Positions 1-64,000 of a stretch of 64,000 nucleotides of DNA are shown piece after piece. How positions within the stretch are numbered: position 1 is the first letter of the stretch; every line of letters starts with the position of its first letter. The stretch covers positions 128,001 through 192,000 of the forward strand of contig OY759599.1 in assembly GCA_963662465.1 (NCBI GenBank). The letters run 5' to 3'. Made by a program: the position numbers and the translations under genes. The notes under the pieces were generated by a model that did not search any database, had not been told where the DNA came from, and was given only the letters and a program-made list of their open reading frames with translations. This stretch comes from Desulfatiglandales bacterium. GTDB lineage: Bacteria > Desulfobacterota > DSM-4660 > Desulfatiglandales > Desulfatiglandaceae.

Positions 1-380
1 ACGATGAAAGGGATTTTTATCCTCATCATTTCTCTAAGGATATTTTTGGCAAGGGTGGTCTTCCCGGTCCCGGTGCTTCCGAATATCCCGGTATGGCGGG
101 TAAGCTCCGGGCGACTGATGCCGATGTTGTAAGAGGGGTAGCCCAGGTACCGGATATCGCCTATTGATATGTCCCCTCGGGCCAGATTCCTGTCAGGAGG
201 GGGAAGCACGATATCCTCTTCAATATCGTCGATATGATATTTTTCTTTGAGAATGTTGATCACGGTCAGCCATTCCTGACGGTCTTTCAGGTTGCTGGAG
301 TTGTATCTAACCCAGAGACCATCCGCCTTTTTTCCGATGAACGGTTTCAGCTTCCGAAGTATCGATTTAACGTCCTCCAT
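1..380 (-). CDS. HerA/FtsK-superfamily (DUF87/coupling-protein-like) ATPase, N-terminal part; runs off the window edge
   Basis: Not in the ORF track. Manual translation from ATG at 380: MEDVKSILRKLKPFIGKKADGLW...ELTRHTGIFGSTGTGKTTLAKNILREMMRIKIPFIV, an H-x-x-I-x-G-x-T-G-x-GKT Walker A. Start overlaps the stop of the upstream nuclease gene. Confidence 0.8.
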   Translation of the reverse strand, partial: MEDVKSILRKLKPFIGKKADGLWVRYNSSNLKDRQEWLTVINILKEKYHIDDIEEDIVLPPPDRNLARGDISIGDIRYLGYPSYNIGISRPELTRHTGIFGSTGTGKTTLAKNILREMMRIKIPFI

Positions 381-1128
381 TTTTCAAAATAAAGTCTTTT
401 TGGCACCACCCGCCGCAGGTGCAGGGATAATCCTTTTCATCCGTTGATACGGTTTTTTTATGAATATCCGTGACCAGTTCCAGGGCATACTCGACAAAAC
501 GTTGGGTTACCCGAAATCGTCTTTCCTTCATAGTTTTTAAAAAATCAATGGCCATAACGTCGGGCAGTACATGGAAATTTTCACGGTAAAGCAGCGCATA
601 GATTGCCATCTGGATCTTGATGTCCGGGGTGATGTCATCTTTTTTGCTTGTCTTATAATCAGTGATCATGACACTGCCATTGTGGTTTTGTATGGCATCG
701 ATAATGCCCATTACATAATAAGTTTTCGAAAAAAGTTTTACTTCGGCCGAGGTCTTTTTAGAGTGCCTCCGGCCCTGCTTTTCGTATCTCTTGAGCCAGC
801 CCAGGAGCATCTCCCAGGACTCCTGGTAGTACTGTTTGATGGTTGAATCCCCAAGGCCCAACTGTTGAAGTTCCTTGTCATGCCGGAGCCAGGCATCGTC
901 AAAAAGATGGTGCAAGGCAGCCTTAATCCTGTCGGGATAATGGCCGCTAGATACCTTCAGCTTATGAAACCCTGCGATGGCTTCATGCACCGCGCTTCCC
1001 CGGATGAGGTAGATGCTGGATCTCTGTTTCGAGCGAAGGGTGTACCTGAGATAGTATTTTCTGGGACAGCGGTGATACATGTTGATAGATGTTGCCGATT
1101 GCATGCGTCTTGCCAATTTATTTTCCAC
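367..1128 (-). CDS. PD-(D/E)XK nuclease, Cas4/RecB/AddB-like
   Basis: Motifs SATSINMYHRCPRKYY, RGSAVH, GIIDAI, ITDYKTS, QMAIYA and C-terminal CTCGGWC (one N-terminal plus three C-terminal Cys). Probable GTG start at 1128. Confidence 0.85.
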   Translation of the reverse strand: MENKLARRMQSATSINMYHRCPRKYYLRYTLRSKQRSSIYLIRGSAVHEAIAGFHKLKVSSGHYPDRIKAALHHLFDDAWLRHDKELQQLGLGDSTIKQYYQESWEMLLGWLKRYEKQGRRHSKKTSAEVKLFSKTYYVMGIIDAIQNHNGSVMITDYKTSKKDDITPDIKIQMAIYALLYRENFHVLPDVMAIDFLKTMKERRFRVTQRFVEYALELVTDIHKKTVSTDEKDYPCTCGGWCQKDFILKNGGR

Positions 1129-1261
1129 TCCGGGACCTTTGTCGCATGTTCTTGACTTCAACAAAATCCACAATCACCTGTTCGATCTCATCATCATTCA
1201 TCATGAGGGCGAACTGTATTGCGTCTTGCTTTATTTTTTTGACATCCTGTCTGGTTATCAT
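1118..1261 (-). CDS. small hypothetical protein (47 aa)
   Basis: GGAGG RBS; ATGA overlap with the upstream gene stop; stop overlaps the nuclease start. Confidence 0.55.
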   Translation of the reverse strand: MITRQDVKKIKQDAIQFALMMNDDEIEQVIVDFVEVKNMRQRSRSGK

Positions 1262-1845
1262 GGTGAAACCTCCATTTCTGTAATAAGCATGTTCTTCTGA
1301 ACTTCTTCCTGGTACTGGGTCAGAGCCTCTCGAAGTTCCTGGTTCAACTGGCATGTGTCGTTGAAATAACCGGCAGCCTCTTTTCTTTCCTGTTGCCCCA
1401 GATCAAATTTCATTCCTTCCAGATTGATCCTTTCCCGGTCCACGTGGCATGATCTTGTTAGTCTTTCGTTGATCATGTTCTGGGCCTTACAGCTGTCTTT
1501 GGCGATCCCGTACATCATATCCCGGTGAATCTTTTTCCGCTCATCGAGCTGAAGCAGGATCATTTCAATTTTGGATCGAATAAGGGTCAAACGGTCTTCG
1601 AATATGTCGTCTATGGTGCCCGGCGAAGCGTTTTGAAGGGACTCTTTTTTCATGGAGCAAAGGACATGATCTACAAGGCCGTTTTTTGAAGGCGGTTTCC
1701 AATGGGGCGCTTTTTGCGTGGGAATGATGTATCTATCAGGATTAAGTGGGATATACATTTCCCATTGTTTTTTCACAGTGCTCCCATTTTTGTGCTCATG
1801 AGGTTCTTCCATTTCTATTGCGCTTTGCATTTCAATCTTCTCCAC
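1258..1845 (-). CDS. hypothetical coiled-coil protein
   Basis: 195-aa ORF with charged helical C-terminal half, translationally coupled to the downstream gene. Confidence 0.6.
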   Translation of the reverse strand: MEKIEMQSAIEMEEPHEHKNGSTVKKQWEMYIPLNPDRYIIPTQKAPHWKPPSKNGLVDHVLCSMKKESLQNASPGTIDDIFEDRLTLIRSKIEMILLQLDERKKIHRDMMYGIAKDSCKAQNMINERLTRSCHVDRERINLEGMKFDLGQQERKEAAGYFNDTCQLNQELREALTQYQEEVQKNMLITEMEVSP

Positions 1846-1958
1846 TATCCGGTAGTAAACAATTCAAATATAAAAACTTTTCGGTATTGGAGATGGTTTC
1901 TCAGGAAGCATCTCTTTTAAACCAAAATCTATTTATAGAAAAAGCAGATCTCAAACCC

Positions 1959-2480
1959 ATGATGAAGAAAAAGTGTAAGCCCGATCAAAAAAATCAGTCG
2001 ATTTTGGTGTTCTCTGCGGTAGCTGTTATTCTTGTTTTTGGATTTCTTATATTTTATTTCAATCATCCCCGTGAGCAGCTAAAAGAATCTCCGGATATAT
2101 TTTTCAGCGTGGCCGGTCACGTGAATGGCAATCCCGTTCCAAACGCCACCATCTTTCTTTACGTCCTTACAGATACCCGCCTTAAAGCAGTCCTGGCCAC
2201 AATCAGGAACACGGAACCCTTCTTGAACATCACCATGAATGAAACCAATGGTTTCAGGATTCCTTATGTTTCACCCGGAGACTATGCCGCTGTTATGCCT
2301 GATACATTGTTCGACGGTCCCATCGGTGGGCCTGTTCCAAAAGAATGGCATCATAACAACTACGAACTCAAGATCATCCACCATGGCTACGACCATAAAT
2401 ATCTGGTCGTCGCTTTTTCAATCCACAGATTTCGCAGATTACACGGATTACTATCAATTGGAGGGCAATACGAAATCTGA
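1959..2480 (+). CDS. membrane-anchored hypothetical protein (beta-sandwich-like)
   Basis: Basic N-terminus, one TM helix (ILVFSAVAVILVFGFLIFYF), GHVNGNPVPNATIFLY motif; start uncertain. Confidence 0.5.
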   Translation: MMKKKCKPDQKNQSILVFSAVAVILVFGFLIFYFNHPREQLKESPDIFFSVAGHVNGNPVPNATIFLYVLTDTRLKAVLATIRNTEPFLNITMNETNGFRIPYVSPGDYAAVMPDTLFDGPIGGPVPKEWHHNNYELKIIHHGYDHKYLVVAFSIHRFRRLHGLLSIGGQYEI

Positions 2481-2935
2481 AGGATTTAATTCCCCGGAGC
2501 TTGCTGCGATAGAAAAGATAAAACTCTCATTTGGATACCCGCTGCTTGCGGTCGGGTGGTTCATTTCGCAAATCTTCTTGACACGTAAATTCGAGAATCG
2601 AAACCTTTATTAAGGCACGCTGTTTTCCAGAATCCGGGGACAAAAAAGTACCGATCTTGATGGCTTAAATGTCCTTTGAAATCAGGGAGCAAACTGCTCC
2701 CTTATTCTTCTGTATGTTCGGTCTCCCTGGTTTTTTCAGATATTTTTAAAAGATTCGCCGCTCAATTTTTGCCACATTACCGACTGTCCTATATTTCAGC
2801 GCCCAATAGAACGAATCCAACCAGGGCGTGGTATCCTGTCAATACATCTCATGGTGAAACCAAAACCGACCGGCTTCAAAACCGGAACTTATTCATAGTG
2901 AATGGAGTCGAGTTCTTAAGGCGAGAAAATTCCCT

Positions 2936-3226
2936 TTACGGTTTTTTTTTCCAGCAACAACAATCTGTACAATAGATGATGAGCTTTCTTGCTTCTTTCT
3001 CTGTACCTTTAAAGAGGACTTTCCCGCACGTTGAACATTCCATGCTGATATGTTCATTCTCCAAGCCATATTGCTCTTCAAATTCAGGCATCTTATCTAT
3101 TTCTCTTCCCAGTTCGCTGTCAAAAGGAATGAATTCAATGGGTGGTTCCATGGGCCTGAATTCCCTTAACCTGAAATCTATGAAATACCTTTTGCCCTTG
3201 TGCTTTATAATGGGTAGTTTTTGCAT
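2936..3226 (-). CDS. small zinc-ribbon hypothetical protein
   Basis: CSTC...CTDC; GGAGG RBS upstream. Confidence 0.65.
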   Translation of the reverse strand: MQKLPIIKHKGKRYFIDFRLREFRPMEPPIEFIPFDSELGREIDKMPEFEEQYGLENEHISMECSTCGKVLFKGTEKEARKLIIYCTDCCCWKKKP

Positions 3227-3435
3227 TTTTTCTTAACCTCCGTGCTTTATTAATGGGGCACGGAGGACTGTTCGCGCCCTTAAACATTCTTGTCCAGCCC
3301 CTTTGCCTCAGAAATTCCGGGAAGTGAGCGAAGCTGCGTAGGCCTTGGCCGAAGTGCGGAGCTCGCGGTTGTCACAGAACGTAATGGAAACCGGCTAATG
3401 GCCATGCGAAAAAGGGCCTGAAAAGGCTCCTTCTT

Positions 3436-4095
3436 CTATTCACTGTAGGCGCGTTTCCGCCAAATGCACTTACACTTTAGGATTCTGCCGTTCAGCTCTG
3501 ATATCCTGGCGAAAAGTTTTTCCTTGTTCATCAAATGGGGATATTTCCTGTAGTTTTCAAGCAACATGCACACCTTGTTCCTGAACTCATCATCAACCAG
3601 CTTTTTGAATCGCTTGGCGATATTTGCTTTGCCCTCCTCGTGGCAGATACAGCTGTGGAGAAGTGCCAAGTCATCGACTCTCTCATAAATTTTTCTGAGG
3701 CGGTATGCATGTTTGTCGAAGGGATGTGCCCTCTGGTAGTCAATAGAACCGTAGTGGAATGATATGGAATCGTCCCCTTCAAAAGCCCAGAAATCGCTAT
3801 GCTGCGATTGCTTTGGCAAGCTTAAAAGCAATGCATAGTCCTGTGTCATAAACCAGTGTACAAAATCCCAGTATGCCTGTTGTTCCTCTTCGTTGTCGAA
3901 TTCCAAACAACTAAATTGGCGAATGGGTTTGAGTCCCGGCCGCGGCGGCAAATCCTGTTCATCAATCCAACAATCCACTGTTTCACGTATCTGTTTTCTA
4001 TCCATCTTATTCACCTCCCGGAGCGAGTATCTTCTCTCTCTCAGGTCGTAATCTGTACCTGAGAGAGAGTAGTCCTGCTTGGTTTTTGTCCGCAT
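3436..4095 (-). CDS. hypothetical protein
   Basis: 219-aa ORF co-oriented with the left-hand minus-strand cluster; internal GGAGGTG RBS suggests the start may be MDRKQ. Confidence 0.6.
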   Translation of the reverse strand: MRTKTKQDYSLSGTDYDLRERRYSLREVNKMDRKQIRETVDCWIDEQDLPPRPGLKPIRQFSCLEFDNEEEQQAYWDFVHWFMTQDYALLLSLPKQSQHSDFWAFEGDDSISFHYGSIDYQRAHPFDKHAYRLRKIYERVDDLALLHSCICHEEGKANIAKRFKKLVDDEFRNKVCMLLENYRKYPHLMNKEKLFARISELNGRILKCKCIWRKRAYSE

Positions 4096-4558
4096 CGGTT
4101 TTTATAAAAATGGATGTATTCATCCCGGGATATGTAAATTCTGAACACATACCGGAATCAAGGACAAAAACTGAAAGATTAAAAATGTAGCGTGGCGGTC
4201 ACTTCCGGCGTGACTAATCCGGGAGAACGGACCATTTAATTTCTATCCTGGATTAGGCACGCGAAGTGGGCATATTTATGCCACCTATCTTTATTTATCT
4301 TTCACAGGCTATCTGCCAAAGGGAGGGTTTGGGAGGGAAATAAGGTTCCCCTCTCAAATTAGAAGAAGAATTTGCCATAGGCGACCCCGTGGGGGGAAAG
4401 GTTTAAATAGGCGTTTGCGGTGAGCAAAGCGGAGCGTACTCCTTTTAAGCCTTTAGCCGTGAAGTGGCACAAATAGTCCACCTTTCGTTGAGGCGGAATC
4501 TATTGGATATCGTCAAGATAAAACCACTGCTTATTTTTGATTTAAATCATCCTAAGGT

Positions 4559-6238
4559 CAATACCCGTGAATGAATGATGTTCATGCTGCCTTTTTGTAC
4601 AGGACTTCCACATCTTGATTGAAATGGACGGTTTGCGATTTATCCTTGCTACGCTTTCGTTTGAAATTAGACATTTTTACTTTTATGACCCGTGGATTAC
4701 GTCTGGGTCTGCGTGGTCTATCAATTTTTGATTCTGCGATCATTTTAAGCAGAAAAGACCGCTTTTCTTTTCTCTTTCCCGTTATCATACTCATGAGTGG
4801 GGCACTTTGTATGATAAGATCGACAGTATCTACGAAACTGATCAACAAAGGATCACCGCCTTCCATGTTTGTTGCTTCTTGGATCAAAGAGCGAATCAGA
4901 TTGTATACGATCATTATTGAATACAATTCCTGTTCAACCAAATCACTGCGTTTACTACGAATTATGGTCGGCATTTGCCCTTTAAGAGTAGCGCACTGAT
5001 GAGTTTTAATTTCATCAAAAGCAATTTCTATATCCCAGCGCTTATGATAATGGGTGACAATCTCTTTTGCGCTGATATCTGAATCCAAGAGGCTTGTAAT
5101 TAAACGTACAGGTCGAAAACCTGGAATTTGGAAATGAATTACACGAACGATTATTTCAACCTTTTTCCATTTTTTCCGGCCGGTTTTCGGGTCTTCCGAT
5201 TCAACGATTTTCCCGTCAATTTTGCTCAGATAACTGCCGTCAAGCATTTGGGAACCAGGAATTGGTTTTAATTTTCCCGATTTTGCTATTTTCATAATGT
5301 GTTGAATCCCATTCTCGAACATATAATTGGCCAAATCAAATGAGTAAAATCCAGCATCAAAAAGCAATAATGCGCTTTCTATTGAACATCTTTTCAGGAT
5401 TTGAAACATCAAGGTTCTTTCGCCGGTCTTTTTTCCTTTGTAGGGAGCATAAGCAATATCTATAATTCGACGGGCAGTCAGACCCATTAATGCAACCAAT
5501 CTCATTTGCGGGAATGCGCCGTAGCCTCTTCCCGAGTTGTGTTTTCCAAACTTTTGCCAATTGCTTTCAGTGTCCGGCATTGTCAAGGAGGTACCATCAA
5601 ACATAGCGGTTCTCATTCCATGAAAATCAGGAGGTTCAATGTCTTTGAAAGTCGAAGCAAATCTGTAAAAAATGGTACGAAAGACGTCAATTCCCATTTT
5701 GGATCGAGCATGGCTAATCGTGCCTGCTTTTACAAATTTTCCATGGAAATCCAAATCCTTCCAGCGCATACCGGCGACCAGCCAGTTCAAAGTTTTGTCG
5801 TAATTCAAGTTTCGACGCAAAGCTAATGCAAAGCATAGCCAAACCAAAACAACCGGCGTCAGAATCGTGCCTTTCCTGTATTTGTCTTTCTGATGTTCTT
5901 TGAGAGCATCCTCAATGATCGGTTGAATAATTTTTTCAAAAGGAGCAAACTCAAAATCACTTTCAATTTTGGAAAAAATTTCTGAAACCCTTTTGATCAT
6001 GACTCTATCCTCGTCTAAGTTTTCTGATTAGTTGGTCTTTACATGAACCCATCAGAGTTTAAACGAGTATGAAGCGAATGTCCCGCTCCGTATTGCGGCA
6101 TTATTCGCTAAAATCAGCCGTATGGCCTTATTAGATCGTTTTTTCTCGCTTTTATATAGAATTTCTTTTTATTTTGACGATTATCTTTACTGAGGATTGG
6201 CCTCAGAAAAAGTGAAGCCAATTCATTCACGGGTATTG
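4559..6238 (-). mobile_element. complete IS4-family insertion sequence
   Basis: Perfect terminal IR CAATACCCGTGAATGAAT (4559-4576 / 6221-6238); 10-bp target duplication ATCCTAAGGT (4549-4558, 6239-6248). Confidence 0.95.
4582..6000 (-). CDS. IS4-family DDE transposase
   Basis: FDGT, FPQMRLV, LFDAGFYS and YHKRWDIEIAFDEIK (YREK-type) motifs. Confidence 0.92.
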   Translation of the reverse strand: MIKRVSEIFSKIESDFEFAPFEKIIQPIIEDALKEHQKDKYRKGTILTPVVLVWLCFALALRRNLNYDKTLNWLVAGMRWKDLDFHGKFVKAGTISHARSKMGIDVFRTIFYRFASTFKDIEPPDFHGMRTAMFDGTSLTMPDTESNWQKFGKHNSGRGYGAFPQMRLVALMGLTARRIIDIAYAPYKGKKTGERTLMFQILKRCSIESALLLFDAGFYSFDLANYMFENGIQHIMKIAKSGKLKPIPGSQMLDGSYLSKIDGKIVESEDPKTGRKKWKKVEIIVRVIHFQIPGFRPVRLITSLLDSDISAKEIVTHYHKRWDIEIAFDEIKTHQCATLKGQMPTIIRSKRSDLVEQELYSIMIVYNLIRSLIQEATNMEGGDPLLISFVDTVDLIIQSAPLMSMITGKRKEKRSFLLKMIAESKIDRPRRPRRNPRVIKVKMSNFKRKRSKDKSQTVHFNQDVEVLYKKAA

Positions 6239-6489
6239 ATCCTAAGGTTAACCGGCCACCGAAAACAATCGACACATTTGATTCTTTTTGCCATAATTGT
6301 CGAGTTGGAGCTGACTCTGCATTTCACGTTGACTTTCATTTCTGTTCACAGGGCCATTACAATTGTATTCAGAAATTTGGTTCAAATCTTATGAATACCA
6401 TCTGTATTGTGAAAGGCGTTAGAGTTTCGGTATAATGCGAGTATCTTTAACCTCGCTTAGTTCGAATCCAAAGCCTCCACCTCACAAGC

Positions 6490-6535
6490 TTGACAAAATA
6501 TACTGGCGTGATATTCTCTATTCGCGAATTGCGAA
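6490..6535 (+). promoter_or_regulatory. sigma70-like promoter with palindromic operator
   Basis: TTGACA (6490-6495)-N16-TATTCT (6512-6517); palindrome TTCGC-GAATT-GCGAA (6521-6535); AAAGGAG RBS follows. Confidence 0.55.
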
Positions 6536-6547
6536 AGGAGAATGCTC

Positions 6548-6655
6548 ATGGTCCTCAAGCCTCAAGATATCTTGGTTTTATTAAAGCTAATCTCTGTCGG
6601 GAAAAGAAACTGGTCTTACAACATCTTGTTAGGCGTGTGCCAGGCTGCGTCATGA
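6548..6655 (+). pseudogene. 5' stub of a winged-helix protein gene, truncated at the cassette insertion point
   Basis: MVLKPQDILVLLKLISVGKRNWSYNIL resembles the N-terminus of a wHTH hypothetical family; it reads into GTTAGGC (6628-6634) and stops 8 codons later. Confidence 0.6.
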
Positions 6656-6676
6656 TAGACTGATCCAAAGGCAACT

Positions 6677-7660
6677 ATGAGACTTGAAGCAGATATAGGT
6701 GGCCGTTACGAAGTGCTCTGCAATGAGACGGGCTACTTCGGCGGAAATGTCATACGTATTGGGGAGCCGAAGGTATGCCGTTTTTGCGGCGAGACAGACA
6801 CCACACTTTTCAAGAAGAAAGCACATACGTTTCCGGAGTCAATCGGAAACAAGTGGGTCTTCTCTCTCGACGAGTGCGATCGGTGCAACTTGCTGTTCGG
6901 AGACTACGAGGATGCTTTGGCAACATGCGTTAGGCCCTTCCTCACCCTCGGCGGAGTCAGAGGAAAGAAAGGAGTCCCTCAGCTCGGCCGGTCTAAGGGC
7001 CAGTCCTCAATCAAGCACATTTTTGAACAAGGAAAGCGAGGTCTTTCCCTGGCGGCGCAAGTTGAAGATCTCGACTCCGTGTTTCGCCCTGGTAGATCCG
7101 CTGGTGTCATTGAGGCTGATTTTATAGTCCCCCCGGCACGCTTCAGGCCTCGCCTAGCATACAAGGCGCTGGTGAAGATGGGTATCGCGCTTCTGCCTCG
7201 AGAGGAGCTGGGGAACTACTCGAAGCTAAGGACATGGCTGCAAACGAAGAACGATGAAGTCGACTTTCCCTCACTGGACGTACTGATGTCGTTCGTTTCA
7301 GTCGGAAACTCGCCAGACATGGTGTCCGGCACCCTCCTGCGACGGCTCGATCCGATAGACGTGGTGCCACACATTCTCTTTTTCCTCACCGCCGGATCTG
7401 TCTGCTTTCAGATCGACTTGCTTGCTGATGAATTGGACTCTCATATCCCTCACGTGGATCCTTGCCACGTAAAGATCCGTTGGACTTCAGTGCTTTTAGG
7501 CGAAAGTGATGACCCTCCCATCAAGCTGCGGTATTCAGATCCAACTTGCCTTGATTGGTCTGCCGCTGACCTTGCGGATCCTCCCGTTGAGAAGTTGAAG
7601 TTCGAATTCAACGTAGCGACGACCCACGCTCAGTGGACTCCCATCATGCGAGAGTCTTAG
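6677..7660 (+). CDS. HNH endonuclease with uncharacterised C-terminal domain (cassette 1)
   Basis: CRFC...AHTFPESIGNK...ECDRCNLLFG Zn-binding HNH signature. Confidence 0.85.
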   Translation: MRLEADIGGRYEVLCNETGYFGGNVIRIGEPKVCRFCGETDTTLFKKKAHTFPESIGNKWVFSLDECDRCNLLFGDYEDALATCVRPFLTLGGVRGKKGVPQLGRSKGQSSIKHIFEQGKRGLSLAAQVEDLDSVFRPGRSAGVIEADFIVPPARFRPRLAYKALVKMGIALLPREELGNYSKLRTWLQTKNDEVDFPSLDVLMSFVSVGNSPDMVSGTLLRRLDPIDVVPHILFFLTAGSVCFQIDLLADELDSHIPHVDPCHVKIRWTSVLLGESDDPPIKLRYSDPTCLDWSAADLADPPVEKLKFEFNVATTHAQWTPIMRES

Positions 7661-7679
7661 TTGAGCCGCGTGTCCATTC

Positions 7680-7748
7680 GCCTAACATCGGGCTGGACGA
7701 GGATGCGCTGGAAAACCGCCCGCCCACCTGTCAGCCCGGCCGTTCGGC
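7680..7748 (+). repeat. attC site 1
   Basis: GCCTAAC-N5-GCTGGACG...TGTCAGC-N6-GTTCGGC; L boxes pair with one extrahelical G. Confidence 0.88.
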
Positions 7749-7775
7749 TGCAGCACAAAGGAGGTTCAATGCACT

Positions 7776-8954
7776 ATGGACCCAGTAACAAAGGACATTC
7801 TATCCCAGCTCGACAATCTCTTGGCAGCCAGTAATCAATCGTGGCTGTTCGGTGCAGGAATCAGCCTTGATGCAGGGATTCCTCTGATGTGGCCGCTTAC
7901 TGAGCGAGTATTCACGAGGGCAAAAGACGATGGAGAACCGAGTGACATCAAAGTTCTCGAGTTTGTAAAGAGCCAGCTTTCTGACGATTCGCATATTGAG
8001 CACATCTTGAGTCAGCTCGGCGATCACCGCGCGATTGCCGACCGCTCAAAGGACAAGAATGTCGCGTTCGACGCCATTTCTCTCTCGGTGGATGACCTTG
8101 ATGGTCTTCACCAAAGGATTCTGACATGGATTGCTGAGACAATTCGATGGGGATACAAACCTGCTCAACCTGTGGGGATTCCTGAGGAAATTGGGACGTA
8201 TGAGAACCGTATTGTCGTTATCGACAACCATTCAGCATTCGTTTATGCCCTCTTCAATCGAAGCCAAGCAGGAATCGCAGAACGACGGAGAGCAGTCCGG
8301 CTATTTACCACCAACTACGATACCCTCCTTGAAGATGCTCTTGCACTTGGAGGCTTCTCGTGCTGGGATGGGTTCTCTGGCGGCGCGGTCGCGTATCGTA
8401 GCCATCGTTACGGCGACGAAGAGCCAAATCTCAGAGATCGTGCGCATGTAATCAAGCTTCACGGGTCGATCGACTGGCACTTAGGAGAAGATGACCGAGT
8501 CTGGCGAGTCCGCGACGGGGATCTCTATCCTAAGAAAGTTTCTCGGGTTCTAATCTACCCACAAGCCACAAAATACCTTGCGACTCAAAGGGATCCATTT
8601 GCGGCCCAATTTGATCTATTCCGGCGTTCACTTGGGGCACGGGAGGAGAATGTTCTCGCAACATGTGGATACAGCTTTGGGGACGAGCATATCAACCAGG
8701 AGATTGAACTGACGCTACAACGCCCGGAGAACAAAGCAACGGTTCTCGCCTTTGCTCAGAAGCTCAATCCGACTCTCGAAAGGTGGAGGACCGGTCCGTG
8801 GGGTAAACGTGTCTATGTCATTTCAGCGGATGGCTTGTATGTAGGTGCAGACGGACCTCAAGCGCCTCCGACTGCTGGAGCAAAACGAGATTGGTGGACG
8901 TTTTCTGGCGTGACCAAAATGCTAAACTGTGGAGCGGAGGCGTGTGCGCTATGA
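7776..8954 (+). CDS. SIR2-family NADase effector of a Sir2-HerA defence system
   Basis: WLFGAGIS, FTTNYDTLLE, KLHGSIDW, CGYSFGDEHIN; GGAGG RBS; ATGA-coupled to HerA. Confidence 0.92.
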   Translation: MDPVTKDILSQLDNLLAASNQSWLFGAGISLDAGIPLMWPLTERVFTRAKDDGEPSDIKVLEFVKSQLSDDSHIEHILSQLGDHRAIADRSKDKNVAFDAISLSVDDLDGLHQRILTWIAETIRWGYKPAQPVGIPEEIGTYENRIVVIDNHSAFVYALFNRSQAGIAERRRAVRLFTTNYDTLLEDALALGGFSCWDGFSGGAVAYRSHRYGDEEPNLRDRAHVIKLHGSIDWHLGEDDRVWRVRDGDLYPKKVSRVLIYPQATKYLATQRDPFAAQFDLFRRSLGAREENVLATCGYSFGDEHINQEIELTLQRPENKATVLAFAQKLNPTLERWRTGPWGKRVYVISADGLYVGADGPQAPPTAGAKRDWWTFSGVTKMLNCGAEACAL

Positions 8955-10837
8955 ATACGTTTGAGCTTATTTCGGACCTGAAGATTGGGCACATCGTTGA
9001 GGTGTCCGGAACTACCATTCGGGTAGAGTTATCAGGAGATGTCACGGAGCTCACCCGAACCTATGAGGGGAGAGTTTATCCCATCGGACAGATCGGTAGC
9101 ATCGTAAAAGTCCATTTTGGAAGACGCTTGGTCTTCGGTTTCGTGACGCTGCTAAGAATGAGGTCTGAGGAGCTTCTTGAGATTACAGAGCCCATTCCAC
9201 CCGATGCCGATCAGCGGCTCATGGAAGTCGAATTGTTTGCGGAAGGTATCTGGAACGCAGCAGACCAAAAACTCCGGTTCGTTCGAGGTGTGACGACCTA
9301 TCCGCTTCCCCGTCAAAGCGTGCATCTGCTCACTCGCGAGGAGACTACCCATATATACTCAGCGGCTGAGGGGCAGCAGAATGACGGCGAATATAGCCCG
9401 CTCGTTCCATTCGCTCATTACGTTGGAGCAGACAATGCCTTATGTCGGGCAAACGTAGATAAAATGCTGGGCATGCATTGCGCGGTTCTAGGTTCAACGG
9501 GTTCAGGAAAGTCTGGTGCGGTTGCTGCTTTGCTTCATAGCATGCTGGATCACACCCCTGAACCGGCCGCAGTCTGTCACCCGAGAATCCTCATCATTGA
9601 TCCTCATGGGGAATACGGCCACGCGTTCAAGGAACGTGCGATCGTTTATCGTGCTTACGACCCACTTGGAAACGAAGAGACGACCGGCTCTCCGATAAGC
9701 CTCCCCTATTGGCTCATGTCGGCGGACGAGATCAGGACCTTAGTGATTGGAAAAACTGAACAGGAAGCTACATCACAGAACAACATCATCTACAAGGCCA
9801 TCACCTATGCCCGAATGGTTGCCGCTGACCTTGTTGAGCCTTCCCCGACCGCACATGGCGGAGCGGCCCCTACCGATGGCTTAGACCATGATGCACCACG
9901 GCCAAAGGCAGGAGTTACGTTCGAACAGCTGATTGAGTTCGATCACGACAAGCCGCGACCGTTCAGCCTCCAGGAGTTTTACAACCACATTTTCTATTTG
10001 CAGGCAGCGCGCGTGCAGGGAGGCGCGCTTCAGAGCGTTACGGCTTCTGAATTCGCCTCAAAATTCAAATCCATCTTGGACAAGCTCTCAGTCTTGAGGC
10101 GTGATCCACGGATCCGTTTCATGATGCGGGAATGGAATGATCAGAGCCCTTCACTTGAGCATATTATCGCCCAGTTGGTCGGACAGATCCAAGGTGAGGG
10201 AGGCGTAGATCAAGACATTCGTATTTTGGATATTTCTGGTCTTCCAAATGAAGTGGCCGGTCCACTTGCTGCCATGTTGGCTCGTCTGTTGTTTCAGTAT
10301 AAGGTTTACCAGACAACGGAGGAAAGACGACGCGATCCAGTCGTCTTCGTGTGTGAAGAAGCTCACCGATATGTCCCCGACAGAGGCGAGGCCGAGTATG
10401 CAGCGGCTCAAACCGCAATCCGAAGGATAGCTCGTGAAGGGCGGAAATACGGTATTGGCCTCATGCTCGTGAGTCAGCGCCCCGCCGATATAGAGAGCAC
10501 TGTGATTTCGCAATGTGGCACATGGCTCGTCCTGCGGCTTACAAACGCAGCGGATCAACAGCACGTTTCTCGTTTCTTGCCAGATGGATTGTCAGGCATG
10601 ACGAAAGCACTGCCTAATCTCGCTCAGCAGGAGGCAATCTTCGTTGGCGAAGGCGCTGCGATGCCCGCTCGAGTTCGAATTCGAGATCTCGAAGATGACC
10701 AATTGCCGAAATCGGAGACGGCAAAATTCGCAAAGGGTTGGACCCTTGATCGGCTTACCGAAGCGGAGATTGCAGCAGTCGCTAACCGAATGGCCGGAGA
10801 AGTAATGCACACCCCAGGAGGACAAGAAAGCGTCTAA
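8951..10837 (+). CDS. herA: HerA ATPase/translocase of the Sir2-HerA system
   Basis: N-terminal HAS-barrel-like region, Walker A GSTGSGKS, Walker B VCEEAHRY, REGRKYG, SQRP; ATG at 8951 overlaps the SIR2 stop. Confidence 0.92.
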   Translation: MNTFELISDLKIGHIVEVSGTTIRVELSGDVTELTRTYEGRVYPIGQIGSIVKVHFGRRLVFGFVTLLRMRSEELLEITEPIPPDADQRLMEVELFAEGIWNAADQKLRFVRGVTTYPLPRQSVHLLTREETTHIYSAAEGQQNDGEYSPLVPFAHYVGADNALCRANVDKMLGMHCAVLGSTGSGKSGAVAALLHSMLDHTPEPAAVCHPRILIIDPHGEYGHAFKERAIVYRAYDPLGNEETTGSPISLPYWLMSADEIRTLVIGKTEQEATSQNNIIYKAITYARMVAADLVEPSPTAHGGAAPTDGLDHDAPRPKAGVTFEQLIEFDHDKPRPFSLQEFYNHIFYLQAARVQGGALQSVTASEFASKFKSILDKLSVLRRDPRIRFMMREWNDQSPSLEHIIAQLVGQIQGEGGVDQDIRILDISGLPNEVAGPLAAMLARLLFQYKVYQTTEERRRDPVVFVCEEAHRYVPDRGEAEYAAAQTAIRRIAREGRKYGIGLMLVSQRPADIESTVISQCGTWLVLRLTNAADQQHVSRFLPDGLSGMTKALPNLAQQEAIFVGEGAAMPARVRIRDLEDDQLPKSETAKFAKGWTLDRLTEAEIAAVANRMAGEVMHTPGGQESV

Positions 10838-10884
10838 ACCATTTGATCTGAGTGCCCTTCGAGTTGGGTGGGAATCAGAGATGG

Positions 10885-10940
10885 GCCGAACGAATAAGGA
10901 CAGAGTGTGCGAAGCCACAATCTTATCCGTTTGGTTGGAC
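10885..10940 (+). repeat. attC site 2 (degenerate arms)
   Basis: GCCGAAC...GTTGGAC with imperfect internal dyad (ATAAGGA/TCTTAT, GTG/CAC). Confidence 0.6.
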
Positions 10941-11285
10941 AAGTCCAAAATCGGCACATAACTTGCAATTATCAAATATCTTTTTGAGGGCGATTATTGT
11001 AAAAACAACCTGGTATATGAAGCGGTTAGATGGGATTTGTAGGACTGTACGAATTTATCCATTGCGCTTAATTCTATACTGTTTTTGGATAAATTGCAAA
11101 TTCTTCTTAATGATTTTCATTATGCACTCTGGCTCATGTGCAGATACTGTGTGAGTGGCATTTTGCCATCCCGCTTTCAGCGAGAAGCCTGGAAAGCACC
11201 AAGGGAACGGTGGACGAGGGCGTTCCCAAAAGGACGTTTTTTCAAACTGAGAATTGTTGTTTTTCTTCTGCCGCGTAGCGGCTTC

Positions 11286-11345
11286 GTCCAACAATTTGCT
11301 GCACGGGAGCGCAAAAAGCCGCGCCCTGTGAGCAACACGTTCAAC
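11286..11345 (+). repeat. attC site 3
   Basis: GTCCAAC-N5-GCTGCACG...TGTGAGC-N5-GTTCAAC, extrahelical G, central GC hairpin. Confidence 0.85.
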
Positions 11346-11890
11346 AATTATTATCCTATTCATAAACCGGTATCGTGTCCGATAAATTGTTGATACAGAA
11401 TCTAAGCATGAGTGGTGTTAATTCCTTTTTATCTCCGATCTAGCGAATACTGATGTATGAGCTCATTTATCAAAATGATGGCACGGGGCTCTTTTAGTTC
11501 CTCATGTGCCCACAAACCCATTTCTATCGCAAAGCATGTGACAACGGTTTCTTTGACATCGAATTTTGTGATATCTGAACAGGGCTATATCAATTCCCCG
11601 TGGAAGGAAAAGCGGAAAGTTTAAATGAAAAACATTGGCTTCACGGATCCAGATTGGAGTTGTTTGCTGAGGGATTATTAGGAATCTTGACTGTGAAGTT
11701 ATTCGAAAAATCCTTTCCTGGAAGCTGATATATTCTGTGGCGAGCAGGAAACCTGAGCGCAGCGCACGGACTTTCGGGAGATTGTCCAACAGAACCCTGT
11801 GCCGTTCTTCAAAAACACAAGGATATTGACTCCGGTTGAAAGGTTCTCTTACGTAATTCCTGCAAAAAAATGGGGATCACTGTTCCACAG

Positions 11891-12163
11891 TCACGCACAT
11901 TGCACAAATTCAATGGCATCATCGATCAGCTTGATCGTCTCTTTGTCTGAATCCTCGTTTTCAGAAAACCACCTCCTGTAATCGTTTAGAGCGTCAAGGA
12001 TAATCCCTGCATGATCTGAGATAGAATTGTTATCCGCGGCATTCCTTTTTGCCTTCTCGCAATCGACGGTGTTGCCCAGAGGTTCAGTCATCCTGTGCTG
12101 GACAAGGTCAAATCCTGCGTTTTTGCCTTCGACTGCTTTTTGTTCTTTTCTGAGTTCTGTCAT
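11891..12163 (-). CDS. small hypothetical protein
   Basis: GGAGG RBS before ATG at 12163; 90 aa. Confidence 0.55.
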   Translation of the reverse strand: MTELRKEQKAVEGKNAGFDLVQHRMTEPLGNTVDCEKAKRNAADNNSISDHAGIILDALNDYRRWFSENEDSDKETIKLIDDAIEFVQCA

Positions 12164-12245
12164 ATATATCAACCTCCAGGGACAATTCCCTTTTTGAGTA
12201 AGGGGAATTTTGCCCCTCAAGTGAGGTCTCGGCTTTTGCGCGGCC

Positions 12246-12614
12246 TTATCTCAGTTCTTCAATCGGCCCAATATCCACCGGCTCTTCCTGGATGGCAATG
12301 TTTGTGGCCTCTGCTCCTTCAGGTCCTTCTGCGACCTCCACCTTGAACAGGTTTACTGTCTGGCCGCGCTTGTTGGTTGTTTTTCCTCCAAAAGTTATCC
12401 TCACCTTTTGGCCTATCTTAACATATTTCATCCTGTCGTCTAAAACCGCAGTGCCCCAGACAAAAAACATACCGGCCTTTGTCTCGAGATAGTATCTGGC
12501 GCTTAAGCCCGATATTTCATCTTTAGGTTCTCTACTGACGAGCACTCCTGTTATCTGCTCATTTTCTTTTTCAGGTTTCCAAACGCCTGGTTCTATGGTC
12601 TTCCATTCATCCAT
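12246..12614 (-). CDS. putative OB-fold single-stranded DNA-binding protein (virus/plasmid type)
   Basis: W-x-P...ITGVLV...YYLET...FVWGTAVLD...GQKVRITF beta-rich pattern with acidic tail; GAGGTG RBS. Confidence 0.55.
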   Translation of the reverse strand: MDEWKTIEPGVWKPEKENEQITGVLVSREPKDEISGLSARYYLETKAGMFFVWGTAVLDDRMKYVKIGQKVRITFGGKTTNKRGQTVNLFKVEVAEGPEGAEATNIAIQEEPVDIGPIEELR

Positions 12615-12744
12615 TTTTTTCACCTCTAATTCTGTCAACCGAGGAATTTCTCCTCTATGGGCCAGCGAAAACAGTCAGATTTATTAAATCTTTCCTTTGC
12701 GAGACCCTGCATAATGACATGGCGCGGGAACCGGACGGATGGGA

Positions 12745-13905
12745 TTACATGGTTTTACGTTCGAGTTTAAGGAGCCCTTTCTCTGTTTTTATGAGACCGG
12801 TGATTTTCCTTTCCAGGTCTCTAATATCTTGTATCATCCCGGAAAGATCCTTCAAAAGGACCCGGGCCTTTGCAAGATAAGGCGTTGATTCATAGGGATA
12901 ACCCGCCTGCATCTTTTCCATGGCGGCTTCGAGAAAACGGTTGAAGGCTTGCAGGTGCTGTTCCAGCCGCGATTCGGTTCCCATTACCCTTTGTTCAAGG
13001 TTGATTTTTTCTTCCTCCCGTGAAATTTCCGCTTGAAGCACATACCGCTCTTTTCCAGAAAGCTTGGTCAACCGGTCTTTGAGCTCTTTCAATTGGTTCA
13101 TGTCTAATGTTTCCAAACGCCTGAACACTTCTTTGAGATGTACAAGTTCATTTTTGAACAGGGTTTCTTTGCTGGAAATTGTTTTCAGGGTTCGAACGAT
13201 TGTTTCACGGGCCTCTCTGGGAAGACTGTTTCTATTATTTTCCACGGCTTTTTGGATCTCTCCCAATTCCGAGGCAATGTCATCCACCGTGTGAAGCTGT
13301 ATTTCAGTTGATTTTCCGGCTTCCTTAAAAACCATTTTTTTCTCCCGATCTTCGACGTCAATTTCTTGTTCTACCTTCGCTCTGAAGGGATTTGTAATGT
13401 TGCGAACGGTCAATCCGCGAGGCCTGTGGAATTGGAAGATTTTGTAAAGGCTTACAATAAAGAGGATGAGGAGTCCCAGATTGACCAACCCGAGATTACG
13501 CTCGCCGAGGTTGTAATATACTTCCGGGAATTTGAACCATGACAGGATATAGAAAAGAATATAGGTCAGGTGAAATGCTTTTGCCGCAGCCATGCCAAAG
13601 CCCCTGCACAGACCGAAGGGTACAGTGGCCGCCATAAAAACCAGCAAGATGGTTCCCAGCATTCCCCAGCCTTCGAAGATGTTGGCGATACGCTCCCGCA
13701 TCATGAAAACGCCCACCGTGAGCATGAGCCCCACAGAGATGATCAGAGGCCTGACGTAGGGTTTTGTGAAATGCTTTCTGAGGGTAATGCCGGCAATGGA
13801 TATGAAAAAGACCAACAGGACGGTGAAATAGATCCATTCGGTATACCTGGCGAGGATCTCACTGGGTTTGAGGATGTCCAGCGGGAAAAGCGTGGGGGAA
13901 GGCAT
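12745..13905 (-). CDS. membrane protein (about 5 TM) with long coiled-coil C-terminus
   Basis: Hydrophobic segments in the first ~155 aa, then a charged heptad-like region. Confidence 0.75.
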   Translation of the reverse strand: MPSPTLFPLDILKPSEILARYTEWIYFTVLLVFFISIAGITLRKHFTKPYVRPLIISVGLMLTVGVFMMRERIANIFEGWGMLGTILLVFMAATVPFGLCRGFGMAAAKAFHLTYILFYILSWFKFPEVYYNLGERNLGLVNLGLLILFIVSLYKIFQFHRPRGLTVRNITNPFRAKVEQEIDVEDREKKMVFKEAGKSTEIQLHTVDDIASELGEIQKAVENNRNSLPREARETIVRTLKTISSKETLFKNELVHLKEVFRRLETLDMNQLKELKDRLTKLSGKERYVLQAEISREEEKINLEQRVMGTESRLEQHLQAFNRFLEAAMEKMQAGYPYESTPYLAKARVLLKDLSGMIQDIRDLERKITGLIKTEKGLLKLERKTM

Positions 13906-13993
13906 AGTTGGAGGGATGTGTGGCCGGATTTAAATATTTTGCGGTGTTCTGATGGAAATAAGGCCCGTGTCTATCGTGGGTTTGGTGGCAATA

Positions 13994-14434
13994 TCAGTGG
14001 ACTTGTTGCTGTAGGATCTCGACTAACGCCTCCGAGGAATCTGCAATTCTGCTGCAAGAACACTCAATCATCGCGTTGACTATCGAGTTTTCAGTCTCCC
14101 CGGCGTTTCTGAAATCGGTCCTGATCCCAATGATGGGCAGCTTATTTAAGTGTTTACAATAGAAATACCCGATTTCCCAAGCCGTACCATCATCGACCTG
14201 TGGACCGTCCAGGACACAGACAAGGACATCCACCTCATCGAGGTACGACCTGCATATTTCAAATATCTTTTGTTTCCCCTGGGAATTCGCTTCGTCATGC
14301 GGGATGAGATCGTAAGGCCAAATGACGGTTATGTCCTTTGAGATTTCTTCAAGTTTTCTCTTAATACCGGCAAGCCAGGCCCGTTCGCATTCAGAGAATA
14401 AAGGTCCTGCAAGATATATTTTCATTTGGAGCAC
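13994..14434 (-). CDS. nucleoside 2-deoxyribosyltransferase-family protein
   Basis: KIYLAGPLFS-x-x-ER, DGPQVDDGTAWEIGY, NAMI motifs. Confidence 0.88.
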   Translation of the reverse strand: MLQMKIYLAGPLFSECERAWLAGIKRKLEEISKDITVIWPYDLIPHDEANSQGKQKIFEICRSYLDEVDVLVCVLDGPQVDDGTAWEIGYFYCKHLNKLPIIGIRTDFRNAGETENSIVNAMIECSCSRIADSSEALVEILQQQVH

Positions 14435-14640
14435 GCTCCTTTTTGAAAAGCCTTTTCCAGAAAAATTCCGTGACCCAAAAAATTTATCAAATAGATAAAT
14501 ATAGATGCCGATGCAAGAATCACCACGAGAAAGATTGCATAGGCCGTCAGCAGTATTGTCAGGATAACCTTATCAGGATGTCTAAGTGATCACTTTCGGT
14601 AAAGAGTGAATTCATCGGCGATTTTTTTGGGTCTCTTATA

Positions 14641-14783
14641 ATATTGATGGTCCCGTAAAAAGTCCCCAAGCCCGCCACCCTCGCGAAAGCGGGGGTCCAT
14701 AAGCCCCTGACTTTCCTGGATTCCCGCTTTCGCGGGAATGACTAAAACGGACGATTTTTGACTTTTTACGACTGCATCAATAT
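14641..14783. mobile_element. MITE-like repeat containing a REP-like hairpin
   Basis: Imperfect terminal IR ATATTGATGgtccCGTAAAAAGTC / GACTTTTTACGactgCATCAATAT; internal ATTCCCGC-TTTC-GCGGGAAT. Confidence 0.75.
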
Positions 14784-15148
14784 CCAACCATTTTCGGCCG
14801 CCGAATTCTCAGCTTTCCGGGCGTTGCCACACCGATACAACCTGCCAACCTCTCCAGCATACCTGATTTCAAAACTTCCTGAATCAATTGTTTCATTTGG
14901 GGGATTCCTTCACCCTCAGGTCTCAGGAGTAATACGCCGTAATGGGTTCCCGGTGGGTGTTTTCGAATATTAGCAAATCCTTTATCACCCGTAATAAGGA
15001 AGCGTTCTTCCTTTTGAGCGATTTCCCAGAGTTGCGGATCCAGAGCTCCAGAAATTCCTTCTTCCAGGACGGATGCTGTATCCGGAAAAACCTCGCGCAC
15101 AAGCTCGACAACGGCTTTGGGCAAATCTTCGTCTATTTTTATCTTCAT
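14777..15148 (-). CDS. DUF5615 PIN-like toxin (VapC45-like)
   Basis: MKIKIDEDLP, D-x-x-LW-x-x-A, LITGDKGF, GVLLLR. Confidence 0.85.
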   Translation of the reverse strand: MKIKIDEDLPKAVVELVREVFPDTASVLEEGISGALDPQLWEIAQKEERFLITGDKGFANIRKHPPGTHYGVLLLRPEGEGIPQMKQLIQEVLKSGMLERLAGCIGVATPGKLRIRRPKMVGY

Positions 15149-15150
15149 CG

Positions 15151-15387
15151 TTAACTGGCCATGGCATAGACGGATTCCTGAGACACCGATTCAGAAGCGT
15201 ACATTAAAGCCGCTGAAACATCATCGTTAGTGAGTTGAGGATATTCTTTCAATACATCCTCCCTATTCAATCCCTGAGCCAGGCTTCCAACAATCACACT
15301 GACGGGAATGCGGGTTCCCTTGATACAAGGCTCCCCCCCTCTGAGATCAGGATGAGAAATGATCTTTTCCAAAAAAACCTGTTTCAT
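15151..15387 (-). CDS. DUF433 antitoxin (VapB45-like)
   Basis: GGEPCIKGTRIPVSVI...EYPQLT-x-x-DV-x-AAL-x-YA. Confidence 0.9.
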   Translation of the reverse strand: MKQVFLEKIISHPDLRGGEPCIKGTRIPVSVIVGSLAQGLNREDVLKEYPQLTNDDVSAALMYASESVSQESVYAMAS

Positions 15388-15766
15388 AACGTCCCCTCCA
15401 AAATTTCATTTATGCTCACGCAAAGTCTTTATACGTCCATGGCAAAAATGCTTTGGCCACTTTTTCAATCAACGCATAAACGCGATCAATATTCTCAGAA
15501 GTTCTATGAATTCGTCCAGTTCCATACTCTGGCACGATTACTTTGAAAACCGTACCGGTCCCCATAGATTCTGAGCAAGGCAATAATGTCAAGAAGCCAA
15601 CCTCTCAAGGGATATTTCAAGCAAGATTAGAAATCAAGGAAAAAACTTAATCGACTTACTGGCGCAGACTTATTTGCAGTAAAATCTTTTGATTCAGTAC
15701 CAATCTCTCATCTGAGCATCGAGCATTTTGATGCTGATTGCGGGAATTTGAGGTACGTGGGAAGAT

Positions 15767-16013
15767 TTCCTGTGGAAACGGATTTTAGCATTTGTGGTAT
15801 GCTTTTTCAACTTTTCCGGTTATCACCAATCAGGGACGACGTTTATAAACATCATCACCATTATATATATTTTACAATATTGTAAATAAATATATATATA
15901 ATAACATTACTTTTTTACCTGCTGAAGTTCCACAGGACATTTACCCCTCCAGCTCGGTTGCCACTTTGAAATGGTCATTAACATTTAAATACTGCCTCTG
16001 TTTCATGTGGAAG
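15767..16013. promoter_or_regulatory. candidate archaeal-type origin/operator: inverted ORB-like boxes flanking an AT-rich tract
   Basis: TTCCTGTGGAAACG (+, 15767-15780); CTTCCACATGAAACAGAGG (-, 15995-16013); GTTCCACAGGAC (15927-15938); nearly pure A/T tract ~15860-15916. Confidence 0.6.
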
Positions 16014-16016
16014 TAG

Positions 16017-17273
16017 ATGAAGGAAATGTCCGATGGAAATTTTTTGAAGCCGGATAGTACTGAATCACTAATCGAATCTCTCCATGCCACTCAGAGGAAG
16101 AGAACCTTGGTCATCAACCCTGATTATCTTGATGACGAAAAACTGCCGGAAGATGAAAGGGCAGCCGTTCTAAAAGAAATCTTTAATCGTAACATCCGTG
16201 AAAAACAACTGAGTAGAATCATTTCCCATCTCGCACCGGTCCTGGATGGTATTCACCCGAATTCTGCCTTGATCTTCGGACCAACCGGCGCCGGAAAAAC
16301 AGTTACTTTGATGCACGTACTTTCCACCTTTGAATGGGTCGCTGAAACCAAGGGAGTCATGTTCCGCTATTCGTATATTGATTTGACCTCCCCAAAAACC
16401 TACTTTGGCGCCTTAAATGAGGTCGCTATTTCTCTTGATAGCGCATGCAAAAAATACCGTAAAGGTATTCCAATTGAGTACATGCAGGCGCAAATAGTGG
16501 AGTCGCTCGGAAATTATGACGGTTACCTCAGTCTACTCATCGATGAGGCTGACAACATCCGGCCTAACTCCGACGGCTTTCTCACATTTCTTGCAAAAAC
16601 ACTTCCCCGGAAAGTCTCTTGCAGATTGATTCTTGTTCTCCTGACCAATCGGCTTGACTGGGAGAAAACCCTTGACCCCAGGATTCTGAGTTTTTTCAAA
16701 AAAACCGATATGATCTTTGAACCCTATGACGCCCTTGATCTCCTTGAAATCCTGAAACTCAGGGTTGAGAAAGCCCTTGATATGACCAAGGTCGATATGG
16801 CTGCGCTCAAAAAGGTGGCTGCTTATGCCTCACGGGAAACCGGAGACGCAAGAAAGGCCGTTGAACTTCTGGCCAAAGCTGTCAAGGTAGCCGAAGAAAG
16901 CACGGGACGGCTCTCGGAAAAAGAAGTCGATATTGCGGCAGACCGACTTGAGATAGACAAGACAGAAGAACTTGTCAAGGCACTTGCGACCCAGCAGCGT
17001 GTAGCCCTGAAGTCCTGTTATGGCGCCTTATCAAATGGCAGCAAAAAGACATATACAGGCCAGGTTTACCGGGTCTATGGGGACGTATGCGGTCGGGAAG
17101 GCCTGCGGCCTCTAACCCAGAGACGTTTCTCTGAGATAATGAGCTTTCTCGATCTTTACGGTCTGATCAATGCCAGAGTCATCTCAAAAGGTCGATACGG
17201 AAACACGCGGGAGATATCAAGTTCTTTGCCGGATGAGGTTGTGGAGCGTTTTCTTTTTTCCAGTATCTATTGA
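16017..17273 (+). CDS. cdc6: Orc1/Cdc6-family replication initiator (AAA+ plus winged helix)
   Basis: Walker A GPTGAGKT, Walker B LLIDEAD, F-x-PY-x-x-x-DL-x-EILKLR, GDARKAVELL, C-terminal LTQRRFSEIMSFLDLYGLINARVISKGRYGNTREI. Confidence 0.9.
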   Translation: MKEMSDGNFLKPDSTESLIESLHATQRKRTLVINPDYLDDEKLPEDERAAVLKEIFNRNIREKQLSRIISHLAPVLDGIHPNSALIFGPTGAGKTVTLMHVLSTFEWVAETKGVMFRYSYIDLTSPKTYFGALNEVAISLDSACKKYRKGIPIEYMQAQIVESLGNYDGYLSLLIDEADNIRPNSDGFLTFLAKTLPRKVSCRLILVLLTNRLDWEKTLDPRILSFFKKTDMIFEPYDALDLLEILKLRVEKALDMTKVDMAALKKVAAYASRETGDARKAVELLAKAVKVAEESTGRLSEKEVDIAADRLEIDKTEELVKALATQQRVALKSCYGALSNGSKKTYTGQVYRVYGDVCGREGLRPLTQRRFSEIMSFLDLYGLINARVISKGRYGNTREISSSLPDEVVERFLFSSIY

Positions 17274-17563
17274 ATTCCGAATTCAGAAAGGAAGGCCAAT
17301 CGTTCCCTTTGGCGGATTTCAATGCAAACAGCCTTCAAAACAGCTTCCTCCCGAATTATAGTATCCTTACAGTCGCCGTTCTCATTTCCCAATCTCCTCA
17401 AATCCATTTCAATTTTTCTTGATAAAATCCGTAGATCTCTTATCCTTTCAATATAGGTGTAAGACAACCTCACCTCCACCACCCGGGGCGGAGCATCAGG
17501 GCGTAGATGACCGTTAATCATCTTTGATCCTGACCCTCGAAGTGAATTTTCTTCCACAATCAT
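17267..17563 (-). CDS. hypothetical protein
   Basis: 98-aa ORF convergent on cdc6; no motif recognised. Confidence 0.4.
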   Translation of the reverse strand: MIVEENSLRGSGSKMINGHLRPDAPPRVVEVRLSYTYIERIRDLRILSRKIEMDLRRLGNENGDCKDTIIREEAVLKAVCIEIRQRERLAFLSEFGIQ

Positions 17564-17806
17564 TGCATTTTCTCAGTCGAACTTTGCCGTCGGCCAATTT
17601 ACGATGCCCTTTCCATATGGTCCGCGTGCTGCGGCAATAGGGGCATTTATACGGTCTTCCCATAAATAATCACCTCGGTCCCTTCAGGATATTCGTTTAT
17701 ATAAAAAGTTTTCGCCTTTGAAGCCTCGCTACATTTCAAGCTGGAGACAGGAACCGAAACATTATTATGTATGAACCTGTCTTCACGTCTCTAAAAGGCC
17801 CGAGAG

Positions 17807-18604
17807 GTGGTATTTGTGCAAAGTGAATTAAGGGGTGCAACGGCCCTGGTGCAAGAAATAAAGGTCAGCAGCCCGCTCGTATCAGCAGTTATTCGAATCC
17901 TAAAGCGTGTCGATGACTTCAAAAAGCTCGCCAAGGAATTCTATTTTGATGTCATTCTATCCGTCCACCAGTGCCCGCGGTGCGGTAGTCGATTAGAAAT
18001 GACCGGAAAAAGCGAATGCTCCTGTGTGTGTGGCAATATCTTTGATCCAACAATTGCCTTTCAGAAATCCGCTTGTTGTGGCAAGCACCTGGTTCGCAAA
18101 TCACAGCATTATATCTGCTCCGGATGTGGAACAAACGTTCCCTCCACATTCCTTTTCGATGAGAAACTGTTTGATAAAGCCTATTTCAGGGAGATGGTAA
18201 AGAAATCCAGATCACGGGCTGCAAAAAGAAGGGAAGAGATGAAAAGGCTTTTGGCAGAGAGCAGATCAGGGGCACTGGTTTTCGCTGATGAGCCCTGCCT
18301 TGAATTCATCCCGGGGCTTATTGAAGATCTGGATGATTTTATTGGAACAGAAAGACTCAGGCCAGGGGATTTCGCTCTGGATACCAACTCAAGTTTCAAA
18401 ATGGACGATTATCGCGAGCACATCCTTCGTATTCTGGGATGCGACAGTCTATTGTTTTCAGATATTGATACCCTTATTAGTGATGCGCGCCGGGACAAAA
18501 TATGGCGATTTGTGACGCTCACGTTCATGCAAAGCGCAAGGGAGGTCATGCTCACCCAGTATGGCAACGATCTCTTAGTGGAGAGGACTTCATATGAAAC
18601 TTAG
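17807..18604 (+). CDS. multi-zinc-ribbon protein with C-terminal wHTH-like region
   Basis: CPRC, CSCVC, CCG, CSGC clusters; overlaps the next gene. Confidence 0.7.
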   Translation: MVFVQSELRGATALVQEIKVSSPLVSAVIRILKRVDDFKKLAKEFYFDVILSVHQCPRCGSRLEMTGKSECSCVCGNIFDPTIAFQKSACCGKHLVRKSQHYICSGCGTNVPSTFLFDEKLFDKAYFREMVKKSRSRAAKRREEMKRLLAESRSGALVFADEPCLEFIPGLIEDLDDFIGTERLRPGDFALDTNSSFKMDDYREHILRILGCDSLLFSDIDTLISDARRDKIWRFVTLTFMQSAREVMLTQYGNDLLVERTSYET

Positions 18605-18950
18605 CAATAAAAATAAGGACTTTTTGGAACGGTTGAAGGTTCTCCTCATTAGTAAGGAGCTTAGCATAGAGTGGAAAGATGACGGCATAAAGCGGCTCGT
18701 GCTGCGGCAAAACTATGGGGACAAAGTTGAACGGGATTTTAATATGACCCGGCAGGGAGTCCGCTGGAGATTTCAGCGCCTGTTTAACGAAATTTATGTC
18801 AACGCCTATCTCACCGTGTACTGGATCGAGTCCAAGTTTGGGACAGAGTTACGAGCGAGGGCCTTGGAAATCGCAAGAGAGAGGGTTGAACTCAGGAAAA
18901 AGGCGGAGGAAAAGGGCTTTTTTGATGTTTCCCGTCGAGAAAAGGGATGA
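18594..18950 (+). CDS. hypothetical protein (HTH-like)
   Basis: GGAGAGG RBS; FNMTRQGVRWRFQRL resembles an HTH recognition helix. Confidence 0.65.
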   Translation: MKLSNKNKDFLERLKVLLISKELSIEWKDDGIKRLVLRQNYGDKVERDFNMTRQGVRWRFQRLFNEIYVNAYLTVYWIESKFGTELRARALEIARERVELRKKAEEKGFFDVSRREKG

Positions 18951-19231
18951 TTGGCCGCCGGATCAAGGGGCGGGCGATTGTAAAGGTTTTCGCCCTCCTA
19001 ACAAATCCTTCAAATCGGGCCTGCAAATGAGGGAAAACCATTCAAACCAAAGCCATTTGCCCATAAACTTGGCTTGTTGAGCGCAGATTCCACGGAATCG
19101 CACGGTTTTCGGGAAATGGCCATCTTCCTTCCCTGATCCAGTTTGGGCCTGGAAAAATTTTAACATCATTGAAAACGAGCGACCCCCTTTCAAATGCCCT
19201 ATTTGGACCAAAAAGGCAGGGGTGAAAAAAC

Positions 19232-19645
19232 ATGGCTGGCACAAAAATAGATTTTAACTACAATAAGATTACTCGGATACAGGGTTTGGATGAGCTTGGA
19301 GTAGTGCTGTTTCCGGGAAATAGGAACCATCAAAAGGTTTTCCTGAGCATCTTCATAGAATTGAAATACGCAAACAACGGGCTCTTGGGCAGCCTGACTT
19401 ACCTTTGTGAGAAATATGGATTCACGCCCCGGATGCTGGAGACCGTCCGCAGCAAAATGCGACGGATGGGGATTATTGACCATGTGTCCCGCTTCAATAA
19501 GAATCATGGCTACAGAGAAGGCTGGGTGTTTTCAAGCCGATTCTCAAAAACCTTAAAACGGATGAATGAACTGTTAGTGAGTTTCAGGGAAAGAGCCGAC
19601 GCCCTTCAAGAGAAAAAGGACCGGGACTTGTTCCGCTATCTATAA
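19232..19645 (+). CDS. hypothetical winged-helix protein
   Basis: LCEKYGFTPRMLETVRSKMRRMGII wHTH-like pattern. Confidence 0.7.
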   Translation: MAGTKIDFNYNKITRIQGLDELGVVLFPGNRNHQKVFLSIFIELKYANNGLLGSLTYLCEKYGFTPRMLETVRSKMRRMGIIDHVSRFNKNHGYREGWVFSSRFSKTLKRMNELLVSFRERADALQEKKDRDLFRYL

Positions 19646-19703
19646 AATAATGATTTTGAAAACCTATAGCTTTAAATAGGTCCCGCATTTTCTGGAGAAC
19701 GAG

Positions 19704-20162
19704 GTGCTCAACGTGGACCGAAACTTAGAAAATCTACTCTATGGAAAAAGGGACCCAAAGCTCAAATCCGAAGGCGAACGTAGAATTGCATACTTTTTGG
19801 AGGAAAATTCAATCAGGTATCAATACGAAGCTGGCGTCCTGGTCAATTCGATCGAAAAAAAACCACGCATCTGGTACCCGGACTTTTATCTTCCCGAGTT
19901 TGGCGCCTACATTGAATATTATGGCCTAAAGGGACAGCGAAGCTATGACAACGGAATCAAGAGAAAAGAAACGACATATTCAAAAATGGGTCTGGATGTA
20001 ATACCTGTTTATCCATGGTCATTTTCTGAGAACTGGCAGGGCTATATTATGAAAGAACTCAAACAAAGTGTGGACCGACGTTACAAAACACTGATGAGCA
20101 AGCCTTACTGGTCACAAAAGAATACTTCCGGATATCATGGGGGATCCACCAGGCGTTACTGA
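19704..20162 (+). CDS. PD-(D/E)XK/Vsr-like nuclease domain protein
   Basis: KSEGERRIAYFL...YQYE...YPDFYLP...YIEYYG. Confidence 0.75.
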   Translation: MLNVDRNLENLLYGKRDPKLKSEGERRIAYFLEENSIRYQYEAGVLVNSIEKKPRIWYPDFYLPEFGAYIEYYGLKGQRSYDNGIKRKETTYSKMGLDVIPVYPWSFSENWQGYIMKELKQSVDRRYKTLMSKPYWSQKNTSGYHGGSTRRY

Positions 20163-20309
20163 TCCATGGTGTTTATTCTCTGTGTTCTCTTTCATTCTAT
20201 GTACTTCTTTAGGTGTGATGATGGGTTTGGGTGTCTTTTTATTATTATATTCGGTTTTCGGTACATGGGATATCTAACTGTTATTGCGGGATTTTGTGGA
20301 AATGAAAGA

Positions 20310-20447
20310 GTATCATAAATGGTCATTTTTTTTGTTCTTAGAAGGTATTTATGATACAATTTAGAGGAATAATGGTACCTTTTGGATGGAATTACGGTAC
20401 ATTTTGGACCTATTTATGATACCTTTTTCGCATTTATGATACAATTT
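20310..20447. repeat. phased iteron-like repeats
   Basis: ATTTATGATAC at 20347, 20412, 20432 and inverted at 20310; two degenerate copies between give 20-22-bp spacing. Confidence 0.75.
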
Positions 20448-20533
20448 ATCTGAGCTGTGGTCGGTACTTATTACCACCGATTTAATTCGGTACTATCAGA
20501 TATTAAGGACATGAATTTAAATGGAAGGGACGG

Positions 20534-21466
20534 TTATGCTTTGAGAGGCAGCACGGGGGTTCGGCAAGCGGAAGTACCTAAGATCGATTCTGAAGGGGCC
20601 TCTTGTTTTCCGGCGCGGACCCAGATTTCGGCCGATAAGCCATGGGAGAACATCTGTTCAAGACTTGTCAGCCATATAAAATCCGAGGGCGGCATTTCCT
20701 GAACCAGCCTTGACAACACCGCCAGCCGACCGTTTGTATTGGTGAGGAAGAGGAGACGGAACCCCTTCAGATTGCAGTCCCAGTATTTCTCGTACCGTTT
20801 ATACCGGTCGCTTCGAAAATATTCCTGATAGTTTATGACTTTCTGGCGTACGTCCCGGGGGTCGCGTTTTAGACTGGCAACGGACTCTGTCCCCATGTCC
20901 ACCTCAAGAAAGAAAAGGAGCGTGATCTGCCTTTTTCTGTTCGTTATGGAGAAAACTCCGTCCGGGGTAAATCCACTTGCATTTTGATCCTTTTCGCCAG
21001 CGGGTGGCGGTTCAAATATGAGAGGGATGTCACTTTTTTCCCGTTTTAAGAAAGGCGAATCGGGGGAGAGGAACCGGATGGAGAATTCAGGCATCGCGTA
21101 CTCCATTTCGCCCAAATGGATACGGAACCAGTTGGTTAAGAGTTGATGCTCCATGCAGCGGATTTTTTCAGCGTTTATCTTATTAATCGGCACGTCCCGG
21201 AGGACTGGATATTTAGGACCGAGCAGATCGGCGCCTTCTTGGGTGAGAGAGACCATTTTTTCAGGTCTGCCGCGACTCTGACCGAACCCGCGGGTAGCTG
21301 TGATAATGACCCCCGCCTGTTCCAGTTTTTGCAGACGCCTTCGGACTACCTGCCTGCTCTTACGTTGGATGGCAGTGACCTGGCTTGCTGTTAGCACTCG
21401 ATGCTCGGCAATTGCAGTAAGGACCTGGTGGTCGTTTTTGTTAAACTTGAATGTCATTGGATTCAT
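20534..21466 (-). CDS. replication-relaxation (Replic_Relax) family protein
   Basis: N-terminal wHTH (HRVLTASQV...VRRRLQKLEQAGVI), EHQL, TPDGVF, FFLEVDMGTES, K-x-x-x-Y. Confidence 0.85.
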   Translation of the reverse strand: MNPMTFKFNKNDHQVLTAIAEHRVLTASQVTAIQRKSRQVVRRRLQKLEQAGVIITATRGFGQSRGRPEKMVSLTQEGADLLGPKYPVLRDVPINKINAEKIRCMEHQLLTNWFRIHLGEMEYAMPEFSIRFLSPDSPFLKREKSDIPLIFEPPPAGEKDQNASGFTPDGVFSITNRKRQITLLFFLEVDMGTESVASLKRDPRDVRQKVINYQEYFRSDRYKRYEKYWDCNLKGFRLLFLTNTNGRLAVLSRLVQEMPPSDFIWLTSLEQMFSHGLSAEIWVRAGKQEAPSESILGTSACRTPVLPLKA

Positions 21467-22389
21467 TCCTCCTTTTTGGAATTTTCGGGGCTATTTTTAG
21501 TAGCTGGTACGGTTTGGTTTTGACTATTTACCCATGCTCGAACAGCTTGAAGCGCTTTTTTCGGAACAGGTGTAGTCCCGTTTAACCATGCTTCACATGT
21601 CTTTGGCTTTTTTCGACCTGTTATGCCTGAAAGTTGACCTGCACTGAAGTTATGTTGTTTGTGAAGGGCCATGAGTTCCTTGTTTGAGGGGGCAGATTGT
21701 AACGTTTCATTTGGCGTTGCCTTCTGAATCATCCACGCCGCGCTCGTTGCCACAGTGAGACCTATGGAGAGGGGTTCGAGGACCAGAACTAGAATGAGAA
21801 TGAGCATGGCAATGGCGTCTGTTTCGTTGATTTTTAATATCTTAGCGACCGCGAAAATAGGGCCGGAGGATGTCTGATCTTTGACAAATCGGGTTTCAAG
21901 TTCAGCTTGCTGTTTTGCAATTTCCAGCAGCCTGGCCTGTTTCTGTCCATAACCGGATGCTTTTCGTTCTTTTATTCGCCTCGTTACATGAGAAGTCGGA
22001 AGCCCTGCTAATGTGGCGTTTGTGGTCAATATTTGTTCTTGGAGAATTGCCGCCTCTTTTTTGAGCCCTTTAAGGGCGGTTTCGGTGGCTCTCAAGTTTT
22101 GGGTCGCCCTGGCGTGACTCAGTGACAAGAAACCTATGACTTCAATGGAAGTCAATAAGACCAGAACGGATACGATGATAACGTACAGGCTTTTGGTAAG
22201 ACCACCGAGTTTTTGCCAGTTCCGGTACAGGTGGGCCACGGTCAAGATTTTGCCGATTTCCATGCCGAGACCCATACACACAATAACGGAAGCATTGCTG
22301 ACAAATACAGACATCAGTCCGTACACGGACATGTATATGGAGCTTCCTGCAACCAGCAACAGACTGGTTGTCACAAGAATGCGGTACAT
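21463..22389 (-). CDS. membrane protein with coiled coil and C-terminal HTH-like segment
   Basis: Three N-terminal TMs (S-x-x-GL-x-x-x-F, EIGK-x-x-x-x-x-x-LYRNW), fourth TM, LSGITG...EAWLNG; ATGA-coupled to the relaxase. Confidence 0.75.
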   Translation of the reverse strand: MYRILVTTSLLLVAGSSIYMSVYGLMSVFVSNASVIVCMGLGMEIGKILTVAHLYRNWQKLGGLTKSLYVIIVSVLVLLTSIEVIGFLSLSHARATQNLRATETALKGLKKEAAILQEQILTTNATLAGLPTSHVTRRIKERKASGYGQKQARLLEIAKQQAELETRFVKDQTSSGPIFAVAKILKINETDAIAMLILILVLVLEPLSIGLTVATSAAWMIQKATPNETLQSAPSNKELMALHKQHNFSAGQLSGITGRKKPKTCEAWLNGTTPVPKKALQAVRAWVNSQNQTVPATKNSPENSKKEE

Positions 22390-22454
22390 GATTCACACCT
22401 CCCTTTTTTCCGGGAACAAGCTGGCGGGTACTGATTGAAAAACATGACCTTTTT

Positions 22455-22670
22455 CTGACCATCCGGTTTTGGTCTGATCCGGCCAGGGTTTTTGGTGGTT
22501 TGATCAAGTTCCTTTTTGTCTGGTCAGGTTTTGGTCAGGTTTTGGTCAGGTTCGGTCCAGTTCCCGTCCGGTTTTGGTCAGGTTTTGGTCAGATTCCATT
22601 CTGGTCAGACTGATTCAGGTTTTTTTCGTTTCAGGTTCTTTTCATGTTTCCCGGTTTGGTCAGGTTTTGG
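22455..22670. repeat. 11-bp repeat array (TTTTGGTCAGG)
   Basis: TGGTCAG at 22521, 22532, 22543, 22575, 22586, 22602, 22657; inverted CTGACCA at 22455. Confidence 0.85.
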
Positions 22671-22715
22671 AACAGATTCGGGCCGTCTCGGATTGTGATG
22701 GTTCTTCAATGTTTC

Positions 22716-23426
22716 CTAAAATCTCACAATGCACTTTTGGACCCAAGGATCTGCAATGGCTTTCAGCTTGAGGAGTTCGTCCTTGTCATGACCAGCGCCT
22801 GTTTTGGCGAAAAACAGGGGATTCAGTACTCCATTATTATGGAATCGCTGTAAGGCATAAAGCTCAGCGCCCTTTATGGTTCGCACAACATTTTTCATGC
22901 TTTGTTCATCCACGATCGGTTTTATGCAGGTTGTCCTGAACTCATAGGGTATGCCTGATCCCATGATGTTTTCAATGCTTGCGAGCGTTTGGTCTGGATC
23001 ATATTCTTTCGCGATGGTGGATGGATAGCGGAGAGGATCGGTCTTAACATCCATGGCGATATAGTCAACGAGCCCCTCATCGATCATACGTTTGATGACT
23101 TCCGGCCGGCTGCCGTTTGTGTCCAGTTTGATCAGATAGCCGATCTCCTTTATTTTCGTGCATAACAAAACAAGCTCCTTCCGGAGCGTTGGTTCTCCGC
23201 CGGAAATAACCACACCGTCAATGAAGCCTTTGCGGTTTTCAAGAAACTCGCAGAACGCTTTTTCGTCAAGTCCATTTGAATATCCTGAACCGCCTTTTAC
23301 GAGCTGTGGATTGTGGCAATAAGGACAGGTGAAATTGCAGCCCGAAACAAAGAGCACACAGCTTAATTTCCCGGGATAGTCAATCAGTGAATTCTTTTGT
23401 ATTCCACCGATAATCATTGAATGCAC
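22716..23426 (-). CDS. nrdG: anaerobic ribonucleoside-triphosphate reductase activating radical SAM enzyme
   Basis: SLIDYPG, GCNFTCPYCHNP, ISGGEPT, KLDTNG, YEFRTT; directly downstream of nrdD. Confidence 0.93.
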   Translation of the reverse strand: MHSMIIGGIQKNSLIDYPGKLSCVLFVSGCNFTCPYCHNPQLVKGGSGYSNGLDEKAFCEFLENRKGFIDGVVISGGEPTLRKELVLLCTKIKEIGYLIKLDTNGSRPEVIKRMIDEGLVDYIAMDVKTDPLRYPSTIAKEYDPDQTLASIENIMGSGIPYEFRTTCIKPIVDEQSMKNVVRTIKGAELYALQRFHNNGVLNPLFFAKTGAGHDKDELLKLKAIADPWVQKCIVRF

Positions 23427-23461
23427 TCCTCATCGATCCGGTTTTGTTCCGCAAGAAAACT

Positions 23462-25186
23462 TCAGGCCGCCTCAAACACTTTTCTCATATCGTATTCTGC
23501 TTGTTTTCCGTCGTTCCACTGCTTGACAGGTCTCAAGTAGCCAACGACCCGCGAATAAACTTCCGTTTCTTTCCCGCAATCAGGGCAGCGTTTTTGCTCT
23601 CCGTTCAGGTACCCGTGGGACGGACAGATGCTGAAGGTTGGAGTCAGTGTGAAATAGGGAAGCCTGAAATGATTAACAACCTTCTTGAGCAACGCCCTTA
23701 TTGATCTAACGTCACTGACTTGTTCCCCCAAATAAATATGAAGGACTGTTCCCCCCGTATATGTTGCCTGCAATTGGTCCTGTAACTCCAAGGCTTCGAA
23801 AATATCGTCCGTGTAATTTACGGGTAGCTGGGTAGAGTTTGTATAAAAAGGTGCAGCTCCTTTTCGGTATTCCGCTTCATTTGCACAGATGATTTCAGGG
23901 AACCTTTTCTTGTCAAGCATCGCAAGTCGATACGATGTGCCTTCTGCAGGCGTTGCTTCTAAGTTGAACATTTCGCCTGTCTCATCTTGTATTTGGGAAA
24001 TGATTGTGCGGATATGGTCCATGGTTTTGAGGGCAAATACCTGTCCTTTTTCACTTCCGATGTCCCTCCCAAACAAGTTCAGGCACGCCTCGTTCATGCC
24101 GATGATTCCGATGGTTGAAAAATGGTTTTTCCAGTAAAGCCCAGTGCCCTCTTTGATCTGTCTTAAGTAGAATTTTGAATAGGGATAGAGGTTTTTATCT
24201 GTGAAATTCTCAAGGACTTTCCTTTTTATTGTGAGGCTCTCTTTTGCAAGGTGAACAAGCTTTCCCAAATGCTTCATGAAATCATCCTCGCTATCCGCCT
24301 GATATCCTATGCGGGGGAGGTTAATGGTCACGACTCCGATTGAACCCGTCAGGGGGTTCGCGCCGAAAAGACCGCCGCCTCTTTTCAGGAGTATCCTGTT
24401 GTCAATGCGAAGGCGGCAACACATGGATCTTGTGTCTTCAGGCGACATGTCGGACCTGACAAAGTTTGAAAAATACGGAATCCCGTATTTCCCTGTCATG
24501 GCCAGGATCGCTTCAAGCACTGGGTTGTCCCAATCAAAATCTTTTGTGATATTGTAGGTAGGTATGGGAAAGGTGAAGACACGCCCTTTGGCATCGCCCT
24601 CCATCATGACCTCGGCAAATGCCCTATTGATCATGTCCATTTCTATTTGAAAATCGGAATATGTCTCTTTTTGTTCGATGCCTCCTATGATGACACGTTG
24701 GTTTCTCAGAGTTCGAGGGGGGGACAGGTCTAAAGTAATGTTGGTAAATGGGGTTTGGAAGCCGACTCTGGTCGGGACGTTTATGTTGAAAATAAATTCT
24801 TGCAGCGCCTGTTTCACTTGTCGGTAATCAAGGCCGTCATACCGAATAAAAGGGGCAAGAAGGGTGTCAAAATTTGACATAGCCTGAGCGCCGGCAGCTT
24901 CACCTTGTAATGTATAGAAAAAATTAATAATTTGTCCTAAAGCAGGCCTGAAATGTTTAGGTGGTGCACTCTCGACTTTCCCCAGGACACCCTTGAAGCC
25001 TTGCATGAGCAAGTCTCTCAGTTCCCAACCAACACAATAAACAGAAAGGAGGCTGAGGTCGTGTATGTGGAAATTTCCTCTTCTGTGTGCGCGCCGAATT
25101 TCCGGGGGGTATATGTGGCTTAACCAGTATTCAGAGGTGATATCCGATGAAATATAGTTATTGAGCCCCTGAAGGGAATAGCGCAT
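23462..25186 (-). CDS. nrdD: class III ribonucleoside-triphosphate reductase, 5'-truncated by an IS
   Basis: YSLQGLNNY, HIHDL, YCVGW, SMCCRL, EATPAEG, CPSHG...CPDCG, glycyl-radical YSRVVGYL. Native sequence ends at the IS end (25181); the in-frame ATG (25184-25186) lies inside the IS IR. Confidence 0.9.
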   Translation of the reverse strand: MRYSLQGLNNYISSDITSEYWLSHIYPPEIRRAHRRGNFHIHDLSLLSVYCVGWELRDLLMQGFKGVLGKVESAPPKHFRPALGQIINFFYTLQGEAAGAQAMSNFDTLLAPFIRYDGLDYRQVKQALQEFIFNINVPTRVGFQTPFTNITLDLSPPRTLRNQRVIIGGIEQKETYSDFQIEMDMINRAFAEVMMEGDAKGRVFTFPIPTYNITKDFDWDNPVLEAILAMTGKYGIPYFSNFVRSDMSPEDTRSMCCRLRIDNRILLKRGGGLFGANPLTGSIGVVTINLPRIGYQADSEDDFMKHLGKLVHLAKESLTIKRKVLENFTDKNLYPYSKFYLRQIKEGTGLYWKNHFSTIGIIGMNEACLNLFGRDIGSEKGQVFALKTMDHIRTIISQIQDETGEMFNLEATPAEGTSYRLAMLDKKRFPEIICANEAEYRKGAAPFYTNSTQLPVNYTDDIFEALELQDQLQATYTGGTVLHIYLGEQVSDVRSIRALLKKVVNHFRLPYFTLTPTFSICPSHGYLNGEQKRCPDCGKETEVYSRVVGYLRPVKQWNDGKQAEYDMRKVFEAA

Positions 25187-27188
25187 AAGTCTAAATGTTG
25201 TGGGGTTGTATAACCCATCAAAATTAAAAGGCGTTTTCGGTAAACAAGAATGCATTATGAACATTCATAACTTGAATCCAAGGTAAGTCAAATGTTTGGC
25301 CGTTGGCTAATTCAAAGGGACTTTTATGAGCATTTTTTGCGCCAGGTAAAAATGGGACAAAATTCCTGATAGTCGCATGTGCTCGAAAGAAAAGACTTGC
25401 CCATTTCTTATCTCGAAAACTCTCAATTTGTTTTAGTTTACGTTTGATTCCTTTTAAATAATTGTCAACAATGGAGGTTGTTTGTTTTATCCCATTTCTA
25501 TTTTTATGAGAGGTATAATGAGTGGCATTTTCTTTTAATTCTACTACCCTCTTTTTTAGTAATGGATGAGAAAATGCATCGTCATCTAATGCCTTAATCT
25601 TTACTTCCAAGTTAACTTTAGATGTGGATGTTTTCAAAACTTTCTTAAATTTTTTATAAAGCTTGTCCACTTCTTGGTCGGTACATTTTGATTCTTTTTG
25701 ATATTTTGATAGTGCATCGTAGAAGTTTTTCAAACAATGACGATGGCAATATCCGACCCAAATGTTATGGAATACGGTCTTGATAGCATTGGTTGAGGCT
25801 TTCCACTTATCTTTTGTTACACCAAGGATTTTGAAGTCGATTTTTTGCAAAAAATCCTCAAATGAACCGCACAGGTTTTCTTCATCAACATGATCAACAT
25901 AATCGGAGTGCCATACTAATAAATTTTCAGGATCGACCATAACTACAGAATAAGTTCTTAAATTTGGTTCTTTTTCAAAGCCCTCATCTTCCTGTAGATA
26001 TCCTGAGCCTTTCACTCCTGCTCTTGTTAGTATTGTTGCAGGATGAAGTGTTCCTGCCCATCGATTCCAGTTCAAGATGGTCTGTTTGCTTTTGACACTT
26101 TTTTTGCCAATAATTTTAAGGCTTTCGATGGCTCCTTGAATGCTCGCATTAAAACGGTACATATTCCGAAATACGTGCCCAATAATCTCTATACCAAAAT
26201 TCTTTTCCCTTGGGAGAAAGCTGGGAACAAGAGAGAACTTTTGTTTGCACTTCCGGCATTGTATCATGCGGATTGGGAATGTCTGTTGTTCTCCTCCATT
26301 CATTATTGTTTTTCGAGGATTCCCGCGGAAACCAGATAAAATATATTCTTTAGGTCCAGAACATGTTGAATTATGGCCTGTGTGGTGATCATATTTATCG
26401 AGTTTATCTAATACTTCAATGCGAAACTTCTTACTGTCTTTTACGAGAGCATGATAGCTTTCGGTGTTATTATAAGGAAAGATATATGTTTGATTTCCTC
26501 GTTTAGAAACAAGGTCTTCCATTTTCTTTTTTACATTTTCGATTATGGATTTATCAAAAGATTTTAACATCCCTATCTCAAATGCAATACTGATTGTACT
26601 ATCACGACTTTTTACATTATTCAATTTTTTAGTAATATTACTTATCATTGAACGAATTGAATAAAAGATTCTAATTTTCTGTCGATCCCGTTGTGTTTTT
26701 GGAATGCTTTTTTTCCCTTTTATTGGCTTACAAATATCCCATAATTGACTTATTAACCTACCAAGTTCATCAATAAGAGCAGACAATGTTACATAAAAAT
26801 ATTGCAATGATTGAAACATCTCCCTTTCATTGATCCATGATCTGATGGCATTAATGCATTTCTCAATTTCAAAGAAAATCTCAGGATACTGTTTTGGATC
26901 GTAATAACATTGTCTTGCAAGTCTGTTTTGAGCTTTGTCCAACATTGTCAAAGCTCTCTTAATATTATTAATCATGTGCAACCTCTCTAATTTAACATAG
27001 ACTGTTGCACTATGATTATGCACACTTATCAAAAAAAGTCCCTAACTTTTTTCCGCTAAGGCGAATTCAGGAAAAAATGTTTGGCCTCACGAAATGCGCT
27101 TTGATTAGGATATTGATTCTGAACCGTTTAACAGATGAAATAATTTCAATATGTTAGAGTAAACCCCACAACATTTAGACTTATGCGC
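25181..27188 (-). mobile_element. IS of unclear family with 27-bp perfect IRs and no target duplication
   Basis: GCGCATAAGTCTAAATGTTGTGGGGTT at 25181-25207 and its reverse complement at 27162-27188; AT-rich interior. Confidence 0.9.
25224..27032 (-). CDS. large RNase H-fold transposase (IS256/MULE-like motifs)
   Basis: Zn motif (H...C, CRKC...SLVPSFL), LQEDEGF, VTKDKW, YCHRH (CxxH), TTSIVDN-x-x-x-x-x-KRKLK; enclosed by the IRs; start probably MINNIK. Confidence 0.8.
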   Translation of the reverse strand: MISVHNHSATVYVKLERLHMINNIKRALTMLDKAQNRLARQCYYDPKQYPEIFFEIEKCINAIRSWINEREMFQSLQYFYVTLSALIDELGRLISQLWDICKPIKGKKSIPKTQRDRQKIRIFYSIRSMISNITKKLNNVKSRDSTISIAFEIGMLKSFDKSIIENVKKKMEDLVSKRGNQTYIFPYNNTESYHALVKDSKKFRIEVLDKLDKYDHHTGHNSTCSGPKEYILSGFRGNPRKTIMNGGEQQTFPIRMIQCRKCKQKFSLVPSFLPREKNFGIEIIGHVFRNMYRFNASIQGAIESLKIIGKKSVKSKQTILNWNRWAGTLHPATILTRAGVKGSGYLQEDEGFEKEPNLRTYSVVMVDPENLLVWHSDYVDHVDEENLCGSFEDFLQKIDFKILGVTKDKWKASTNAIKTVFHNIWVGYCHRHCLKNFYDALSKYQKESKCTDQEVDKLYKKFKKVLKTSTSKVNLEVKIKALDDDAFSHPLLKKRVVELKENATHYTSHKNRNGIKQTTSIVDNYLKGIKRKLKQIESFRDKKWASLFFRAHATIRNFVPFLPGAKNAHKSPFELANGQTFDLPWIQVMNVHNAFLFTENAF

Positions 27189-28267
27189 GAAAAACCTTGG
27201 CTGTCGGTGTTTACCCCGAAGTGACATTGGCCGAAGCCAGACAGCAGCGTGATGATGCGAGGAAGCTGTTGCAGAAAGGTGTGGACCCGTCCCAGCATAA
27301 AAAAGAAACAAAATTAATTCAGCGGGAATTAGCGGTCAATAATTTTGAGGCCGTAGCGCGGGAATGGTTCGATAAAAATACTCACGTTTGGACGAAAAAG
27401 CATGCGACAACCGTTATCCGGCGTTTGGAGTTAAATGTTTTCCCCATCATCGGCAACCGTCCAATTAAGCTGGTTACTGCTCCTGAACTCCTGGAAGTCC
27501 TTCAGAAGATAGAAAGCCGTGGAGCCATTGAGACAGCCCACAGGGTCAAGCAAATATGTGGTCAGGTGTTCCGGTATGCAATTGCAACCGGACGGGGGGA
27601 GCGTGATCCGAGCGCAGACCTCAAAGGGGCTTTGACCCCTGTGAAGCCAAAAAGTATGGCAGCGATTACCGATCCTAAAAAGATTGGGAGTCTGCTCAGG
27701 GCTATTGACGGTTATGACGGGCAAATTATGACAATGTGCGCCCTGCGACTTGCACCTCTGACGTTTGTGCGCCCTGGTGAACTCCGGCATGCTGAATGGT
27801 TGGAAATTGACCTGGATAATGCCGAATGGAAGATACCAGCTCACAAGATGAAAATGAAGCTCCCCCATATCGTACCACTATCCAGGCAAGCCGTTGATAT
27901 CCTGGTTGAGCTCAAACCTATTACGGGTGATGGACGGTATGTCTTTCCTTCCCTGCGAAGTACCGTCAGGCCTATGAGCAATAATACCGTCAATGCGGCT
28001 TTGAGGCGTATGGGGTATGCGAAGGACGAAATGACCGGCCATGGTTTCAGGGCCATGGCGTCAACGATCCTTCATGAACAGGGGTGGCCATCCGATGTGA
28101 TCGAGCGTCAACTTGCCCATACTGAGGGGAACAGCGTGAAGGCCGCTTACAACCATGCTCAGCACCTTCCTGAACGGCGGAAGATGATGCAGTCATGGGC
28201 TGATTGCCTGCATGCGTTAAAGGGCGGTGCTCAGGTGACCTCCTTCCGGCGGGTGAATGGAAGTTAA
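27189..28267 (+). pseudogene. P4-type tyrosine integrase, 5'-truncated in the arm-binding domain
   Basis: Begins abruptly at KTLAVGVYPEVTLAEAR right after the IS IR; catalytic VRPGELR, HGFRAMAST, LAH, AAYN intact. Confidence 0.9.
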
Positions 28268-28526
28268 GTGGGATATCTTATGTGGGGGTAAACGGTAAAA
28301 AATAACATTTCCGATCCTATGCGCAAAAAGCGCAATATTTGCGTAAGGTTTTAATGGTGCCCATGGATATGGTTGCTCCCGAAAAGCGGGGCGCCCTATC
28401 TAATTTCAACATCGCCGTGACGTACAGTTAAATTTTCAGTTTCCGGGGATAGGTTCTGCAGACCGATAAGGCGTGATTACCTGTCTCGCTTTCCCCGGAT
28501 TAACAACAAGGCCGTGAGGGGCGGCT

Positions 28527-29372
28527 ATGACTATGCTACTCTTGGATTTTTGCAATATCAAAGAATGGACATCCGAAGCAGCCTTAAAACTCTACAAAAC
28601 ACACCGAATCATTCATTCCGAATGGGGAGAACGTGACGGGTTTGAGAAGTTTTGTGCATCTAAATACCAGCCTAAAAACCCTTTAGCTTTTGCACTGGTA
28701 GAAGTGAACGAGATCGAACCCTGGCTATCTGAAGACAGTGAAAATTCTTCCCCATCTGAATGGATGGGCATGCCTATCCTGTTTCCTTCTAATCCGGGGT
28801 ATTCTCAAATATGGCGGAGTTTGCAATTCAGTAAAGAACAATTTTATATCCCATTTCTGAACAAATGTTCGGAGGGCATTCTTGATTTGAATTTTGTGAA
28901 TGACCTACTGGAGGATTTCCAGGCTACACAAGACATTCGATTCTTGGTAACGGAAACCAAAGAAACTTTTTTTAGACCTCAATTCTCAATGAACAATAAA
29001 TATTTAAAAACGATTGAAGACCACATTGATTGGGAAATCTTATCCATTGTATTGAATCGACCAGAATTTTCAAAAAAACTGACACAATTGTTAAGAAGGT
29101 GCGTGAAGTGCAACAAGTATTTTCTTGCATCCAGAAACAACAAGGATTTTAAGAACTGTCCTACATGTTCCCGCAAAACATCCATGTCACCTGAAGCCCA
29201 GCGCGAATATCAAAGAAACAGGCGAAAAAAGTTGAAAGCGCAAAAAGAAGCAGCGAAGGTGGATGTCGAAACAAGAAAACGTGAGAAGAAAATTGATTTT
29301 TTCATGAAACAACTCGTAATACCCAGGGATGAGGCTATTAATCTAATTGAAGAAGAGGCTCAAATTGAATAG
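28527..29372 (+). CDS. hypothetical protein with zinc finger
   Basis: RRCVKCNKYF...CPTC followed by a basic helix. Confidence 0.7.
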   Translation: MTMLLLDFCNIKEWTSEAALKLYKTHRIIHSEWGERDGFEKFCASKYQPKNPLAFALVEVNEIEPWLSEDSENSSPSEWMGMPILFPSNPGYSQIWRSLQFSKEQFYIPFLNKCSEGILDLNFVNDLLEDFQATQDIRFLVTETKETFFRPQFSMNNKYLKTIEDHIDWEILSIVLNRPEFSKKLTQLLRRCVKCNKYFLASRNNKDFKNCPTCSRKTSMSPEAQREYQRNRRKKLKAQKEAAKVDVETRKREKKIDFFMKQLVIPRDEAINLIEEEAQIE

Positions 29373-29589
29373 CGTAACTGAGGAAGAGATAAAAAGACAC
29401 AGGTTTGCTAGGGTTACGCTTAGACGAATAACTGAATAAGGAGTATTTATATGTAAATACCTAAGTTACTTGTCATTTTTGACATAGCATTTTTTTGTAG
29501 GCATAAGAAGTCCGACATCTTAAATGATGTTTTGGGCTTTTTTTTTGGCCGATAGCTTCAAACAAAAGAATTTGAGAGGGGGTGAAGAA

Positions 29590-29796
29590 ATGAAAAACAA
29601 ACCGAACCTAGAACTAAAAACTATCCTTTTTAAAAGAGGCATTACACAGCGTCAATTGTCTTTTGGAACTGGCATTGACGAAGGTCTGATTTCAAAGACA
29701 ATTCGCTATGGCATGACCACTGCGCAGATCAGGGAACGGATCGCTGATTTTCTGAATGTGAATCAATCAGAGCTTTTTAACTATCGGAATTACTAA
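29590..29796 (+). CDS. Cro/XRE-like HTH protein
   Basis: GITQRQLSFGTGIDEGLISKTI...IADFLNV-x-x-x-ELF; GAGGGGG RBS. Confidence 0.8.
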   Translation: MKNKPNLELKTILFKRGITQRQLSFGTGIDEGLISKTIRYGMTTAQIRERIADFLNVNQSELFNYRNY

Positions 29797-29820
29797 TTCA
29801 ACTAAAGGGGGTGTTCTCAA

Positions 29821-30057
29821 GTGAATATTATGCGGAGCAGTTCCATCCTTCGGAGAAAACAGGTGGAAACCCGGACGGGCTTATCTCGTTCGACTATCTA
29901 CCTGCGGATCAAAAAAGGCACTTTTCCCAAACCGATTAAGCTCTCAGAACGTGCGGTCGGCTGGCTTGAATCAGAGATTGCTGACTGGTTGGACGAAAAA
30001 ATCCAGATCCGCGATGCCGGAGCTGAAATTCAGGGAGGTGAACTCCATGCCAGATGA
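29821..30057 (+). CDS. alpA: AlpA-family regulator/excisionase
   Basis: ILRRKQVETRTGLSRSTIY...GTFPKPIKLSERAVGWLESEI. Confidence 0.93.
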   Translation: MNIMRSSSILRRKQVETRTGLSRSTIYLRIKKGTFPKPIKLSERAVGWLESEIADWLDEKIQIRDAGAEIQGGELHAR

Positions 30058-30370
30058 AACGGCGGCAATCCTGGAATTCATACGTTCGGTGGGTATCTAT
30101 TCGTTTGTTCTTGGAAAAGTCAAGGATGAAGCGGAAGCGGTGCGGATGTTCAAGGATGAATTTCAAGATTTGGTCAAGCTCTGTTCAGGTTCGGAGTGTG
30201 GGAAAAAAAATGGAAGCAATCAAATCAAATCTCAGAAGCCGTTTCATCAATCTTTTGGTGACCAAAGCTCTCTCATGGGTAGAAGAAATTTTAATTTGGC
30301 TTCCCTATTTCACGCGGATAAGCATGTGGATCGACGGGATTCATGTTTTCAGAGAGGGGTGCGGATCTAA
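30047..30370 (+). CDS. hypothetical protein
   Basis: GGAGGTG RBS, ATG at 30047 overlapping the alpA end. Confidence 0.45.
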   Translation: MPDETAAILEFIRSVGIYSFVLGKVKDEAEAVRMFKDEFQDLVKLCSGSECGKKNGSNQIKSQKPFHQSFGDQSSLMGRRNFNLASLFHADKHVDRRDSCFQRGVRI

Positions 30371-30393
30371 GGCCCATCGAAGAGGAAATCGCA

Positions 30394-32451
30394 GTGGATA
30401 TTGAAGAATTCAAAGCAACGCTACAGTCAATCGAAAGTTCTGTCCCAAACCTGAAGCGCAAAACGGCAACCGAACTTGCCGGGCCATGCTTGAAATGTGG
30501 CGGAAAGGATAGGTTTGTCATCAATGATGGAAAATTCCTATGCCGCAATTGTCATCCAAAATTCGGGGATGTGATTGAATTTCACGCTTGGATGGAGGGA
30601 CTTTCATCAAGTGAATTCATGAAACAGCGTATGTCAAGATCCGCCAGCAGCCGGAAACAGAAACCCATGACCAACAAACAGGGCGCTGAGAAACTTCAAG
30701 GGATTTGGGACCGGATAAAGCCGGGGATTGAAGACCTTTCAAATGTCTACGCCTATCTTTGCGACAATCGGAAAATCAGCAGAAACACTGTTGAGAAGGC
30801 AGTCAAGGAAGGCAAAATCAAGTCTTGGCGCTATCCTTTGAACGTTTCCATTCTGAATAATTATTACAACGATGGAACCGACCCGCACGCTGTAGCGTTC
30901 CGGTATGACCGATTGGATAACGGTAAGCTGGTCGCGGTTCAAGCAGTATCCACGACCGGGAAACCCCTGTTTGTTTCCGATGGAGTGGGAAAAGGGAAGA
31001 AATTCGAGCGGGGATCGAAGGCTTCTGAGGGTTTCTTTTGCGTGGGTGCTCCATTAAACAAGGGGGACATGGTTTGTATTGTGGAGGCCCCGATAAACGC
31101 TTTGACCGGGGTTACCGTAAAACCGGATGCGGCATGGATCGCTATAGGCGGCAGCACTATGACCGCAAAATTCAAAGATCAGCTCAGGCCGATTTTGGTC
31201 GGGAAGCTGGTAAAAATTATTTGCTGTTTCGATAACGATGAACCCGGGCAAAAGGCTGTTCAGCGATGCGCGAAAGCTATGGGGCGCGAGATCTTCACGA
31301 TTGCTTACCCAGCGGGTGCAAAGGATGGGTTTGACATCAATGATTTCCTGAAGGCTGGGGACCGGCAGGCGATATTGGACATGATTGACAATGCGGTCCC
31401 TGTGGAGGCTGAAAAGGAGCCGGCAGATGAAAAGACCCAAAGCCAAATTCTGCTGGAAATAGCGTTGACAAATTCTCTGTTTCATTCACCGGAAGGCGAT
31501 CATTTCGCACGCGTGAAAGTTGGCGACCATTCTGAAACATGGGCAATCGCTTCGGAAGGCTACCAACGCATTTTGCGATATGGATTTTTCAAACAGCAGG
31601 AAAAGACGCCTGGCGCCCAGGCGGTTTCGGATGCAATCAAGGTGCTGGAAGGTATTTGTGAATTTGAAAACGAATTCACCCAGGCTATTCCTGAAATATT
31701 GGGGGGTATATTTGACGCTGTTTCATGTGCACTCAGGAATCGCCACAAGATCAAACCTGAAAGGCTTCCCCGCATGGCTGACTTTGCCATGTGGGTTATG
31801 GCTGCAGAAGCAGAAAGCGCTTTACCCTGGAACCCGGGCGGATTCATGGAAGCCTACAACCGGAATCGAGCTTCGATCATAGAGACTGCACTTGAATCTG
31901 ATTTGGTAAGTAGTGCTGTCAAAAGGTTTCTCGAAGATTCAATTGCAGATGAATGGAAAGGTACAGCATCAAAGCTCCTTGCCGCTTTAGAAATGATTGT
32001 GGATGAGCGAACACTCAAGGACAAATCTTGGCCGAAAAGCCCGAATAGTTTAAGCGGGCGTCTGAATAGAGCTTCGGTCTTTTTGGAACATGTGGGTATC
32101 AAAATCACGGGGGGGAAAGCAGATAGCAAGCGGTTCATTTCCATCCAGAGAATCAGGGACGATATCAGGGACGATATTGACGATACATCACAAGTATCGT
32201 CCACAGGATCGTCCCTGAATAACGTTTGTGGTTCCAATGGGTTGGACAATAGGGACGGTTTGGACGATAAAATACCCCTTCCTTCTGTTGAACAAGAGAA
32301 AAAAAGAGAAGAAGGAGAGAGACAAATAGGGGAAAAAGAGAAAAAAGGGGCGAAGGTAAAGGGTAGGGAAAATATCGTCCAAACCGTCCAAACCGTCCAC
32401 GGGCATTTCGATGAGGTTGATGTCCTCGAATATGAGGAGGTAATTATCTGA
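30394..32451 (+). CDS. zinc-finger/TOPRIM primase fused to a C-terminal region with no visible P-loop
   Basis: GPCLKCGGKDRF...CRNC; TOPRIM IVEAPINA, CFDNDEPG, DIND; C-terminal PRMADFAMW, WKGTASKLL, WPKSP; no Walker A seen. Confidence 0.8.
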   Translation: MDIEEFKATLQSIESSVPNLKRKTATELAGPCLKCGGKDRFVINDGKFLCRNCHPKFGDVIEFHAWMEGLSSSEFMKQRMSRSASSRKQKPMTNKQGAEKLQGIWDRIKPGIEDLSNVYAYLCDNRKISRNTVEKAVKEGKIKSWRYPLNVSILNNYYNDGTDPHAVAFRYDRLDNGKLVAVQAVSTTGKPLFVSDGVGKGKKFERGSKASEGFFCVGAPLNKGDMVCIVEAPINALTGVTVKPDAAWIAIGGSTMTAKFKDQLRPILVGKLVKIICCFDNDEPGQKAVQRCAKAMGREIFTIAYPAGAKDGFDINDFLKAGDRQAILDMIDNAVPVEAEKEPADEKTQSQILLEIALTNSLFHSPEGDHFARVKVGDHSETWAIASEGYQRILRYGFFKQQEKTPGAQAVSDAIKVLEGICEFENEFTQAIPEILGGIFDAVSCALRNRHKIKPERLPRMADFAMWVMAAEAESALPWNPGGFMEAYNRNRASIIETALESDLVSSAVKRFLEDSIADEWKGTASKLLAALEMIVDERTLKDKSWPKSPNSLSGRLNRASVFLEHVGIKITGGKADSKRFISIQRIRDDIRDDIDDTSQVSSTGSSLNNVCGSNGLDNRDGLDDKIPLPSVEQEKKREEGERQIGEKEKKGAKVKGRENIVQTVQTVHGHFDEVDVLEYEEVII

Positions 32452-32810
32452 TGTTGGCAATCAAAATATTGGAAGATTGCAAGGCTCAAGGCATTACCCT
32501 TCAGGTGCTTGAAGAAGGTCAGTTAAAGATCAGGGCACCAAAAGGGAAAGCCGACGAAATCCTTTTGAGGTCTATCAAAGACCAGAAAAAGAACCTTATC
32601 AGGATTTTGAAGGGCAGGGCTTTTTTTGAGCATCATTTGGACACGGCACTTGCTGAACTCAACCATCTTGGTATCTCCCCCATGGATTATCCAGCGAGTA
32701 CAAGACAGAGGGCTTATTCGTTGGAAGGTAAAATTGATGCAGCTGCGAATATGGGTGAAAGGAATCTGTTCTTGGTTTTACTGAAACAATGGCGGGAGTG
32801 CTTCAACTGA
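32451..32810 (+). CDS. hypothetical satellite protein
   Basis: Coupled to the primase stop; GITLQVLEEGQLKIRAPKG motif. Confidence 0.65.
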   Translation: MLAIKILEDCKAQGITLQVLEEGQLKIRAPKGKADEILLRSIKDQKKNLIRILKGRAFFEHHLDTALAELNHLGISPMDYPASTRQRAYSLEGKIDAAANMGERNLFLVLLKQWRECFN

Positions 32811-33101
32811 TGAGAAAAACCCTCAAAATAATGGAGGGAATGACACCGGTGGAAGTTAGCATGGACTCCTGCATACTGGCCGCCACGGTTGACGTTGCCT
32901 TTGGCAGGATCAGGCTGAGGTGGGCGGGGTTAAATATTCCCTGAGCGAGTTGACGGACCTTCTTAGCCGGGGGGGGGCCGGCGCCGGATCTTCAGTCAGT
33001 CCATCGAGTGAAAAGTGAATTCGAGGGGCAAGTTGTCCTTGCAAAAGAAGCAATAGATTTTGAACCCATATCAAGGTGGTGAAACGTCCAAAAGGAAGAA
33101 A

Positions 33102-33470
33102 TCATGAAACCACTGATAACGCACACCAGGATGAACCGCATGAAAAAGAAGATGGTGTAACCGCAAAAACTGTCCCCAAACGGAAAAGGCCAGGTAGATA
33201 ATTGAGGGGGAAAGAAGTGATTATAGGCATATCAATGAAGTTGGGAGTGATTAATGAAAAATTCAAATCATTCAGCCCTATTGCCAAGAAACCCGCTCCA
33301 GCAAAAGCCTGTTCCTCCGATGAGCTACCTAAAGACCATTCTCCGAACAGGCTTTTACTTCCGCTCATTTGGGTGGTAAGATTGGCATTGAAATATGCCA
33401 CAGGATTCTGAATATTCCCATTGGTGGGTGCCCTAATGACGTTCGGATTTTCCTTTAAACTTGTTTTCAT
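33102..33470 (-). CDS. hypothetical protein or remnant
   Basis: GAGAGG RBS just downstream of the TerS-like gene; no motif recognised. Confidence 0.3.
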   Translation of the reverse strand: MKTSLKENPNVIRAPTNGNIQNPVAYFNANLTTQMSGSKSLFGEWSLGSSSEEQAFAGAGFLAIGLNDLNFSLITPNFIDMPIITSFPLNYLPGLFRLGTVFAVTPSSFSCGSSWCALSVVS

Positions 33471-33486
33471 CCTCTCTATTCGCTTT

Positions 33487-34176
33487 TTAACTGGGGGAAA
33501 TCTGTTGAGCCCTTGCGCTATTTTCCCACTCTTCCGGGTCCGGAGCAGTTCCCGGCGATAACATGACTCCGAAGTTTCCGCTGTGTTCTATTTGCTGTCT
33601 TTCGACATACCCACGGTCTTTGAGCTGGGTCTTGCAAGCGAAAATGATGCTTTGCGTGTCACCGTTTGCGATGTTTTCCATCAGCTTATTTTCGATAAAA
33701 TCCTTTTTGGCTTCTTTTGCGTCTTTATATGCCTGCGCGAATTCCTTATCCTTCTTTTCCCAGTCCCTAAACCGGCTCCTGCTTATGCCGCAGGCCCTGC
33801 AAACCTCGCTGATATTGAATGATAGTTTATCGTATGCGTGCAGCCAGGCAGCTTGGAGCTTCCTTTTCTTTTCTTTATTTTTCTGCACCCTGCGGGCGAT
33901 GATATCGTTCTTTCGTTGTTTTTTTTCTTCTTCAGTTCCGGTTTGTCCGAACTTTTGTCCGGTGCTGCAGGGCCAGGTTTTGTGATTATGCCGCCTTACC
34001 GTTTCACACGTTTCTAGGAAGTCTATGTCCTCTTTTTTCCATCGTGCAACTTTCCTTAATGAAATTCCCAGATCTTGGCATGTGTCGGCTATGGTGATAC
34101 CGCCTGCACAGTATAGTTCAAGCCATTCCTGTTTCTGCTTGTCGTTTAGGATTTTTTGGTTATTTGTCATAGGCAT
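33487..34176 (-). CDS. terminase small subunit-like protein with two HTH modules
   Basis: IADTCQDLGISLRKVARWKKEDIDF and ISEVCRACGISRSRFRDWEKKDKEF; GDTQSIIFACKTQLKDRGYVERQQIEHSG. Confidence 0.75.
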   Translation of the reverse strand: MPMTNNQKILNDKQKQEWLELYCAGGITIADTCQDLGISLRKVARWKKEDIDFLETCETVRRHNHKTWPCSTGQKFGQTGTEEEKKQRKNDIIARRVQKNKEKKRKLQAAWLHAYDKLSFNISEVCRACGISRSRFRDWEKKDKEFAQAYKDAKEAKKDFIENKLMENIANGDTQSIIFACKTQLKDRGYVERQQIEHSGNFGVMLSPGTAPDPEEWENSARAQQISPS

Positions 34177-35151
34177 TGGCTTTCTCCTGTTTGTTTGGTC
34201 AGTTATGCCCTTTTTTTAACCATAAATTAAATTTATGCAATTTTGCAAGCATAAATTTTTCTTATGGGTCTGTTGCATCATTATAAATTATTTGCAAAAG
34301 CTGTTTTATGTTTATCCTGCGCCAGGAAATGCGTTGATCAATAGTGGAGCTGTGCCGCTTTGCCTCTTTTTTTGGGGGGATACTTTTCGTCGGTGTCTCG
34401 GACCCTACCTCTCCAGCGGCCTCCTGGGGTAACTCAGGCCGCGCGTTCGCTCTCCAGTTTGCAGTTTCGTTTTATATTGGCCGGCGCACGGCTCAACGTC
34501 CGCAGGGACTCAAAACTCAACCAGCCGAGCGCCTACATTGCGCTTGCTTGAAGCTGTGGGGCTATGGGTGTTCCATGGGGCCTACGGGTGGGCGTGTACG
34601 AGCGTGAATACCACTATCCTTCCATTTCAGAACCTATCCGCGCGCTTCGTACACGCTCACCCTTGTGTCGGAAAGGCATCTTAAGCGCGTTATTCGCAAA
34701 AAAGCCGCGAAAAACGCCATTAAAATGCTAAACCAATTTAATTAAGGGCCAAAACAGTGGAAGGCCCTCCACGGAGATCAACCTGGCATGCTCACTGCAA
34801 AAAAAGGGCAACGACCACGCCAGGTTGAACTCCATGAAGGGCGATCAATCTAAATAAAACCCCTGGACGCCAGCTTTTTCCGCAAAATTTGCACTGAGAA
34901 TGGGAACAGTGGCACTGAAGGGATGGCGAACATGCGCGATAGAGCGGCAAGGGCGAATAGGCCCGGGGAAACGAGGGCAGCAAGGGCGGACAGGGGCGGT
35001 GACCAGCACCCCGTCGAGACGATGTTCAGGCGGATCAGTGGATAAACGAGTGATCAGCGGGCAAATACCGGGTGGCGCCGGGGCGGTGGTGGGCGAACCC
35101 GAGAGAACGGGCGGACAAGGGCAGTGACCAACACCTCGTCAGGATGGTACT

Positions 35152-35328
35152 CAGGGGCAACCTGTGAGAATTTGGAGCAACCTATGAGAAACCAAGGGGC
35201 AACCTATGGGGATCGAGAGGGCAACCTCTTATTTTACTCATGGGCAACCTTTCATAATCCGTATTTTTACTCTGGGGCAACCTGTCATTTTATCCAGGGG
35301 CAACCTGTGAAAAACCCAAGAGCAACCC
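35152..35328 (+). repeat. iteron-like array, 8 x GG(G/A)GCAACC(T)-type repeat
   Basis: GCAACC at 35157, 35177, 35199, 35221, 35244, 35277, 35300, 35322. Confidence 0.88.
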
Positions 35329-36290
35329 ATTCCTTCCCGTCCCAAAACACCGAGGGGCCATAGACCTGGTGAGCAGAGCGCAAGGTTGGCCGCCTGTCCC
35401 AGGAATTGCAGAAGCTATCAGCTCGGGGCGAAGTGGCAATTCCTGGGTCAGCCATAATCTAATGCCCTTCGGGTTTCCCCGCCGGAGGCGTATAAGGAGG
35501 GGCCAAAGACGCGGCGCCGTTCCGGCTTGCAGGCCCATCTTTTTTTTAAGTGGGGAAAAAGGGGCAACCCGCCAGTCTCCAGCAACTCAATCTAAGCCCT
35601 TACGGGAAATTCCGTCCGGAGGCCGGTAACCCGCCGGAAGCGTATCAGGCCGCCCGAAGGCGGTCACAATTTGATTACATACCTTTGCAGCGATCTCTTT
35701 CCTTTTATGCACCAGCGCACGGCGGAACATCCTATATTTATTTCAACCTCAACCAGCCGAGCGCTTCCTCTTACAGGGTCTTAATCGGTGGGGCTATGGT
35801 CATTCCATGGAAACGCGGGTGGGCGCAAGGAGCCGCGCTCACCCTTGAGCCAATTTCGAAGTTCAGTATTTCATGGGCAGTCCTCATCCTTAACAACCAG
35901 TCGTCTACCCTGCTTCTGTTACGGCCTCCGGCGGCCCGGTTCCGCGTTGTGCGCGGGTATGAGGAACTTTTCACCATTTTTCCCTATTGGCATGGTTTTT
36001 TGCAGTAAATGCCCGGCTGAAAAGAATGCCCGCATCGCAAAAACCATCGCCAATAGAAAAAAAGGAGAAAAGCTATTCAATAACACCCCTTTGCAGCAAC
36101 CTCTTTTTTCTCTTTATTATCCCTCACCCACATTCCAAGTGACCATCGAACCCTGGTTATCCGGATGTGTCTGCGGACAACAAACATACCAGGACCTTGC
36201 AATTATCCGTATTCTTTTGTCCCTCTGGTACTGGTTATGCGAGGACGTTTCAACTCAACTTTGAAGTTCGATACCAACACGACCGATCAT

Positions 36291-38088
36291 CAGCAATTCC
36301 CGGTCAAGAATTTACTCACAGAGTTTGAAAAACATATTTCAAAAACAAACCCTGAGATCAGATCCTTTTCAGAAAAATTGTATTAAATCCACTATTACCT
36401 CCCTCGATTTCTTGCAGGTTGAGCTTCTTTGACAAGAGTAAGAGCATAAAAGCACGAGTTAGGGCAGAGATATCCATTTCCGGAATCTCCAGTTTTTTAT
36501 TAATGAGAGCATTTTTGTATGCGAACTTGGGCATGACAAATTTAACCACTGTTATATAGAATAACTGGCGCTTGAAACTTTACGCCATAATAGAGGGCTT
36601 CATAGAGCATCCTCATCGATTTGAATTCAAAATCTCTAAACAAAGCTCTCATCCGTTCCCACAATTCCCTTTTTGAGCCGAGTTTATGCCATGCGGCTAT
36701 AAATAGAGGGCAACAAAGCTGTTGAGTTTGATCCACCAAGAATGCCAGCATCATGAGCATCGCAAAAACAACACTCAGATTCTTCTTGCCGAGCCCGTAG
36801 TTGTGTTCAAAATGATATCCTTGGTTCTTAAGAGTATTGAAGGTTTCATTTTCGATCTTCCATCTCGCACGGCCGCCTCGCATTAGCTGGTATGCATTGT
36901 CCTTTCCTATTAAAAAATCTGTCACCCAACTAAAATGTTTTGTTTTTTTCGGTGTAATTTCCCAATATTCCAGAAAGTTAACCAGCATATTCTTGTTAGA
37001 GGCATTGAGAGGTACCTGGTTAATAAATCGGAAACGATGTATTTTTTCCGGATCCTCTTTATCGACCAATTCGAATTCAGTGACGTCACCATTTATCCGC
37101 GCTTGTTCGACGTGATTAAACAAGAAATGGTGATCTCCTTTTTTAACTCCCAGAATATAATGAAAATTTTGCTTTTGTATTTCTTCAATGTGGGGTGCAT
37201 TCGAACTTAACGCGTCCTCTGTTATAATGATAGGCAGATGGGGATGCTCCTCTTTTAGCTTTTGCAAGAAACGTTTCGCGGCATTACGCTCACAGTCGTT
37301 CTTGCTTTGGCCATCCTGCTTGACTATGAATTCCGGAGCAAGCGGAATGACCTCTTTGAAATCCGGATGGACAATTGCTGCCCCCAACATCTGCTGATAA
37401 TAGGTTTTTTCGCCGGTTTTTTTCGATACTTTTACCAAACAACTATCAGAGGAAAGTTTCTTCGATGAGAAGAAACCCGTTCCATCCAAAGATAGAAGAT
37501 AACAACCTTCGAAAAATACCATACGTTCAAGCACCTTTCCCCTTTGCAGTTCCCAGAAGATATTCCTATACGGTTTCCGAAGTTCTTCTGCGAGCACTTC
37601 ATCAAGAATGGTGCGCATCGTACTGTCACATGGGATCTTTCCAATATGGTATATGTTCCCAAGATTACTATCGGTTTTTCTTCTTTCATCAAAGGCAAGC
37701 AACGATGGCTCCTTGAGCGAAAACATTGCAAACCCGGACATCAAGGCATCCGCAATAGTAATATCGGGATCCTCACGGCAGTCAGAGACTTCAGAAAAAT
37801 CTTTATGCAGACGCTTGAAAATTGCATCTGCATTAAGATGCTTGCGAACTCCAATCTTGCCTCTCTCTTTTCTTCCTTTTTGGCTTCTGATTCCCATAGG
37901 CAGTAATCATCGGCCAAGTTGATCTGAAAGTCCAGCTTTTTCTGAGAATTGCCAAAAAAATTCCTGTTTTATTTTAAAAATTGGAGAAAAAAGCCTTTTC
38001 AGGCTATTCATTCAACGTAAAGCTTTACGAAAAGGAAATGCCAAAAGGTACTGTCCTAGCGCCTTTAGAATCTAAGCGGGAATTGCTG
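36291..38088 (-). mobile_element. complete IS (ISNCY/IS4-like clan)
   Basis: IR CAGCAATTCCCG (36291-36302 / 38077-38088); 9-bp target duplication ACCGATCAT (36282-36290, 38089-38097). Confidence 0.93.
36542..37897 (-). CDS. DDE transposase
   Basis: LSLDGTG, KNDCERNAAKR, TEDAL, GRARWKIENETFNTLK. Confidence 0.9.
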   Translation of the reverse strand: MGIRSQKGRKERGKIGVRKHLNADAIFKRLHKDFSEVSDCREDPDITIADALMSGFAMFSLKEPSLLAFDERRKTDSNLGNIYHIGKIPCDSTMRTILDEVLAEELRKPYRNIFWELQRGKVLERMVFFEGCYLLSLDGTGFFSSKKLSSDSCLVKVSKKTGEKTYYQQMLGAAIVHPDFKEVIPLAPEFIVKQDGQSKNDCERNAAKRFLQKLKEEHPHLPIIITEDALSSNAPHIEEIQKQNFHYILGVKKGDHHFLFNHVEQARINGDVTEFELVDKEDPEKIHRFRFINQVPLNASNKNMLVNFLEYWEITPKKTKHFSWVTDFLIGKDNAYQLMRGGRARWKIENETFNTLKNQGYHFEHNYGLGKKNLSVVFAMLMMLAFLVDQTQQLCCPLFIAAWHKLGSKRELWERMRALFRDFEFKSMRMLYEALYYGVKFQAPVILYNSG

Positions 38089-38096
38089 ACCGATCA

Positions 38097-38414
38097 TTAA
38101 CCCAAAACTGCCGACAGTACCTTGAATGCCAGCTTCAGTTGTTCGGTATCCGCTTGATCCAGGAGAGACGTTATTATGAACTTCCTTTCCACGGGATCTT
38201 CGATTTGAATAAAGCCGAAGATTTCACCCAGATCCACTCCCAATGATTCCGAGAGCTTTATCAAGGTATTAAGGGTCGGATTTTCATTTCCCCTCTCAAT
38301 GCTGCTAAGATATTTCGGGTTGATTTCCATTTTTTCAGACAATTGTTCCTGTGTAAGTCCTTTCTTGTTCCTGACCTCCTTTATTCGTGCCCCGATCATC
38401 TGTTTTTTATCCAC
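38097..38414 (-). CDS. XRE-family transcriptional regulator
   Basis: IGARIKEVRNKKGLTQEQLSE...YLSSIERG-x-x-NPTL; probable GTG start at 38414. Confidence 0.9.
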   Translation of the reverse strand: MDKKQMIGARIKEVRNKKGLTQEQLSEKMEINPKYLSSIERGNENPTLNTLIKLSESLGVDLGEIFGFIQIEDPVERKFIITSLLDQADTEQLKLAFKVLSAVLG

Positions 38415-38605
38415 GGCCTTTAACTCCCCGTCATTTTTGATTTTTCTAATTGTGACAGAGAGCAAGCCAGTTAAAAACAGCCCCACACACGGAATATGTT
38501 TGACATATTCTTGGTGTGAGACTTAGGATTCAACTTGTCAGATGGAATTTTGGGTGTATTTGATGTCCTGTGGATGGAACATCTATCTTTCCATTATGGA
38601 AGTGA

Positions 38606-39076
38606 ATGAAAATAGATCAGATAAGGGGATATTTGGTGAAATACTTAATATACCTATTCGGTGCGCTGATTTTAGTTCTGCTTACGCCCACAGTAAACGT
38701 GGAAAAGTTACACTATGAAAAGTGGTATCAAGTTACGCTCAGAGCAAACGGAAAAAAGTTGCACTATGAAAAATGGTATCAGGAGAGATGGTGTAAGGCG
38801 AATGGTGGACAGATGGAAGTGGTATTTCCGGACAAAACCCGATGTGATTGTTTGACGAACACTCACGCCATTGAATTTGATTTTGGAAAAAAATGGGCTG
38901 AATCTATCGGCCAGGCGCTTTACTATTCGATCCAGACGGGAAAAAGGGCAGGGGTAGTACTCATACTGGAAAAACCGGGTGATTATAAATATTGGATTCG
39001 ATTAAATACCATTATTGAGCATTTCAGTTTGCCCATTGACACATGGAAAACAGCGCCACCGGGCGGTCTTGATTGA
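38606..39076 (+). CDS. secreted/anchored hypothetical protein with PD-(D/E)XK-like pattern
   Basis: Hydrophobic N-terminus; duplicated KLHYEKWYQ; RCDCL...AIEFDF...ESIGQALYY. Confidence 0.7.
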   Translation: MKIDQIRGYLVKYLIYLFGALILVLLTPTVNVEKLHYEKWYQVTLRANGKKLHYEKWYQERWCKANGGQMEVVFPDKTRCDCLTNTHAIEFDFGKKWAESIGQALYYSIQTGKRAGVVLILEKPGDYKYWIRLNTIIEHFSLPIDTWKTAPPGGLD

Positions 39077-39190
39077 GTAACAAGGCCGCCAAACGAATTC
39101 ACCATGAACCCCCCAAAGATCGAACCCGGTGCAATTGTCTCACCAGGGGACATGCCATAGAGTTTTGTTTCGGTAACAAGTGGCTTAATC
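39073..39190 (+). pseudogene. diverged partial copy of the preceding gene
   Basis: DRTRCNCLTRGHAIEFCFGNKW versus DKTRCDCLTNTHAIEFDFGKKW. Confidence 0.65.
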
Positions 39191-39212
39191 CACGGGTCGC
39201 TATTACACAATC

Positions 39213-39479
39213 CTACTTTTTCAAGTTTTCAGCTTTTGCTTTCGGCTTTGTGGGAAAGTGATCACACTGTTGGCAAAGTATGTCAATCATTCGCTTCAAG
39301 TTTTCCATGGGGATCATCATGCGAGCCTCTTCCTTTAATCCCTCGGGCAGTGCTGTGCTGAAACGGAGATAATTGAGCCCGTCGCTTCGGGTAGAAATCA
39401 TCAGATTGTCAACGAAAACAGTGGGCAAGTCTTCCTTAATGGGGGGTTGCGGAGTGTCGCCTATTTTCTTATCAGACAT
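39213..39479 (-). CDS. small hypothetical protein (DUF3467-like pattern), third gene of the TA operon
   Basis: GGAGG RBS, overlaps the antitoxin stop; PTVFVDNLMI...LRF...ARMMIP-x-ENLKRMIDIL. Confidence 0.7.
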   Translation of the reverse strand: MSDKKIGDTPQPPIKEDLPTVFVDNLMISTRSDGLNYLRFSTALPEGLKEEARMMIPMENLKRMIDILCQQCDHFPTKPKAKAENLKK

Positions 39480-40029
39480 ATTGATTCCTCCCTATACTCG
39501 TAGTTTGCCTCGGACCACTAGGAAATACCTTTTGAGTACGGCCGTTCCCGGAATTGTCAACATATACCACAATCACCGAAGTTGTTAATTGTGTGGGTCT
39601 GTACACAATTTCATTTTCAGGCTCCACAAGCGGAAAACGGCCATCTTCGGTTTTTTTGAAAAGTTCAACGGACTTCATCAAATAGACCGTCTTATCCGCA
39701 AACTGGGTTTTGAAAATAAATCCTCGACGTATCCTCCGATGTTTGTGAAGGGCCTGACGGGATATTCCTAATATGGTCGCGGCCTGGGTTGCTGTCACAA
39801 AATCTCTGAGGGGAAAAGACTGGAGCATTTCTCCCAGCGCCACTTTTCTGGCTTTTTCAATCTCCAATATTGTGTCAGGGGAATAGGCCAAATCCCCACA
39901 CTCTTCACATTCCACATATTCGACTGCCGGAATGGTGAACGGTCCGACGTACGCATCCTTCAAGTCGAGGTTTCCATGTTTGGTTATGTATTGACCACCG
40001 CATTGATTACATCTCATGATATCCCTCAT
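39472..40029 (-). CDS. MqsA/YgiT-type zinc-finger HTH antitoxin with C-terminal extension
   Basis: CNQCGG...CEECGD; TATQAATILGISRQALHK; ~50-aa tail. Confidence 0.8.
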   Translation of the reverse strand: MRDIMRCNQCGGQYITKHGNLDLKDAYVGPFTIPAVEYVECEECGDLAYSPDTILEIEKARKVALGEMLQSFPLRDFVTATQAATILGISRQALHKHRRIRRGFIFKTQFADKTVYLMKSVELFKKTEDGRFPLVEPENEIVYRPTQLTTSVIVVYVDNSGNGRTQKVFPSGPRQTTSIGRNQYV

Positions 40030-40397
40030 ATTTTCTTAAAGCTGTCCACCAGCAGAACATTCGTTTTTTTGTCGATGTAGAAGTGGGTATATACATCTTC
40101 ACCCTTCAGGCCATATGCCTTGTAGTAGTCAATAGGTAAATCTTTGTTAAAATAAGAGTTTTCGGTCTTATAAAAATGCTTTTGCTGCAACTTCTTAAAC
40201 GCATCCAGTATGTCAGTCAACTCCCATCCAAAATCCTTGAGCGCACTCTCCAGTGCCTGGGCACGAATCACAACATTTCTCGCTTTGGCAAGCGCCTTGA
40301 CCACCCGAAGACTGTAATACGCCCCTGTTCGCCGGCGAATGGGGTTCTCCTTTTTTCTTTTTACCATAATCTGGCACAGAGGGTTGACAGATGTCAA
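40026..40397 (-). CDS. MqsR-like RelE-superfamily toxin
   Basis: YSL-x-x-VK...ILDAFKKLQQKHFYKT...DYYK...VDSFK; ATGA-coupled to the antitoxin; start may be ATG 40367. Confidence 0.75.
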   Translation of the reverse strand: MTSVNPLCQIMVKRKKENPIRRRTGAYYSLRVVKALAKARNVVIRAQALESALKDFGWELTDILDAFKKLQQKHFYKTENSYFNKDLPIDYYKAYGLKGEDVYTHFYIDKKTNVLLVDSFKKI

Positions 40398-40398
40398 C
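40383..40398. promoter_or_regulatory. palindromic operator overlapping a TTGACA box
   Basis: GTTGACA-GA-TGTCAAC perfect 7-bp dyad directly upstream of the TA operon. Confidence 0.65.
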
Positions 40399-40424
40399 TT
40401 TATTGTTGCGGGTTTAAAAAAAAA

Positions 40425-43140
40425 TTACCATTTTTCAAGCAGGACGCCTTTTTTCTCCATTTCGTTCAAGACAACGGAACAGCTATCCCAGTCAAAATCC
40501 GCCACCCGGTTGTATTTTTCATCAAAGGGGTGTTTGGGGTGAACGGATTTTATCAGCTTTTTGGCTTCATCGATTTCTCCGTTGGCCACATCGATCCAGA
40601 CATCCTCCAGGATATCCGGAATCTGGCCGAATAGCCCGAAGATGTCTTCCAGACGGCTTGACAAAAGATCGTGGACGCGGTCTTCCACAGATCCCTTGTA
40701 GCGCATGTTGTAAACATAGATTTCATCGCGCACCTGGCCGATACGTTGGATACGGCCTTTTCTCTGTTCCAGCCGCGTGGGATTCCATGGAAGGTCAAGG
40801 TTGATGAGAGTCCCTAACCGTTGCAGGTTCAATCCTTCACTTGCTGCGTCCGTGCCAAGGAGCAGGCGGAGTTCGCTTCTTCCCACCTTCTGCTTTATTT
40901 CATCCCGTGACGTCCGCTTGAATTCTCCATTTCGTATGATCCCTGAATTTCCACCCCCGGCATAAACCCCGATGGCCTCTTCCGGAAGGTCTGCGGAAAG
41001 CTGCTGCGCCAGCCACCAGATGGAATCGAAATACTGCGAAAAGACGATGCAGCCCAATTCAAGCCAGCCTTTGGAGACCAGATAGTCGAATACCTTTTGA
41101 TATTTCGGATCACGATCCTGATTGGCTTCGAGGGCCTTGAGGCAGCGATTCAGTTCATCCCTTTCTACTGCGGTAAGGTCCTTCATGCTGCCACCAGGAG
41201 TCTCATGATGAAACGCGGCGTCATCATCTTCTTCAAAAAGGTCGGCATTGATGATCCTGCTTTCATCGCCCCACTCGGTCAGCATCTTCTCGGTTGTCTG
41301 CCTTCCTGCGTATATGGTACTCCCGATCCTTCTCAGAAGCAGGGTTTTCAGAAATCCGGCTCCTTTGGCCCTCCGGCTCAACAGGGTGCAAAACGTCTCG
41401 GCTGCCTGGTAGGCGTCATTCCGATACGGCGGCAAAGGGACGGCATCGTCCGGATCTTCACCAAAGAGTCTCACTCTTACGGGCTTGAGATAAGGTTCTC
41501 CGGTGGCCGGATCGATGGTCTCCTCAAGAAACTGCCGGGTTCTTCTGACAATGTGGCGAATAAACGGATTGTGCTCTCTCCCAAATCCAGGAATCACACT
41601 CCTGAGACGCGTAATTTCGGGCGGACGCAGACGTTCCAGGCTGTCGCCATCGGCAACCGGGTCGTCATCTGCAAGCCCTAATTTTTTTCCTAAGATTCTT
41701 GAAAGCAATCCCTTCAGACGCGGGGGGCATTGGGTTTCGAATCCATCGCCAGGCATCCCCCAGTTCCCCGGGGATGTCCGTTTCGCCCATCACTACGGGG
41801 ATAGCCTTGTCCGGTTTGCTCCATTCGCTCCATTCCGTTCCTAACACCCTGTCATTACCTTTTGCCAGGATACGGAGGAGGTCCCAGGCCTCGATGGGAT
41901 GAAGCTGAACCGGGGTTGCGGTTGCCAGAAGGAGGCTCTTAGTGCGGTGGCTGATCTCCCACAAAAATCGCATCAGGTTGTTGGGGTCGGCCTTTTCATA
42001 AACGCTCTGAGGGTTGACCTTGCGTCGCCGCGCCCGGTGGGCCTCATCCACAATCACGCATTCAAACCGCATGCTCTTGAGGTACTCCACAATTTCAGAA
42101 CCCGACGTGATGAGCCCCTGAGAAATGATCCCCACCTTCCTGGGACATTTTCGGATGGATTCCGGGCCGTGTGCGGGATGAACGATTCCCTGTTCATCGA
42201 TCCATTCTTTCCCTGTCCAGACTGCTGAAGGCATGCCCAACAGATCAATCAATTCGTCCTGCCACTGCAAGGTAAGGGATTTCGGAACAATGATCAGGCA
42301 GGGCCTTTCTCCATGAAGGGCCATCAGCATGGCGCTCAAGGCCAGTTGAATGGTTTTACCCAGCCCCACCTGGTCAGCCAGTACAAAGCGTGCACCCCCC
42401 TGCAAATGAGCATCGTAGGCCAGTTTGATGAAATACTTCTGATGTGCCCACAGACCGTATTCTTTTCGATAGACCGGCGTTTCCACGGCCCCCGAGGCCG
42501 GATCGCTTTCGGGATCATCCTTCCAGTCAACAACCGAAATTTCCCGTCGATTGGCCAGACGCTGAATGTCGGATACCACAAAATCACTCAGTGGGATCGC
42601 CGCAGGATGAAACCAGAGCGCGTTAAATTCCTCCTCTACCCATTTTATGGCTTCTTCGGAATCATCCTCCCACACCAGTTCATAGTTGAGCTTCCATGCG
42701 GAGAGGCTTTCGTTGGTGCTCCCCATAAAGCTGGTCTTCCGGCCATTTGCATATCCAATAATTCCTGCCTTCCCATGAATGAGCCCAAAGGCTTGATCCG
42801 GCAGAACCTTGACCGCCATCTTTCCGGAAATCAGCAGATCATAGAGACGCTGAAACCGTTCTTTGGTGTTTGCAGGGAGTTTTTCCGGTTCACCCCCGCA
42901 CCATGATTTGCGCAAGGCTTGCTGGGCGGCCTTGGCAGTCAGTACATCCCGTTCGTCAATATCGGAATTGCAGACCACCCGGATCTTTCCATTCAGATTC
43001 TCCAGGTGTTCACCGGCGATTTCAAGGAGGGATGAGCGAAAATATCCGGCAATCCGGTCGTAGGATACCGCGCCTTTTAGACGCTCATGGATAAAGGAGG
43101 CATCGAGGTTCTGCCGTCTGGAGGAAAATCGTTGAATCAT
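40425..43140 (-). pseudogene. PLD-nuclease + SNF2 helicase of a restriction-like defence system, frameshifted
   Basis: YDRIAGYF, HGKAG...GSTNES (PLD); LADQVGLGKT, VDEAH, TATP, TDAASEGLNLQ, PWNPTRLEQRKGRIQR. Split at an A7 run near 41682-41688; removing one A restores NLRKKLGLADD. Confidence 0.88.
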
Positions 43141-43154
43141 TCCGCGTCATCCTT

Positions 43155-44761
43155 CTACAGTATCCCGGCATGATCGTTTGCCACGGCTCCGGCCAACCTT
43201 TGAGCAGCATCTGCATCCTTTTCCCAGTGGGGCATGTGGGTAATGTGGGACAAAGCGGCCAGGTAATTGAGTACGGCTACGATCTGTTTGCGCTGCTGCC
43301 AGTAGGTGGGCACTTCCTCCCGCAGCCAGTTCAACCCCTGCCGGGCGTCGTCGGTACGAACCGTCTCGTGGATGGCAAAGAGGATGTTGCGCAAAGGGGT
43401 GCCGCCGAATTCCCCATTTCCCAAAACGGTTTTCTTGAACTCGGACCTGGTTTTGAAACGGACCGCATTGGCTTTGGCCTGGGGTAGAGTCCAGTATAAT
43501 CCTTCACCCCAAATCCCTTGGCCAGCTCCTGATAGGCCCCGGCCCGCGCCTCCATGTTTTTCTCTAATTCCAGTCCTTTCAGATACAGCCGTTCCGGGGC
43601 CGCCAGGGTTTTCCAGTATCGGGTCTCCAGCCCTTTTGGAACAAGATGATCCGAAGCGATCTCCACGGCCCGGTTGATGACCTGCTCAAATGCAGATGGC
43701 TCTCCGGCCTGCTTGTGCCGGAACAGCTCATGGCGGATGTCATGCCCTTCAATATCACTGTAGCTGGTGAGCACTCGAAGGGCCGCCGCATAGGCTGCCA
43801 ACTGATAATCGGTATCTGCAAAATTGGGATCTTCTTTGTCATCCAGGGCCAACATCTGGTCCAGTTGACGGCGGACTTCATCTTCGATTTCAGGGTAGAG
43901 TTCATCGAGGAAGGCGGTATCGCTTGCAGTGCGTTTACGGAGGATGAGGAGGACTGTGCCCTGAACGTAGTTGCCCTGTTTCAGACCTGATGTGGTTTCT
44001 GTTCCGATGGTCCACGCGGCTGTCACCCTGAGACCTGCAGCCCAGAGGATCATTGCCAGATCGGCCCAGACAGAGGCATCCTGGTGGGTGAACATAACGA
44101 GCTGGAGACCATTATCTGGCATATGGTTGGTGAGGTTGGTATAGGATTCAACCATAGCGCGTTTGAAATCACCACCGGAACCTCGAATAGCTAATGCTTT
44201 TTTGGTGTCCGTGTACCAGTTTGGGAAGGCTCTGGGAAGATGTTTTTCGTACCACGCGAGAAAGAAATCCGTCAATTCATGATAATTGATAGCATCCGCG
44301 TAAGGGGGGTCTGTAATCCAAAGATGACTATTCCCTCCCACAATCCTGGCGTCATCTAACTCAATTGTAATCTTTGTGTGGATCGGATAATCAGGAATAT
44401 TTTTACACCAAAGATTGTTCGTCTGTGAAAGTCCACGTGTTCCGAAATTATAGAGAGTGTTAAAGGCTTGATTTGAGAATACTTGTTGTACCATATCTCG
44501 ACTTGAATCCAGCCGAGATAACCTGCAATCCCAATCGTTGACCCTTGAGCCAGCCAACAAACCATAAACGAATTGCGCCATATTATTGGATTGAGCTCTC
44601 GTCAATAATAGCCCATGCATCAGCAACTGCCTCGGATTAAACAAATGATGCCAATGGGTCCAGCCCCTTGTTCTGATGGGCTCCTCTGTTTTATCTCCAC
44701 CACGTTCAATCACTCGACTCGGAATAAACCCCTTCTCCTGCCACTCTGAAAACCGTTCCCT
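43155..44761 (-). pseudogene. DUF1156-type DNA methyltransferase, 5'-truncated and frameshifted
   Basis: EPIRTRGWTHWHHLFNPRQLL, ITDPPYADAINYHEL, VMFTHQ; frameshift near 43481-43484; 5' part replaced by IS1634 sequence. Confidence 0.85.
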
Positions 44762-46046
44762 CTCACGGTCAAGTCTGCGTGGCCATGGTAACCGGCATTA
44801 TGTTCCAGGTTCTTCAACTTTACAGGGTTTGTAAATTTGCTAAGGAAACCTCAGTCCTGGATATTATTTTTCCGAATATTGCCCCTAATGAATACTTTGA
44901 TGATCGGCTGGCCGACACCTTGGATGCGATATTCAAGTATGGCATCGGCAACCTGGAAATTCTTTTGACTCAGAGAATGATCAATGTATTCCAAATCATC
45001 AATGATATCTGTCACAATGATACCACTTCGGCATCCGTTTATGGCCAATACAACAAAAACAAAATTGCAGACAGTATCAAAATCACTTTTGGTTACAGCA
45101 AAAAGCATCGCCAGAATCTCAAACAATTGGTTTGGTCCTTGTCTGTAAGCTCCGATAGTGCGTTCCCGTTGTTTCAAAAAGCTTACAGTGGCAACACGTC
45201 TGATGTGGATACCTATGTTGAACAATGGCAGAATCTCATTGATCTTTTAGGGTATCGAGATTTCCTTTATGTTGCTGATTCAAAGATCATCACCAAAAAA
45301 AACATGGCTCATATCCACAACAACGAAGGATTCTTCATCGCGCCGGCTCCGATGTATGCGTCGTATAAAACGGCTTTTTATAACGCCCTTGATCAGCATG
45401 ACCATGAAGTCCTTATTCCTTACAAAAACCAGATCAACTTACCACTTACAAAAATGCCAAAAGAGGTCGTCCGGCAAAAGGCAAAAAGCATGAAAAAATA
45501 CCGGTTGTCAAGGATCATTTCAGCGTGAAACTTGTTTTCAACGAAACAGCTTTTGAAACGGCTCTGTATCGATGCGGCTATTATCCGCTGATAACGAATA
45601 AATCCGAAGACGATCTATCCATTCAAGATGCAATGATGGCTCACAAGAATCAGTACAAAAGTGAGCATACCAACCGCAGAGCAAAAAGCGGTTACAACCT
45701 TGAACCAATTTATCTGCATACCCCTGAGCGAATTGAAGCGTTGCTGTTTCTTTTCAAAATTGCTTTGCAAGTCATTGTACTCATCGAAAGAACAGCCAGA
45801 AAAAATATCGACGAAAGAAACAGAGGGCTCGACAACTTCATGCCCAACAAAAGGGACGTTCGCAATCCAAGAACAGAATATCTCCTGCGCGAATTTCAGT
45901 ACGTAGTAAAGGGCGATATGATCCTTCCCGACGGAAAACCATACGGCTTTATTTCAAAACTTACTGAGTTACAGCAAGACATACTCTCAATATTGGAAGT
46001 CCCGGAAAAATGTTATTCATATGAACATATCTTCAATTCTTCCTAA
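44762..46046 (+). pseudogene. IS1634-family transposase remnant
   Basis: DDRLADTLD, HNDTTSASVYG, ITFGYSKKHRQNLKQ, GNTSD, YVADSK, YK-x-E, PIYLHTPERIEALL; lacks its 5' end and is split near 45440-45528. Confidence 0.85.
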
Positions 46047-46363
46047 AGTAACTGACATCAAAAAACCCTTTATACACCGCCGGCGCAATTTTTTGATATT
46101 GACTTGGGCGCTAACCAAAATGGAACCAGTTTTGCTACTCCAAACGGAACCAGATATTGCGCACTGGTCTTTTCCTTTTAGAAGGGTTTTCTTGTAAATT
46201 TGTTAGAGGTTGCATGAAAGAGTATATCAGATGGTATTTTAAAAATGCTGGTGAGACACGTAGCGTTCTGGTTGAAGAATCAGTGATGAGGATACCATCA
46301 ATATGGTGATGGCAGAGAAGAGGGGATTAGATTTTTCGGTTAAGGGCAATGCTTATTGAGGAA

Positions 46364-46561
46364 CTATTTGTCTATGTCATAGTCGTCCGGTAAATTCAGG
46401 AGGCCTCCCTTCGCCAATTGATCCTCAATCAAATATCCAATTTCCCCGTTTTTTTTCAGCTGTAGAATCATCCATTTGGGGAGACGAATGGTGAGCAGTT
46501 CACGTCTCAAATGTTCCGGTTTCTTTCTTCGGCCGGCGCCTACCCGTTTTCCACCTCTCAT
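46364..46561 (-). CDS. small DNA-binding protein (RHH-like)
   Basis: MRGGKRVGAGRRKK...TIRLP. Confidence 0.6.
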   Translation of the reverse strand: MRGGKRVGAGRRKKPEHLRRELLTIRLPKWMILQLKKNGEIGYLIEDQLAKGGLLNLPDDYDIDK

Positions 46562-46596
46562 TTCAAGCTCCGAGACAAGGTAATTTCTGATATTCG

Positions 46597-46648
46597 TGTA
46601 ACGAGATTCAAACAGACCGGTGAGATTCAAACAGACCGGTGATATTCA
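46597..46648 (+). repeat. candidate IS21-type end with tandem 19-bp repeats
   Basis: TGTAACG followed by AGATTCAAACAGACCGGTG x2 plus a partial third copy, just past the istB stop. Confidence 0.65.
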
Positions 46649-46678
46649 GACCTCAAAACCGGCCCTTTGGCGAACATC

Positions 46679-47398
46679 TCATTTTCTGAGGGAAGGACCA
46701 TCAATATGAATGTTGATGCAGCGATGGTTGAGACGATCCAGCAAGGCATCGACCATGTCCTTTGGTTCAAGCAGCGAATACCATTGTTCAGGTTGAAGAT
46801 TGGTCGTAATAATTGTGGACCGACCGGCTTCATAGCGATCTTTCATGAGTTTAAAAAAGGCGTTCATCTGCTCTTTTTTGAGGGTCAGGTATCCCAGTTC
46901 ATCGAGCAGAAGCAGGTCATATCTGCAAAGGGCATTGAGGAGTTTCGGGGTGGACCGATCTGCCAAAGACGCATAGAGCTGATCCAGCAAATCCTGAACA
47001 TTATAAAAACGCCCCCGGTACCCGGCAATAATGGCTTGACGAAGGATCCCCACGGCCAATCCCGTTTTGCCGACGCCGGTTTTTCCATGGAACACGATGT
47101 TTTCTCTTCGGCTGATAAAGTCAAGGCCGGACAACGTCATGATCCGGCTCTTCTGTATTCCCGGCTGAAGATCAAACGGAAAGGAGTTGAGGGTCCATTC
47201 CCATGGAAGCTTTGCAATCTGGACCCGATAGATCATGCTGCGCTCCTGCCGGAAACGTAATTCCTCAGCCAGGAGATTGTAGATGACCTCGTGAATGGAA
47301 AAACCGTTCTTTTCAGCCGAAGCCAACTGTTCTTCGAGAGCCTTCAGCATGCCTTTAAACTTCAAATCAATGAGTAACTGTTCAATTTTCTTTTTCAT
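46679..47398 (-). CDS. istB: IS21-family helper ATPase
   Basis: GKTGVGKT, LLLLDELGY, STIITTN, ALLDRLNH, GPSLR. Confidence 0.93.
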   Translation of the reverse strand: MKKKIEQLLIDLKFKGMLKALEEQLASAEKNGFSIHEVIYNLLAEELRFRQERSMIYRVQIAKLPWEWTLNSFPFDLQPGIQKSRIMTLSGLDFISRRENIVFHGKTGVGKTGLAVGILRQAIIAGYRGRFYNVQDLLDQLYASLADRSTPKLLNALCRYDLLLLDELGYLTLKKEQMNAFFKLMKDRYEAGRSTIITTNLQPEQWYSLLEPKDMVDALLDRLNHRCINIHIDGPSLRK

Positions 47399-48777
47399 AG
47401 ATCAAAAAAGTCTCCCGCGATATAATCGAGAATAATGTTTTCCAGACGCGACAAATCAAAAAGTCCATATTTAAGCGCCTGTGTTATGGCTTTCAAAAAA
47501 GGTTCCCCGGGATAAGTGCGTTTCAGATGAAGCAACCGACGTAACTTGACCACACCGCGACCGTGACTTCTTTTCTTCAGTTCAGCCACATACTCATCCA
47601 GGATGGCATCCTCTCCCGTCAACAGCTGTTCTTCTTTTGAAGGGATTCGGGGATCTTTTTTTCTTCGAATGGGAACATGGTGACCGGGCAGGGTTGTTCG
47701 GGTGTTGCGTTTATCCAGTATGCGGTCATGTTCCGCCACTTTTGTGTTTTTGTCGTAAACGATGACCTTGAGCCAATGTTTCTGTACTTCCAGGGAGTTC
47801 CCAATCAGCGCTTCAGGGACTGAATAGCGGTTGGTGTCCAAGTGCACATATCCCTGAACATCGGCTACCCTGTGTTCTGCCACATAGACTGGCGGCTGGT
47901 ATGCCGGTAAATCAATGAGATATGGCTTTTCAATGACATAGGCCTCATCCGGCGTCATCCCTAAAGCCCGTTTAAACTTTTTATCGCTTGTATTCCGGCA
48001 CCAGTCGATTGCCTGCCGGTTCAAATCCTGCCAGCTAACAAATGTTCTACCGGGAAGAAAATTGTTTTCCACAAAATGAAAAGGCCTTTCCACACGGGCA
48101 CTTCGATTGGCGTCTCCTACAGCATGGGCCTCAAACCGGGTTCCATACATATCGCCGAAGTATTTCATTTCAGGCGCAATCAATGCATCAGGCCCGGTGC
48201 CGCCGGCCACAATAACATTGGTGTTGTCAACCATGCACCGGGAACACACCCCGTCCATAAACTCGAATGCTTTTTTTAGGAAAACCTTGCACTCAAACCG
48301 GGTAAAACAGGGGTAATACTGAATAAAAATCCTTCGGCAAAAGGCCAGGGTCAGGGACGCGCACTGGGTCGACATTTTTTTCCCATTAATGACAACCAGA
48401 TGGGGTGACGTATCATGCTGCATCTCCTGACCGGGTTTAAAATGGTATTGGCCCGCCCGTCTTTTTTTACGTTCCCGGATCTCGTACTTTCTCATAATCC
48501 AGGTCAGACTCTGATAAGGGATTTTGATCTGTTGGCGGCTTTCCAGTTCCTCGGCTACTCGCACGGCATTTCCTTTACATTCCTTGAAAAGCTCGCGGAT
48601 CAACGGGACATGTTCTTCATACCGGGAGTTCCTTTGGGGTACCGCCTCTTCGTCATGATCATCTAAAACCTTCGTGACGGTATTGCGACCGGCCTTCAGG
48701 GTTTTGGCGATGTCGCGCAAACTCATGCCGGTTTTTTTCAATTCCACAATGGCATCTTTTTTGGATTGTCGGATCAT
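47395..48777 (-). CDS. istA: IS21-family transposase
   Basis: N-terminal HTH, PGQEMQHD, MVDN, ARVERPF, NRYSVP. Confidence 0.9.
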   Translation of the reverse strand: MIRQSKKDAIVELKKTGMSLRDIAKTLKAGRNTVTKVLDDHDEEAVPQRNSRYEEHVPLIRELFKECKGNAVRVAEELESRQQIKIPYQSLTWIMRKYEIRERKKRRAGQYHFKPGQEMQHDTSPHLVVINGKKMSTQCASLTLAFCRRIFIQYYPCFTRFECKVFLKKAFEFMDGVCSRCMVDNTNVIVAGGTGPDALIAPEMKYFGDMYGTRFEAHAVGDANRSARVERPFHFVENNFLPGRTFVSWQDLNRQAIDWCRNTSDKKFKRALGMTPDEAYVIEKPYLIDLPAYQPPVYVAEHRVADVQGYVHLDTNRYSVPEALIGNSLEVQKHWLKVIVYDKNTKVAEHDRILDKRNTRTTLPGHHVPIRRKKDPRIPSKEEQLLTGEDAILDEYVAELKKRSHGRGVVKLRRLLHLKRTYPGEPFLKAITQALKYGLFDLSRLENIILDYIAGDFFDL

Positions 48778-49658
48778 AATTGGGTCGCTTTCTTGAGTTC
48801 CAGTGCTTGTTTTTCTATCTTTTTCACCCAGGTTTTGAGCGTTTGTTTCTTCAACTGATCGCTTTTTGGGTAATGGACATGCGAAACGGTTTTCACCAGA
48901 CGTTTGAGAACCGCATATACCATTTCAATATCCTTGAACCATTTGCCTTCCGGTCCATCATGAACTTCTTTGGCTTGTTTAGACTGGGTTCTTTGTTCGA
49001 GAACTTTTATGAAAAGGGATGGATTTTCCAGCATGTGGTCTCGAACAGACCGGTTGCTTTTCTGGTAATGTGCGTAGAAACGGGCCAGTTCCCTTGTGGA
49101 TAGAGGTTCTTTTTCCAGGTGGGCCAACAGTTTTTGTGCGTCTTCACCGTTGGCGCGCGCCAACGGCGCCATGACACGGCCGGCAGCCCAGGTTGAAAGT
49201 GAGCCTGCAATCACGGTTCTCAAAATATTTTCCGGCAGGGCTTCAACCAGGTCCAGCCGCCGTTTTACAAAACTCTTGTCGCGCCCTATTCGGGTTGCAA
49301 TATGGGAGAGGCTGCACCCAAAACGCCGATGTAATTCCTGAAGTAAAACAGACTGCTCAATGACTTCCCATTGCCGTTCATTGGCCTTGGTTAAAAGCGA
49401 AAACATGGCATTTTGTTCGTTTTCTTTTGAGAATTGGACACATATCCGGTCCTTTCCACAAGCACAAAGCGCTCGAACACGCAGGTAGCCATCAATCAGA
49501 ATCAGTTTGTCTTTTTCTTCAATAGCCAGGGCCGGAACGATCTGCCCGTAAGTTTCGATGGAATCCCTCAATCGCTTTAAAGCCTGGTGATTCATTATCC
49601 GGCAATGAGCGTAACGCAACTCCAGCAAATGAATATCAACGGTTCGGATGGATTCCAT
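48774..49658 (-). CDS. ParB/Srx N-terminal domain protein with HTH
   Basis: LRDSIETYGQIVP...LIDGYLRVRAL; IATRIGRDKSFVKRRL; ATGA-coupled to istA. Confidence 0.88.
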   Translation of the reverse strand: MESIRTVDIHLLELRYAHCRIMNHQALKRLRDSIETYGQIVPALAIEEKDKLILIDGYLRVRALCACGKDRICVQFSKENEQNAMFSLLTKANERQWEVIEQSVLLQELHRRFGCSLSHIATRIGRDKSFVKRRLDLVEALPENILRTVIAGSLSTWAAGRVMAPLARANGEDAQKLLAHLEKEPLSTRELARFYAHYQKSNRSVRDHMLENPSLFIKVLEQRTQSKQAKEVHDGPEGKWFKDIEMVYAVLKRLVKTVSHVHYPKSDQLKKQTLKTWVKKIEKQALELKKATQL

Positions 49659-50055
49659 ACCCAGTCTCCCGAAAGATTTCCTCTATGGTTTCTCCAAGAC
49701 TGACCCAATTTCCTTGCCGGATCTCCTTTACCTGTTTCACAATCACAGGACGTCTGGGAAGCGAAAGAACCTGAAACAGACGGCCATCAAACCCAATCAG
49801 ATCCTTGTCCAACAAGCCATCGCGGGCATCGATATATTGATCCAAATGCACCTTTAAAATCCGGCAGATTCTGTCGTAACCATAATAAGAGAGCCCGTTT
49901 TTGTCAGATACCAACACCAGAAAAATGTAGAGCAGCAGCTCATGATGATTCAGGCTCTCCCAAAAGCCGTTTCTCAAAAAACGATGCTCCAGAAAGCCGA
50001 AGCTTCCATTGATGACACGCACTCTTTCGGGAAAAAGGACTCTTTTTTTGATCAT
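49636..50055 (-). CDS. winged-helix protein
   Basis: ELLLYIFLVLVSDKNGLSYYGYDRIC...ARDGLLDKDLI. Confidence 0.75.
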   Translation of the reverse strand: MIKKRVLFPERVRVINGSFGFLEHRFLRNGFWESLNHHELLLYIFLVLVSDKNGLSYYGYDRICRILKVHLDQYIDARDGLLDKDLIGFDGRLFQVLSLPRRPVIVKQVKEIRQGNWVSLGETIEEIFRETGYGIHPNR

Positions 50056-50067
50056 TTTTTTCTCCTG

Positions 50068-50511
50068 TCATGGATATGGGGTTTTCTCAAAGCCTGTTAC
50101 ATCTGAAAAAACCCTCCCTGCATAAGCACGGCGAGGAAAATGGTCCACAACAACCCCGATCGACCCGCAAAAAAGACAGCTGGGTCGGTTCCCCGACCGC
50201 TTTTTGGGTTCAATATCACAGTCTTTTTGAGGTGTTGAACTATCATCACCAGGGTTCAGTCCATTTTTTTTGGATTTTTTTGTTTTTTCGTACAAACGAC
50301 GGCGCTCTTTCCCTTTTTTCGAATTGCGGTATTTCCCCTGAGCTTTCCGGTGCAGCTGTCTTTGGCGTATCCTGCGACATCGTTCCCCACAATAGGCCTG
50401 GCCACGCCAACACGACCGACAGACGTGAAAAAAGCAACCACAACATCGGCATTGAACCACTCTTAAAAGGACATCTCCCATCATTCCGGCCTTGCAATTG
50501 GCCGGAAACAC
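50068..50511 (-). CDS. Cys-rich basic hypothetical protein
   Basis: CRCCG-x-x-F-x-VCRSCWRGQAYCGERC...CLFCG. Confidence 0.7.
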   Translation of the reverse strand: MFPANCKAGMMGDVLLRVVQCRCCGCFFHVCRSCWRGQAYCGERCRRIRQRQLHRKAQGKYRNSKKGKERRRLYEKTKKSKKNGLNPGDDSSTPQKDCDIEPKKRSGNRPSCLFCGSIGVVVDHFPRRAYAGRVFSDVTGFEKTPYP

Positions 50512-50560
50512 ACTTATATAAAATTGGCGTGTGTGTGGCTTCCGGCTCTATCCGGTGGTC

Positions 50561-50596
50561 AAAAAAGAAGGCCCGAAGCGGCTACTTCGGGCCTTC
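50561..50596 (-). terminator. intrinsic terminator in the leader of the IS21-ParB operon
   Basis: 12-bp perfect stem GAAGGCCCGAAG/CTTCGGGCCTTC followed by T6 on the minus strand. Confidence 0.75.
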
Positions 50597-50899
50597 ACCA
50601 TCCATTCTACAAAGTAAATCGCATTTCCACTTAACCAAGCCTCTGTCTTGGAAGAAGAAAACCAAATCCAAAGAAAATAGATTTTATAAAAATTTATTGA
50701 AAAGTAAATCTACATCAACGACTCCTTTGCCGCCACTTATGGATCCCTCATCGTCCGCTATACCTGAGGGCCGTACTCACTGGCGGTGACAGTCAATGGT
50801 TCAATTTCCATTAGCAAACTTGGTTCAGTTTTGATTAGCGTTGAAGTATTGAGGATTAAAAAATTAAAACGTCGTTTTTTAAAGAGCGAAATGCAAGTT

Positions 50900-51517
50900 T
50901 CAACATAACAAACAAAGGGATAAATTGTACTATTCATCTACGAGGTGGTGAAGAAGTCAATGCAACAGTAAGCAGTGCCCGCCTGAAGGTTGATGCACAC
51001 AGCGGCAAGAAGCGTTTTGTGATCGCCCCTAAATATGAAGGGGAAGAAGAATACCGTTATTTAGTTGCCACTGATCTGAGTTGGCGGACACTTGACATTA
51101 TCCAAGCATACTCTTTAAAATGGCTTGTGGAGGTTTTCTTTGAAGACTGGAAGCTCTATGAAGAATGGGGGCAAGAGGCCAAACAATTCGACGAAGAAGG
51201 ATCAAGCCGAGGCCTGGTCCTGAGTCTGTTGCTTAGACCATTGCCTCCTCCTTCACCCTGAGCAGGAGGCCTGTATAGAGAATAAACTACCTGTGTTTAC
51301 CGTGGGTAGCCTGCAACGAAGGAGTCAGATGGATATTTTGCTCGAATCAGTCAAATCTTTGCTGCAACAACAAGATCCCGTTGAGAAGCTTAAGGAAATG
51401 GGGCAATTTATCAAAGATGTTTTCCGTCTCATGCCATCTAAAAAACATATGAGCGGAAGAGCCATGGGTAGATTGGAGCCTACATCGTCTCTATCATTCA
51501 GATGTTGTCTTTGCTGA
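50900..51517 (+). pseudogene. C-terminal remnant of an IS4/IS701-like transposase
   Basis: YRYLVATDLSW...IIQAYSLKWLVEVFFEDWK; frameshifted and 5'-truncated. Confidence 0.75.
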
Positions 51518-51764
51518 GTACTTTTGACAAGTTTATCACCAAAAAATTGAATTTCAAAAAAAACAAGATAAAAAACTTGATCATCGAGTAAACAGCTCGC
51601 AGAATAAGCGGAAGGTTGGTTGTGGGAAAACAACAATTCTAATTACGGCTTTTGAGATAGTCCGCAGTTTGTTTTTTTTGTTGCCATTCATGGGTAGCGA
51701 ATTCACCTTACTCCCAGATTCTGTTCAGGAATAAGGGAAAAAACATTAGGTACTGGATGTTATT

Positions 51765-51855
51765 GTAGGGGCAGGCCCCTGTGCCTGCCCTGCTGATGCT
51801 GTCCAAACACCTTAATAGAGGACAAGCAGGGCAACCACGGGGGGATTGCCCCTAC
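51765..51855. repeat. GTAG-type REP doublet (REPIN-like)
   Basis: GTAGGGGCAGGCCCCTGTGCCTGCCC ... GGGCAACCACGGGGGGATTGCCCCTAC in inverted orientation. Confidence 0.8.
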
Positions 51856-52018
51856 GTCGCGACATAAAACTGGATGTGTAACGAGATGTGTTTGTGGGAG
51901 CAGCTTTCAGATCTACGAGAAATTGTGGCGGAATGCCGTCTGCACAGCGTTTTGCGATTAAACGACATCATAATGAGAATTGCTGGTGAGAAAGTGACAA
52001 AGTAGAATTAGTCTTTTT

Positions 52019-52465
52019 ATGATTATGGCGGAGCGAAAAAATAATGTCATTAAATTTAGCAAGAGTAATTTTCATAGAAAGAAGTATTTGATTATCACCG
52101 GAATTGTACTTGTTATTCTACTTGAAAATTGTGGTGTTTTTGAAGCATTAATGGATGATGGTCACGGTCGTCATATCGCATCTGGATGGGCAATATTACC
52201 TGAACGTAAAGAATCCGCCGATGCAGTAATTCTTGCTTATGATGATATTAACGGTGAAGAAATTGCGTTTGCAATCGCCGAAGTGGGAGACAAACGAAAA
52301 AGAATTGGGAGCGCTTTGAATGATCCCGCTTATAAAAGATCGGGTTGGAAAAAAGAATTTCAAAAAGAATTACTTCCTTGTAATGCTAAAAACATCAGTG
52401 CTTGGGTTTTCGACACTTCAACATATAAGGCATTCAAGCTTCAGAACTCTCAACATGCCAAATAG
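52019..52465 (+). CDS. membrane-anchored hypothetical protein, possibly a gene remnant
   Basis: One TM; SGWA...RSGW pattern; AT-rich. Confidence 0.5.
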   Translation: MIMAERKNNVIKFSKSNFHRKKYLIITGIVLVILLENCGVFEALMDDGHGRHIASGWAILPERKESADAVILAYDDINGEEIAFAIAEVGDKRKRIGSALNDPAYKRSGWKKEFQKELLPCNAKNISAWVFDTSTYKAFKLQNSQHAK

Positions 52466-52550
52466 TTGTTTAGACTCAATTGTTGTTTGTTTGGAGTCGG
52501 ACCACGCCAAGTAACTGTTAAAGAAGGAAGAATCGAAAAGGGGGAACAGA

Positions 52551-53054
52551 ATGGCTCATTTAATTTCATTTTCGCGAAGTCGATGCACAACGGTAGAAGA
52601 ATCTTCGGACGGCATTATGACATGTACCTGTCGGGTAACGGATAATCTTCTGGATGCGCGGGTTCAGATTCAGGCCGGCCTTCCGGATCTTGAAATCATG
52701 ACCGCCAATAGTCGCGTTGACCATTGCCGAATGGAAGGTATGGCGGCCGCGGAAGAGAGACTTCAGAATCTCCTCGGGGTACGGATCGGTCCGGGCATGC
52801 TTAAAATTATTGAGGGGCTCATGGGAGATGATCCGGCCTGTGTGGAACTGGCCTTTATGGCCGAAGAGTGTTGCCATGGGGCCATTTTGAGCTTGACCAA
52901 GGAAACCCTCCAAAAAGCACCTCTCGAACCCGCTGACAGCCGGGGCTTTTATTCGGAAATGGTTCAGAATAACAAACGGCTGTACAACCGGTGCGCGGCC
53001 TTTGCCGACGGGAGTTCACTTTTGGAGGGCATTGAAATTTCTAAGCTTAAATGA
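52551..53054 (+). CDS. DUF2889-like protein
   Basis: L-x-GVRIGPG...CVEL-x-x-x-x-x-ECC...NRC-x-AF. Confidence 0.6.
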   Translation: MAHLISFSRSRCTTVEESSDGIMTCTCRVTDNLLDARVQIQAGLPDLEIMTANSRVDHCRMEGMAAAEERLQNLLGVRIGPGMLKIIEGLMGDDPACVELAFMAEECCHGAILSLTKETLQKAPLEPADSRGFYSEMVQNNKRLYNRCAAFADGSSLLEGIEISKLK

Positions 53055-53100
53055 AAAGGACGTCAGATTACGAAAACAACAAATAAGGAGGTCAAGTTAA

Positions 53101-54228
53101 ATGCTGACGTATATGCGAAATAAGCTGGTGAATGTTGAAATCCCATCTGAAGATGTTTATGTGGCTTACGGTTTTTTAGATGACCATATTTATAGTCTGG
53201 AAACAACGTTCCAGGTGAATGGGGCCGATATGACCATAGAATGGCTTCAAGGCCACTGGAACCGATATACCACGCCCGACTGCCCGCTGGCCGTGGAGCC
53301 CTTGCAGGGCGCCGTTGGACTCTGTTTGACGGATGAAGGGTTCAGCCGGAGCATTCATCGAATCGTAGGACGAGAGGCCTGCCGGCACTTTGCCAACCTC
53401 ATCCTGGAATGCTGCGATGCCATTCTTAAAACCAAACAGATGCTTGAAACTCCGGAAGCGGAAACGCAAAAAGATGTCGAACCTTCCGTGCCGTTATCCC
53501 CAAGTTCGCGGGTGGCAACTGCCGCCCCCAGGCGAATCAGAAACAAAGAACGAATTCCTTTTGAACAACTGGAAGATGCACCACGCCACGGGTTTACCAT
53601 TGATCTTCATGTCCACACGTCTCCCGCTTCCCCCTGCGCTTCATCATCGGTGGATGACATCATTACGGAAGCCAGGCGAATCGGGCTCGACGGCATCTGC
53701 CTGACGGATCATAACTACCAATGGGATCCAAAAGACATGGCGTTATTGAGAAAAAAGCATGACTTTCTGGTGTTGAGGGGCAACGAGGTTACCACCGTAC
53801 AGGGGGACATCCTGGTTTTCGGATTGGATGAGGATATCCAGGGGATCATCGCCTTGAAGGATTTGGCCGAGAAAGTGAGGGCCGTTGATGGTTTCATGAT
53901 CGCGGCCCATCCCTTTCGAGGGTTCCTGGCGGTAAGCGGGGACAAGCTGGGTCTCGATATTGAAAAGGCTGCGGCTCGCCCCATGTTTGCCCTGGTGGAT
54001 GGGGTGGAGACCTTAAACAGCAAAGTGACGGTGGATGAAAACCGTTTCTGCGGCCGGGTGGCGAGTGCCCTGAAATTGCCGATCACCGGTGGGAGCGACG
54101 CCCATTTGGCCGAAGATGTGGGATTTTACGCCACACGGTTCAGTAAGATCATTCATAATGAAGAAGAACTTATCTCGGCTCTCAGGGCTGGAGATTCGGT
54201 TCCCGTGGATTATCGAAACCTTAAATAA
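53101..54228 (+). CDS. DUF2889-like domain fused to a PHP phosphoesterase
   Basis: DCP...ACRHF-x-x-L-x-x-ECC; DLHVHT, TDHN, NEVT, AHPFR, GGSDAH. Confidence 0.85.
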   Translation: MLTYMRNKLVNVEIPSEDVYVAYGFLDDHIYSLETTFQVNGADMTIEWLQGHWNRYTTPDCPLAVEPLQGAVGLCLTDEGFSRSIHRIVGREACRHFANLILECCDAILKTKQMLETPEAETQKDVEPSVPLSPSSRVATAAPRRIRNKERIPFEQLEDAPRHGFTIDLHVHTSPASPCASSSVDDIITEARRIGLDGICLTDHNYQWDPKDMALLRKKHDFLVLRGNEVTTVQGDILVFGLDEDIQGIIALKDLAEKVRAVDGFMIAAHPFRGFLAVSGDKLGLDIEKAAARPMFALVDGVETLNSKVTVDENRFCGRVASALKLPITGGSDAHLAEDVGFYATRFSKIIHNEEELISALRAGDSVPVDYRNLK

Positions 54229-54234
54229 GGAGAA

Positions 54235-55641
54235 ATGAACATGTGCAAAGAAAAAGGCAAATGGGAAAAACTGGTGCGCAGAATGGAAATTCTATTGAGG
54301 CTCAGGTCTTTTCCGGTGGCCATGAAGATGCTGGAAAAAAAAGAGCAGTTGCAGGAGGTCCCTTTTTTGAGGCGACCGAGTCATAAGCTCACCAATTGCC
54401 AGCTCATCAGCCTGGTGCGCAATTTTGACTGGACCGTGGGGGCTGATGTGGACGATTTTGCACTCCCCACCTGTTCCTCCATTCTAGGGCTCAACGAACT
54501 GTCTTCCTGTTATACGGACGGCAGCTTCAGGTCCATCGTGTGGGTTCAAACCAAGGAAGACGGCAAGCGCTATGAAGCGGCCATCCCCAGGATCAAAACC
54601 GGCCAATATGAAGCCGTCGCCATGGCGCCCCTGGTGTATGATCCCTTTGAACCGGATATCGTACTCATCTACGCCAATCCGGCTCAGATGATTCTGCTGA
54701 TTAATGCCCTTCAATTTGAAAACTATGAAGTCATGCAGTTCCATTGCGTCGGTGAGTCCTCCTGTTCCGATGCCATTGCCCGCTGTTACCTGGATGGCAA
54801 GCCCTCCCTCACCATCCCCTGTTACGGGGAACGGCGTTACGGCCACGCCCAGGATGACGAGCTGGTGATGGCCCTTCCGGCAGGATACATGGAAAAGGCC
54901 CTGCATGGCCTGGAGATTCTTTACCGGAAAGGCGTCCGTTATCCCATCAGTTTCGCGGGCGCCGAAGGAGATATGGCCGCGGCGCTTCCCGTGGCCTACA
55001 TGACCCTTGAGGAACGCATCGAAAAGGTACGGGGCGCCGTGCCCAAAGGTATGGTGGCCGGGCTCACCGGCGTCATTGCCAGTGGAAAAAGCACGGTGTC
55101 TACCAAACTGGTCGAACTGGGGGCCAAACTGATCGACTTTGATCTCATTGCCCGCCAGGTAGTGGAACCGGGTCGGCCCGGCTACAATGATATCCTCAAA
55201 TATTTCGGAACCCAGGTATGCCAGGCGGATGGAACCCTGGACCGGAAAAAGATATCGGACATTGTATTCAAGGATATGGAGAAGCGGAAAAAACTGGAGG
55301 AATTCACCCACCCCAGAATTTATGAGGAGTTTTTTCGGCAACTGGCGGTATTCGGTCAGGAGGACCCCGCGTCGATTGTGATTGTGGATATCCCCCTGCT
55401 GGTGGAACTGAACCTCATGTACCTGTTTGAAAAGATCATTGTGGTGTCCGTGAGTCCGGAGACCCAGAAAATGCGCCTCATGGCGCGAGACGGCATCGAC
55501 CAGGAGGAAGCCTCGCGAATCATTGCCAGCCAGTTGCCGGTAAAAGAAAAGACGGGTTTTGCGGACTGGGTCATTGAAAATGACGGGTCAAAGGAGGATA
55601 TGCTGGGGCAGGTGGAGCGTGTTTTTGAGGAATTGAAGTGA
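54235..55641 (+). CDS. coaE: DUF169 domain fused to dephospho-CoA kinase
   Basis: N-terminal FPVAMK, CQ, PDIVLIYANPAQ, SSCSD, PCYGER; C-terminal GLTGVIASGKST, D-x-D-x-IARQVV, THP-x-I, DIPLL-x-E, ADWVIENDG. Confidence 0.85.
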   Translation: MNMCKEKGKWEKLVRRMEILLRLRSFPVAMKMLEKKEQLQEVPFLRRPSHKLTNCQLISLVRNFDWTVGADVDDFALPTCSSILGLNELSSCYTDGSFRSIVWVQTKEDGKRYEAAIPRIKTGQYEAVAMAPLVYDPFEPDIVLIYANPAQMILLINALQFENYEVMQFHCVGESSCSDAIARCYLDGKPSLTIPCYGERRYGHAQDDELVMALPAGYMEKALHGLEILYRKGVRYPISFAGAEGDMAAALPVAYMTLEERIEKVRGAVPKGMVAGLTGVIASGKSTVSTKLVELGAKLIDFDLIARQVVEPGRPGYNDILKYFGTQVCQADGTLDRKKISDIVFKDMEKRKKLEEFTHPRIYEEFFRQLAVFGQEDPASIVIVDIPLLVELNLMYLFEKIIVVSVSPETQKMRLMARDGIDQEEASRIIASQLPVKEKTGFADWVIENDGSKEDMLGQVERVFEELK

Positions 55642-55764
55642 TTTTACCATTTGAACGCTATTGGCCTTGACTATAATGATCGGTTGAATTAGAAAAGTAA
55701 GTTTAATCAATTGCGATGAAGTCAGTCGCGTCAAACAATTCATCAGAATGGATTTTGTGCAACC

Positions 55765-57246
55765 ATGGGAAAACCAAGTGCGATTATAGAAGATCGAGCG
55801 AACAAAGCGGAAAAATTGAGGGCTGGCGGGGTCAACCTTTATCCTGCGGGTTACCAGGTGGATATCACCGCGGGAGAAATCCTGCTGCGGTTCGACGGGA
55901 TGGATGAAAGTGCGCTGGAGAAGGAAACAAAAAGTTACGCCGTGGCCGGTCGAATTATTTCGCGCCGGGATTTTGGCAAAGCGTCCTTCATCCACATCAA
56001 AGACAGAACAGGCCGAATTCAGGCATATGTCAGGAAAAACAAACTGGCGCCCGAACAATTCGATACATTCAAACTCATGGATATTGGCGACTTCGTGGGT
56101 GTCAAGGGGCCGCTGTTCAGAACCAAAACCGGAGAATTGACCCTTGTGGCGGAAGATCTGATGTTGCTTACTAAGTCCATGAGGCCCCTTCCCGAAAAAT
56201 GGCATGGCTTAACCGATGTTGAAACCAGGTACCGGCAGCGGTATGTGGACCTGATCATGAACGACCCCGTGCGAGAGGTCTTTGTGGCGCGAAGTCGGAT
56301 TATCCAATCCATTCGTGAGTTTTTTATCGAAAGGGACTTTCTGGAGGTGGAAACCCCCATGATGCAGCCGATTCCCGGGGGGGCTACTGCCAGACCTTTT
56401 AAGACCTATCACAATGCATTGGGGATGGACCTGTACATGCGGGTGGCGCCCGAACTCTATCTGAAACGGCTGGTGGTTGGAGGCCTGGAAAGGGTTTTTG
56501 AAATCAACCGGAATTTTAGAAATGAGGGCCTTTCCATTAAGCACAACCCCGAGTTTACCATGATGGAATTCTATATGGCCTATGCCACCTATGAGGATCT
56601 GATGGTATTGACGGAGGAAGTTTTTGCTTATGTCCTCGAACAGGTGGTGGGTCGGCAGGTGATCGAATATCAGGGGAAGACCATTGATTTTACGCCCCCA
56701 TGGAAAAGAATCTCCCTTTTTGATTCTCTCAAAGAGACTGGGAAAGTGGAAGAGAATGTTTTTAATGACAGGGAACCGGCTGCCGCTCTGGCGAATGGGC
56801 TGGGAATTCCCATTCAGGAGAGGGATGGGCACGGTCAAATTTTGACCAAACTATTTGATCACCTGGTGGAGCCCCACCTTCTCCATCCTACCTTTGTAAC
56901 CGGTTATCCCACTGAGGTATCCCCCCTTTCCAGGCGCAATGACGATAATCCCGAATTGACCGATCGGTTCGAGCTGTTTATCGGGGGCCGGGAGATTGCC
57001 AATGCGTTTACGGAGTTGAATGATCCCGTGGATCAGAAAGGCAGGTTCCTAAACCAGGTGGCCCTCAGGAACGCCGGAGACAAAGAAGCGTTGTTTATGG
57101 ATGAGGACTACGTTACCGCCCTCGAGTACGGCATGCCGCCCACGGCGGGAGAAGGCATTGGTATTGATCGGTTCGTGATGCTGCTCACCGATTCGCCATC
57201 CATTCGGGACGTGATCCTGTTTCCCCAGATGCGGCCGAAGGAATAG
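55765..57246 (+). CDS. lysS: lysine--tRNA ligase (class II)
   Basis: PLPEKWHGL, RYRQRYVDL, GGATARPF, FRNEG...HNPEFT, EYGMPPTAGEGIGIDR. Confidence 0.98.
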   Translation: MGKPSAIIEDRANKAEKLRAGGVNLYPAGYQVDITAGEILLRFDGMDESALEKETKSYAVAGRIISRRDFGKASFIHIKDRTGRIQAYVRKNKLAPEQFDTFKLMDIGDFVGVKGPLFRTKTGELTLVAEDLMLLTKSMRPLPEKWHGLTDVETRYRQRYVDLIMNDPVREVFVARSRIIQSIREFFIERDFLEVETPMMQPIPGGATARPFKTYHNALGMDLYMRVAPELYLKRLVVGGLERVFEINRNFRNEGLSIKHNPEFTMMEFYMAYATYEDLMVLTEEVFAYVLEQVVGRQVIEYQGKTIDFTPPWKRISLFDSLKETGKVEENVFNDREPAAALANGLGIPIQERDGHGQILTKLFDHLVEPHLLHPTFVTGYPTEVSPLSRRNDDNPELTDRFELFIGGREIANAFTELNDPVDQKGRFLNQVALRNAGDKEALFMDEDYVTALEYGMPPTAGEGIGIDRFVMLLTDSPSIRDVILFPQMRPKE

Positions 57247-57258
57247 GCTGTTTCGCGC

Positions 57259-58482
57259 ATGTATGAGTTATTTTTAGGGATCAGGTATCTGAAAGCCAAG
57301 CGGAAACAGCGCTTTATTTCGGTGATTACCATTATTTCGGTGTTGGGCGTGATGGTAGGCGTTATGGCGCTGGTGGTGGTGCTTTCCGTGATGAATGGCT
57401 TCAGATCGGATCTCATGAGCAAGATATTGGGTGTGAATGCCCATGTCCTGGTGTTGAACCTCAGCGGAACCTTCAGCGGATACCAGCCGGTAGCCGAGAA
57501 GGTGGAAAAAATGGATGGGGTGGTGGCTGTAACCCCTTTTGTTTATACCCAGGTGATGCTCAATAACGCGGGAAGGGTTTCAGGCGCCGTGTTGCGGGGA
57601 ATTGACCCGAAAACCGCGGCGAGAGTGGTCAGTTTTGACGCAATGATTAAGGAAGGGTCCCTGTCGTCCCTGGATGAGACTGAAAAGGGCGTTCCCGGCA
57701 TGATTATCGGAAGTGAGTTGGCCAAGCAGATCGGCGCCGCCCCGGGAAGTCTGGTGACGGTGATTTCACCCGAAGGAAAATTGACCCCCTTAGGTAGGAC
57801 GCCCAACACCCAAAGGTTCAAAGTGACTGCCATTTTTGATTCCGGCATGTATGAATACGATGCCTCCATGGTCTATATTTCTCTGAAGGAGGCACAACGG
57901 TTTCTGGCGCTGGGCGACAGCGTGACGGGACTTGAGCTTAACGTCAAAGAGGTTTACCAGTCGGACGTTATCGCAAAAAAAATTCAGAAGGAATTGGGTT
58001 ATCCCTATTGGACCAAAGACTGGAAACTCATGAATCGAAGCCTTTTTTCAGCGCTGAAGCTTGAAAAACTTACCATGTTTGTCATTCTGACCATGATTGT
58101 TTTGGTGGGCGCCCTGAATATTATCAGCACGCTGGTGATGGTGGTGATGGAAAAGACGCGGGATGTTGCCATTCTGCGCGCCATGGGCGCCACCGCCAAA
58201 AGCATCATGAGCATTTTCATGTTCCAGGGGATTTTAGTGGGTATTGTCGGGACTGCCGCCGGTCTTTTATCGGGGCTTGGCATCTGCCATCTGTTGTCCC
58301 GATACAAGTTTATCAGCCTTCCATCGGATGTTTACTATATTTCCAAATTGCCGGTTCAAGTGGTGTTTTCCGATGTTGCCGTTGTCGCGGCCGCGGCGGT
58401 GGTCATTTCGTTTCTGGCCACCCTTTATCCGGCGTGGTATGCTTCAAGGCTGAATCCTGTGGAGTCCTTTCGGTATGAATGA
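57259..58482 (+). CDS. lolE: lipoprotein-releasing ABC transporter permease LolC/E
   Basis: VLSVMNGF, LVGALNIISTL, K-x-RDVAILRAMGA, ATLYPA. Confidence 0.93.
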   Translation: MYELFLGIRYLKAKRKQRFISVITIISVLGVMVGVMALVVVLSVMNGFRSDLMSKILGVNAHVLVLNLSGTFSGYQPVAEKVEKMDGVVAVTPFVYTQVMLNNAGRVSGAVLRGIDPKTAARVVSFDAMIKEGSLSSLDETEKGVPGMIIGSELAKQIGAAPGSLVTVISPEGKLTPLGRTPNTQRFKVTAIFDSGMYEYDASMVYISLKEAQRFLALGDSVTGLELNVKEVYQSDVIAKKIQKELGYPYWTKDWKLMNRSLFSALKLEKLTMFVILTMIVLVGALNIISTLVMVVMEKTRDVAILRAMGATAKSIMSIFMFQGILVGIVGTAAGLLSGLGICHLLSRYKFISLPSDVYYISKLPVQVVFSDVAVVAAAAVVISFLATLYPAWYASRLNPVESFRYE

Positions 58483-59194
58483 CAATTTAAATGGGGGCGT
58501 TTTATTGGTTGCGGGGTCTTCTCCTTCGCCCATGCTGGTTTTTGATGGGGTGAGCAAGTCTTTTGAACACCTGGGAAACACCATTGAGGTTCTGAAAGGG
58601 ATTGACCTTAACCTTTATCCTGCCGACAGCCTGTCCATTACCGGGGCGTCGGGAGTGGGAAAATCTACTTTTCTGAACATTATGGGAAGTCTGGATCCTC
58701 CCTCAGGCGGAACCGTTAAATTCGACGGTATCAACATTTATGAAATGGACCCGGCGGGTTTGTCCCGGTTAAGAAATAGAGACATCGGTTTTGTGTTCCA
58801 GTTTCATCATTTATTGCCTGAATTGAATGCATTGGAAAATGCGATGATGCCCGCCTTGATCGCCAGGCATTCGAAGAAACAGGCCATTGAAATGGCGACC
58901 GACGTGCTTTGCAAAGTGGGTCTTGAGATGCGGTTGACCCATCGGGCAGGCGAGCTCTCCGGCGGAGAGCAACAGCGTGTGGCCATTGCCCGGGCCCTGA
59001 TTATGAGTCCTAAGTTGATTTTGGGAGACGAGCCCACGGGAAATCTGGATTGGGCGACGGGTGAGGAGATTGCCGAGCTGTTGCTTCGTCTGAACCAGGA
59101 GGCGGGGGTGGCCATGGTGATCGCCACCCACAACCAGAGATTGGCGGAAAAGATGTCAAAAAAAATGGAGTTGGTTAATGGTCGAATTCGCTAG
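58475..59194 (+). CDS. lolD: lipoprotein-releasing ABC transporter ATPase
   Basis: GASGVGKST, GFVFQFHHLLPE, LSGGEQQR, DEPTGNLD. Confidence 0.93.
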   Translation: MNDNLNGGVLLVAGSSPSPMLVFDGVSKSFEHLGNTIEVLKGIDLNLYPADSLSITGASGVGKSTFLNIMGSLDPPSGGTVKFDGINIYEMDPAGLSRLRNRDIGFVFQFHHLLPELNALENAMMPALIARHSKKQAIEMATDVLCKVGLEMRLTHRAGELSGGEQQRVAIARALIMSPKLILGDEPTGNLDWATGEEIAELLLRLNQEAGVAMVIATHNQRLAEKMSKKMELVNGRIR

Positions 59195-61898
59195 GTGTGT
59201 TAGGCGTTTAAGCGTTCCCAATGTTTATGAATATGGGAGAAGGGTGAGCCTTTTCGTTCTTCAAAGCCTACTGGTTTTGATGGTCTTCTGTTTTGGGGTT
59301 TTCGATGCCTCGGCCCAGGAGAAGAAAGGAACCATTGGGATTTTGCCTTTTGAGATCAATGCACCGAAATCTTTTCAACATCTTCGGGAAGGATTGCAGA
59401 AAATGATCTCTTTTCGGATGGAACAAAACGGCTTTAACGTTGTCCCCCCCGAGACCATCAACCAAGACCCCATGGTTTTTTCAAAAGTGCTTCAAAATAC
59501 GGTGCTGGTTCGCCTGGGAAATCGGCTCAAGGCGGGGTGGATAGTGAAAGGCAGCATGACCCAGATCGGCGATAAGGGGAGTATTGACCTGAAAGTCGTT
59601 GATGTTTCGGGGAAGAAAATGCCTTTTTTTATTTTTCAGGTGGTCGAGGATATGGACGAGGTCCCCGAGTCGGTGAAGCGACTGGCATTGAGTCTTGAAG
59701 ATCGGATAACCGGTGTTCCCCAGGTGGATTCCATCCATGTGACGGGCAACCGGCGAATTGAAAAGGCAGCGGTGCTGGCCGTTGTGGGAACGCAGCCCGG
59801 GGACAGGATGGACCTTGATAAACTGGACAAGGATCTTCGCGATATTTACAAAATGGGCTTTTTCAAGGATGTCGCCATGGACGTGTCGGATGGTCCGGCG
59901 GGCAAGGTCATTACCTTCAATGTCGTTGAAAAGCCATCCGTAGGCAAGATCGTGTTCGTGGGAAATGATGAGGTGGATGACGAGGATCTGCAAAAAGAGC
60001 TGGGGATCAATCTCTATTCCATTTTGGATCTTAATACCATCAAGCAAAGCGTTAATCGCCTCAGGGACTTTTACAAGGAAAAGGGGTACTACAATGCCGA
60101 GATAACGGAAACGACGGAAACCCTTCCCAACAACGAGGTCCTTCTGAAATACGATGTCAAGGAACATGACAAGGTTTATATCCTGAAGATCGAATTCATG
60201 GGGAATAAAGCCTATGATAGCGATGATCTCAGGGACATCATGGAAACCAGTGAAAAATGGTTTCTTTCCTGGATCACCAAAGCAGGTATCCTGGATAAGA
60301 AAAAATTGGAGTTTGATGCCCATAAGATTACCAGCTTTTATCATAATCATGGTTACATCAAGGCCAGGGTAGGGGAACCGAAAGTCTATTATGACGACGA
60401 CATAAAAGGATTGGTGGTTTCTATTGAGATCAATGAAGGCGAGTGTTATGGGGTTGATAAGGTTAATGTCGCTGGGGATCTGATCGAGCCCGCCGATGTT
60501 CTTTTAAAAAAGGTCAACATCGGCAAGGAGAAGATTTTCAACCGGGAGACCGTTCGAAAAGACATGATCAGTTTGCAGGATGTATATGCCGATCAAGGCT
60601 ATGCTTACGCGGAGATCAAGCCAATCATCAATGAAGATGATGAAAAGCATATGGCCGATGTCACATATGATATCTCAAAAGGTCCCAAGGTCCGTTTTGA
60701 GCGGATCACCATTTCCGGAAACGAGCATTCGAGAGACAAGGTTATCCGGCGCGAGTTGAAGGTTATGGAGGGCGACTATTTCAGCGGAAAGGGCCTGAAG
60801 CGAAGCACTGAAAACCTCAAACGGCTCGGTTTTTTCGAGGATGTTCAGCTTCATACCAAAAAGGGCAGTCGCGACGACCTGATGGATTTGAATGTGGATG
60901 TGAAAGAGAAGGGCACGCGGACATTCAGTGTGGGCGCTGGATACAGTTCGGCCTATTCGGCATTCGTGACTTTTCAGGTTTCCGACGAAAACTTCATGGG
61001 ATATGGGCAACGGTTGAGCGCGTCGGCCAGAATCGGCGGGAAAAATACGGAATACGATATTCGCTTTCTGGAACCCTGGCTCTTTGATACGCGTCTGTCC
61101 TTTGGGGCTGATCTGTACAAGTGGACCCAGGAATACACGGACTATACCCGGGCCAGTTATGGCACTCGGATTTCCCTCGGGGCGCCGCTCTATTTCGACT
61201 ATACCCGTGGAACCCTCATGTACGGCTATGACAACGCCGATATCAGCGATGTTTCCTCCTCGGCATCTCAAACACTCTTGGATATGACCGGCAACAATGT
61301 GACCAGCAGTCTGACATTCCTGGTGAACCGGGACAGCCGGGATCGAACCTTTAATACGAGCCGGGGGTCCATCAACGAGGGATCCGTTCAGTATGCTGGG
61401 GGGATCCTCGCAGGCGATGAGCAGTTTACCAAGTATCGTTTGAGAACGGCGTGGTTTTTCCCCATGTTCTGGGACACGGTTTTTATGGTGCAGGGTCGAT
61501 GGGGTTATATTGAGGACCGGGGCAAACTTTCCGTTTATCAGAAGTTTTTTCTGGGCGGCATTAACACGGTTCGTGGCTATGATTATCAGACCATTTCCCC
61601 CGTCGATCCGGATACCGGCGATTATATCGGCGGTGAAAAGATGATGTGTTATAATGTGGAATACAGCTTTCCATTACTCACGGAACAGGGTGTGGTCGGG
61701 GTCGTGTTTTTTGATGCCGGTAATGTCTGGACATCCGCTGAAAATTATAATTTCAGTGGTCTCAAAAAATCGGTAGGGGGCGGAGTGCGATGGTATTCGC
61801 CGTTGGGTCCCCTTCGTCTGGAATATGGGTGGAAACTTGATAAGATGGAGGATGAGGGGGCGGGAAAATGGGAATTCAGTATGGGCGGTGTTATGTAA
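59178..61898 (+). CDS. bamA: outer membrane protein assembly factor with an extra N-terminal domain
   Basis: POTRA repeats, TVRGY, RWYSPLGPLR; start uncertain. Confidence 0.95.
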   Translation: MVEFARCVRRLSVPNVYEYGRRVSLFVLQSLLVLMVFCFGVFDASAQEKKGTIGILPFEINAPKSFQHLREGLQKMISFRMEQNGFNVVPPETINQDPMVFSKVLQNTVLVRLGNRLKAGWIVKGSMTQIGDKGSIDLKVVDVSGKKMPFFIFQVVEDMDEVPESVKRLALSLEDRITGVPQVDSIHVTGNRRIEKAAVLAVVGTQPGDRMDLDKLDKDLRDIYKMGFFKDVAMDVSDGPAGKVITFNVVEKPSVGKIVFVGNDEVDDEDLQKELGINLYSILDLNTIKQSVNRLRDFYKEKGYYNAEITETTETLPNNEVLLKYDVKEHDKVYILKIEFMGNKAYDSDDLRDIMETSEKWFLSWITKAGILDKKKLEFDAHKITSFYHNHGYIKARVGEPKVYYDDDIKGLVVSIEINEGECYGVDKVNVAGDLIEPADVLLKKVNIGKEKIFNRETVRKDMISLQDVYADQGYAYAEIKPIINEDDEKHMADVTYDISKGPKVRFERITISGNEHSRDKVIRRELKVMEGDYFSGKGLKRSTENLKRLGFFEDVQLHTKKGSRDDLMDLNVDVKEKGTRTFSVGAGYSSAYSAFVTFQVSDENFMGYGQRLSASARIGGKNTEYDIRFLEPWLFDTRLSFGADLYKWTQEYTDYTRASYGTRISLGAPLYFDYTRGTLMYGYDNADISDVSSSASQTLLDMTGNNVTSSLTFLVNRDSRDRTFNTSRGSINEGSVQYAGGILAGDEQFTKYRLRTAWFFPMFWDTVFMVQGRWGYIEDRGKLSVYQKFFLGGINTVRGYDYQTISPVDPDTGDYIGGEKMMCYNVEYSFPLLTEQGVVGVVFFDAGNVWTSAENYNFSGLKKSVGGGVRWYSPLGPLRLEYGWKLDKMEDEGAGKWEFSMGGVM

Positions 61899-62030
61899 TG
61901 CCTGAACGAAAACCTCGTTCAGGCACGGTTTTAAGTTTTAGGTTTTAAGTAAAAAAACGAAACTATATCAACTAGTTGTAAATGTCTAACGAAAATTGGA
62001 AAACTATATTTAGAGGTTTTCGTTCAGGCA
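61899..62030. mobile_element. MITE-like element
   Basis: 18-bp perfect IR TGCCTGAACGAAAACCTC (61899-61916 / 62013-62030). Confidence 0.7.
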
Positions 62031-62069
62031 CTAAGTTAAATGCCAAAATATATTATAGGGGGGATTAAA

Positions 62070-62594
62070 ATGAAAAAGTTTTTTTGTGTTTTGTTTTGCG
62101 GAGCGTTTTTGTTTTCCATGCAGTACACGGCGGCTTTGGCCGGGGATGTTAAGATTGGCGTGCTGGATATGAAGCGGCTTCAGCAGCGATCCGCTAATTT
62201 TCAGAAGATTCGGGAAGGGTTAAAGCAAACGTATAACGGGTTCCAAAAGAAGCTGGATGCCGAGAGAGAGCAAATCCAAAAGTTGGAAAAAGAGTTGCAG
62301 AAGCAGAGTATGATGCTGAGTCTTGACGCCAAGGAAGACAAGGAAATGGAGTTAGGGAAGCTGACTCGCCATTACAAATATATGGTGGGCGAAGTCACCC
62401 AGGAAATGAAAGATGCGGAATTCGAGGCTACTCGGAAAGTCGGTAAGGAGATTGAAAAGGTTGTTGAGAAGATCGGCAAAAAGGAAGGTTACACGGTTAT
62501 CCTGGAACAAGGCACCGTCGGGCTTGTCTATTACGATAATGCCATTGATATCACCGCCCAGGTGATCAAGGCCTACGACCAGATGAAGCAATAG
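62070..62594 (+). CDS. skp: OmpH/Skp periplasmic chaperone
   Basis: Signal peptide, KIGVLD, coiled coil, DIT-x-x-VIK; lies between bamA and lpxD. Confidence 0.92.
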   Translation: MKKFFCVLFCGAFLFSMQYTAALAGDVKIGVLDMKRLQQRSANFQKIREGLKQTYNGFQKKLDAEREQIQKLEKELQKQSMMLSLDAKEDKEMELGKLTRHYKYMVGEVTQEMKDAEFEATRKVGKEIEKVVEKIGKKEGYTVILEQGTVGLVYYDNAIDITAQVIKAYDQMKQ

Positions 62595-62605
62595 GGGAAG
62601 TTGTC

Positions 62606-63649
62606 GTGGAAATACCTTTAAAAAAAGTGGCCGAAATTGTGGCGGGGGAGTGTATCGGCGATGAAAATTTTACCGTTACGGGCATTAACTCTCTTGATCG
62701 GGCCAGTCCCTCTGAGATCTCTTTTTTTTCGGATCGCAGGTACGCTGAAGGTTTGAAAAAAACACGGGCCGGCGCATTGCTGGTTTCCGAGAAAAATGAG
62801 GTGTTCAAGGGGTTGCAGGTGGTGACCGCTCATGTGGAACTGGCCTATGCCCGGATTGCGGCGATTTTTGCCATGCCGCCCGCCCGATTCCCGGGGGTGA
62901 GTTCCGATGCCGTTGTCTGCAAAAACTGCTCTTTGGGAGAAGATGTGTCAATTTTCCCCATGGTGTATGTGGGCGAAGGGTCTGAAATTGACGATGGGGC
63001 CATTTTGTTTCCGGGGGTTTTTATCGGCGAAAGGGTTAAAATCGGCAAACGGAGTATTTTGTATCCCAATGTGACGGTTTTGCGGGATTGTATCATTGGA
63101 AATGATGTTATTATTCACGCCGGGACCACCATCGGAGGGGATGGGTTCGGTTTTGTAAGAGATGGCGCTGCTTCCGTCAAGATTCCACAGACCGGGATCG
63201 TCCGGATTGACGATCATGTGGAGATCGGCGCCAATAACTGTATTGATCGGGCTGCATTCGGTGAAACCTGGATTAAGCAGGGCGTCAAGACCGACAATCT
63301 GGTGCAGATCGCTCATAACGTGGTCATCGGCGAACATTCTATCATTGTGGCTCAGGCGGGGATCTCCGGGAGTTCCCGTTTGGGGCGGGGTGTGGTCATT
63401 GGGGGCCAGGTGGGGGTAATTGATCATACGGAAATTGGAGACGGGGCCATGGTGGGGTCTCAGTCGGGTGTGGCCAAGACGATTCCCCCCGGCGGCATCG
63501 TTTCCGGATCTCCTGCCATTGATCACCGTCTCTGGCTCAAGTCTGCGGCGATGATGGCCCGGCTGCCGCAATTGGGAGATCGTCTACGGCGCCTTGAGAA
63601 ACAAGTTCGGGAATTGGAAACCCGTCTTGGGGAACAGAGTGAAAAGTGA
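62606..63649 (+). CDS. lpxD: UDP-3-O-acylglucosamine N-acyltransferase
   Basis: Hexapeptide repeats, DGFGF, KIPQ-x-G, IDR, DNLVQIAHN. Confidence 0.97.
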   Translation: MEIPLKKVAEIVAGECIGDENFTVTGINSLDRASPSEISFFSDRRYAEGLKKTRAGALLVSEKNEVFKGLQVVTAHVELAYARIAAIFAMPPARFPGVSSDAVVCKNCSLGEDVSIFPMVYVGEGSEIDDGAILFPGVFIGERVKIGKRSILYPNVTVLRDCIIGNDVIIHAGTTIGGDGFGFVRDGAASVKIPQTGIVRIDDHVEIGANNCIDRAAFGETWIKQGVKTDNLVQIAHNVVIGEHSIIVAQAGISGSSRLGRGVVIGGQVGVIDHTEIGDGAMVGSQSGVAKTIPPGGIVSGSPAIDHRLWLKSAAMMARLPQLGDRLRRLEKQVRELETRLGEQSEK

Positions 63650-63685
63650 AGAGTGAAAAGTGAAAGGTAAGGAGTAACAGACCGA

Positions 63686-64000
63686 ATGGAACTTCCTTTG
63701 ACATATACGGAAATTACGAAAATTATTCCCCACCGCTATCCGTTTTTGATGGTGGACAAAATTATTGCGCTTGAGCCTTATAAAAGCGTTGTGGGCATCA
63801 AAAATGTAACGGCCAATGAACCCTTTTTTCAGGGGCATTTTCCGGGTGAACCCATCATGCCGGGTGTCCTCGTCATTGAGGCCATGGCCCAGGTTGGGGG
63901 GATTCTGGCGCGTTTGTCCATCCCCGGCGTCATGGAAAGAGAAGATGCCAATCCCATCCGTTTTGTGGCCATGGACAAGGTGAAATTCAGAAAACCGGTG
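63686..64000 (+). CDS. fabZ: 3-hydroxyacyl-ACP dehydratase (runs off the window)
   Basis: Manual translation: [11 protein letters not shown]...[31 protein letters not shown]. Confidence 0.97.

Follow-up and report, generated by a model that had tools for sequence, protein, structure and literature searches.

An integrase-less array of two cassettes, with an HNH gene and Sir2-HerA, begins within the PDC-M21A gene of a Desulfatiglandales genome

A stretch of 64,000 nucleotides from a Desulfatiglandales genome (contig OY759599.1, hereafter the window) contains an integrase-less integron array (CALIN) of two cassettes, one with an HNH gene (1.1 kb) and one with Sir2-HerA (3,196 bp). The array lacks an attI and starts exactly at codon 27/28 of PDC-M21A, behind the promoter and operator of this gene. 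Our preferred interpretation, with a probability of about 0.6, is that an integron integrase working in trans at attG-type sites of the genome produced the array. The features on which the argument draws are as follows (window coordinates, strand).

6490..6517, plus: sigma-70-like promoter of putative activity (TTGACA, 16 nt, TG-extended TATTCT; 10/12 match)
6519..6535, unstranded: inverted repeat, putative autoregulatory operator, kept in close and distant M21A homologs; role suggested by the description of AbiE in PMC7319586
6548..6628, plus: codons 1-27 of the putative antitoxin/regulator gene PDC-M21A, interrupted at the left junction (G|TT)
6629..7742, plus: cassette 1, 1,114 bp; core GTTAGGC pairs with R'' GCCTAAC
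6677..7660, plus: HNH_5-domain protein, 327 aa (PF14279, E 1.3e-6)
7680..7748, plus: attC1, 69 bp; bottom-strand score 27.8 bits; 7679-7748 folds with z -2.7
7776..8954, plus: Sir2 (SIR2_2), 392 aa, by domain and PADLOC search; TTNYD and KLHGS align with PDB 8w9l
8951..10837, plus: HerA ATPase, 628 aa; matches PDB 8wiv (E 2.6e-67), with which its Walker A and EEAH motif align
10885..10891, plus: original R'' GCCGAAC of the Sir2-HerA cassette and insertion point of a mini-element, from DNA homology extents in loci L092 and L049
10885..10940, minus: attC-like hairpin end of the mini-element ("attC2"), from attC model score and aligned copies
10889..11289, minus: mini-element, 401 bp, inserted inverted; ORF-less derivative of an element with tyrosine recombinase and IS91(Y2) transposase
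11286..11345, plus: attC3, 36.2 bits; main body of the attC that belongs to the Sir2-HerA cassette, the mini-element now providing 4 R'' letters
11340..11418, plus: right flank; its homolog is the non-coding DNA that immediately follows PDC-M21B (82% to L138:3514-3591)

The 5' cores at 6628 (GTTAGGC), 7742 (GTTCGGC) and 10934 (GTTGGAC) have exact reverse complements at 7680 (GCCTAAC), 10885 (GCCGAAC) and 11286 (GTCCAAC), as the initial annotation had described; the chance of matching the four variable core letters is ~1 in 256 per pair. Scored with a covariance model home-made from 30 sites of relatives, and thus not on the IntegronFinder scale, attC1 and attC3 (27.8 and 36.2 bits, 3.6 kb apart) are the only two matches with E < 1 in the 64 kb, and their bottom strands fold into single R/L-box hairpins. 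The canonical L boxes with an extrahelical G ascribed to both sites hold as regards the hairpins. The G is not borne out: the extra G of L'' is on the top strand, and in the bottom-strand fold a C is therefore extrahelical. The extrahelical base of a canonical attC is a G on the bottom strand. Counts of attC for the whole genome are lower bounds, as 150 of 1,510 candidates were scored and a first heuristic scan caught almost none near intI genes.

The description of the array as an orphan stands in that none of the 68 matches to the integrase profile TIGR02249 in the genome lies in the window. Four full-length intI genes occur elsewhere, as had been anticipated, and would be available in trans, the nearest above cut-off being 3.15 Mb away along the contig or ~1.5 Mb if it is circular. 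With at least two attC sites, no nearby integrase and a chromosomal location, the array resembles the CALIN/SALIN elements described in the IntegronFinder 2.0 report, which counted 2,961 CALINs (PMC9024848). It differs from that description in that intact alleles fix both junctions, pointing to replacement of a host operon and not to simple loss of intI.

The DNA to the left of the array belongs to a PDC-M21 operon, a family assigned by PADLOC on the homologous locus L045. The 27 remaining M21A codons share 78-79 of 81 nt with the intact 177-aa alleles of L137, L138 and L141, close M21A alleles make up 9 of the 16 pattern-matched loci, and identity to them stops at 6627-6629, at the cassette core; a contig from the sample spans this junction. 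The promoter is conserved upstream of the intact alleles, promoter and operator together being 94-96% identical to theirs, and a promoter scan gave nine sites against 4.5 +/- 2.0 in shuffles, a weak test taken alone. The boundary thus lies at a G|TT crossover inside non-integron DNA, as at an attG site. In the nine close alleles the left target reads G|TC (six) or A|TC (three) and never GTT, off the GWT consensus, and the right site reads GTT, for which the reference allele, that of L138, is 82% identical. The two halves of a single target do not flank the insert, ~1.16 kb being missing relative to L138. A clean insertion into M21A was considered and rejected, since the flanks joined in silico do not continue the gene and M21B has no match in this genome. 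We also rejected the left junction as an attI, the 630 bp upstream having no BLAST similarity to intI loci and being M21 DNA; by eye, the regions upstream of intI genes look different from it. The earlier reading had overlooked this apparent replacement, by the array, of the greater part of a toxin-antitoxin-like operon.

In its two-gene organization, putatively AbiEii-like second gene and promoter inverted repeat, PDC-M21 is similar to the AbiE type IV toxin-antitoxin system as outlined in PMC7319586. It differs in that M21A has no AbiEi family match, that repression and toxicity are only presumed for M21 and that 27 codons are left in the window. Neither M21 gene has a Pfam or NCBIfam match; in the Atlas clusters nearest to M21B, PF08843 is found on 14-23% of members.

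One intact allele, L138, matches both window flanks strongly (0 of 1000 shuffles as good), from which ~1.16 kb of the M21 operon appear to have been replaced; the match of L146 to the window flank is weak (20 of 1000 shuffles), and those of L136 and L141 are not significant. In L138, L146 and L136 homology runs unbroken from M21B across its stop into the right flank, which is therefore native to the operon. This argues against the array being the remnant of a complete integron, with array and 3' flank once downstream of the M21 operon and a single deletion, made by IntI at GTC or illegitimate, having taken the rest of M21, intI and attI; the right flank would then mark where a non-coding terminal unit, moving along with arrays, begins. 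The flank does follow an attC in G006 (31.4 bits) and attC-like sites in G186 and G100, in compared stretches with no M21 sequence, so it may travel with arrays, and L141 has an attC-scored site ~220 bp behind M21B. Such an origin needs just one off-consensus event and accords with the mention of CALINs as possible degraded integrons in PMC9024848. We nevertheless consider it unlikely, as the window holds no intI remnant and an illegitimate deletion would rarely be expected to end within 1 nt of the cassette crossover.

Under the favored interpretation of integrase action in trans, the M21 operon would have taken up the cassettes at a single genomic site and, through another attC x attG recombination, lost the ~1.16 kb between two sites, in either order, toxin and antitoxin going together. 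This would have brought the promoterless cassettes under control of the M21 promoter, in a genome that no longer encodes its cognate repressor. The overall arrangement is like attG insertion plus off-site excision, and the data fit attG-type recombination with promoter capture despite the left target being GTC and not GWT. For recombination in laboratory E. coli, Loot et al. (bioRxiv 10.1101/2022.09.11.507474) describe insertion into the genome, expression driven by resident promoters and deletions that arise when excision occurs off-site, with GWT as the attG consensus. As in the events they describe, a cassette boundary of the locus coincides with a genomic site, a gene is disrupted, neighboring DNA is missing and a resident promoter lies upstream. 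It differs in being natural and not selected in E. coli, in its GTC target, and in that the captured promoter is that of a toxin-antitoxin-like operon whose genes were removed. Each ingredient of the locus already has precedent; a natural case in which an intact allele fixes both junctions makes attG recombination directly testable with respect to a non-consensus target and promoter capture.

The Sir2-HerA cassette begins at 7743, its core is complementary to its own R'' and an attC stands at its end. It was proposed in the initial annotation as a single ~3.2-kb cassette, a claim that could be checked against homologous loci, and these do break at the same GTT and R''. DNA homology to the window extends over 7742-10891 in L092 and 7731-10895 in L049, the latter copy lying beside an intI above cut-off in a complete integron and having a covarying core. 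Among 51 homologous Sir2 loci, five have an attC directly after HerA and a 6-7/7 core match upstream, delimiting units of 3,163-3,239 bp; the other 46 have no attC match, 13 of them coming after the end of an hsdS-like gene. By these sequence comparisons, the unit is a genuine cassette with the same ends in other arrays. No circle junction is seen among the contig joints listed, contigs being prone to drop rare forms.

A SIR2 and a HerA gene lying side by side, with their catalytic motifs, mark the cargo as a putative defense system, with PADLOC E values of 6.7e-149 (SIR2) and 4.5e-141 (HerA). It resembles Sir2-HerA/Nezha (PMC13434337; PDB 8w9l, 8wiv) in the adjacency of SIR2_2 and HerA, the overlapping stop and start and the intact motifs, and differs from the system described there in that the window proteins, known here from sequence, score well short of the NCBIfam equivalog cut-offs (57 vs 500 and 259 vs 850). 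By homology, it probably confers abortive-infection defense through NAD+ depletion gated by the HerA ATPase. As a one- or two-gene promoterless defense cassette it is comparable to the anti-phage cassettes of Darracq et al. (10.1101/2024.07.02.601686) and Kieffer et al. (10.1101/2024.07.02.601719). The systems presented in these reports are small and streamlined, whereas the window holds a full-length 3.2 kb, and a full-size defense operon circulating as a cassette is contrary to the reported trend to small systems. The cassette is unusually large, as first stated, relative to published defense cassettes; it is not so relative to this genome, whose arrays have core-matched intervals of up to 5.8 kb, many of them inflated by introns or IS. 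"Sir2" is absent from the main texts of both reports, and we found no literature report of Sir2-HerA as a cassette, though the supplementary tables of Darracq et al. may list it.

The description of the cargo as anti-phage applies to Sir2-HerA, by homology, and does not extend to the HNH gene, which has no PADLOC match. The HNH protein has 96 matches including itself, mostly unnamed and given without genomic context, and the cassette has no match in 400 other genomes, so that no second copy with context was found for comparing its boundaries. We predict that Sir2-HerA is probably expressed because it lies under the M21 promoter without the cognate repressor. The same structure could instead be silent or neutral, stored or decaying in a patchy island and not expressed to protective effect, in keeping with the position of Sir2-HerA behind a 1.1-kb cassette and an attC hairpin and with an IS4-family element 245 bp upstream of the promoter. 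This seems improbable given that all three ORFs are intact, that promoter and operator retain 94-96% identity to the intact alleles and that no plus-strand terminator-like site occurs before 8060 (the five found are at chance level).

The unit between HerA and attC3 had been read as a third forward cassette, making three in a row. Only two cassettes are present, plus an inverted mini-element: no forward attC precedes unit 3 and attC3 is not its own, as 11286-11345 joined in silico to 10885-10888 gives a 60-bp attC. The site called attC2 scored 12.1 bits (E 1.9) on the opposite strand, and an alignment of its 12 copies shows variable letters at the four positions preceding AAC and a constant right side; the site is therefore minus-oriented and part of the right-hand unit, and the core of the third pair belongs to the inverted element itself. 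A contig from the sample skips 10886-11289, giving an allele without the mini-element (4 other letters, 34-nt side) that is probably from another strain. Although three exact core pairs exist and attC2 in circle form allows pairing on the forward bottom strand (-9.5 kcal/mol), three forward cassettes are very improbable, and largely refuted by the full-length elements, the insertion-free contig and the aligned attC2 copies, because uninterrupted cassettes have their attC directly after R'' and both ends of unit 3 bound IS91-type elements with the transposase antisense in 9/9 cases found.

These two-gene elements, of 2.30-2.45 kb, occur in six copies in relatives. Three of the six rebuild a resident attC when excised in silico, against 4 of 300 random AAC sites, and the remaining three gave none (one at a contig end); since the three rebuilding copies had been among the sites used to train model R1, the heuristic test is the only one that carries weight there. 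Of 24 element-end sites where 700 bp or more could be inspected, 8 yielded a transposase with two query proteins, the window being among the misses. The ends of the window copy are conserved and inverted at R'', as in an attC-homing element, and the recombinase and Y2 transposase genes are absent; the 401-bp unit is a non-autonomous derivative of the recombinase and IS91 element. This genome has no match to the recombinase of the full element at E <= 1e-20, and Rfam gave nothing in 10800-11700. A 150-bp interior piece of the mini-element occurs twice in G016 without the element ends.

Mini-elements of this ORF-less, attC-ended kind were found at 401, 486 and 373 bp. The window copy, an attC-ended unit, would have come in by recombination with the resident attC on its R'' side; a usable attC3 would be left, and attC1 x attC3 excision would therefore take the copy along. 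Insertion at an attC is shared with the IS1111-attC elements and group IIC-attC introns covered in PMC9229058, the orientation opposite to the cassettes with the introns, and an IS91-like nature next to an attC with ISShvi3. ISShvi3 is described there only as an IS91-like element adjoining an attC, whereas the mini-element is inserted at one, and relative to the complete homing element with IS91 transposase and recombinase only the ends are kept. No report of ORF-less IS91 derivatives at attC was found in the literature searched. As inverted attC-ended elements satisfy the core rule, cassette counts are inflated by them.

A wider scheme, tentative and somewhat doubtful, would have integron integrases in trans swapping defense systems in place. 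Cassettes would land repeatedly at the M21 3' flank, and a further recombination, at AAC-N5-GT, a motif with a single occurrence in the M21 operon, would delete toxin and repressor to leave a constitutive, attI-free expression platform. ORF-less attC-ended mini-elements would then be a MITE-like class hitch-hiking on cassettes.

From the neighboring genes it is plausible that the array lies inside another mobile element. An empty allele of the surrounding island was sought and rejected, 60 relatives matching short pieces only, nearly always at attC sites, element ends or flanks, and a viral scan with a 386-aa neighbor protein found nothing. G007 shares 12.3-19.6 kb of the window and then diverges. 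The sole Rfam match in the window is int-alpA.

The locus is a CALIN (a cluster of attC sites without an integrase) carrying a known defence system, a kind already known; what it adds is a natural attG-like replacement (attG being a genomic site used by the integron integrase), in which a promoter was probably captured, and a small IS91-type insert in inverted orientation. The features concerned are:

6490-6517, promoter-like site upstream of the junction at 6628
7680-7748, attC1, folding as an attC hairpin on the bottom strand
10885-10940, middle site
11286-11345, attC3, likewise folding on the bottom strand
16017-17273, Orc1/Cdc6-like gene (TIGR02928, above cut-off) in a putative bacterial island
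20534-21466, Replic_Relax gene in the same putative island

The three exact core pairs reported in the initial annotation are present where it placed them. Scored with a covariance model trained on 30 attC sites from related genomes (known homologues of attC1 and attC3 excluded; E-values rough), attC1 and attC3 are the two significant matches, at 27.8 and 36.2 bits, whereas the middle site, previously read as a forward attC2, reaches only 12.1 bits and on the opposite strand. A TIGR02249 profile search confirmed that intI is absent from the window; the genome to which the window belongs (G000) has five matches above cut-off elsewhere, including four full-length ones, as well as at least 85 attC-like sites.

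The stretch formerly counted as a third cassette proved to be something else. Related genomes match this region chiefly at attC-like sites and element ends. When 12 copies of the middle site are aligned, variation falls on the four letters preceding AAC and the remainder through GTTGGAC is conserved. Its hairpin, with two covarying pairs, is paired in 97% of cells, a figure that describes related sequences and is not a probability. This end and a motif before 11290 delimit 2.30-2.45-kb elements, found in six copies in relatives, whose opposite strand encodes a tyrosine recombinase and a Y2/IS91 transposase. In silico removal of the element rebuilt a resident attC in the window and in three of the six copies, compared with 4 of 300 random AAC sites; an exact upstream core was found for 3/6 full-length copies. 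A contig from sequencing runs X1/X2 of the sample joins 10885 to 11290, at about one third to one fifth of the depth and with four other letters, and probably represents a related strain without the insert. End conservation, attC rebuilding and this insert-free contig therefore identify 10889-11289 as a non-autonomous, 401-bp derivative of the recombinase and IS91 element, inserted inverted at R'', and attC3 as the attC of the Sir2-HerA cassette. Of 209 genomes, 37 contain the end motif. Short versions lacking ORFs occur in G131 (373 bp) and in G004 (486 bp, where a resident attC was not found). The only published attC-linked counterpart that turned up is ISShvi3, described as an IS "adjacent to an attC" (PMC9229058).

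The proposal that Sir2-HerA forms a single cassette is borne out. An attC lies directly behind HerA at 5 of 51 loci bearing Sir2 relatives (47 with at least 150 nt available there), and all five have a core upstream of Sir2 matching at 6-7 of 7 positions and a unit size of 3,163-3,239 bp. At one, L049, core and R'' are co-altered (GTTCTGC/GCAGAAC) and an intI above cut-off lies upstream of the cassette; DNA homology between locus L092 and the window spans exactly 7742-10891. Sir2-HerA is a cassette in some lineages only, because no attC was found behind HerA at the other 46 loci, 13 of which have an hsdS-like gene end before Sir2-HerA (motif chosen by eye). Both proteins match PADLOC models with motifs intact, and also match structurally solved chains belonging to shared PDB entries; neither reaches NCBIfam equivalog cut-offs. 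By homology, the abortive-infection mechanism described in PMC13434337 may apply here. The HNH gene of cassette 1 had no defence match in PADLOC.

At 3.2 kb the cassette is large, as annotated, relative to the defence cassettes reported as small by Darracq et al. (10.1101/2024.07.02.601686), but not relative to host intervals of up to 5.8 kb; recovery declines with cassette size, according to 10.64898/2026.03.17.712381. In three G000 arrays the core rule is obeyed by 15 of 29 scored intervals (0.9-5.8 kb; two further intervals not scorable), including a 4.8-kb multi-gene unit with a 7/7 core match, and many intervals hold group II introns or IS, judging from translations. Two long arrays (G000:C1:3293406-3353173 and 6734748-6789629) have a dominant 86-bp attC family at 4-8-kb spacing; among their cassettes are a multi-gene one of 4.8 kb and another that holds a 1,437-aa ORF. 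A further CALIN (G000:C1:3201504-3221158) has genes matching PADLOC PDC-S02 and PDC-S05, a SIR2/ThsA-like domain and a type IIG restriction-modification enzyme.

Upstream of 6628 the promoter-like site is followed by an inverted repeat and then by the 27 codons left of a truncated gene. Full-length relatives of this gene are classed by PADLOC as PDC-M21A and are followed by PDC-M21B, the pair forming a candidate AbiE-like toxin-antitoxin operon. M21B is AbiEii-like by language-model features (the AbiEii Pfam family is assigned to 14-23% of cluster members) and has no match in G000. Of 16 M21 loci collected by pattern scan, nine carry close M21A alleles (L137 and L141 apparently one sequence; two frameshifted), and identity stops at 6627-6629, the cassette crossover; a sample contig spans this junction. 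Locus L138 matches 11340-11418 directly behind M21B at 82%, and its matching both flanks indicates that the window lacks about 1.16 kb of the operon. Compared directly with the window, the right flank has weak support from L146 and none from L136 or L141. Also against the replacement, copies of the right flank lie behind attC or attC-like sites in G006, G186 and G100, where no M21 was found near them.

The most economical account, to which we give a probability of roughly 0.6, has the integrase acting twice at genomic sites. The integrase would have inserted the cassettes at a genomic site in the M21 operon, and off-site excision would have removed the rest of M21, in either order; both kinds of reaction were demonstrated experimentally by Loot et al. 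(10.1101/2022.09.11.507474). The left target reads G|TC in six of nine close alleles and A|TC in three, and not the published consensus GWT, which counts against the attG reading. As a post hoc observation, no AAC-N5-GT motif other than the one at the left junction occurs in the 1.25-kb M21 operon. The main rival, decay of a complete integron, seems unlikely. Under insertion and excision, losing the antitoxin alone would be costly and joint loss of the toxin favoured. AbiEi represses its own promoter (PMC7319586), and if M21A behaves similarly the cassettes may now be constitutively transcribed.

In G128 an M21 promoter is fused to a small ORF (L158:1501-1548), and in G185 a cut M21B is joined to a small ORF of that kind (L150:2493); M21 operons are therefore often rearranged. 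An IS4-family element (4545-6246) lies upstream of the M21 promoter and stops 245 bp short of it; the genome holds about seven further copies of this element, full or partial.

Genes flanking the array (RadC, DUF3150, DUF1257, AAA, DUF87, PD-(D/E)XK, Cdc6-like and Replic_Relax) make its setting consistent with a mobile island. The Cdc6 block also occurs in G007:C560. Within the island lie an NrdD ribonucleotide reductase and radical-SAM activase (22716-25264). A P4-like integrase, an int-alpA RNA and a Toprim protein at 27197-34176 resemble a satellite element, and 40425-44713 holds a PLD-SNF2 helicase gene and an adjoining probable methyltransferase, disrupted by IS elements.

The mini-element interior (11113-11259) has no Rfam match and matches two G016 stretches at 72-75% without element ends. 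Head-to-head pairs of the end motif, 30-55 bp apart (G104:C379, G019:C51, G055:C226, G119:C1), may each represent two inverted ends that share a site. Eight tandem 1,609-bp IS91-transposase units starting G|TTGGAC occupy an intI-proximal site at G000:C1:4412954-4424747.

Follow-up and report, generated by a model that had tools for sequence, protein, structure and literature searches.

We found, on a bacterial chromosome, an orc1/cdc6 initiator gene preceded by two inverted boxes around an A/T tract, a module that is archaeal-origin-like in its anatomy but in which two defining features fail, namely the canonical G-string and MCM. With about even confidence, we regard it as the origin and self-regulated initiator of excisable integrative elements that have long resided in anaerobic bacteria and that load a helicase other than MCM. 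The window analysed here is a 64-kb stretch (G000:C1:128001-192000) of a closed genome that consists of one contig of 8.16 Mb and is 100% complete; positions are those of the window unless a genome coordinate is given.

The module lies in an intact bacterial chromosome

The host is bacterial, with lysS-like and Omp85 genes inside the window itself. A DnaA-domain gene at 5.768 Mb of the genome lies close to the GC-skew minimum (near 5.74 Mb) and the one full DnaB gene is found at 6.73 Mb. The orc1 gene is the sole tblastn match in the genome and is located at 0.144 Mb, distant from oriC in surroundings that are low in GC and rich in insertion sequences (IS). An assembly chimera joining archaeal and bacterial DNA is hardly credible as the source of this arrangement: many of the carriers are metagenome bins, which speaks for it, but two closed genomes (G000, in one contig, and G496) bear the module among bacterial genes, a 9.8-kb contig from run X1 (possibly the source sample) crosses it unbroken over 14713-24554, and the genes of archaeal chromosomes are unlike those of the island. 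The initial annotation had placed an archaeal-style module in a bacterial chromosome, and the two closed genomes uphold that placement.

Orc1/Cdc6 is full length and conserved

The gene at 16017-17273 (plus strand) encodes 418 amino acids, or 415 when read from the ATG at 16026. In a profile search it scored 235 bits against TIGR02928 (cut-off, 181 bits), while its product stayed under the cut-offs of the narrower archaeal PRK00411 equivalogs. The Pfam domains AAA_22, Cdc6_lid and Cdc6_C follow one another in that order on a single chain. Residues 58-412 matched Aeropyrum ORC1 (2v1u; E = 6e-47) and Sulfolobus Orc1-1 (2qby) in the PDB, and a Foldseek search with a model of the protein ranked the same chains at the top. 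The above-cut-off score, the domains and the fold together place the protein in the Orc1/Cdc6 family, and it is full length, as had been proposed from the sequence, with Walker A, Walker B, sensor 1, the arginine finger, sensor 2 and the GRYG wing all present.

We aligned 41 of the 120 closest matches, 40 of the 119 matches from a second subfamily and 96 out-group sequences. Residues K91, D173-E174, N208, R219, R276, R366 and G389-R390 were conserved at 98-100% in both sampled subfamilies (41 and 40 sequences), and we take them to be the residues of the Walker motifs, sensors, arginine finger, recognition helix and wing. The initiator-specific motif reads KYRKGI in the clade and is PFTG-like in the out-group. 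Residues 260-270 correspond, by analogy with an excerpt of PMC12890983, to the MCM-recruitment helix before sensor 2. This helix is kept and conserved in the clade, where it carries Ala260 and an invariant Lys263, a position occupied by Leu in 58% and by Lys in 19% of the out-group. The dN/dS ratio of orc1 against locus L066 was 0.065, with dS saturated for two other pairs; judged by its sequence, Orc1 is intact and under purifying selection.

Inverted boxes flank an A/T tract upstream of orc1

Boxes were scored with a 24-bp matrix, a G-rich tail followed by TTTCC-NN-TGGAA, that was rebuilt without each tested locus, and two boxes 60-350 bp apart were counted as a convergent pair. The sample comprised 38 upstream regions, one from the window and one from each of 37 further loci; the out-group, four duplicates and loci that lacked the N-terminus or had an insufficient stretch of DNA ahead of the gene were omitted. 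A convergent pair was present in 31 of these 38 regions, which are kin and themselves seeded the matrix, compared with 0 of 1900 dinucleotide shuffles. Because of this kinship and seeding, two later loci outside the matrix provide the better test, and they scored 32.1/30.9 bits (75% protein identity) and 29.4/26.8 bits (44%). Conservation of the boxes upstream of homologues, which the initial annotation had named as a check, thus holds to 44% protein identity; at a locus of 40% identity in G479 they score just 9.3/16.1. Among the 7 regions of the 38 that are pair-less, one is split by a group II intron, one lies on a short contig and one is boxless.

In the window, the left box (15755-15778, plus strand) consists of an outer G-rich tail and a TTCC-N3-GGAA core and scores 33.0 bits leave-one-out, and the right box (15927-15950, minus strand), inverted relative to it with its tail likewise outward, scores 31.1 bits. 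These are the best and second-best sites on both strands of the genome; of the 64 sites that reach 12 bits, no other two make a convergent pair. The initial annotation had arrived at inverted geometry by another route, pairing the left core at 15767 with a box at 15995-16013 as oppositely oriented and listing the sequence at 15927 as an extra. All three strings are present, but the two boxes of that pair both start TTCCAC on the minus strand and are therefore direct copies in the same sense; an inverted pair does exist, and the partner of the left box is the supposed extra one.

The tails set these boxes apart. The G-string expected 3' of the core in the archaeal consensus was not found, the tail being instead its base-complement. 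Core and spacing agree with the boxes at loci L088, L092, L094 and L096, with the tail C-rich on that strand, and the archaeal-type orc1 loci L088, L089, L094 and L096 have the same core with tails outward. In the out-group, the G-strings of archaeal-type boxes point away from their A/T tracts; here the tail occupies the same position with complementary bases. A contact made through the minor groove may tolerate tail base pairs flipped in this way. ORBs are also known to vary between initiators.

Between the boxes lies an A/T tract (15860-15917, 54 of 58 positions A+T) that is a candidate DNA-unwinding element (DUE); over 15860-15909 it reaches 47/50 A+T, a level attained in just 4 regions of the genome. 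The near-pure tract with an internal palindrome that had been noted earlier was confirmed, the palindrome lying inside it at 15871-15886. Its family consensus, drawn by eye, is TTTTC-N-ATAT-N-GAAAA, which recurs with at most two mismatches in 24 of 33 paired regions compared with 44 of 6600 shuffles; it keeps a distance of 31-56 bp to the right box, against 35-206 bp to the left one. This makes it a candidate site for a second, dimeric protein. Two inverted boxes flanking an A/T tract next to an initiator gene constitute the archaeal ORB-DUE-ORB layout, and excerpts of PMC12141716 and PMC6742236 describe that of Sulfolobus oriC1 in the same terms; there, firing requires each of the two inverted boxes as well as a motif midway along the DUE (PMC12141716, excerpt).

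A further box, overlooked earlier, overlaps the start codon of orc1 (16016-16039, plus strand; 16.5 bits) and is a candidate autoregulatory operator. A forward box of at least 12 bits occupies -50 to -10, no more than 50 bp ahead of the start or overlapping it, in 27 of the 38 regions. The sequence at 16001-16013 (plus strand), which had been read as a minus-strand box, is a degenerate, tail-less core in the sense of the left box; it is seen at the same place in homologues and is a candidate operator over the transcription start. On the full matrix, the earlier version of this box (15995-16013) scores -8.6 forward and -42 reverse.

Operators at the start codon also suit a reading in which the module serves regulation only, with Orc1 a regulator or DNA organiser like Orc1-2 and the boxes the operators of a divergent control region. 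We consider this rather improbable. In most loci a box overlaps the start codon, neither a helicase partner nor a skew signal was found (below), the MCM-recruiting helix carries a lysine that is a minority residue in the out-group, and Orc1/Cdc6 paralogues that are not initiators are known (PMC12890983, excerpt), all of which favour regulation. Yet regulation does not call for an A/T tract that is conserved, carries a fixed central palindrome and is enclosed by inverted boxes, or for an invariant arginine finger and sensor 2, and in the 18 islands scanned strong boxes were confined to a single place, the orc1 module, with none ahead of other genes. The initial annotation had allowed that the boxes might serve only for autoregulation; separate start-codon boxes are indeed present, but as an addition to, not a replacement for, the inverted pair that flanks the tract.

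The module is part of a mobile island

Carriers share a backbone that includes genes encoding winged-helix, zinc-ribbon, 130-aa acidic-tailed and membrane/coiled-coil proteins, a HerA/VirB4-like ATPase, Cas4-like and small PD-(D/E)XK nucleases, RadC, ArdC-like, HU and Replic_Relax proteins. The shared genes of G000 extend over about C1:117,000-153,200. Left of the window (about C1:117,000-128,400) are genes for the HerA/VirB4-like ATPase, an AAA ATPase, an ArdC-like protein and RadC. Within it, the Cas4-like PD-(D/E)XK nuclease gene (367-1173), whose neighbours continue leftwards, a gene of unknown family (1258-1845), the 130-aa gene (12246-12638; family of 10) and a gene for a protein with, as its sequence suggests, membrane segments and a coiled coil (12745-13905) all lie on the minus strand. 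Beyond orc1, on the plus strand, come the zinc-ribbon (multi-CxxC, 265 aa) and 118-aa genes (17807-18950; families of 10 and 9), whose Atlas clusters are 100% bacterial where known, the winged-helix gene (19232-19645), which is the commonest orc1 companion (17 places), and a small PD-(D/E)XK-like nuclease gene (19704-20162).

Profile searches of four backbone families against the PDB returned nothing significant, and the 130-aa protein had no Pfam, PHROG or PDB match; its sequence pattern leads us to suspect a single-strand-binding OB fold. The winged-helix model (pLDDT 78) gave generic winged-helix matches with Z up to 8.3. Identification of this protein as a mimic of TFE-alpha or of the MCM wing was rejected, the fold matches being generic only and Pfam support absent, and a complex prediction for Orc1 with it gave no answer, the score being 0.00.

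The island also carries cargo, including a Sir2-HerA anti-phage pair (7776-10837, plus strand; PADLOC SIR2 E = 7e-149, HerA E = 5e-141). Its right arm (20534-25181, minus strand) contains Replic_Relax, coiled-coil, nrdG and nrdD genes, the last truncated at its 5' end by an IS (25182-27187), and this block recurs at 70% DNA identity in G527:C406. Defence cargo elsewhere comprises BREX, SMODS, Sir2 and Mrr in G496 and OLD-UvrD and KAP-TatD in G005.

Boundaries are clearest in relatives. In the closed genome G496, an element of ~68 kb extends from a 48-bp tRNA-Asp copy beside a tyrosine integrase to the tRNA-Asp gene next to lon-clpX-clpP, and among its further genes are those for a RepB primase, a DnaN clamp and an SNF2-type helicase; in G004, a 39-bp tRNA-Arg repeat recurs 52 kb apart. 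For the G000 copy we found no att repeat and no intact integrase of its own, only low-complexity 14-mer direct repeats, and no clean empty site among five genomes of the genus. With nrdD cut by an IS and no att repeat found, this copy may be immobile. Integrase and att repeats in relatives, together with patchy carriage, nonetheless bear out the earlier proposal of a mobile element. No VirB genes occurred among those ORFs of the G000 island and of the G496 element that were scanned; in G005, VirB8/9/11 and TrwC, which may or may not belong to the element, lie 25-40 kb from orc1.

The orc1 clade is bacterial and distinct

All 20 GTDB loci (68-82% identical) are titled bacterial, mostly Desulfobacterota with Zixibacteria, Planctomycetota, Spirochaetota and Bacteroidales as well. 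Carriers made up 1/10 of the other genomes of the genus, 10/209 genomes of the order (G000 counted) and 4/401 genomes of the phylum (one with just a 30% fragment), and a genome may hold as many as four orc1 copies. Remoter subfamilies (33-46%) are named Thermodesulfobacteriota, Syntrophales, Aminicenantes, Planctomycetota and Myxococcota, and every organism-named protein of the clade is bacterial. More than 1600 related 90% clusters were scored in one search, out-group included, and the closest named archaeal sequences are only ~33-37% alike, on a long branch.

A phylogeny, suggested in the initial annotation as a check, was built with FastTree from 78 rows (57 unlabelled, two named archaeal) and rooted at the midpoint, one locus row being left out for a stop codon. 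The 17 bacterial-labelled rows share one side of a 99-supported branch, with the named Woesearchaeota and Micrarchaeota placed elsewhere, and one named subclade is Planctomycetota only. The bacterial clade is separate but within Orc1/Cdc6, and the protein does not fall outside the family. In viral contigs we found no close relative of orc1, two weak fragments at 27-29% alone, and none of the 130-aa backbone protein. In the plasmid collection, the best 40 of 399 orc1 matches were all to archaeal plasmids at <30% identity, and the HerA-like ATPase gave partial 22-26% matches only.

These data bear on whether the module is a remnant in decay, recently acquired from an archaeon, which is very improbable and, for the family, largely refuted. 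Signs of decay are real: IS elements have inserted into the G000 copy, its nrdD is cut and its att ends went undetected, and relatives at L005 and in G413 are frameshifted. Against decay or recency stand the low dN/dS, the number of related clusters, the retention of motifs between proteins 44% alike and the distance to the nearest named archaeal sequences.

BRE-TATA-like motifs precede orc1 and three other backbone genes

Between the right box and orc1, AGTG-N9-10-TTTAWATA is present in 37 of the 38 regions, its BRE position occupied by A-rich sequence; a match here means at least 10 of 14 consensus positions. The copy in the window (15969-15991, plus strand), overlooked earlier, has its TATA-like 8-mer at 15984-15991, 25 nt before the first ATG of orc1, and is the second-best site of the genome leave-one-out. 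Four genes of the window carry such a motif, the others being the membrane/coiled-coil gene (8-mer at 13934-13927, 21 nt ahead of a start that lacks a Shine-Dalgarno (SD) site), the small nuclease gene (19671-19678, 25 nt) and the gene of unknown family (1874-1867, 21 nt). In these three families the 8-mer lies 21-27 nt before the start in 9/12 places (none of the 9 with an SD site), 5/8 and 5/8, respectively, compared with 50/5131 ORFs of the host, under a rule chosen after inspection of the data and with family members that are kin. Among orc1 genes it lies at 21-27 nt in 5/42 and at 28-34 nt in 10/42. An SD-like word accompanies 1 of the 19 non-orc1 genes with the 8-mer. The motif is absent from the winged-helix (0/16), HerA (0/13) and HU (0/10) families, and other backbone genes have ordinary SD sites.

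A general host promoter was ruled out, as 9 of the 105 top sites of the motif in the genome lie 15-120 nt before an ORF. Compared by eye with the known consensus sequences, spacing and letters misfit sigma-70 (-10/-35), sigma-54, sigma-28, IHF and dif, and a sigma-70-like site at 15966-15993 is no more than chance would give (3 such sites found where 1.7 were expected). Archaeal promoters place the last A of the TATA box 23 bp ahead of the transcription start (PMC6640164, excerpt), and leaderless archaeal genes have a spacing of ~26 nt (PMC6028130, excerpt); the TATA-like boxes fit this leaderless-gene rule in both spacing and sequence. TBP (PF00352) was found in 0/10 carrier genomes and TFB (PF00382) in 0/5, with all 4 archaeal controls positive for each, although a profile search may miss a remote homologue.

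One way to account for these motifs is a shuttle between domains, in which an archaeal partner, as the source of TBP, TFB and MCM, hosts transcription and replication of the element, while syntrophic bacteria harbour it in an integrated, resting state. We think this unlikely but worth weighing. Origin geometry, BRE-TATA-like motifs at 21-27 nt mostly without SD sites, and an intact helix before sensor 2 are kept together; all three depend on host proteins in archaea, and a shuttle would explain them at once. The archaeal spacing rule (PMC6640164; PMC6028130; excerpts) and the lack of TBP, TFB and MCM in carriers, the closed G496 element included, point the same way. Archaeal carriers, however, numbered 0 among the 20 GTDB loci, which is weak evidence, and 0 among the organism-named proteins of the clade, and the Planctomycetota-only subclade suggests long residence in bacteria. 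The G496 element is integrated at tRNA-Asp beside the bacterial lon-clpX-clpP, further backbone genes have ordinary SD sites and encode bacterial proteins such as HU and DnaN, and the box tail departs from the archaeal one. Somewhat short of an even chance, in our estimate, is the broader proposition that a whole archaeal control layer, origin and core promoters alike, is functional on these elements, either through cycling between domains or through unrecognised proteins that start DnaB and RNA polymerase from ORB and TATA sites.

Helicase partner and a model for initiation

The absence of MCM that the initial annotation had reported for the window extends to six carrier genomes. In these, PF00493 gave only weak partial matches (best E = 1e-8), of a kind also given by ClpX and by E. 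coli, and none inside the closed G496 element. In 11 loci, skew at fourfold sites did not switch from one side of the module to the other, and no circular or excised form was seen. Over 14713-24554, the X1 contig had a depth of 36.7 compared with 28.1-32.9 for its neighbours, a contig depth that gives no copy number. A contig from an RNA run of a relative spans 15860-16675, with strand and start not readable from it.

Observation extends to sequence, conservation and mobility; from these we infer binding, melting, helicase loading and repression as follows. After excision, one ATP-bound Orc1 monomer would sit on each inverted box, with its wing on the core and its initiator-specific motif on the tail, and a second dimer, probably encoded by the element, would occupy the palindrome. 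The tract would then open and a non-MCM helicase be loaded, most simply the single DnaB of the host. Orc1 on the start-codon boxes would repress its own gene, which would limit copy number and keep the origin quiet while the element is integrated. The TATA-like boxes would be promoters for short-leader or leaderless transcripts, read by some further factor.

In favour of this reading, a self-regulated origin on an excisable element, are the boxes in 31/38 regions, the palindrome, the start-codon boxes, the att-bounded islands and purifying selection. The missing skew signal and circle, the missing link between Orc1 and DnaB and a TATA reader that is unaccounted for count against it. To our knowledge there is no mechanism by which Orc1 loads DnaB, which weakens the reading. 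It is weakened further by the behaviour of archaeal Orc1, which loads MCM and does not melt DNA by itself in the account excerpted from PMC7776575.

Relation to known systems

The nearest counterparts are archaeal origins of the oriC1 type (Sulfolobus ORB3-DUE-ORB2 with Orc1-1, Aeropyrum ORC1 2v1u and Pyrococcus oriC), which share an orc1/cdc6 gene beside inverted boxes around an A/T tract. Also alike are the TTCC-N3-GGAA core, the outward tails and an essential-looking motif in the tract (compare ucm; PMC12141716, excerpt). Unlike these origins, the module has a bacterial host, resides on a mobile island where no MCM, TBP or TFB was found, and has complementary tails, the KYRKGI motif, a lysine in the MCM-recruitment helix and a separate, deep clade.

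Among mobile DNA, tRNA-targeting integrative elements with RadC, ArdC, DUF932 and relaxase-like genes share the tyrosine integrase, tRNA att site and anti-phage cargo. Such elements use Rep or rolling-circle initiators and sigma-70 promoters, and we know of none with an Orc1 origin or TATA-like promoters. In archaeal integrative elements and haloarchaeal plasmids ('shell' copies; PMC3914693; PMC4010727), initiator and cognate origin likewise travel together, but their hosts supply MCM and archaeal transcription, and identity was below 30% among the best 40 of the 399 plasmid matches. SCCmec Cch and the MCM of a Bacillus cereus prophage (works cited in PMC5862659) are further cases of an archaeo-eukaryotic replication protein serving a bacterial integrative element; those carry a helicase, whereas here there is an initiator and origin and no MCM. 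With the archaeal core promoter (BRE and TATA, leaderless), the motifs share the A-rich element before TTTAWATA, the 21-27 nt to the start and, mostly, the lack of an SD site; they differ in the additional conserved AGTG 11-14 nt upstream at orc1 and in a host in which no TBP or TFB was found.

We found no description of such a bacterial Orc1/Cdc6-origin system in the full-text literature, a scope that leaves aside most subscription journals and supplements. Replication and transcription start by unrelated machines in bacteria and archaea. If the preferred reading of a self-regulated origin is true, the machine of one domain has been coupled to the enzymes of the other without MCM, TBP or TFB; alternatively, the elements would be the first natural shuttle between domains. 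TIGR02928 serves as a marker of archaeal chromosomes in assembly screens (10.64898/2026.05.20.726742, excerpt), and caution is warranted in that use since it can mark bacterial mobile DNA. The module is small, at 1.6 kb, and directly testable. Should its archaeal control layer prove functional, these islands would represent a type of mobile element new to the literature.

Sequences around the origin module

Immediately left of the origin module, in which two inverted ORB-like boxes lie upstream of the archaeal-type orc1, is a DUF5615 (PIN-like) gene. It has a small partner gene upstream, which was spotted by eye, and the two (window 14777-15387, minus strand) constitute a toxin-antitoxin-like pair. 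Next to these genes, a hairpin-rich repeat of 128 bp (14644-14771) is MITE- or REP-like, with two other copies in the closed host genome (G000) and very high depth in one marine metagenome run. A strong copy of the archaeal-promoter-like BRE-TATA-like motif, ranking third in G000, is found at 4387-4409 (plus strand) and is directly followed by an insertion sequence (IS); the gene it once served may have been displaced. At the orc1 locus of another carrier genome (L016, on G004:C2), a group II intron is inserted between the two boxes, placing them 2.2 kb apart.

The host genome encodes two strong DnaA-domain genes, at C1:4,828,000 (164 bits) and C1:5,768,000 (134 bits), and only the latter sits at the skew minimum.

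Insertions and adjoining mobile DNA

The island's nrdD (23462-25181, minus strand) is 74% alike to its chromosomal counterpart in G000 and lacks the N-terminal ATP cone present in the 697-aa chromosomal product because an IS occupies its 5' end; its open frame enters the gene from the IS. In the run at 27197-34176, a P4-type tyrosine integrase whose 5' end an IS has severed precedes a Cro-like HTH gene, a 702-aa zinc-finger/Toprim primase and a gene resembling that of a terminase small subunit; this run is probably a phage satellite that adjoins the island and is distinct from it. Further along, a PLD-SNF2 helicase gene and an adjoining 460-aa ORF (41665-44713, minus strand) are apparently the IS-broken remnant of a restriction or DISARM-like system, and a 4.7-kb IS21-like unit (46103-50846) with istA, istB, a ParB-like gene and an HTH gene has more than 20 near-identical copies across the genome. 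In G496, a second closed carrier genome, a type I-E-like cas gene run (L117:5748-14243), spotted by eye, adjoins the left end of the element.

Membrane/coiled-coil gene and related islands

At three relatives' loci (L010:5786-6539, L014:4341-5916 and L080:3520-5215), the membrane/coiled-coil backbone gene lies across the origin from orc1 and is divergent from it, with its own TATA-like box immediately outside the left box. Two more copies of this gene occur in G000 (C1:42,000-43,800 and C1:8,099,500-8,102,700), near-identical to each other and 27-28% alike to the window's copy. The TATA-like motif precedes each of them by 24 nt, with another on the opposite strand, and orc1 is absent at both loci, which are islands of a related kind without the origin module.
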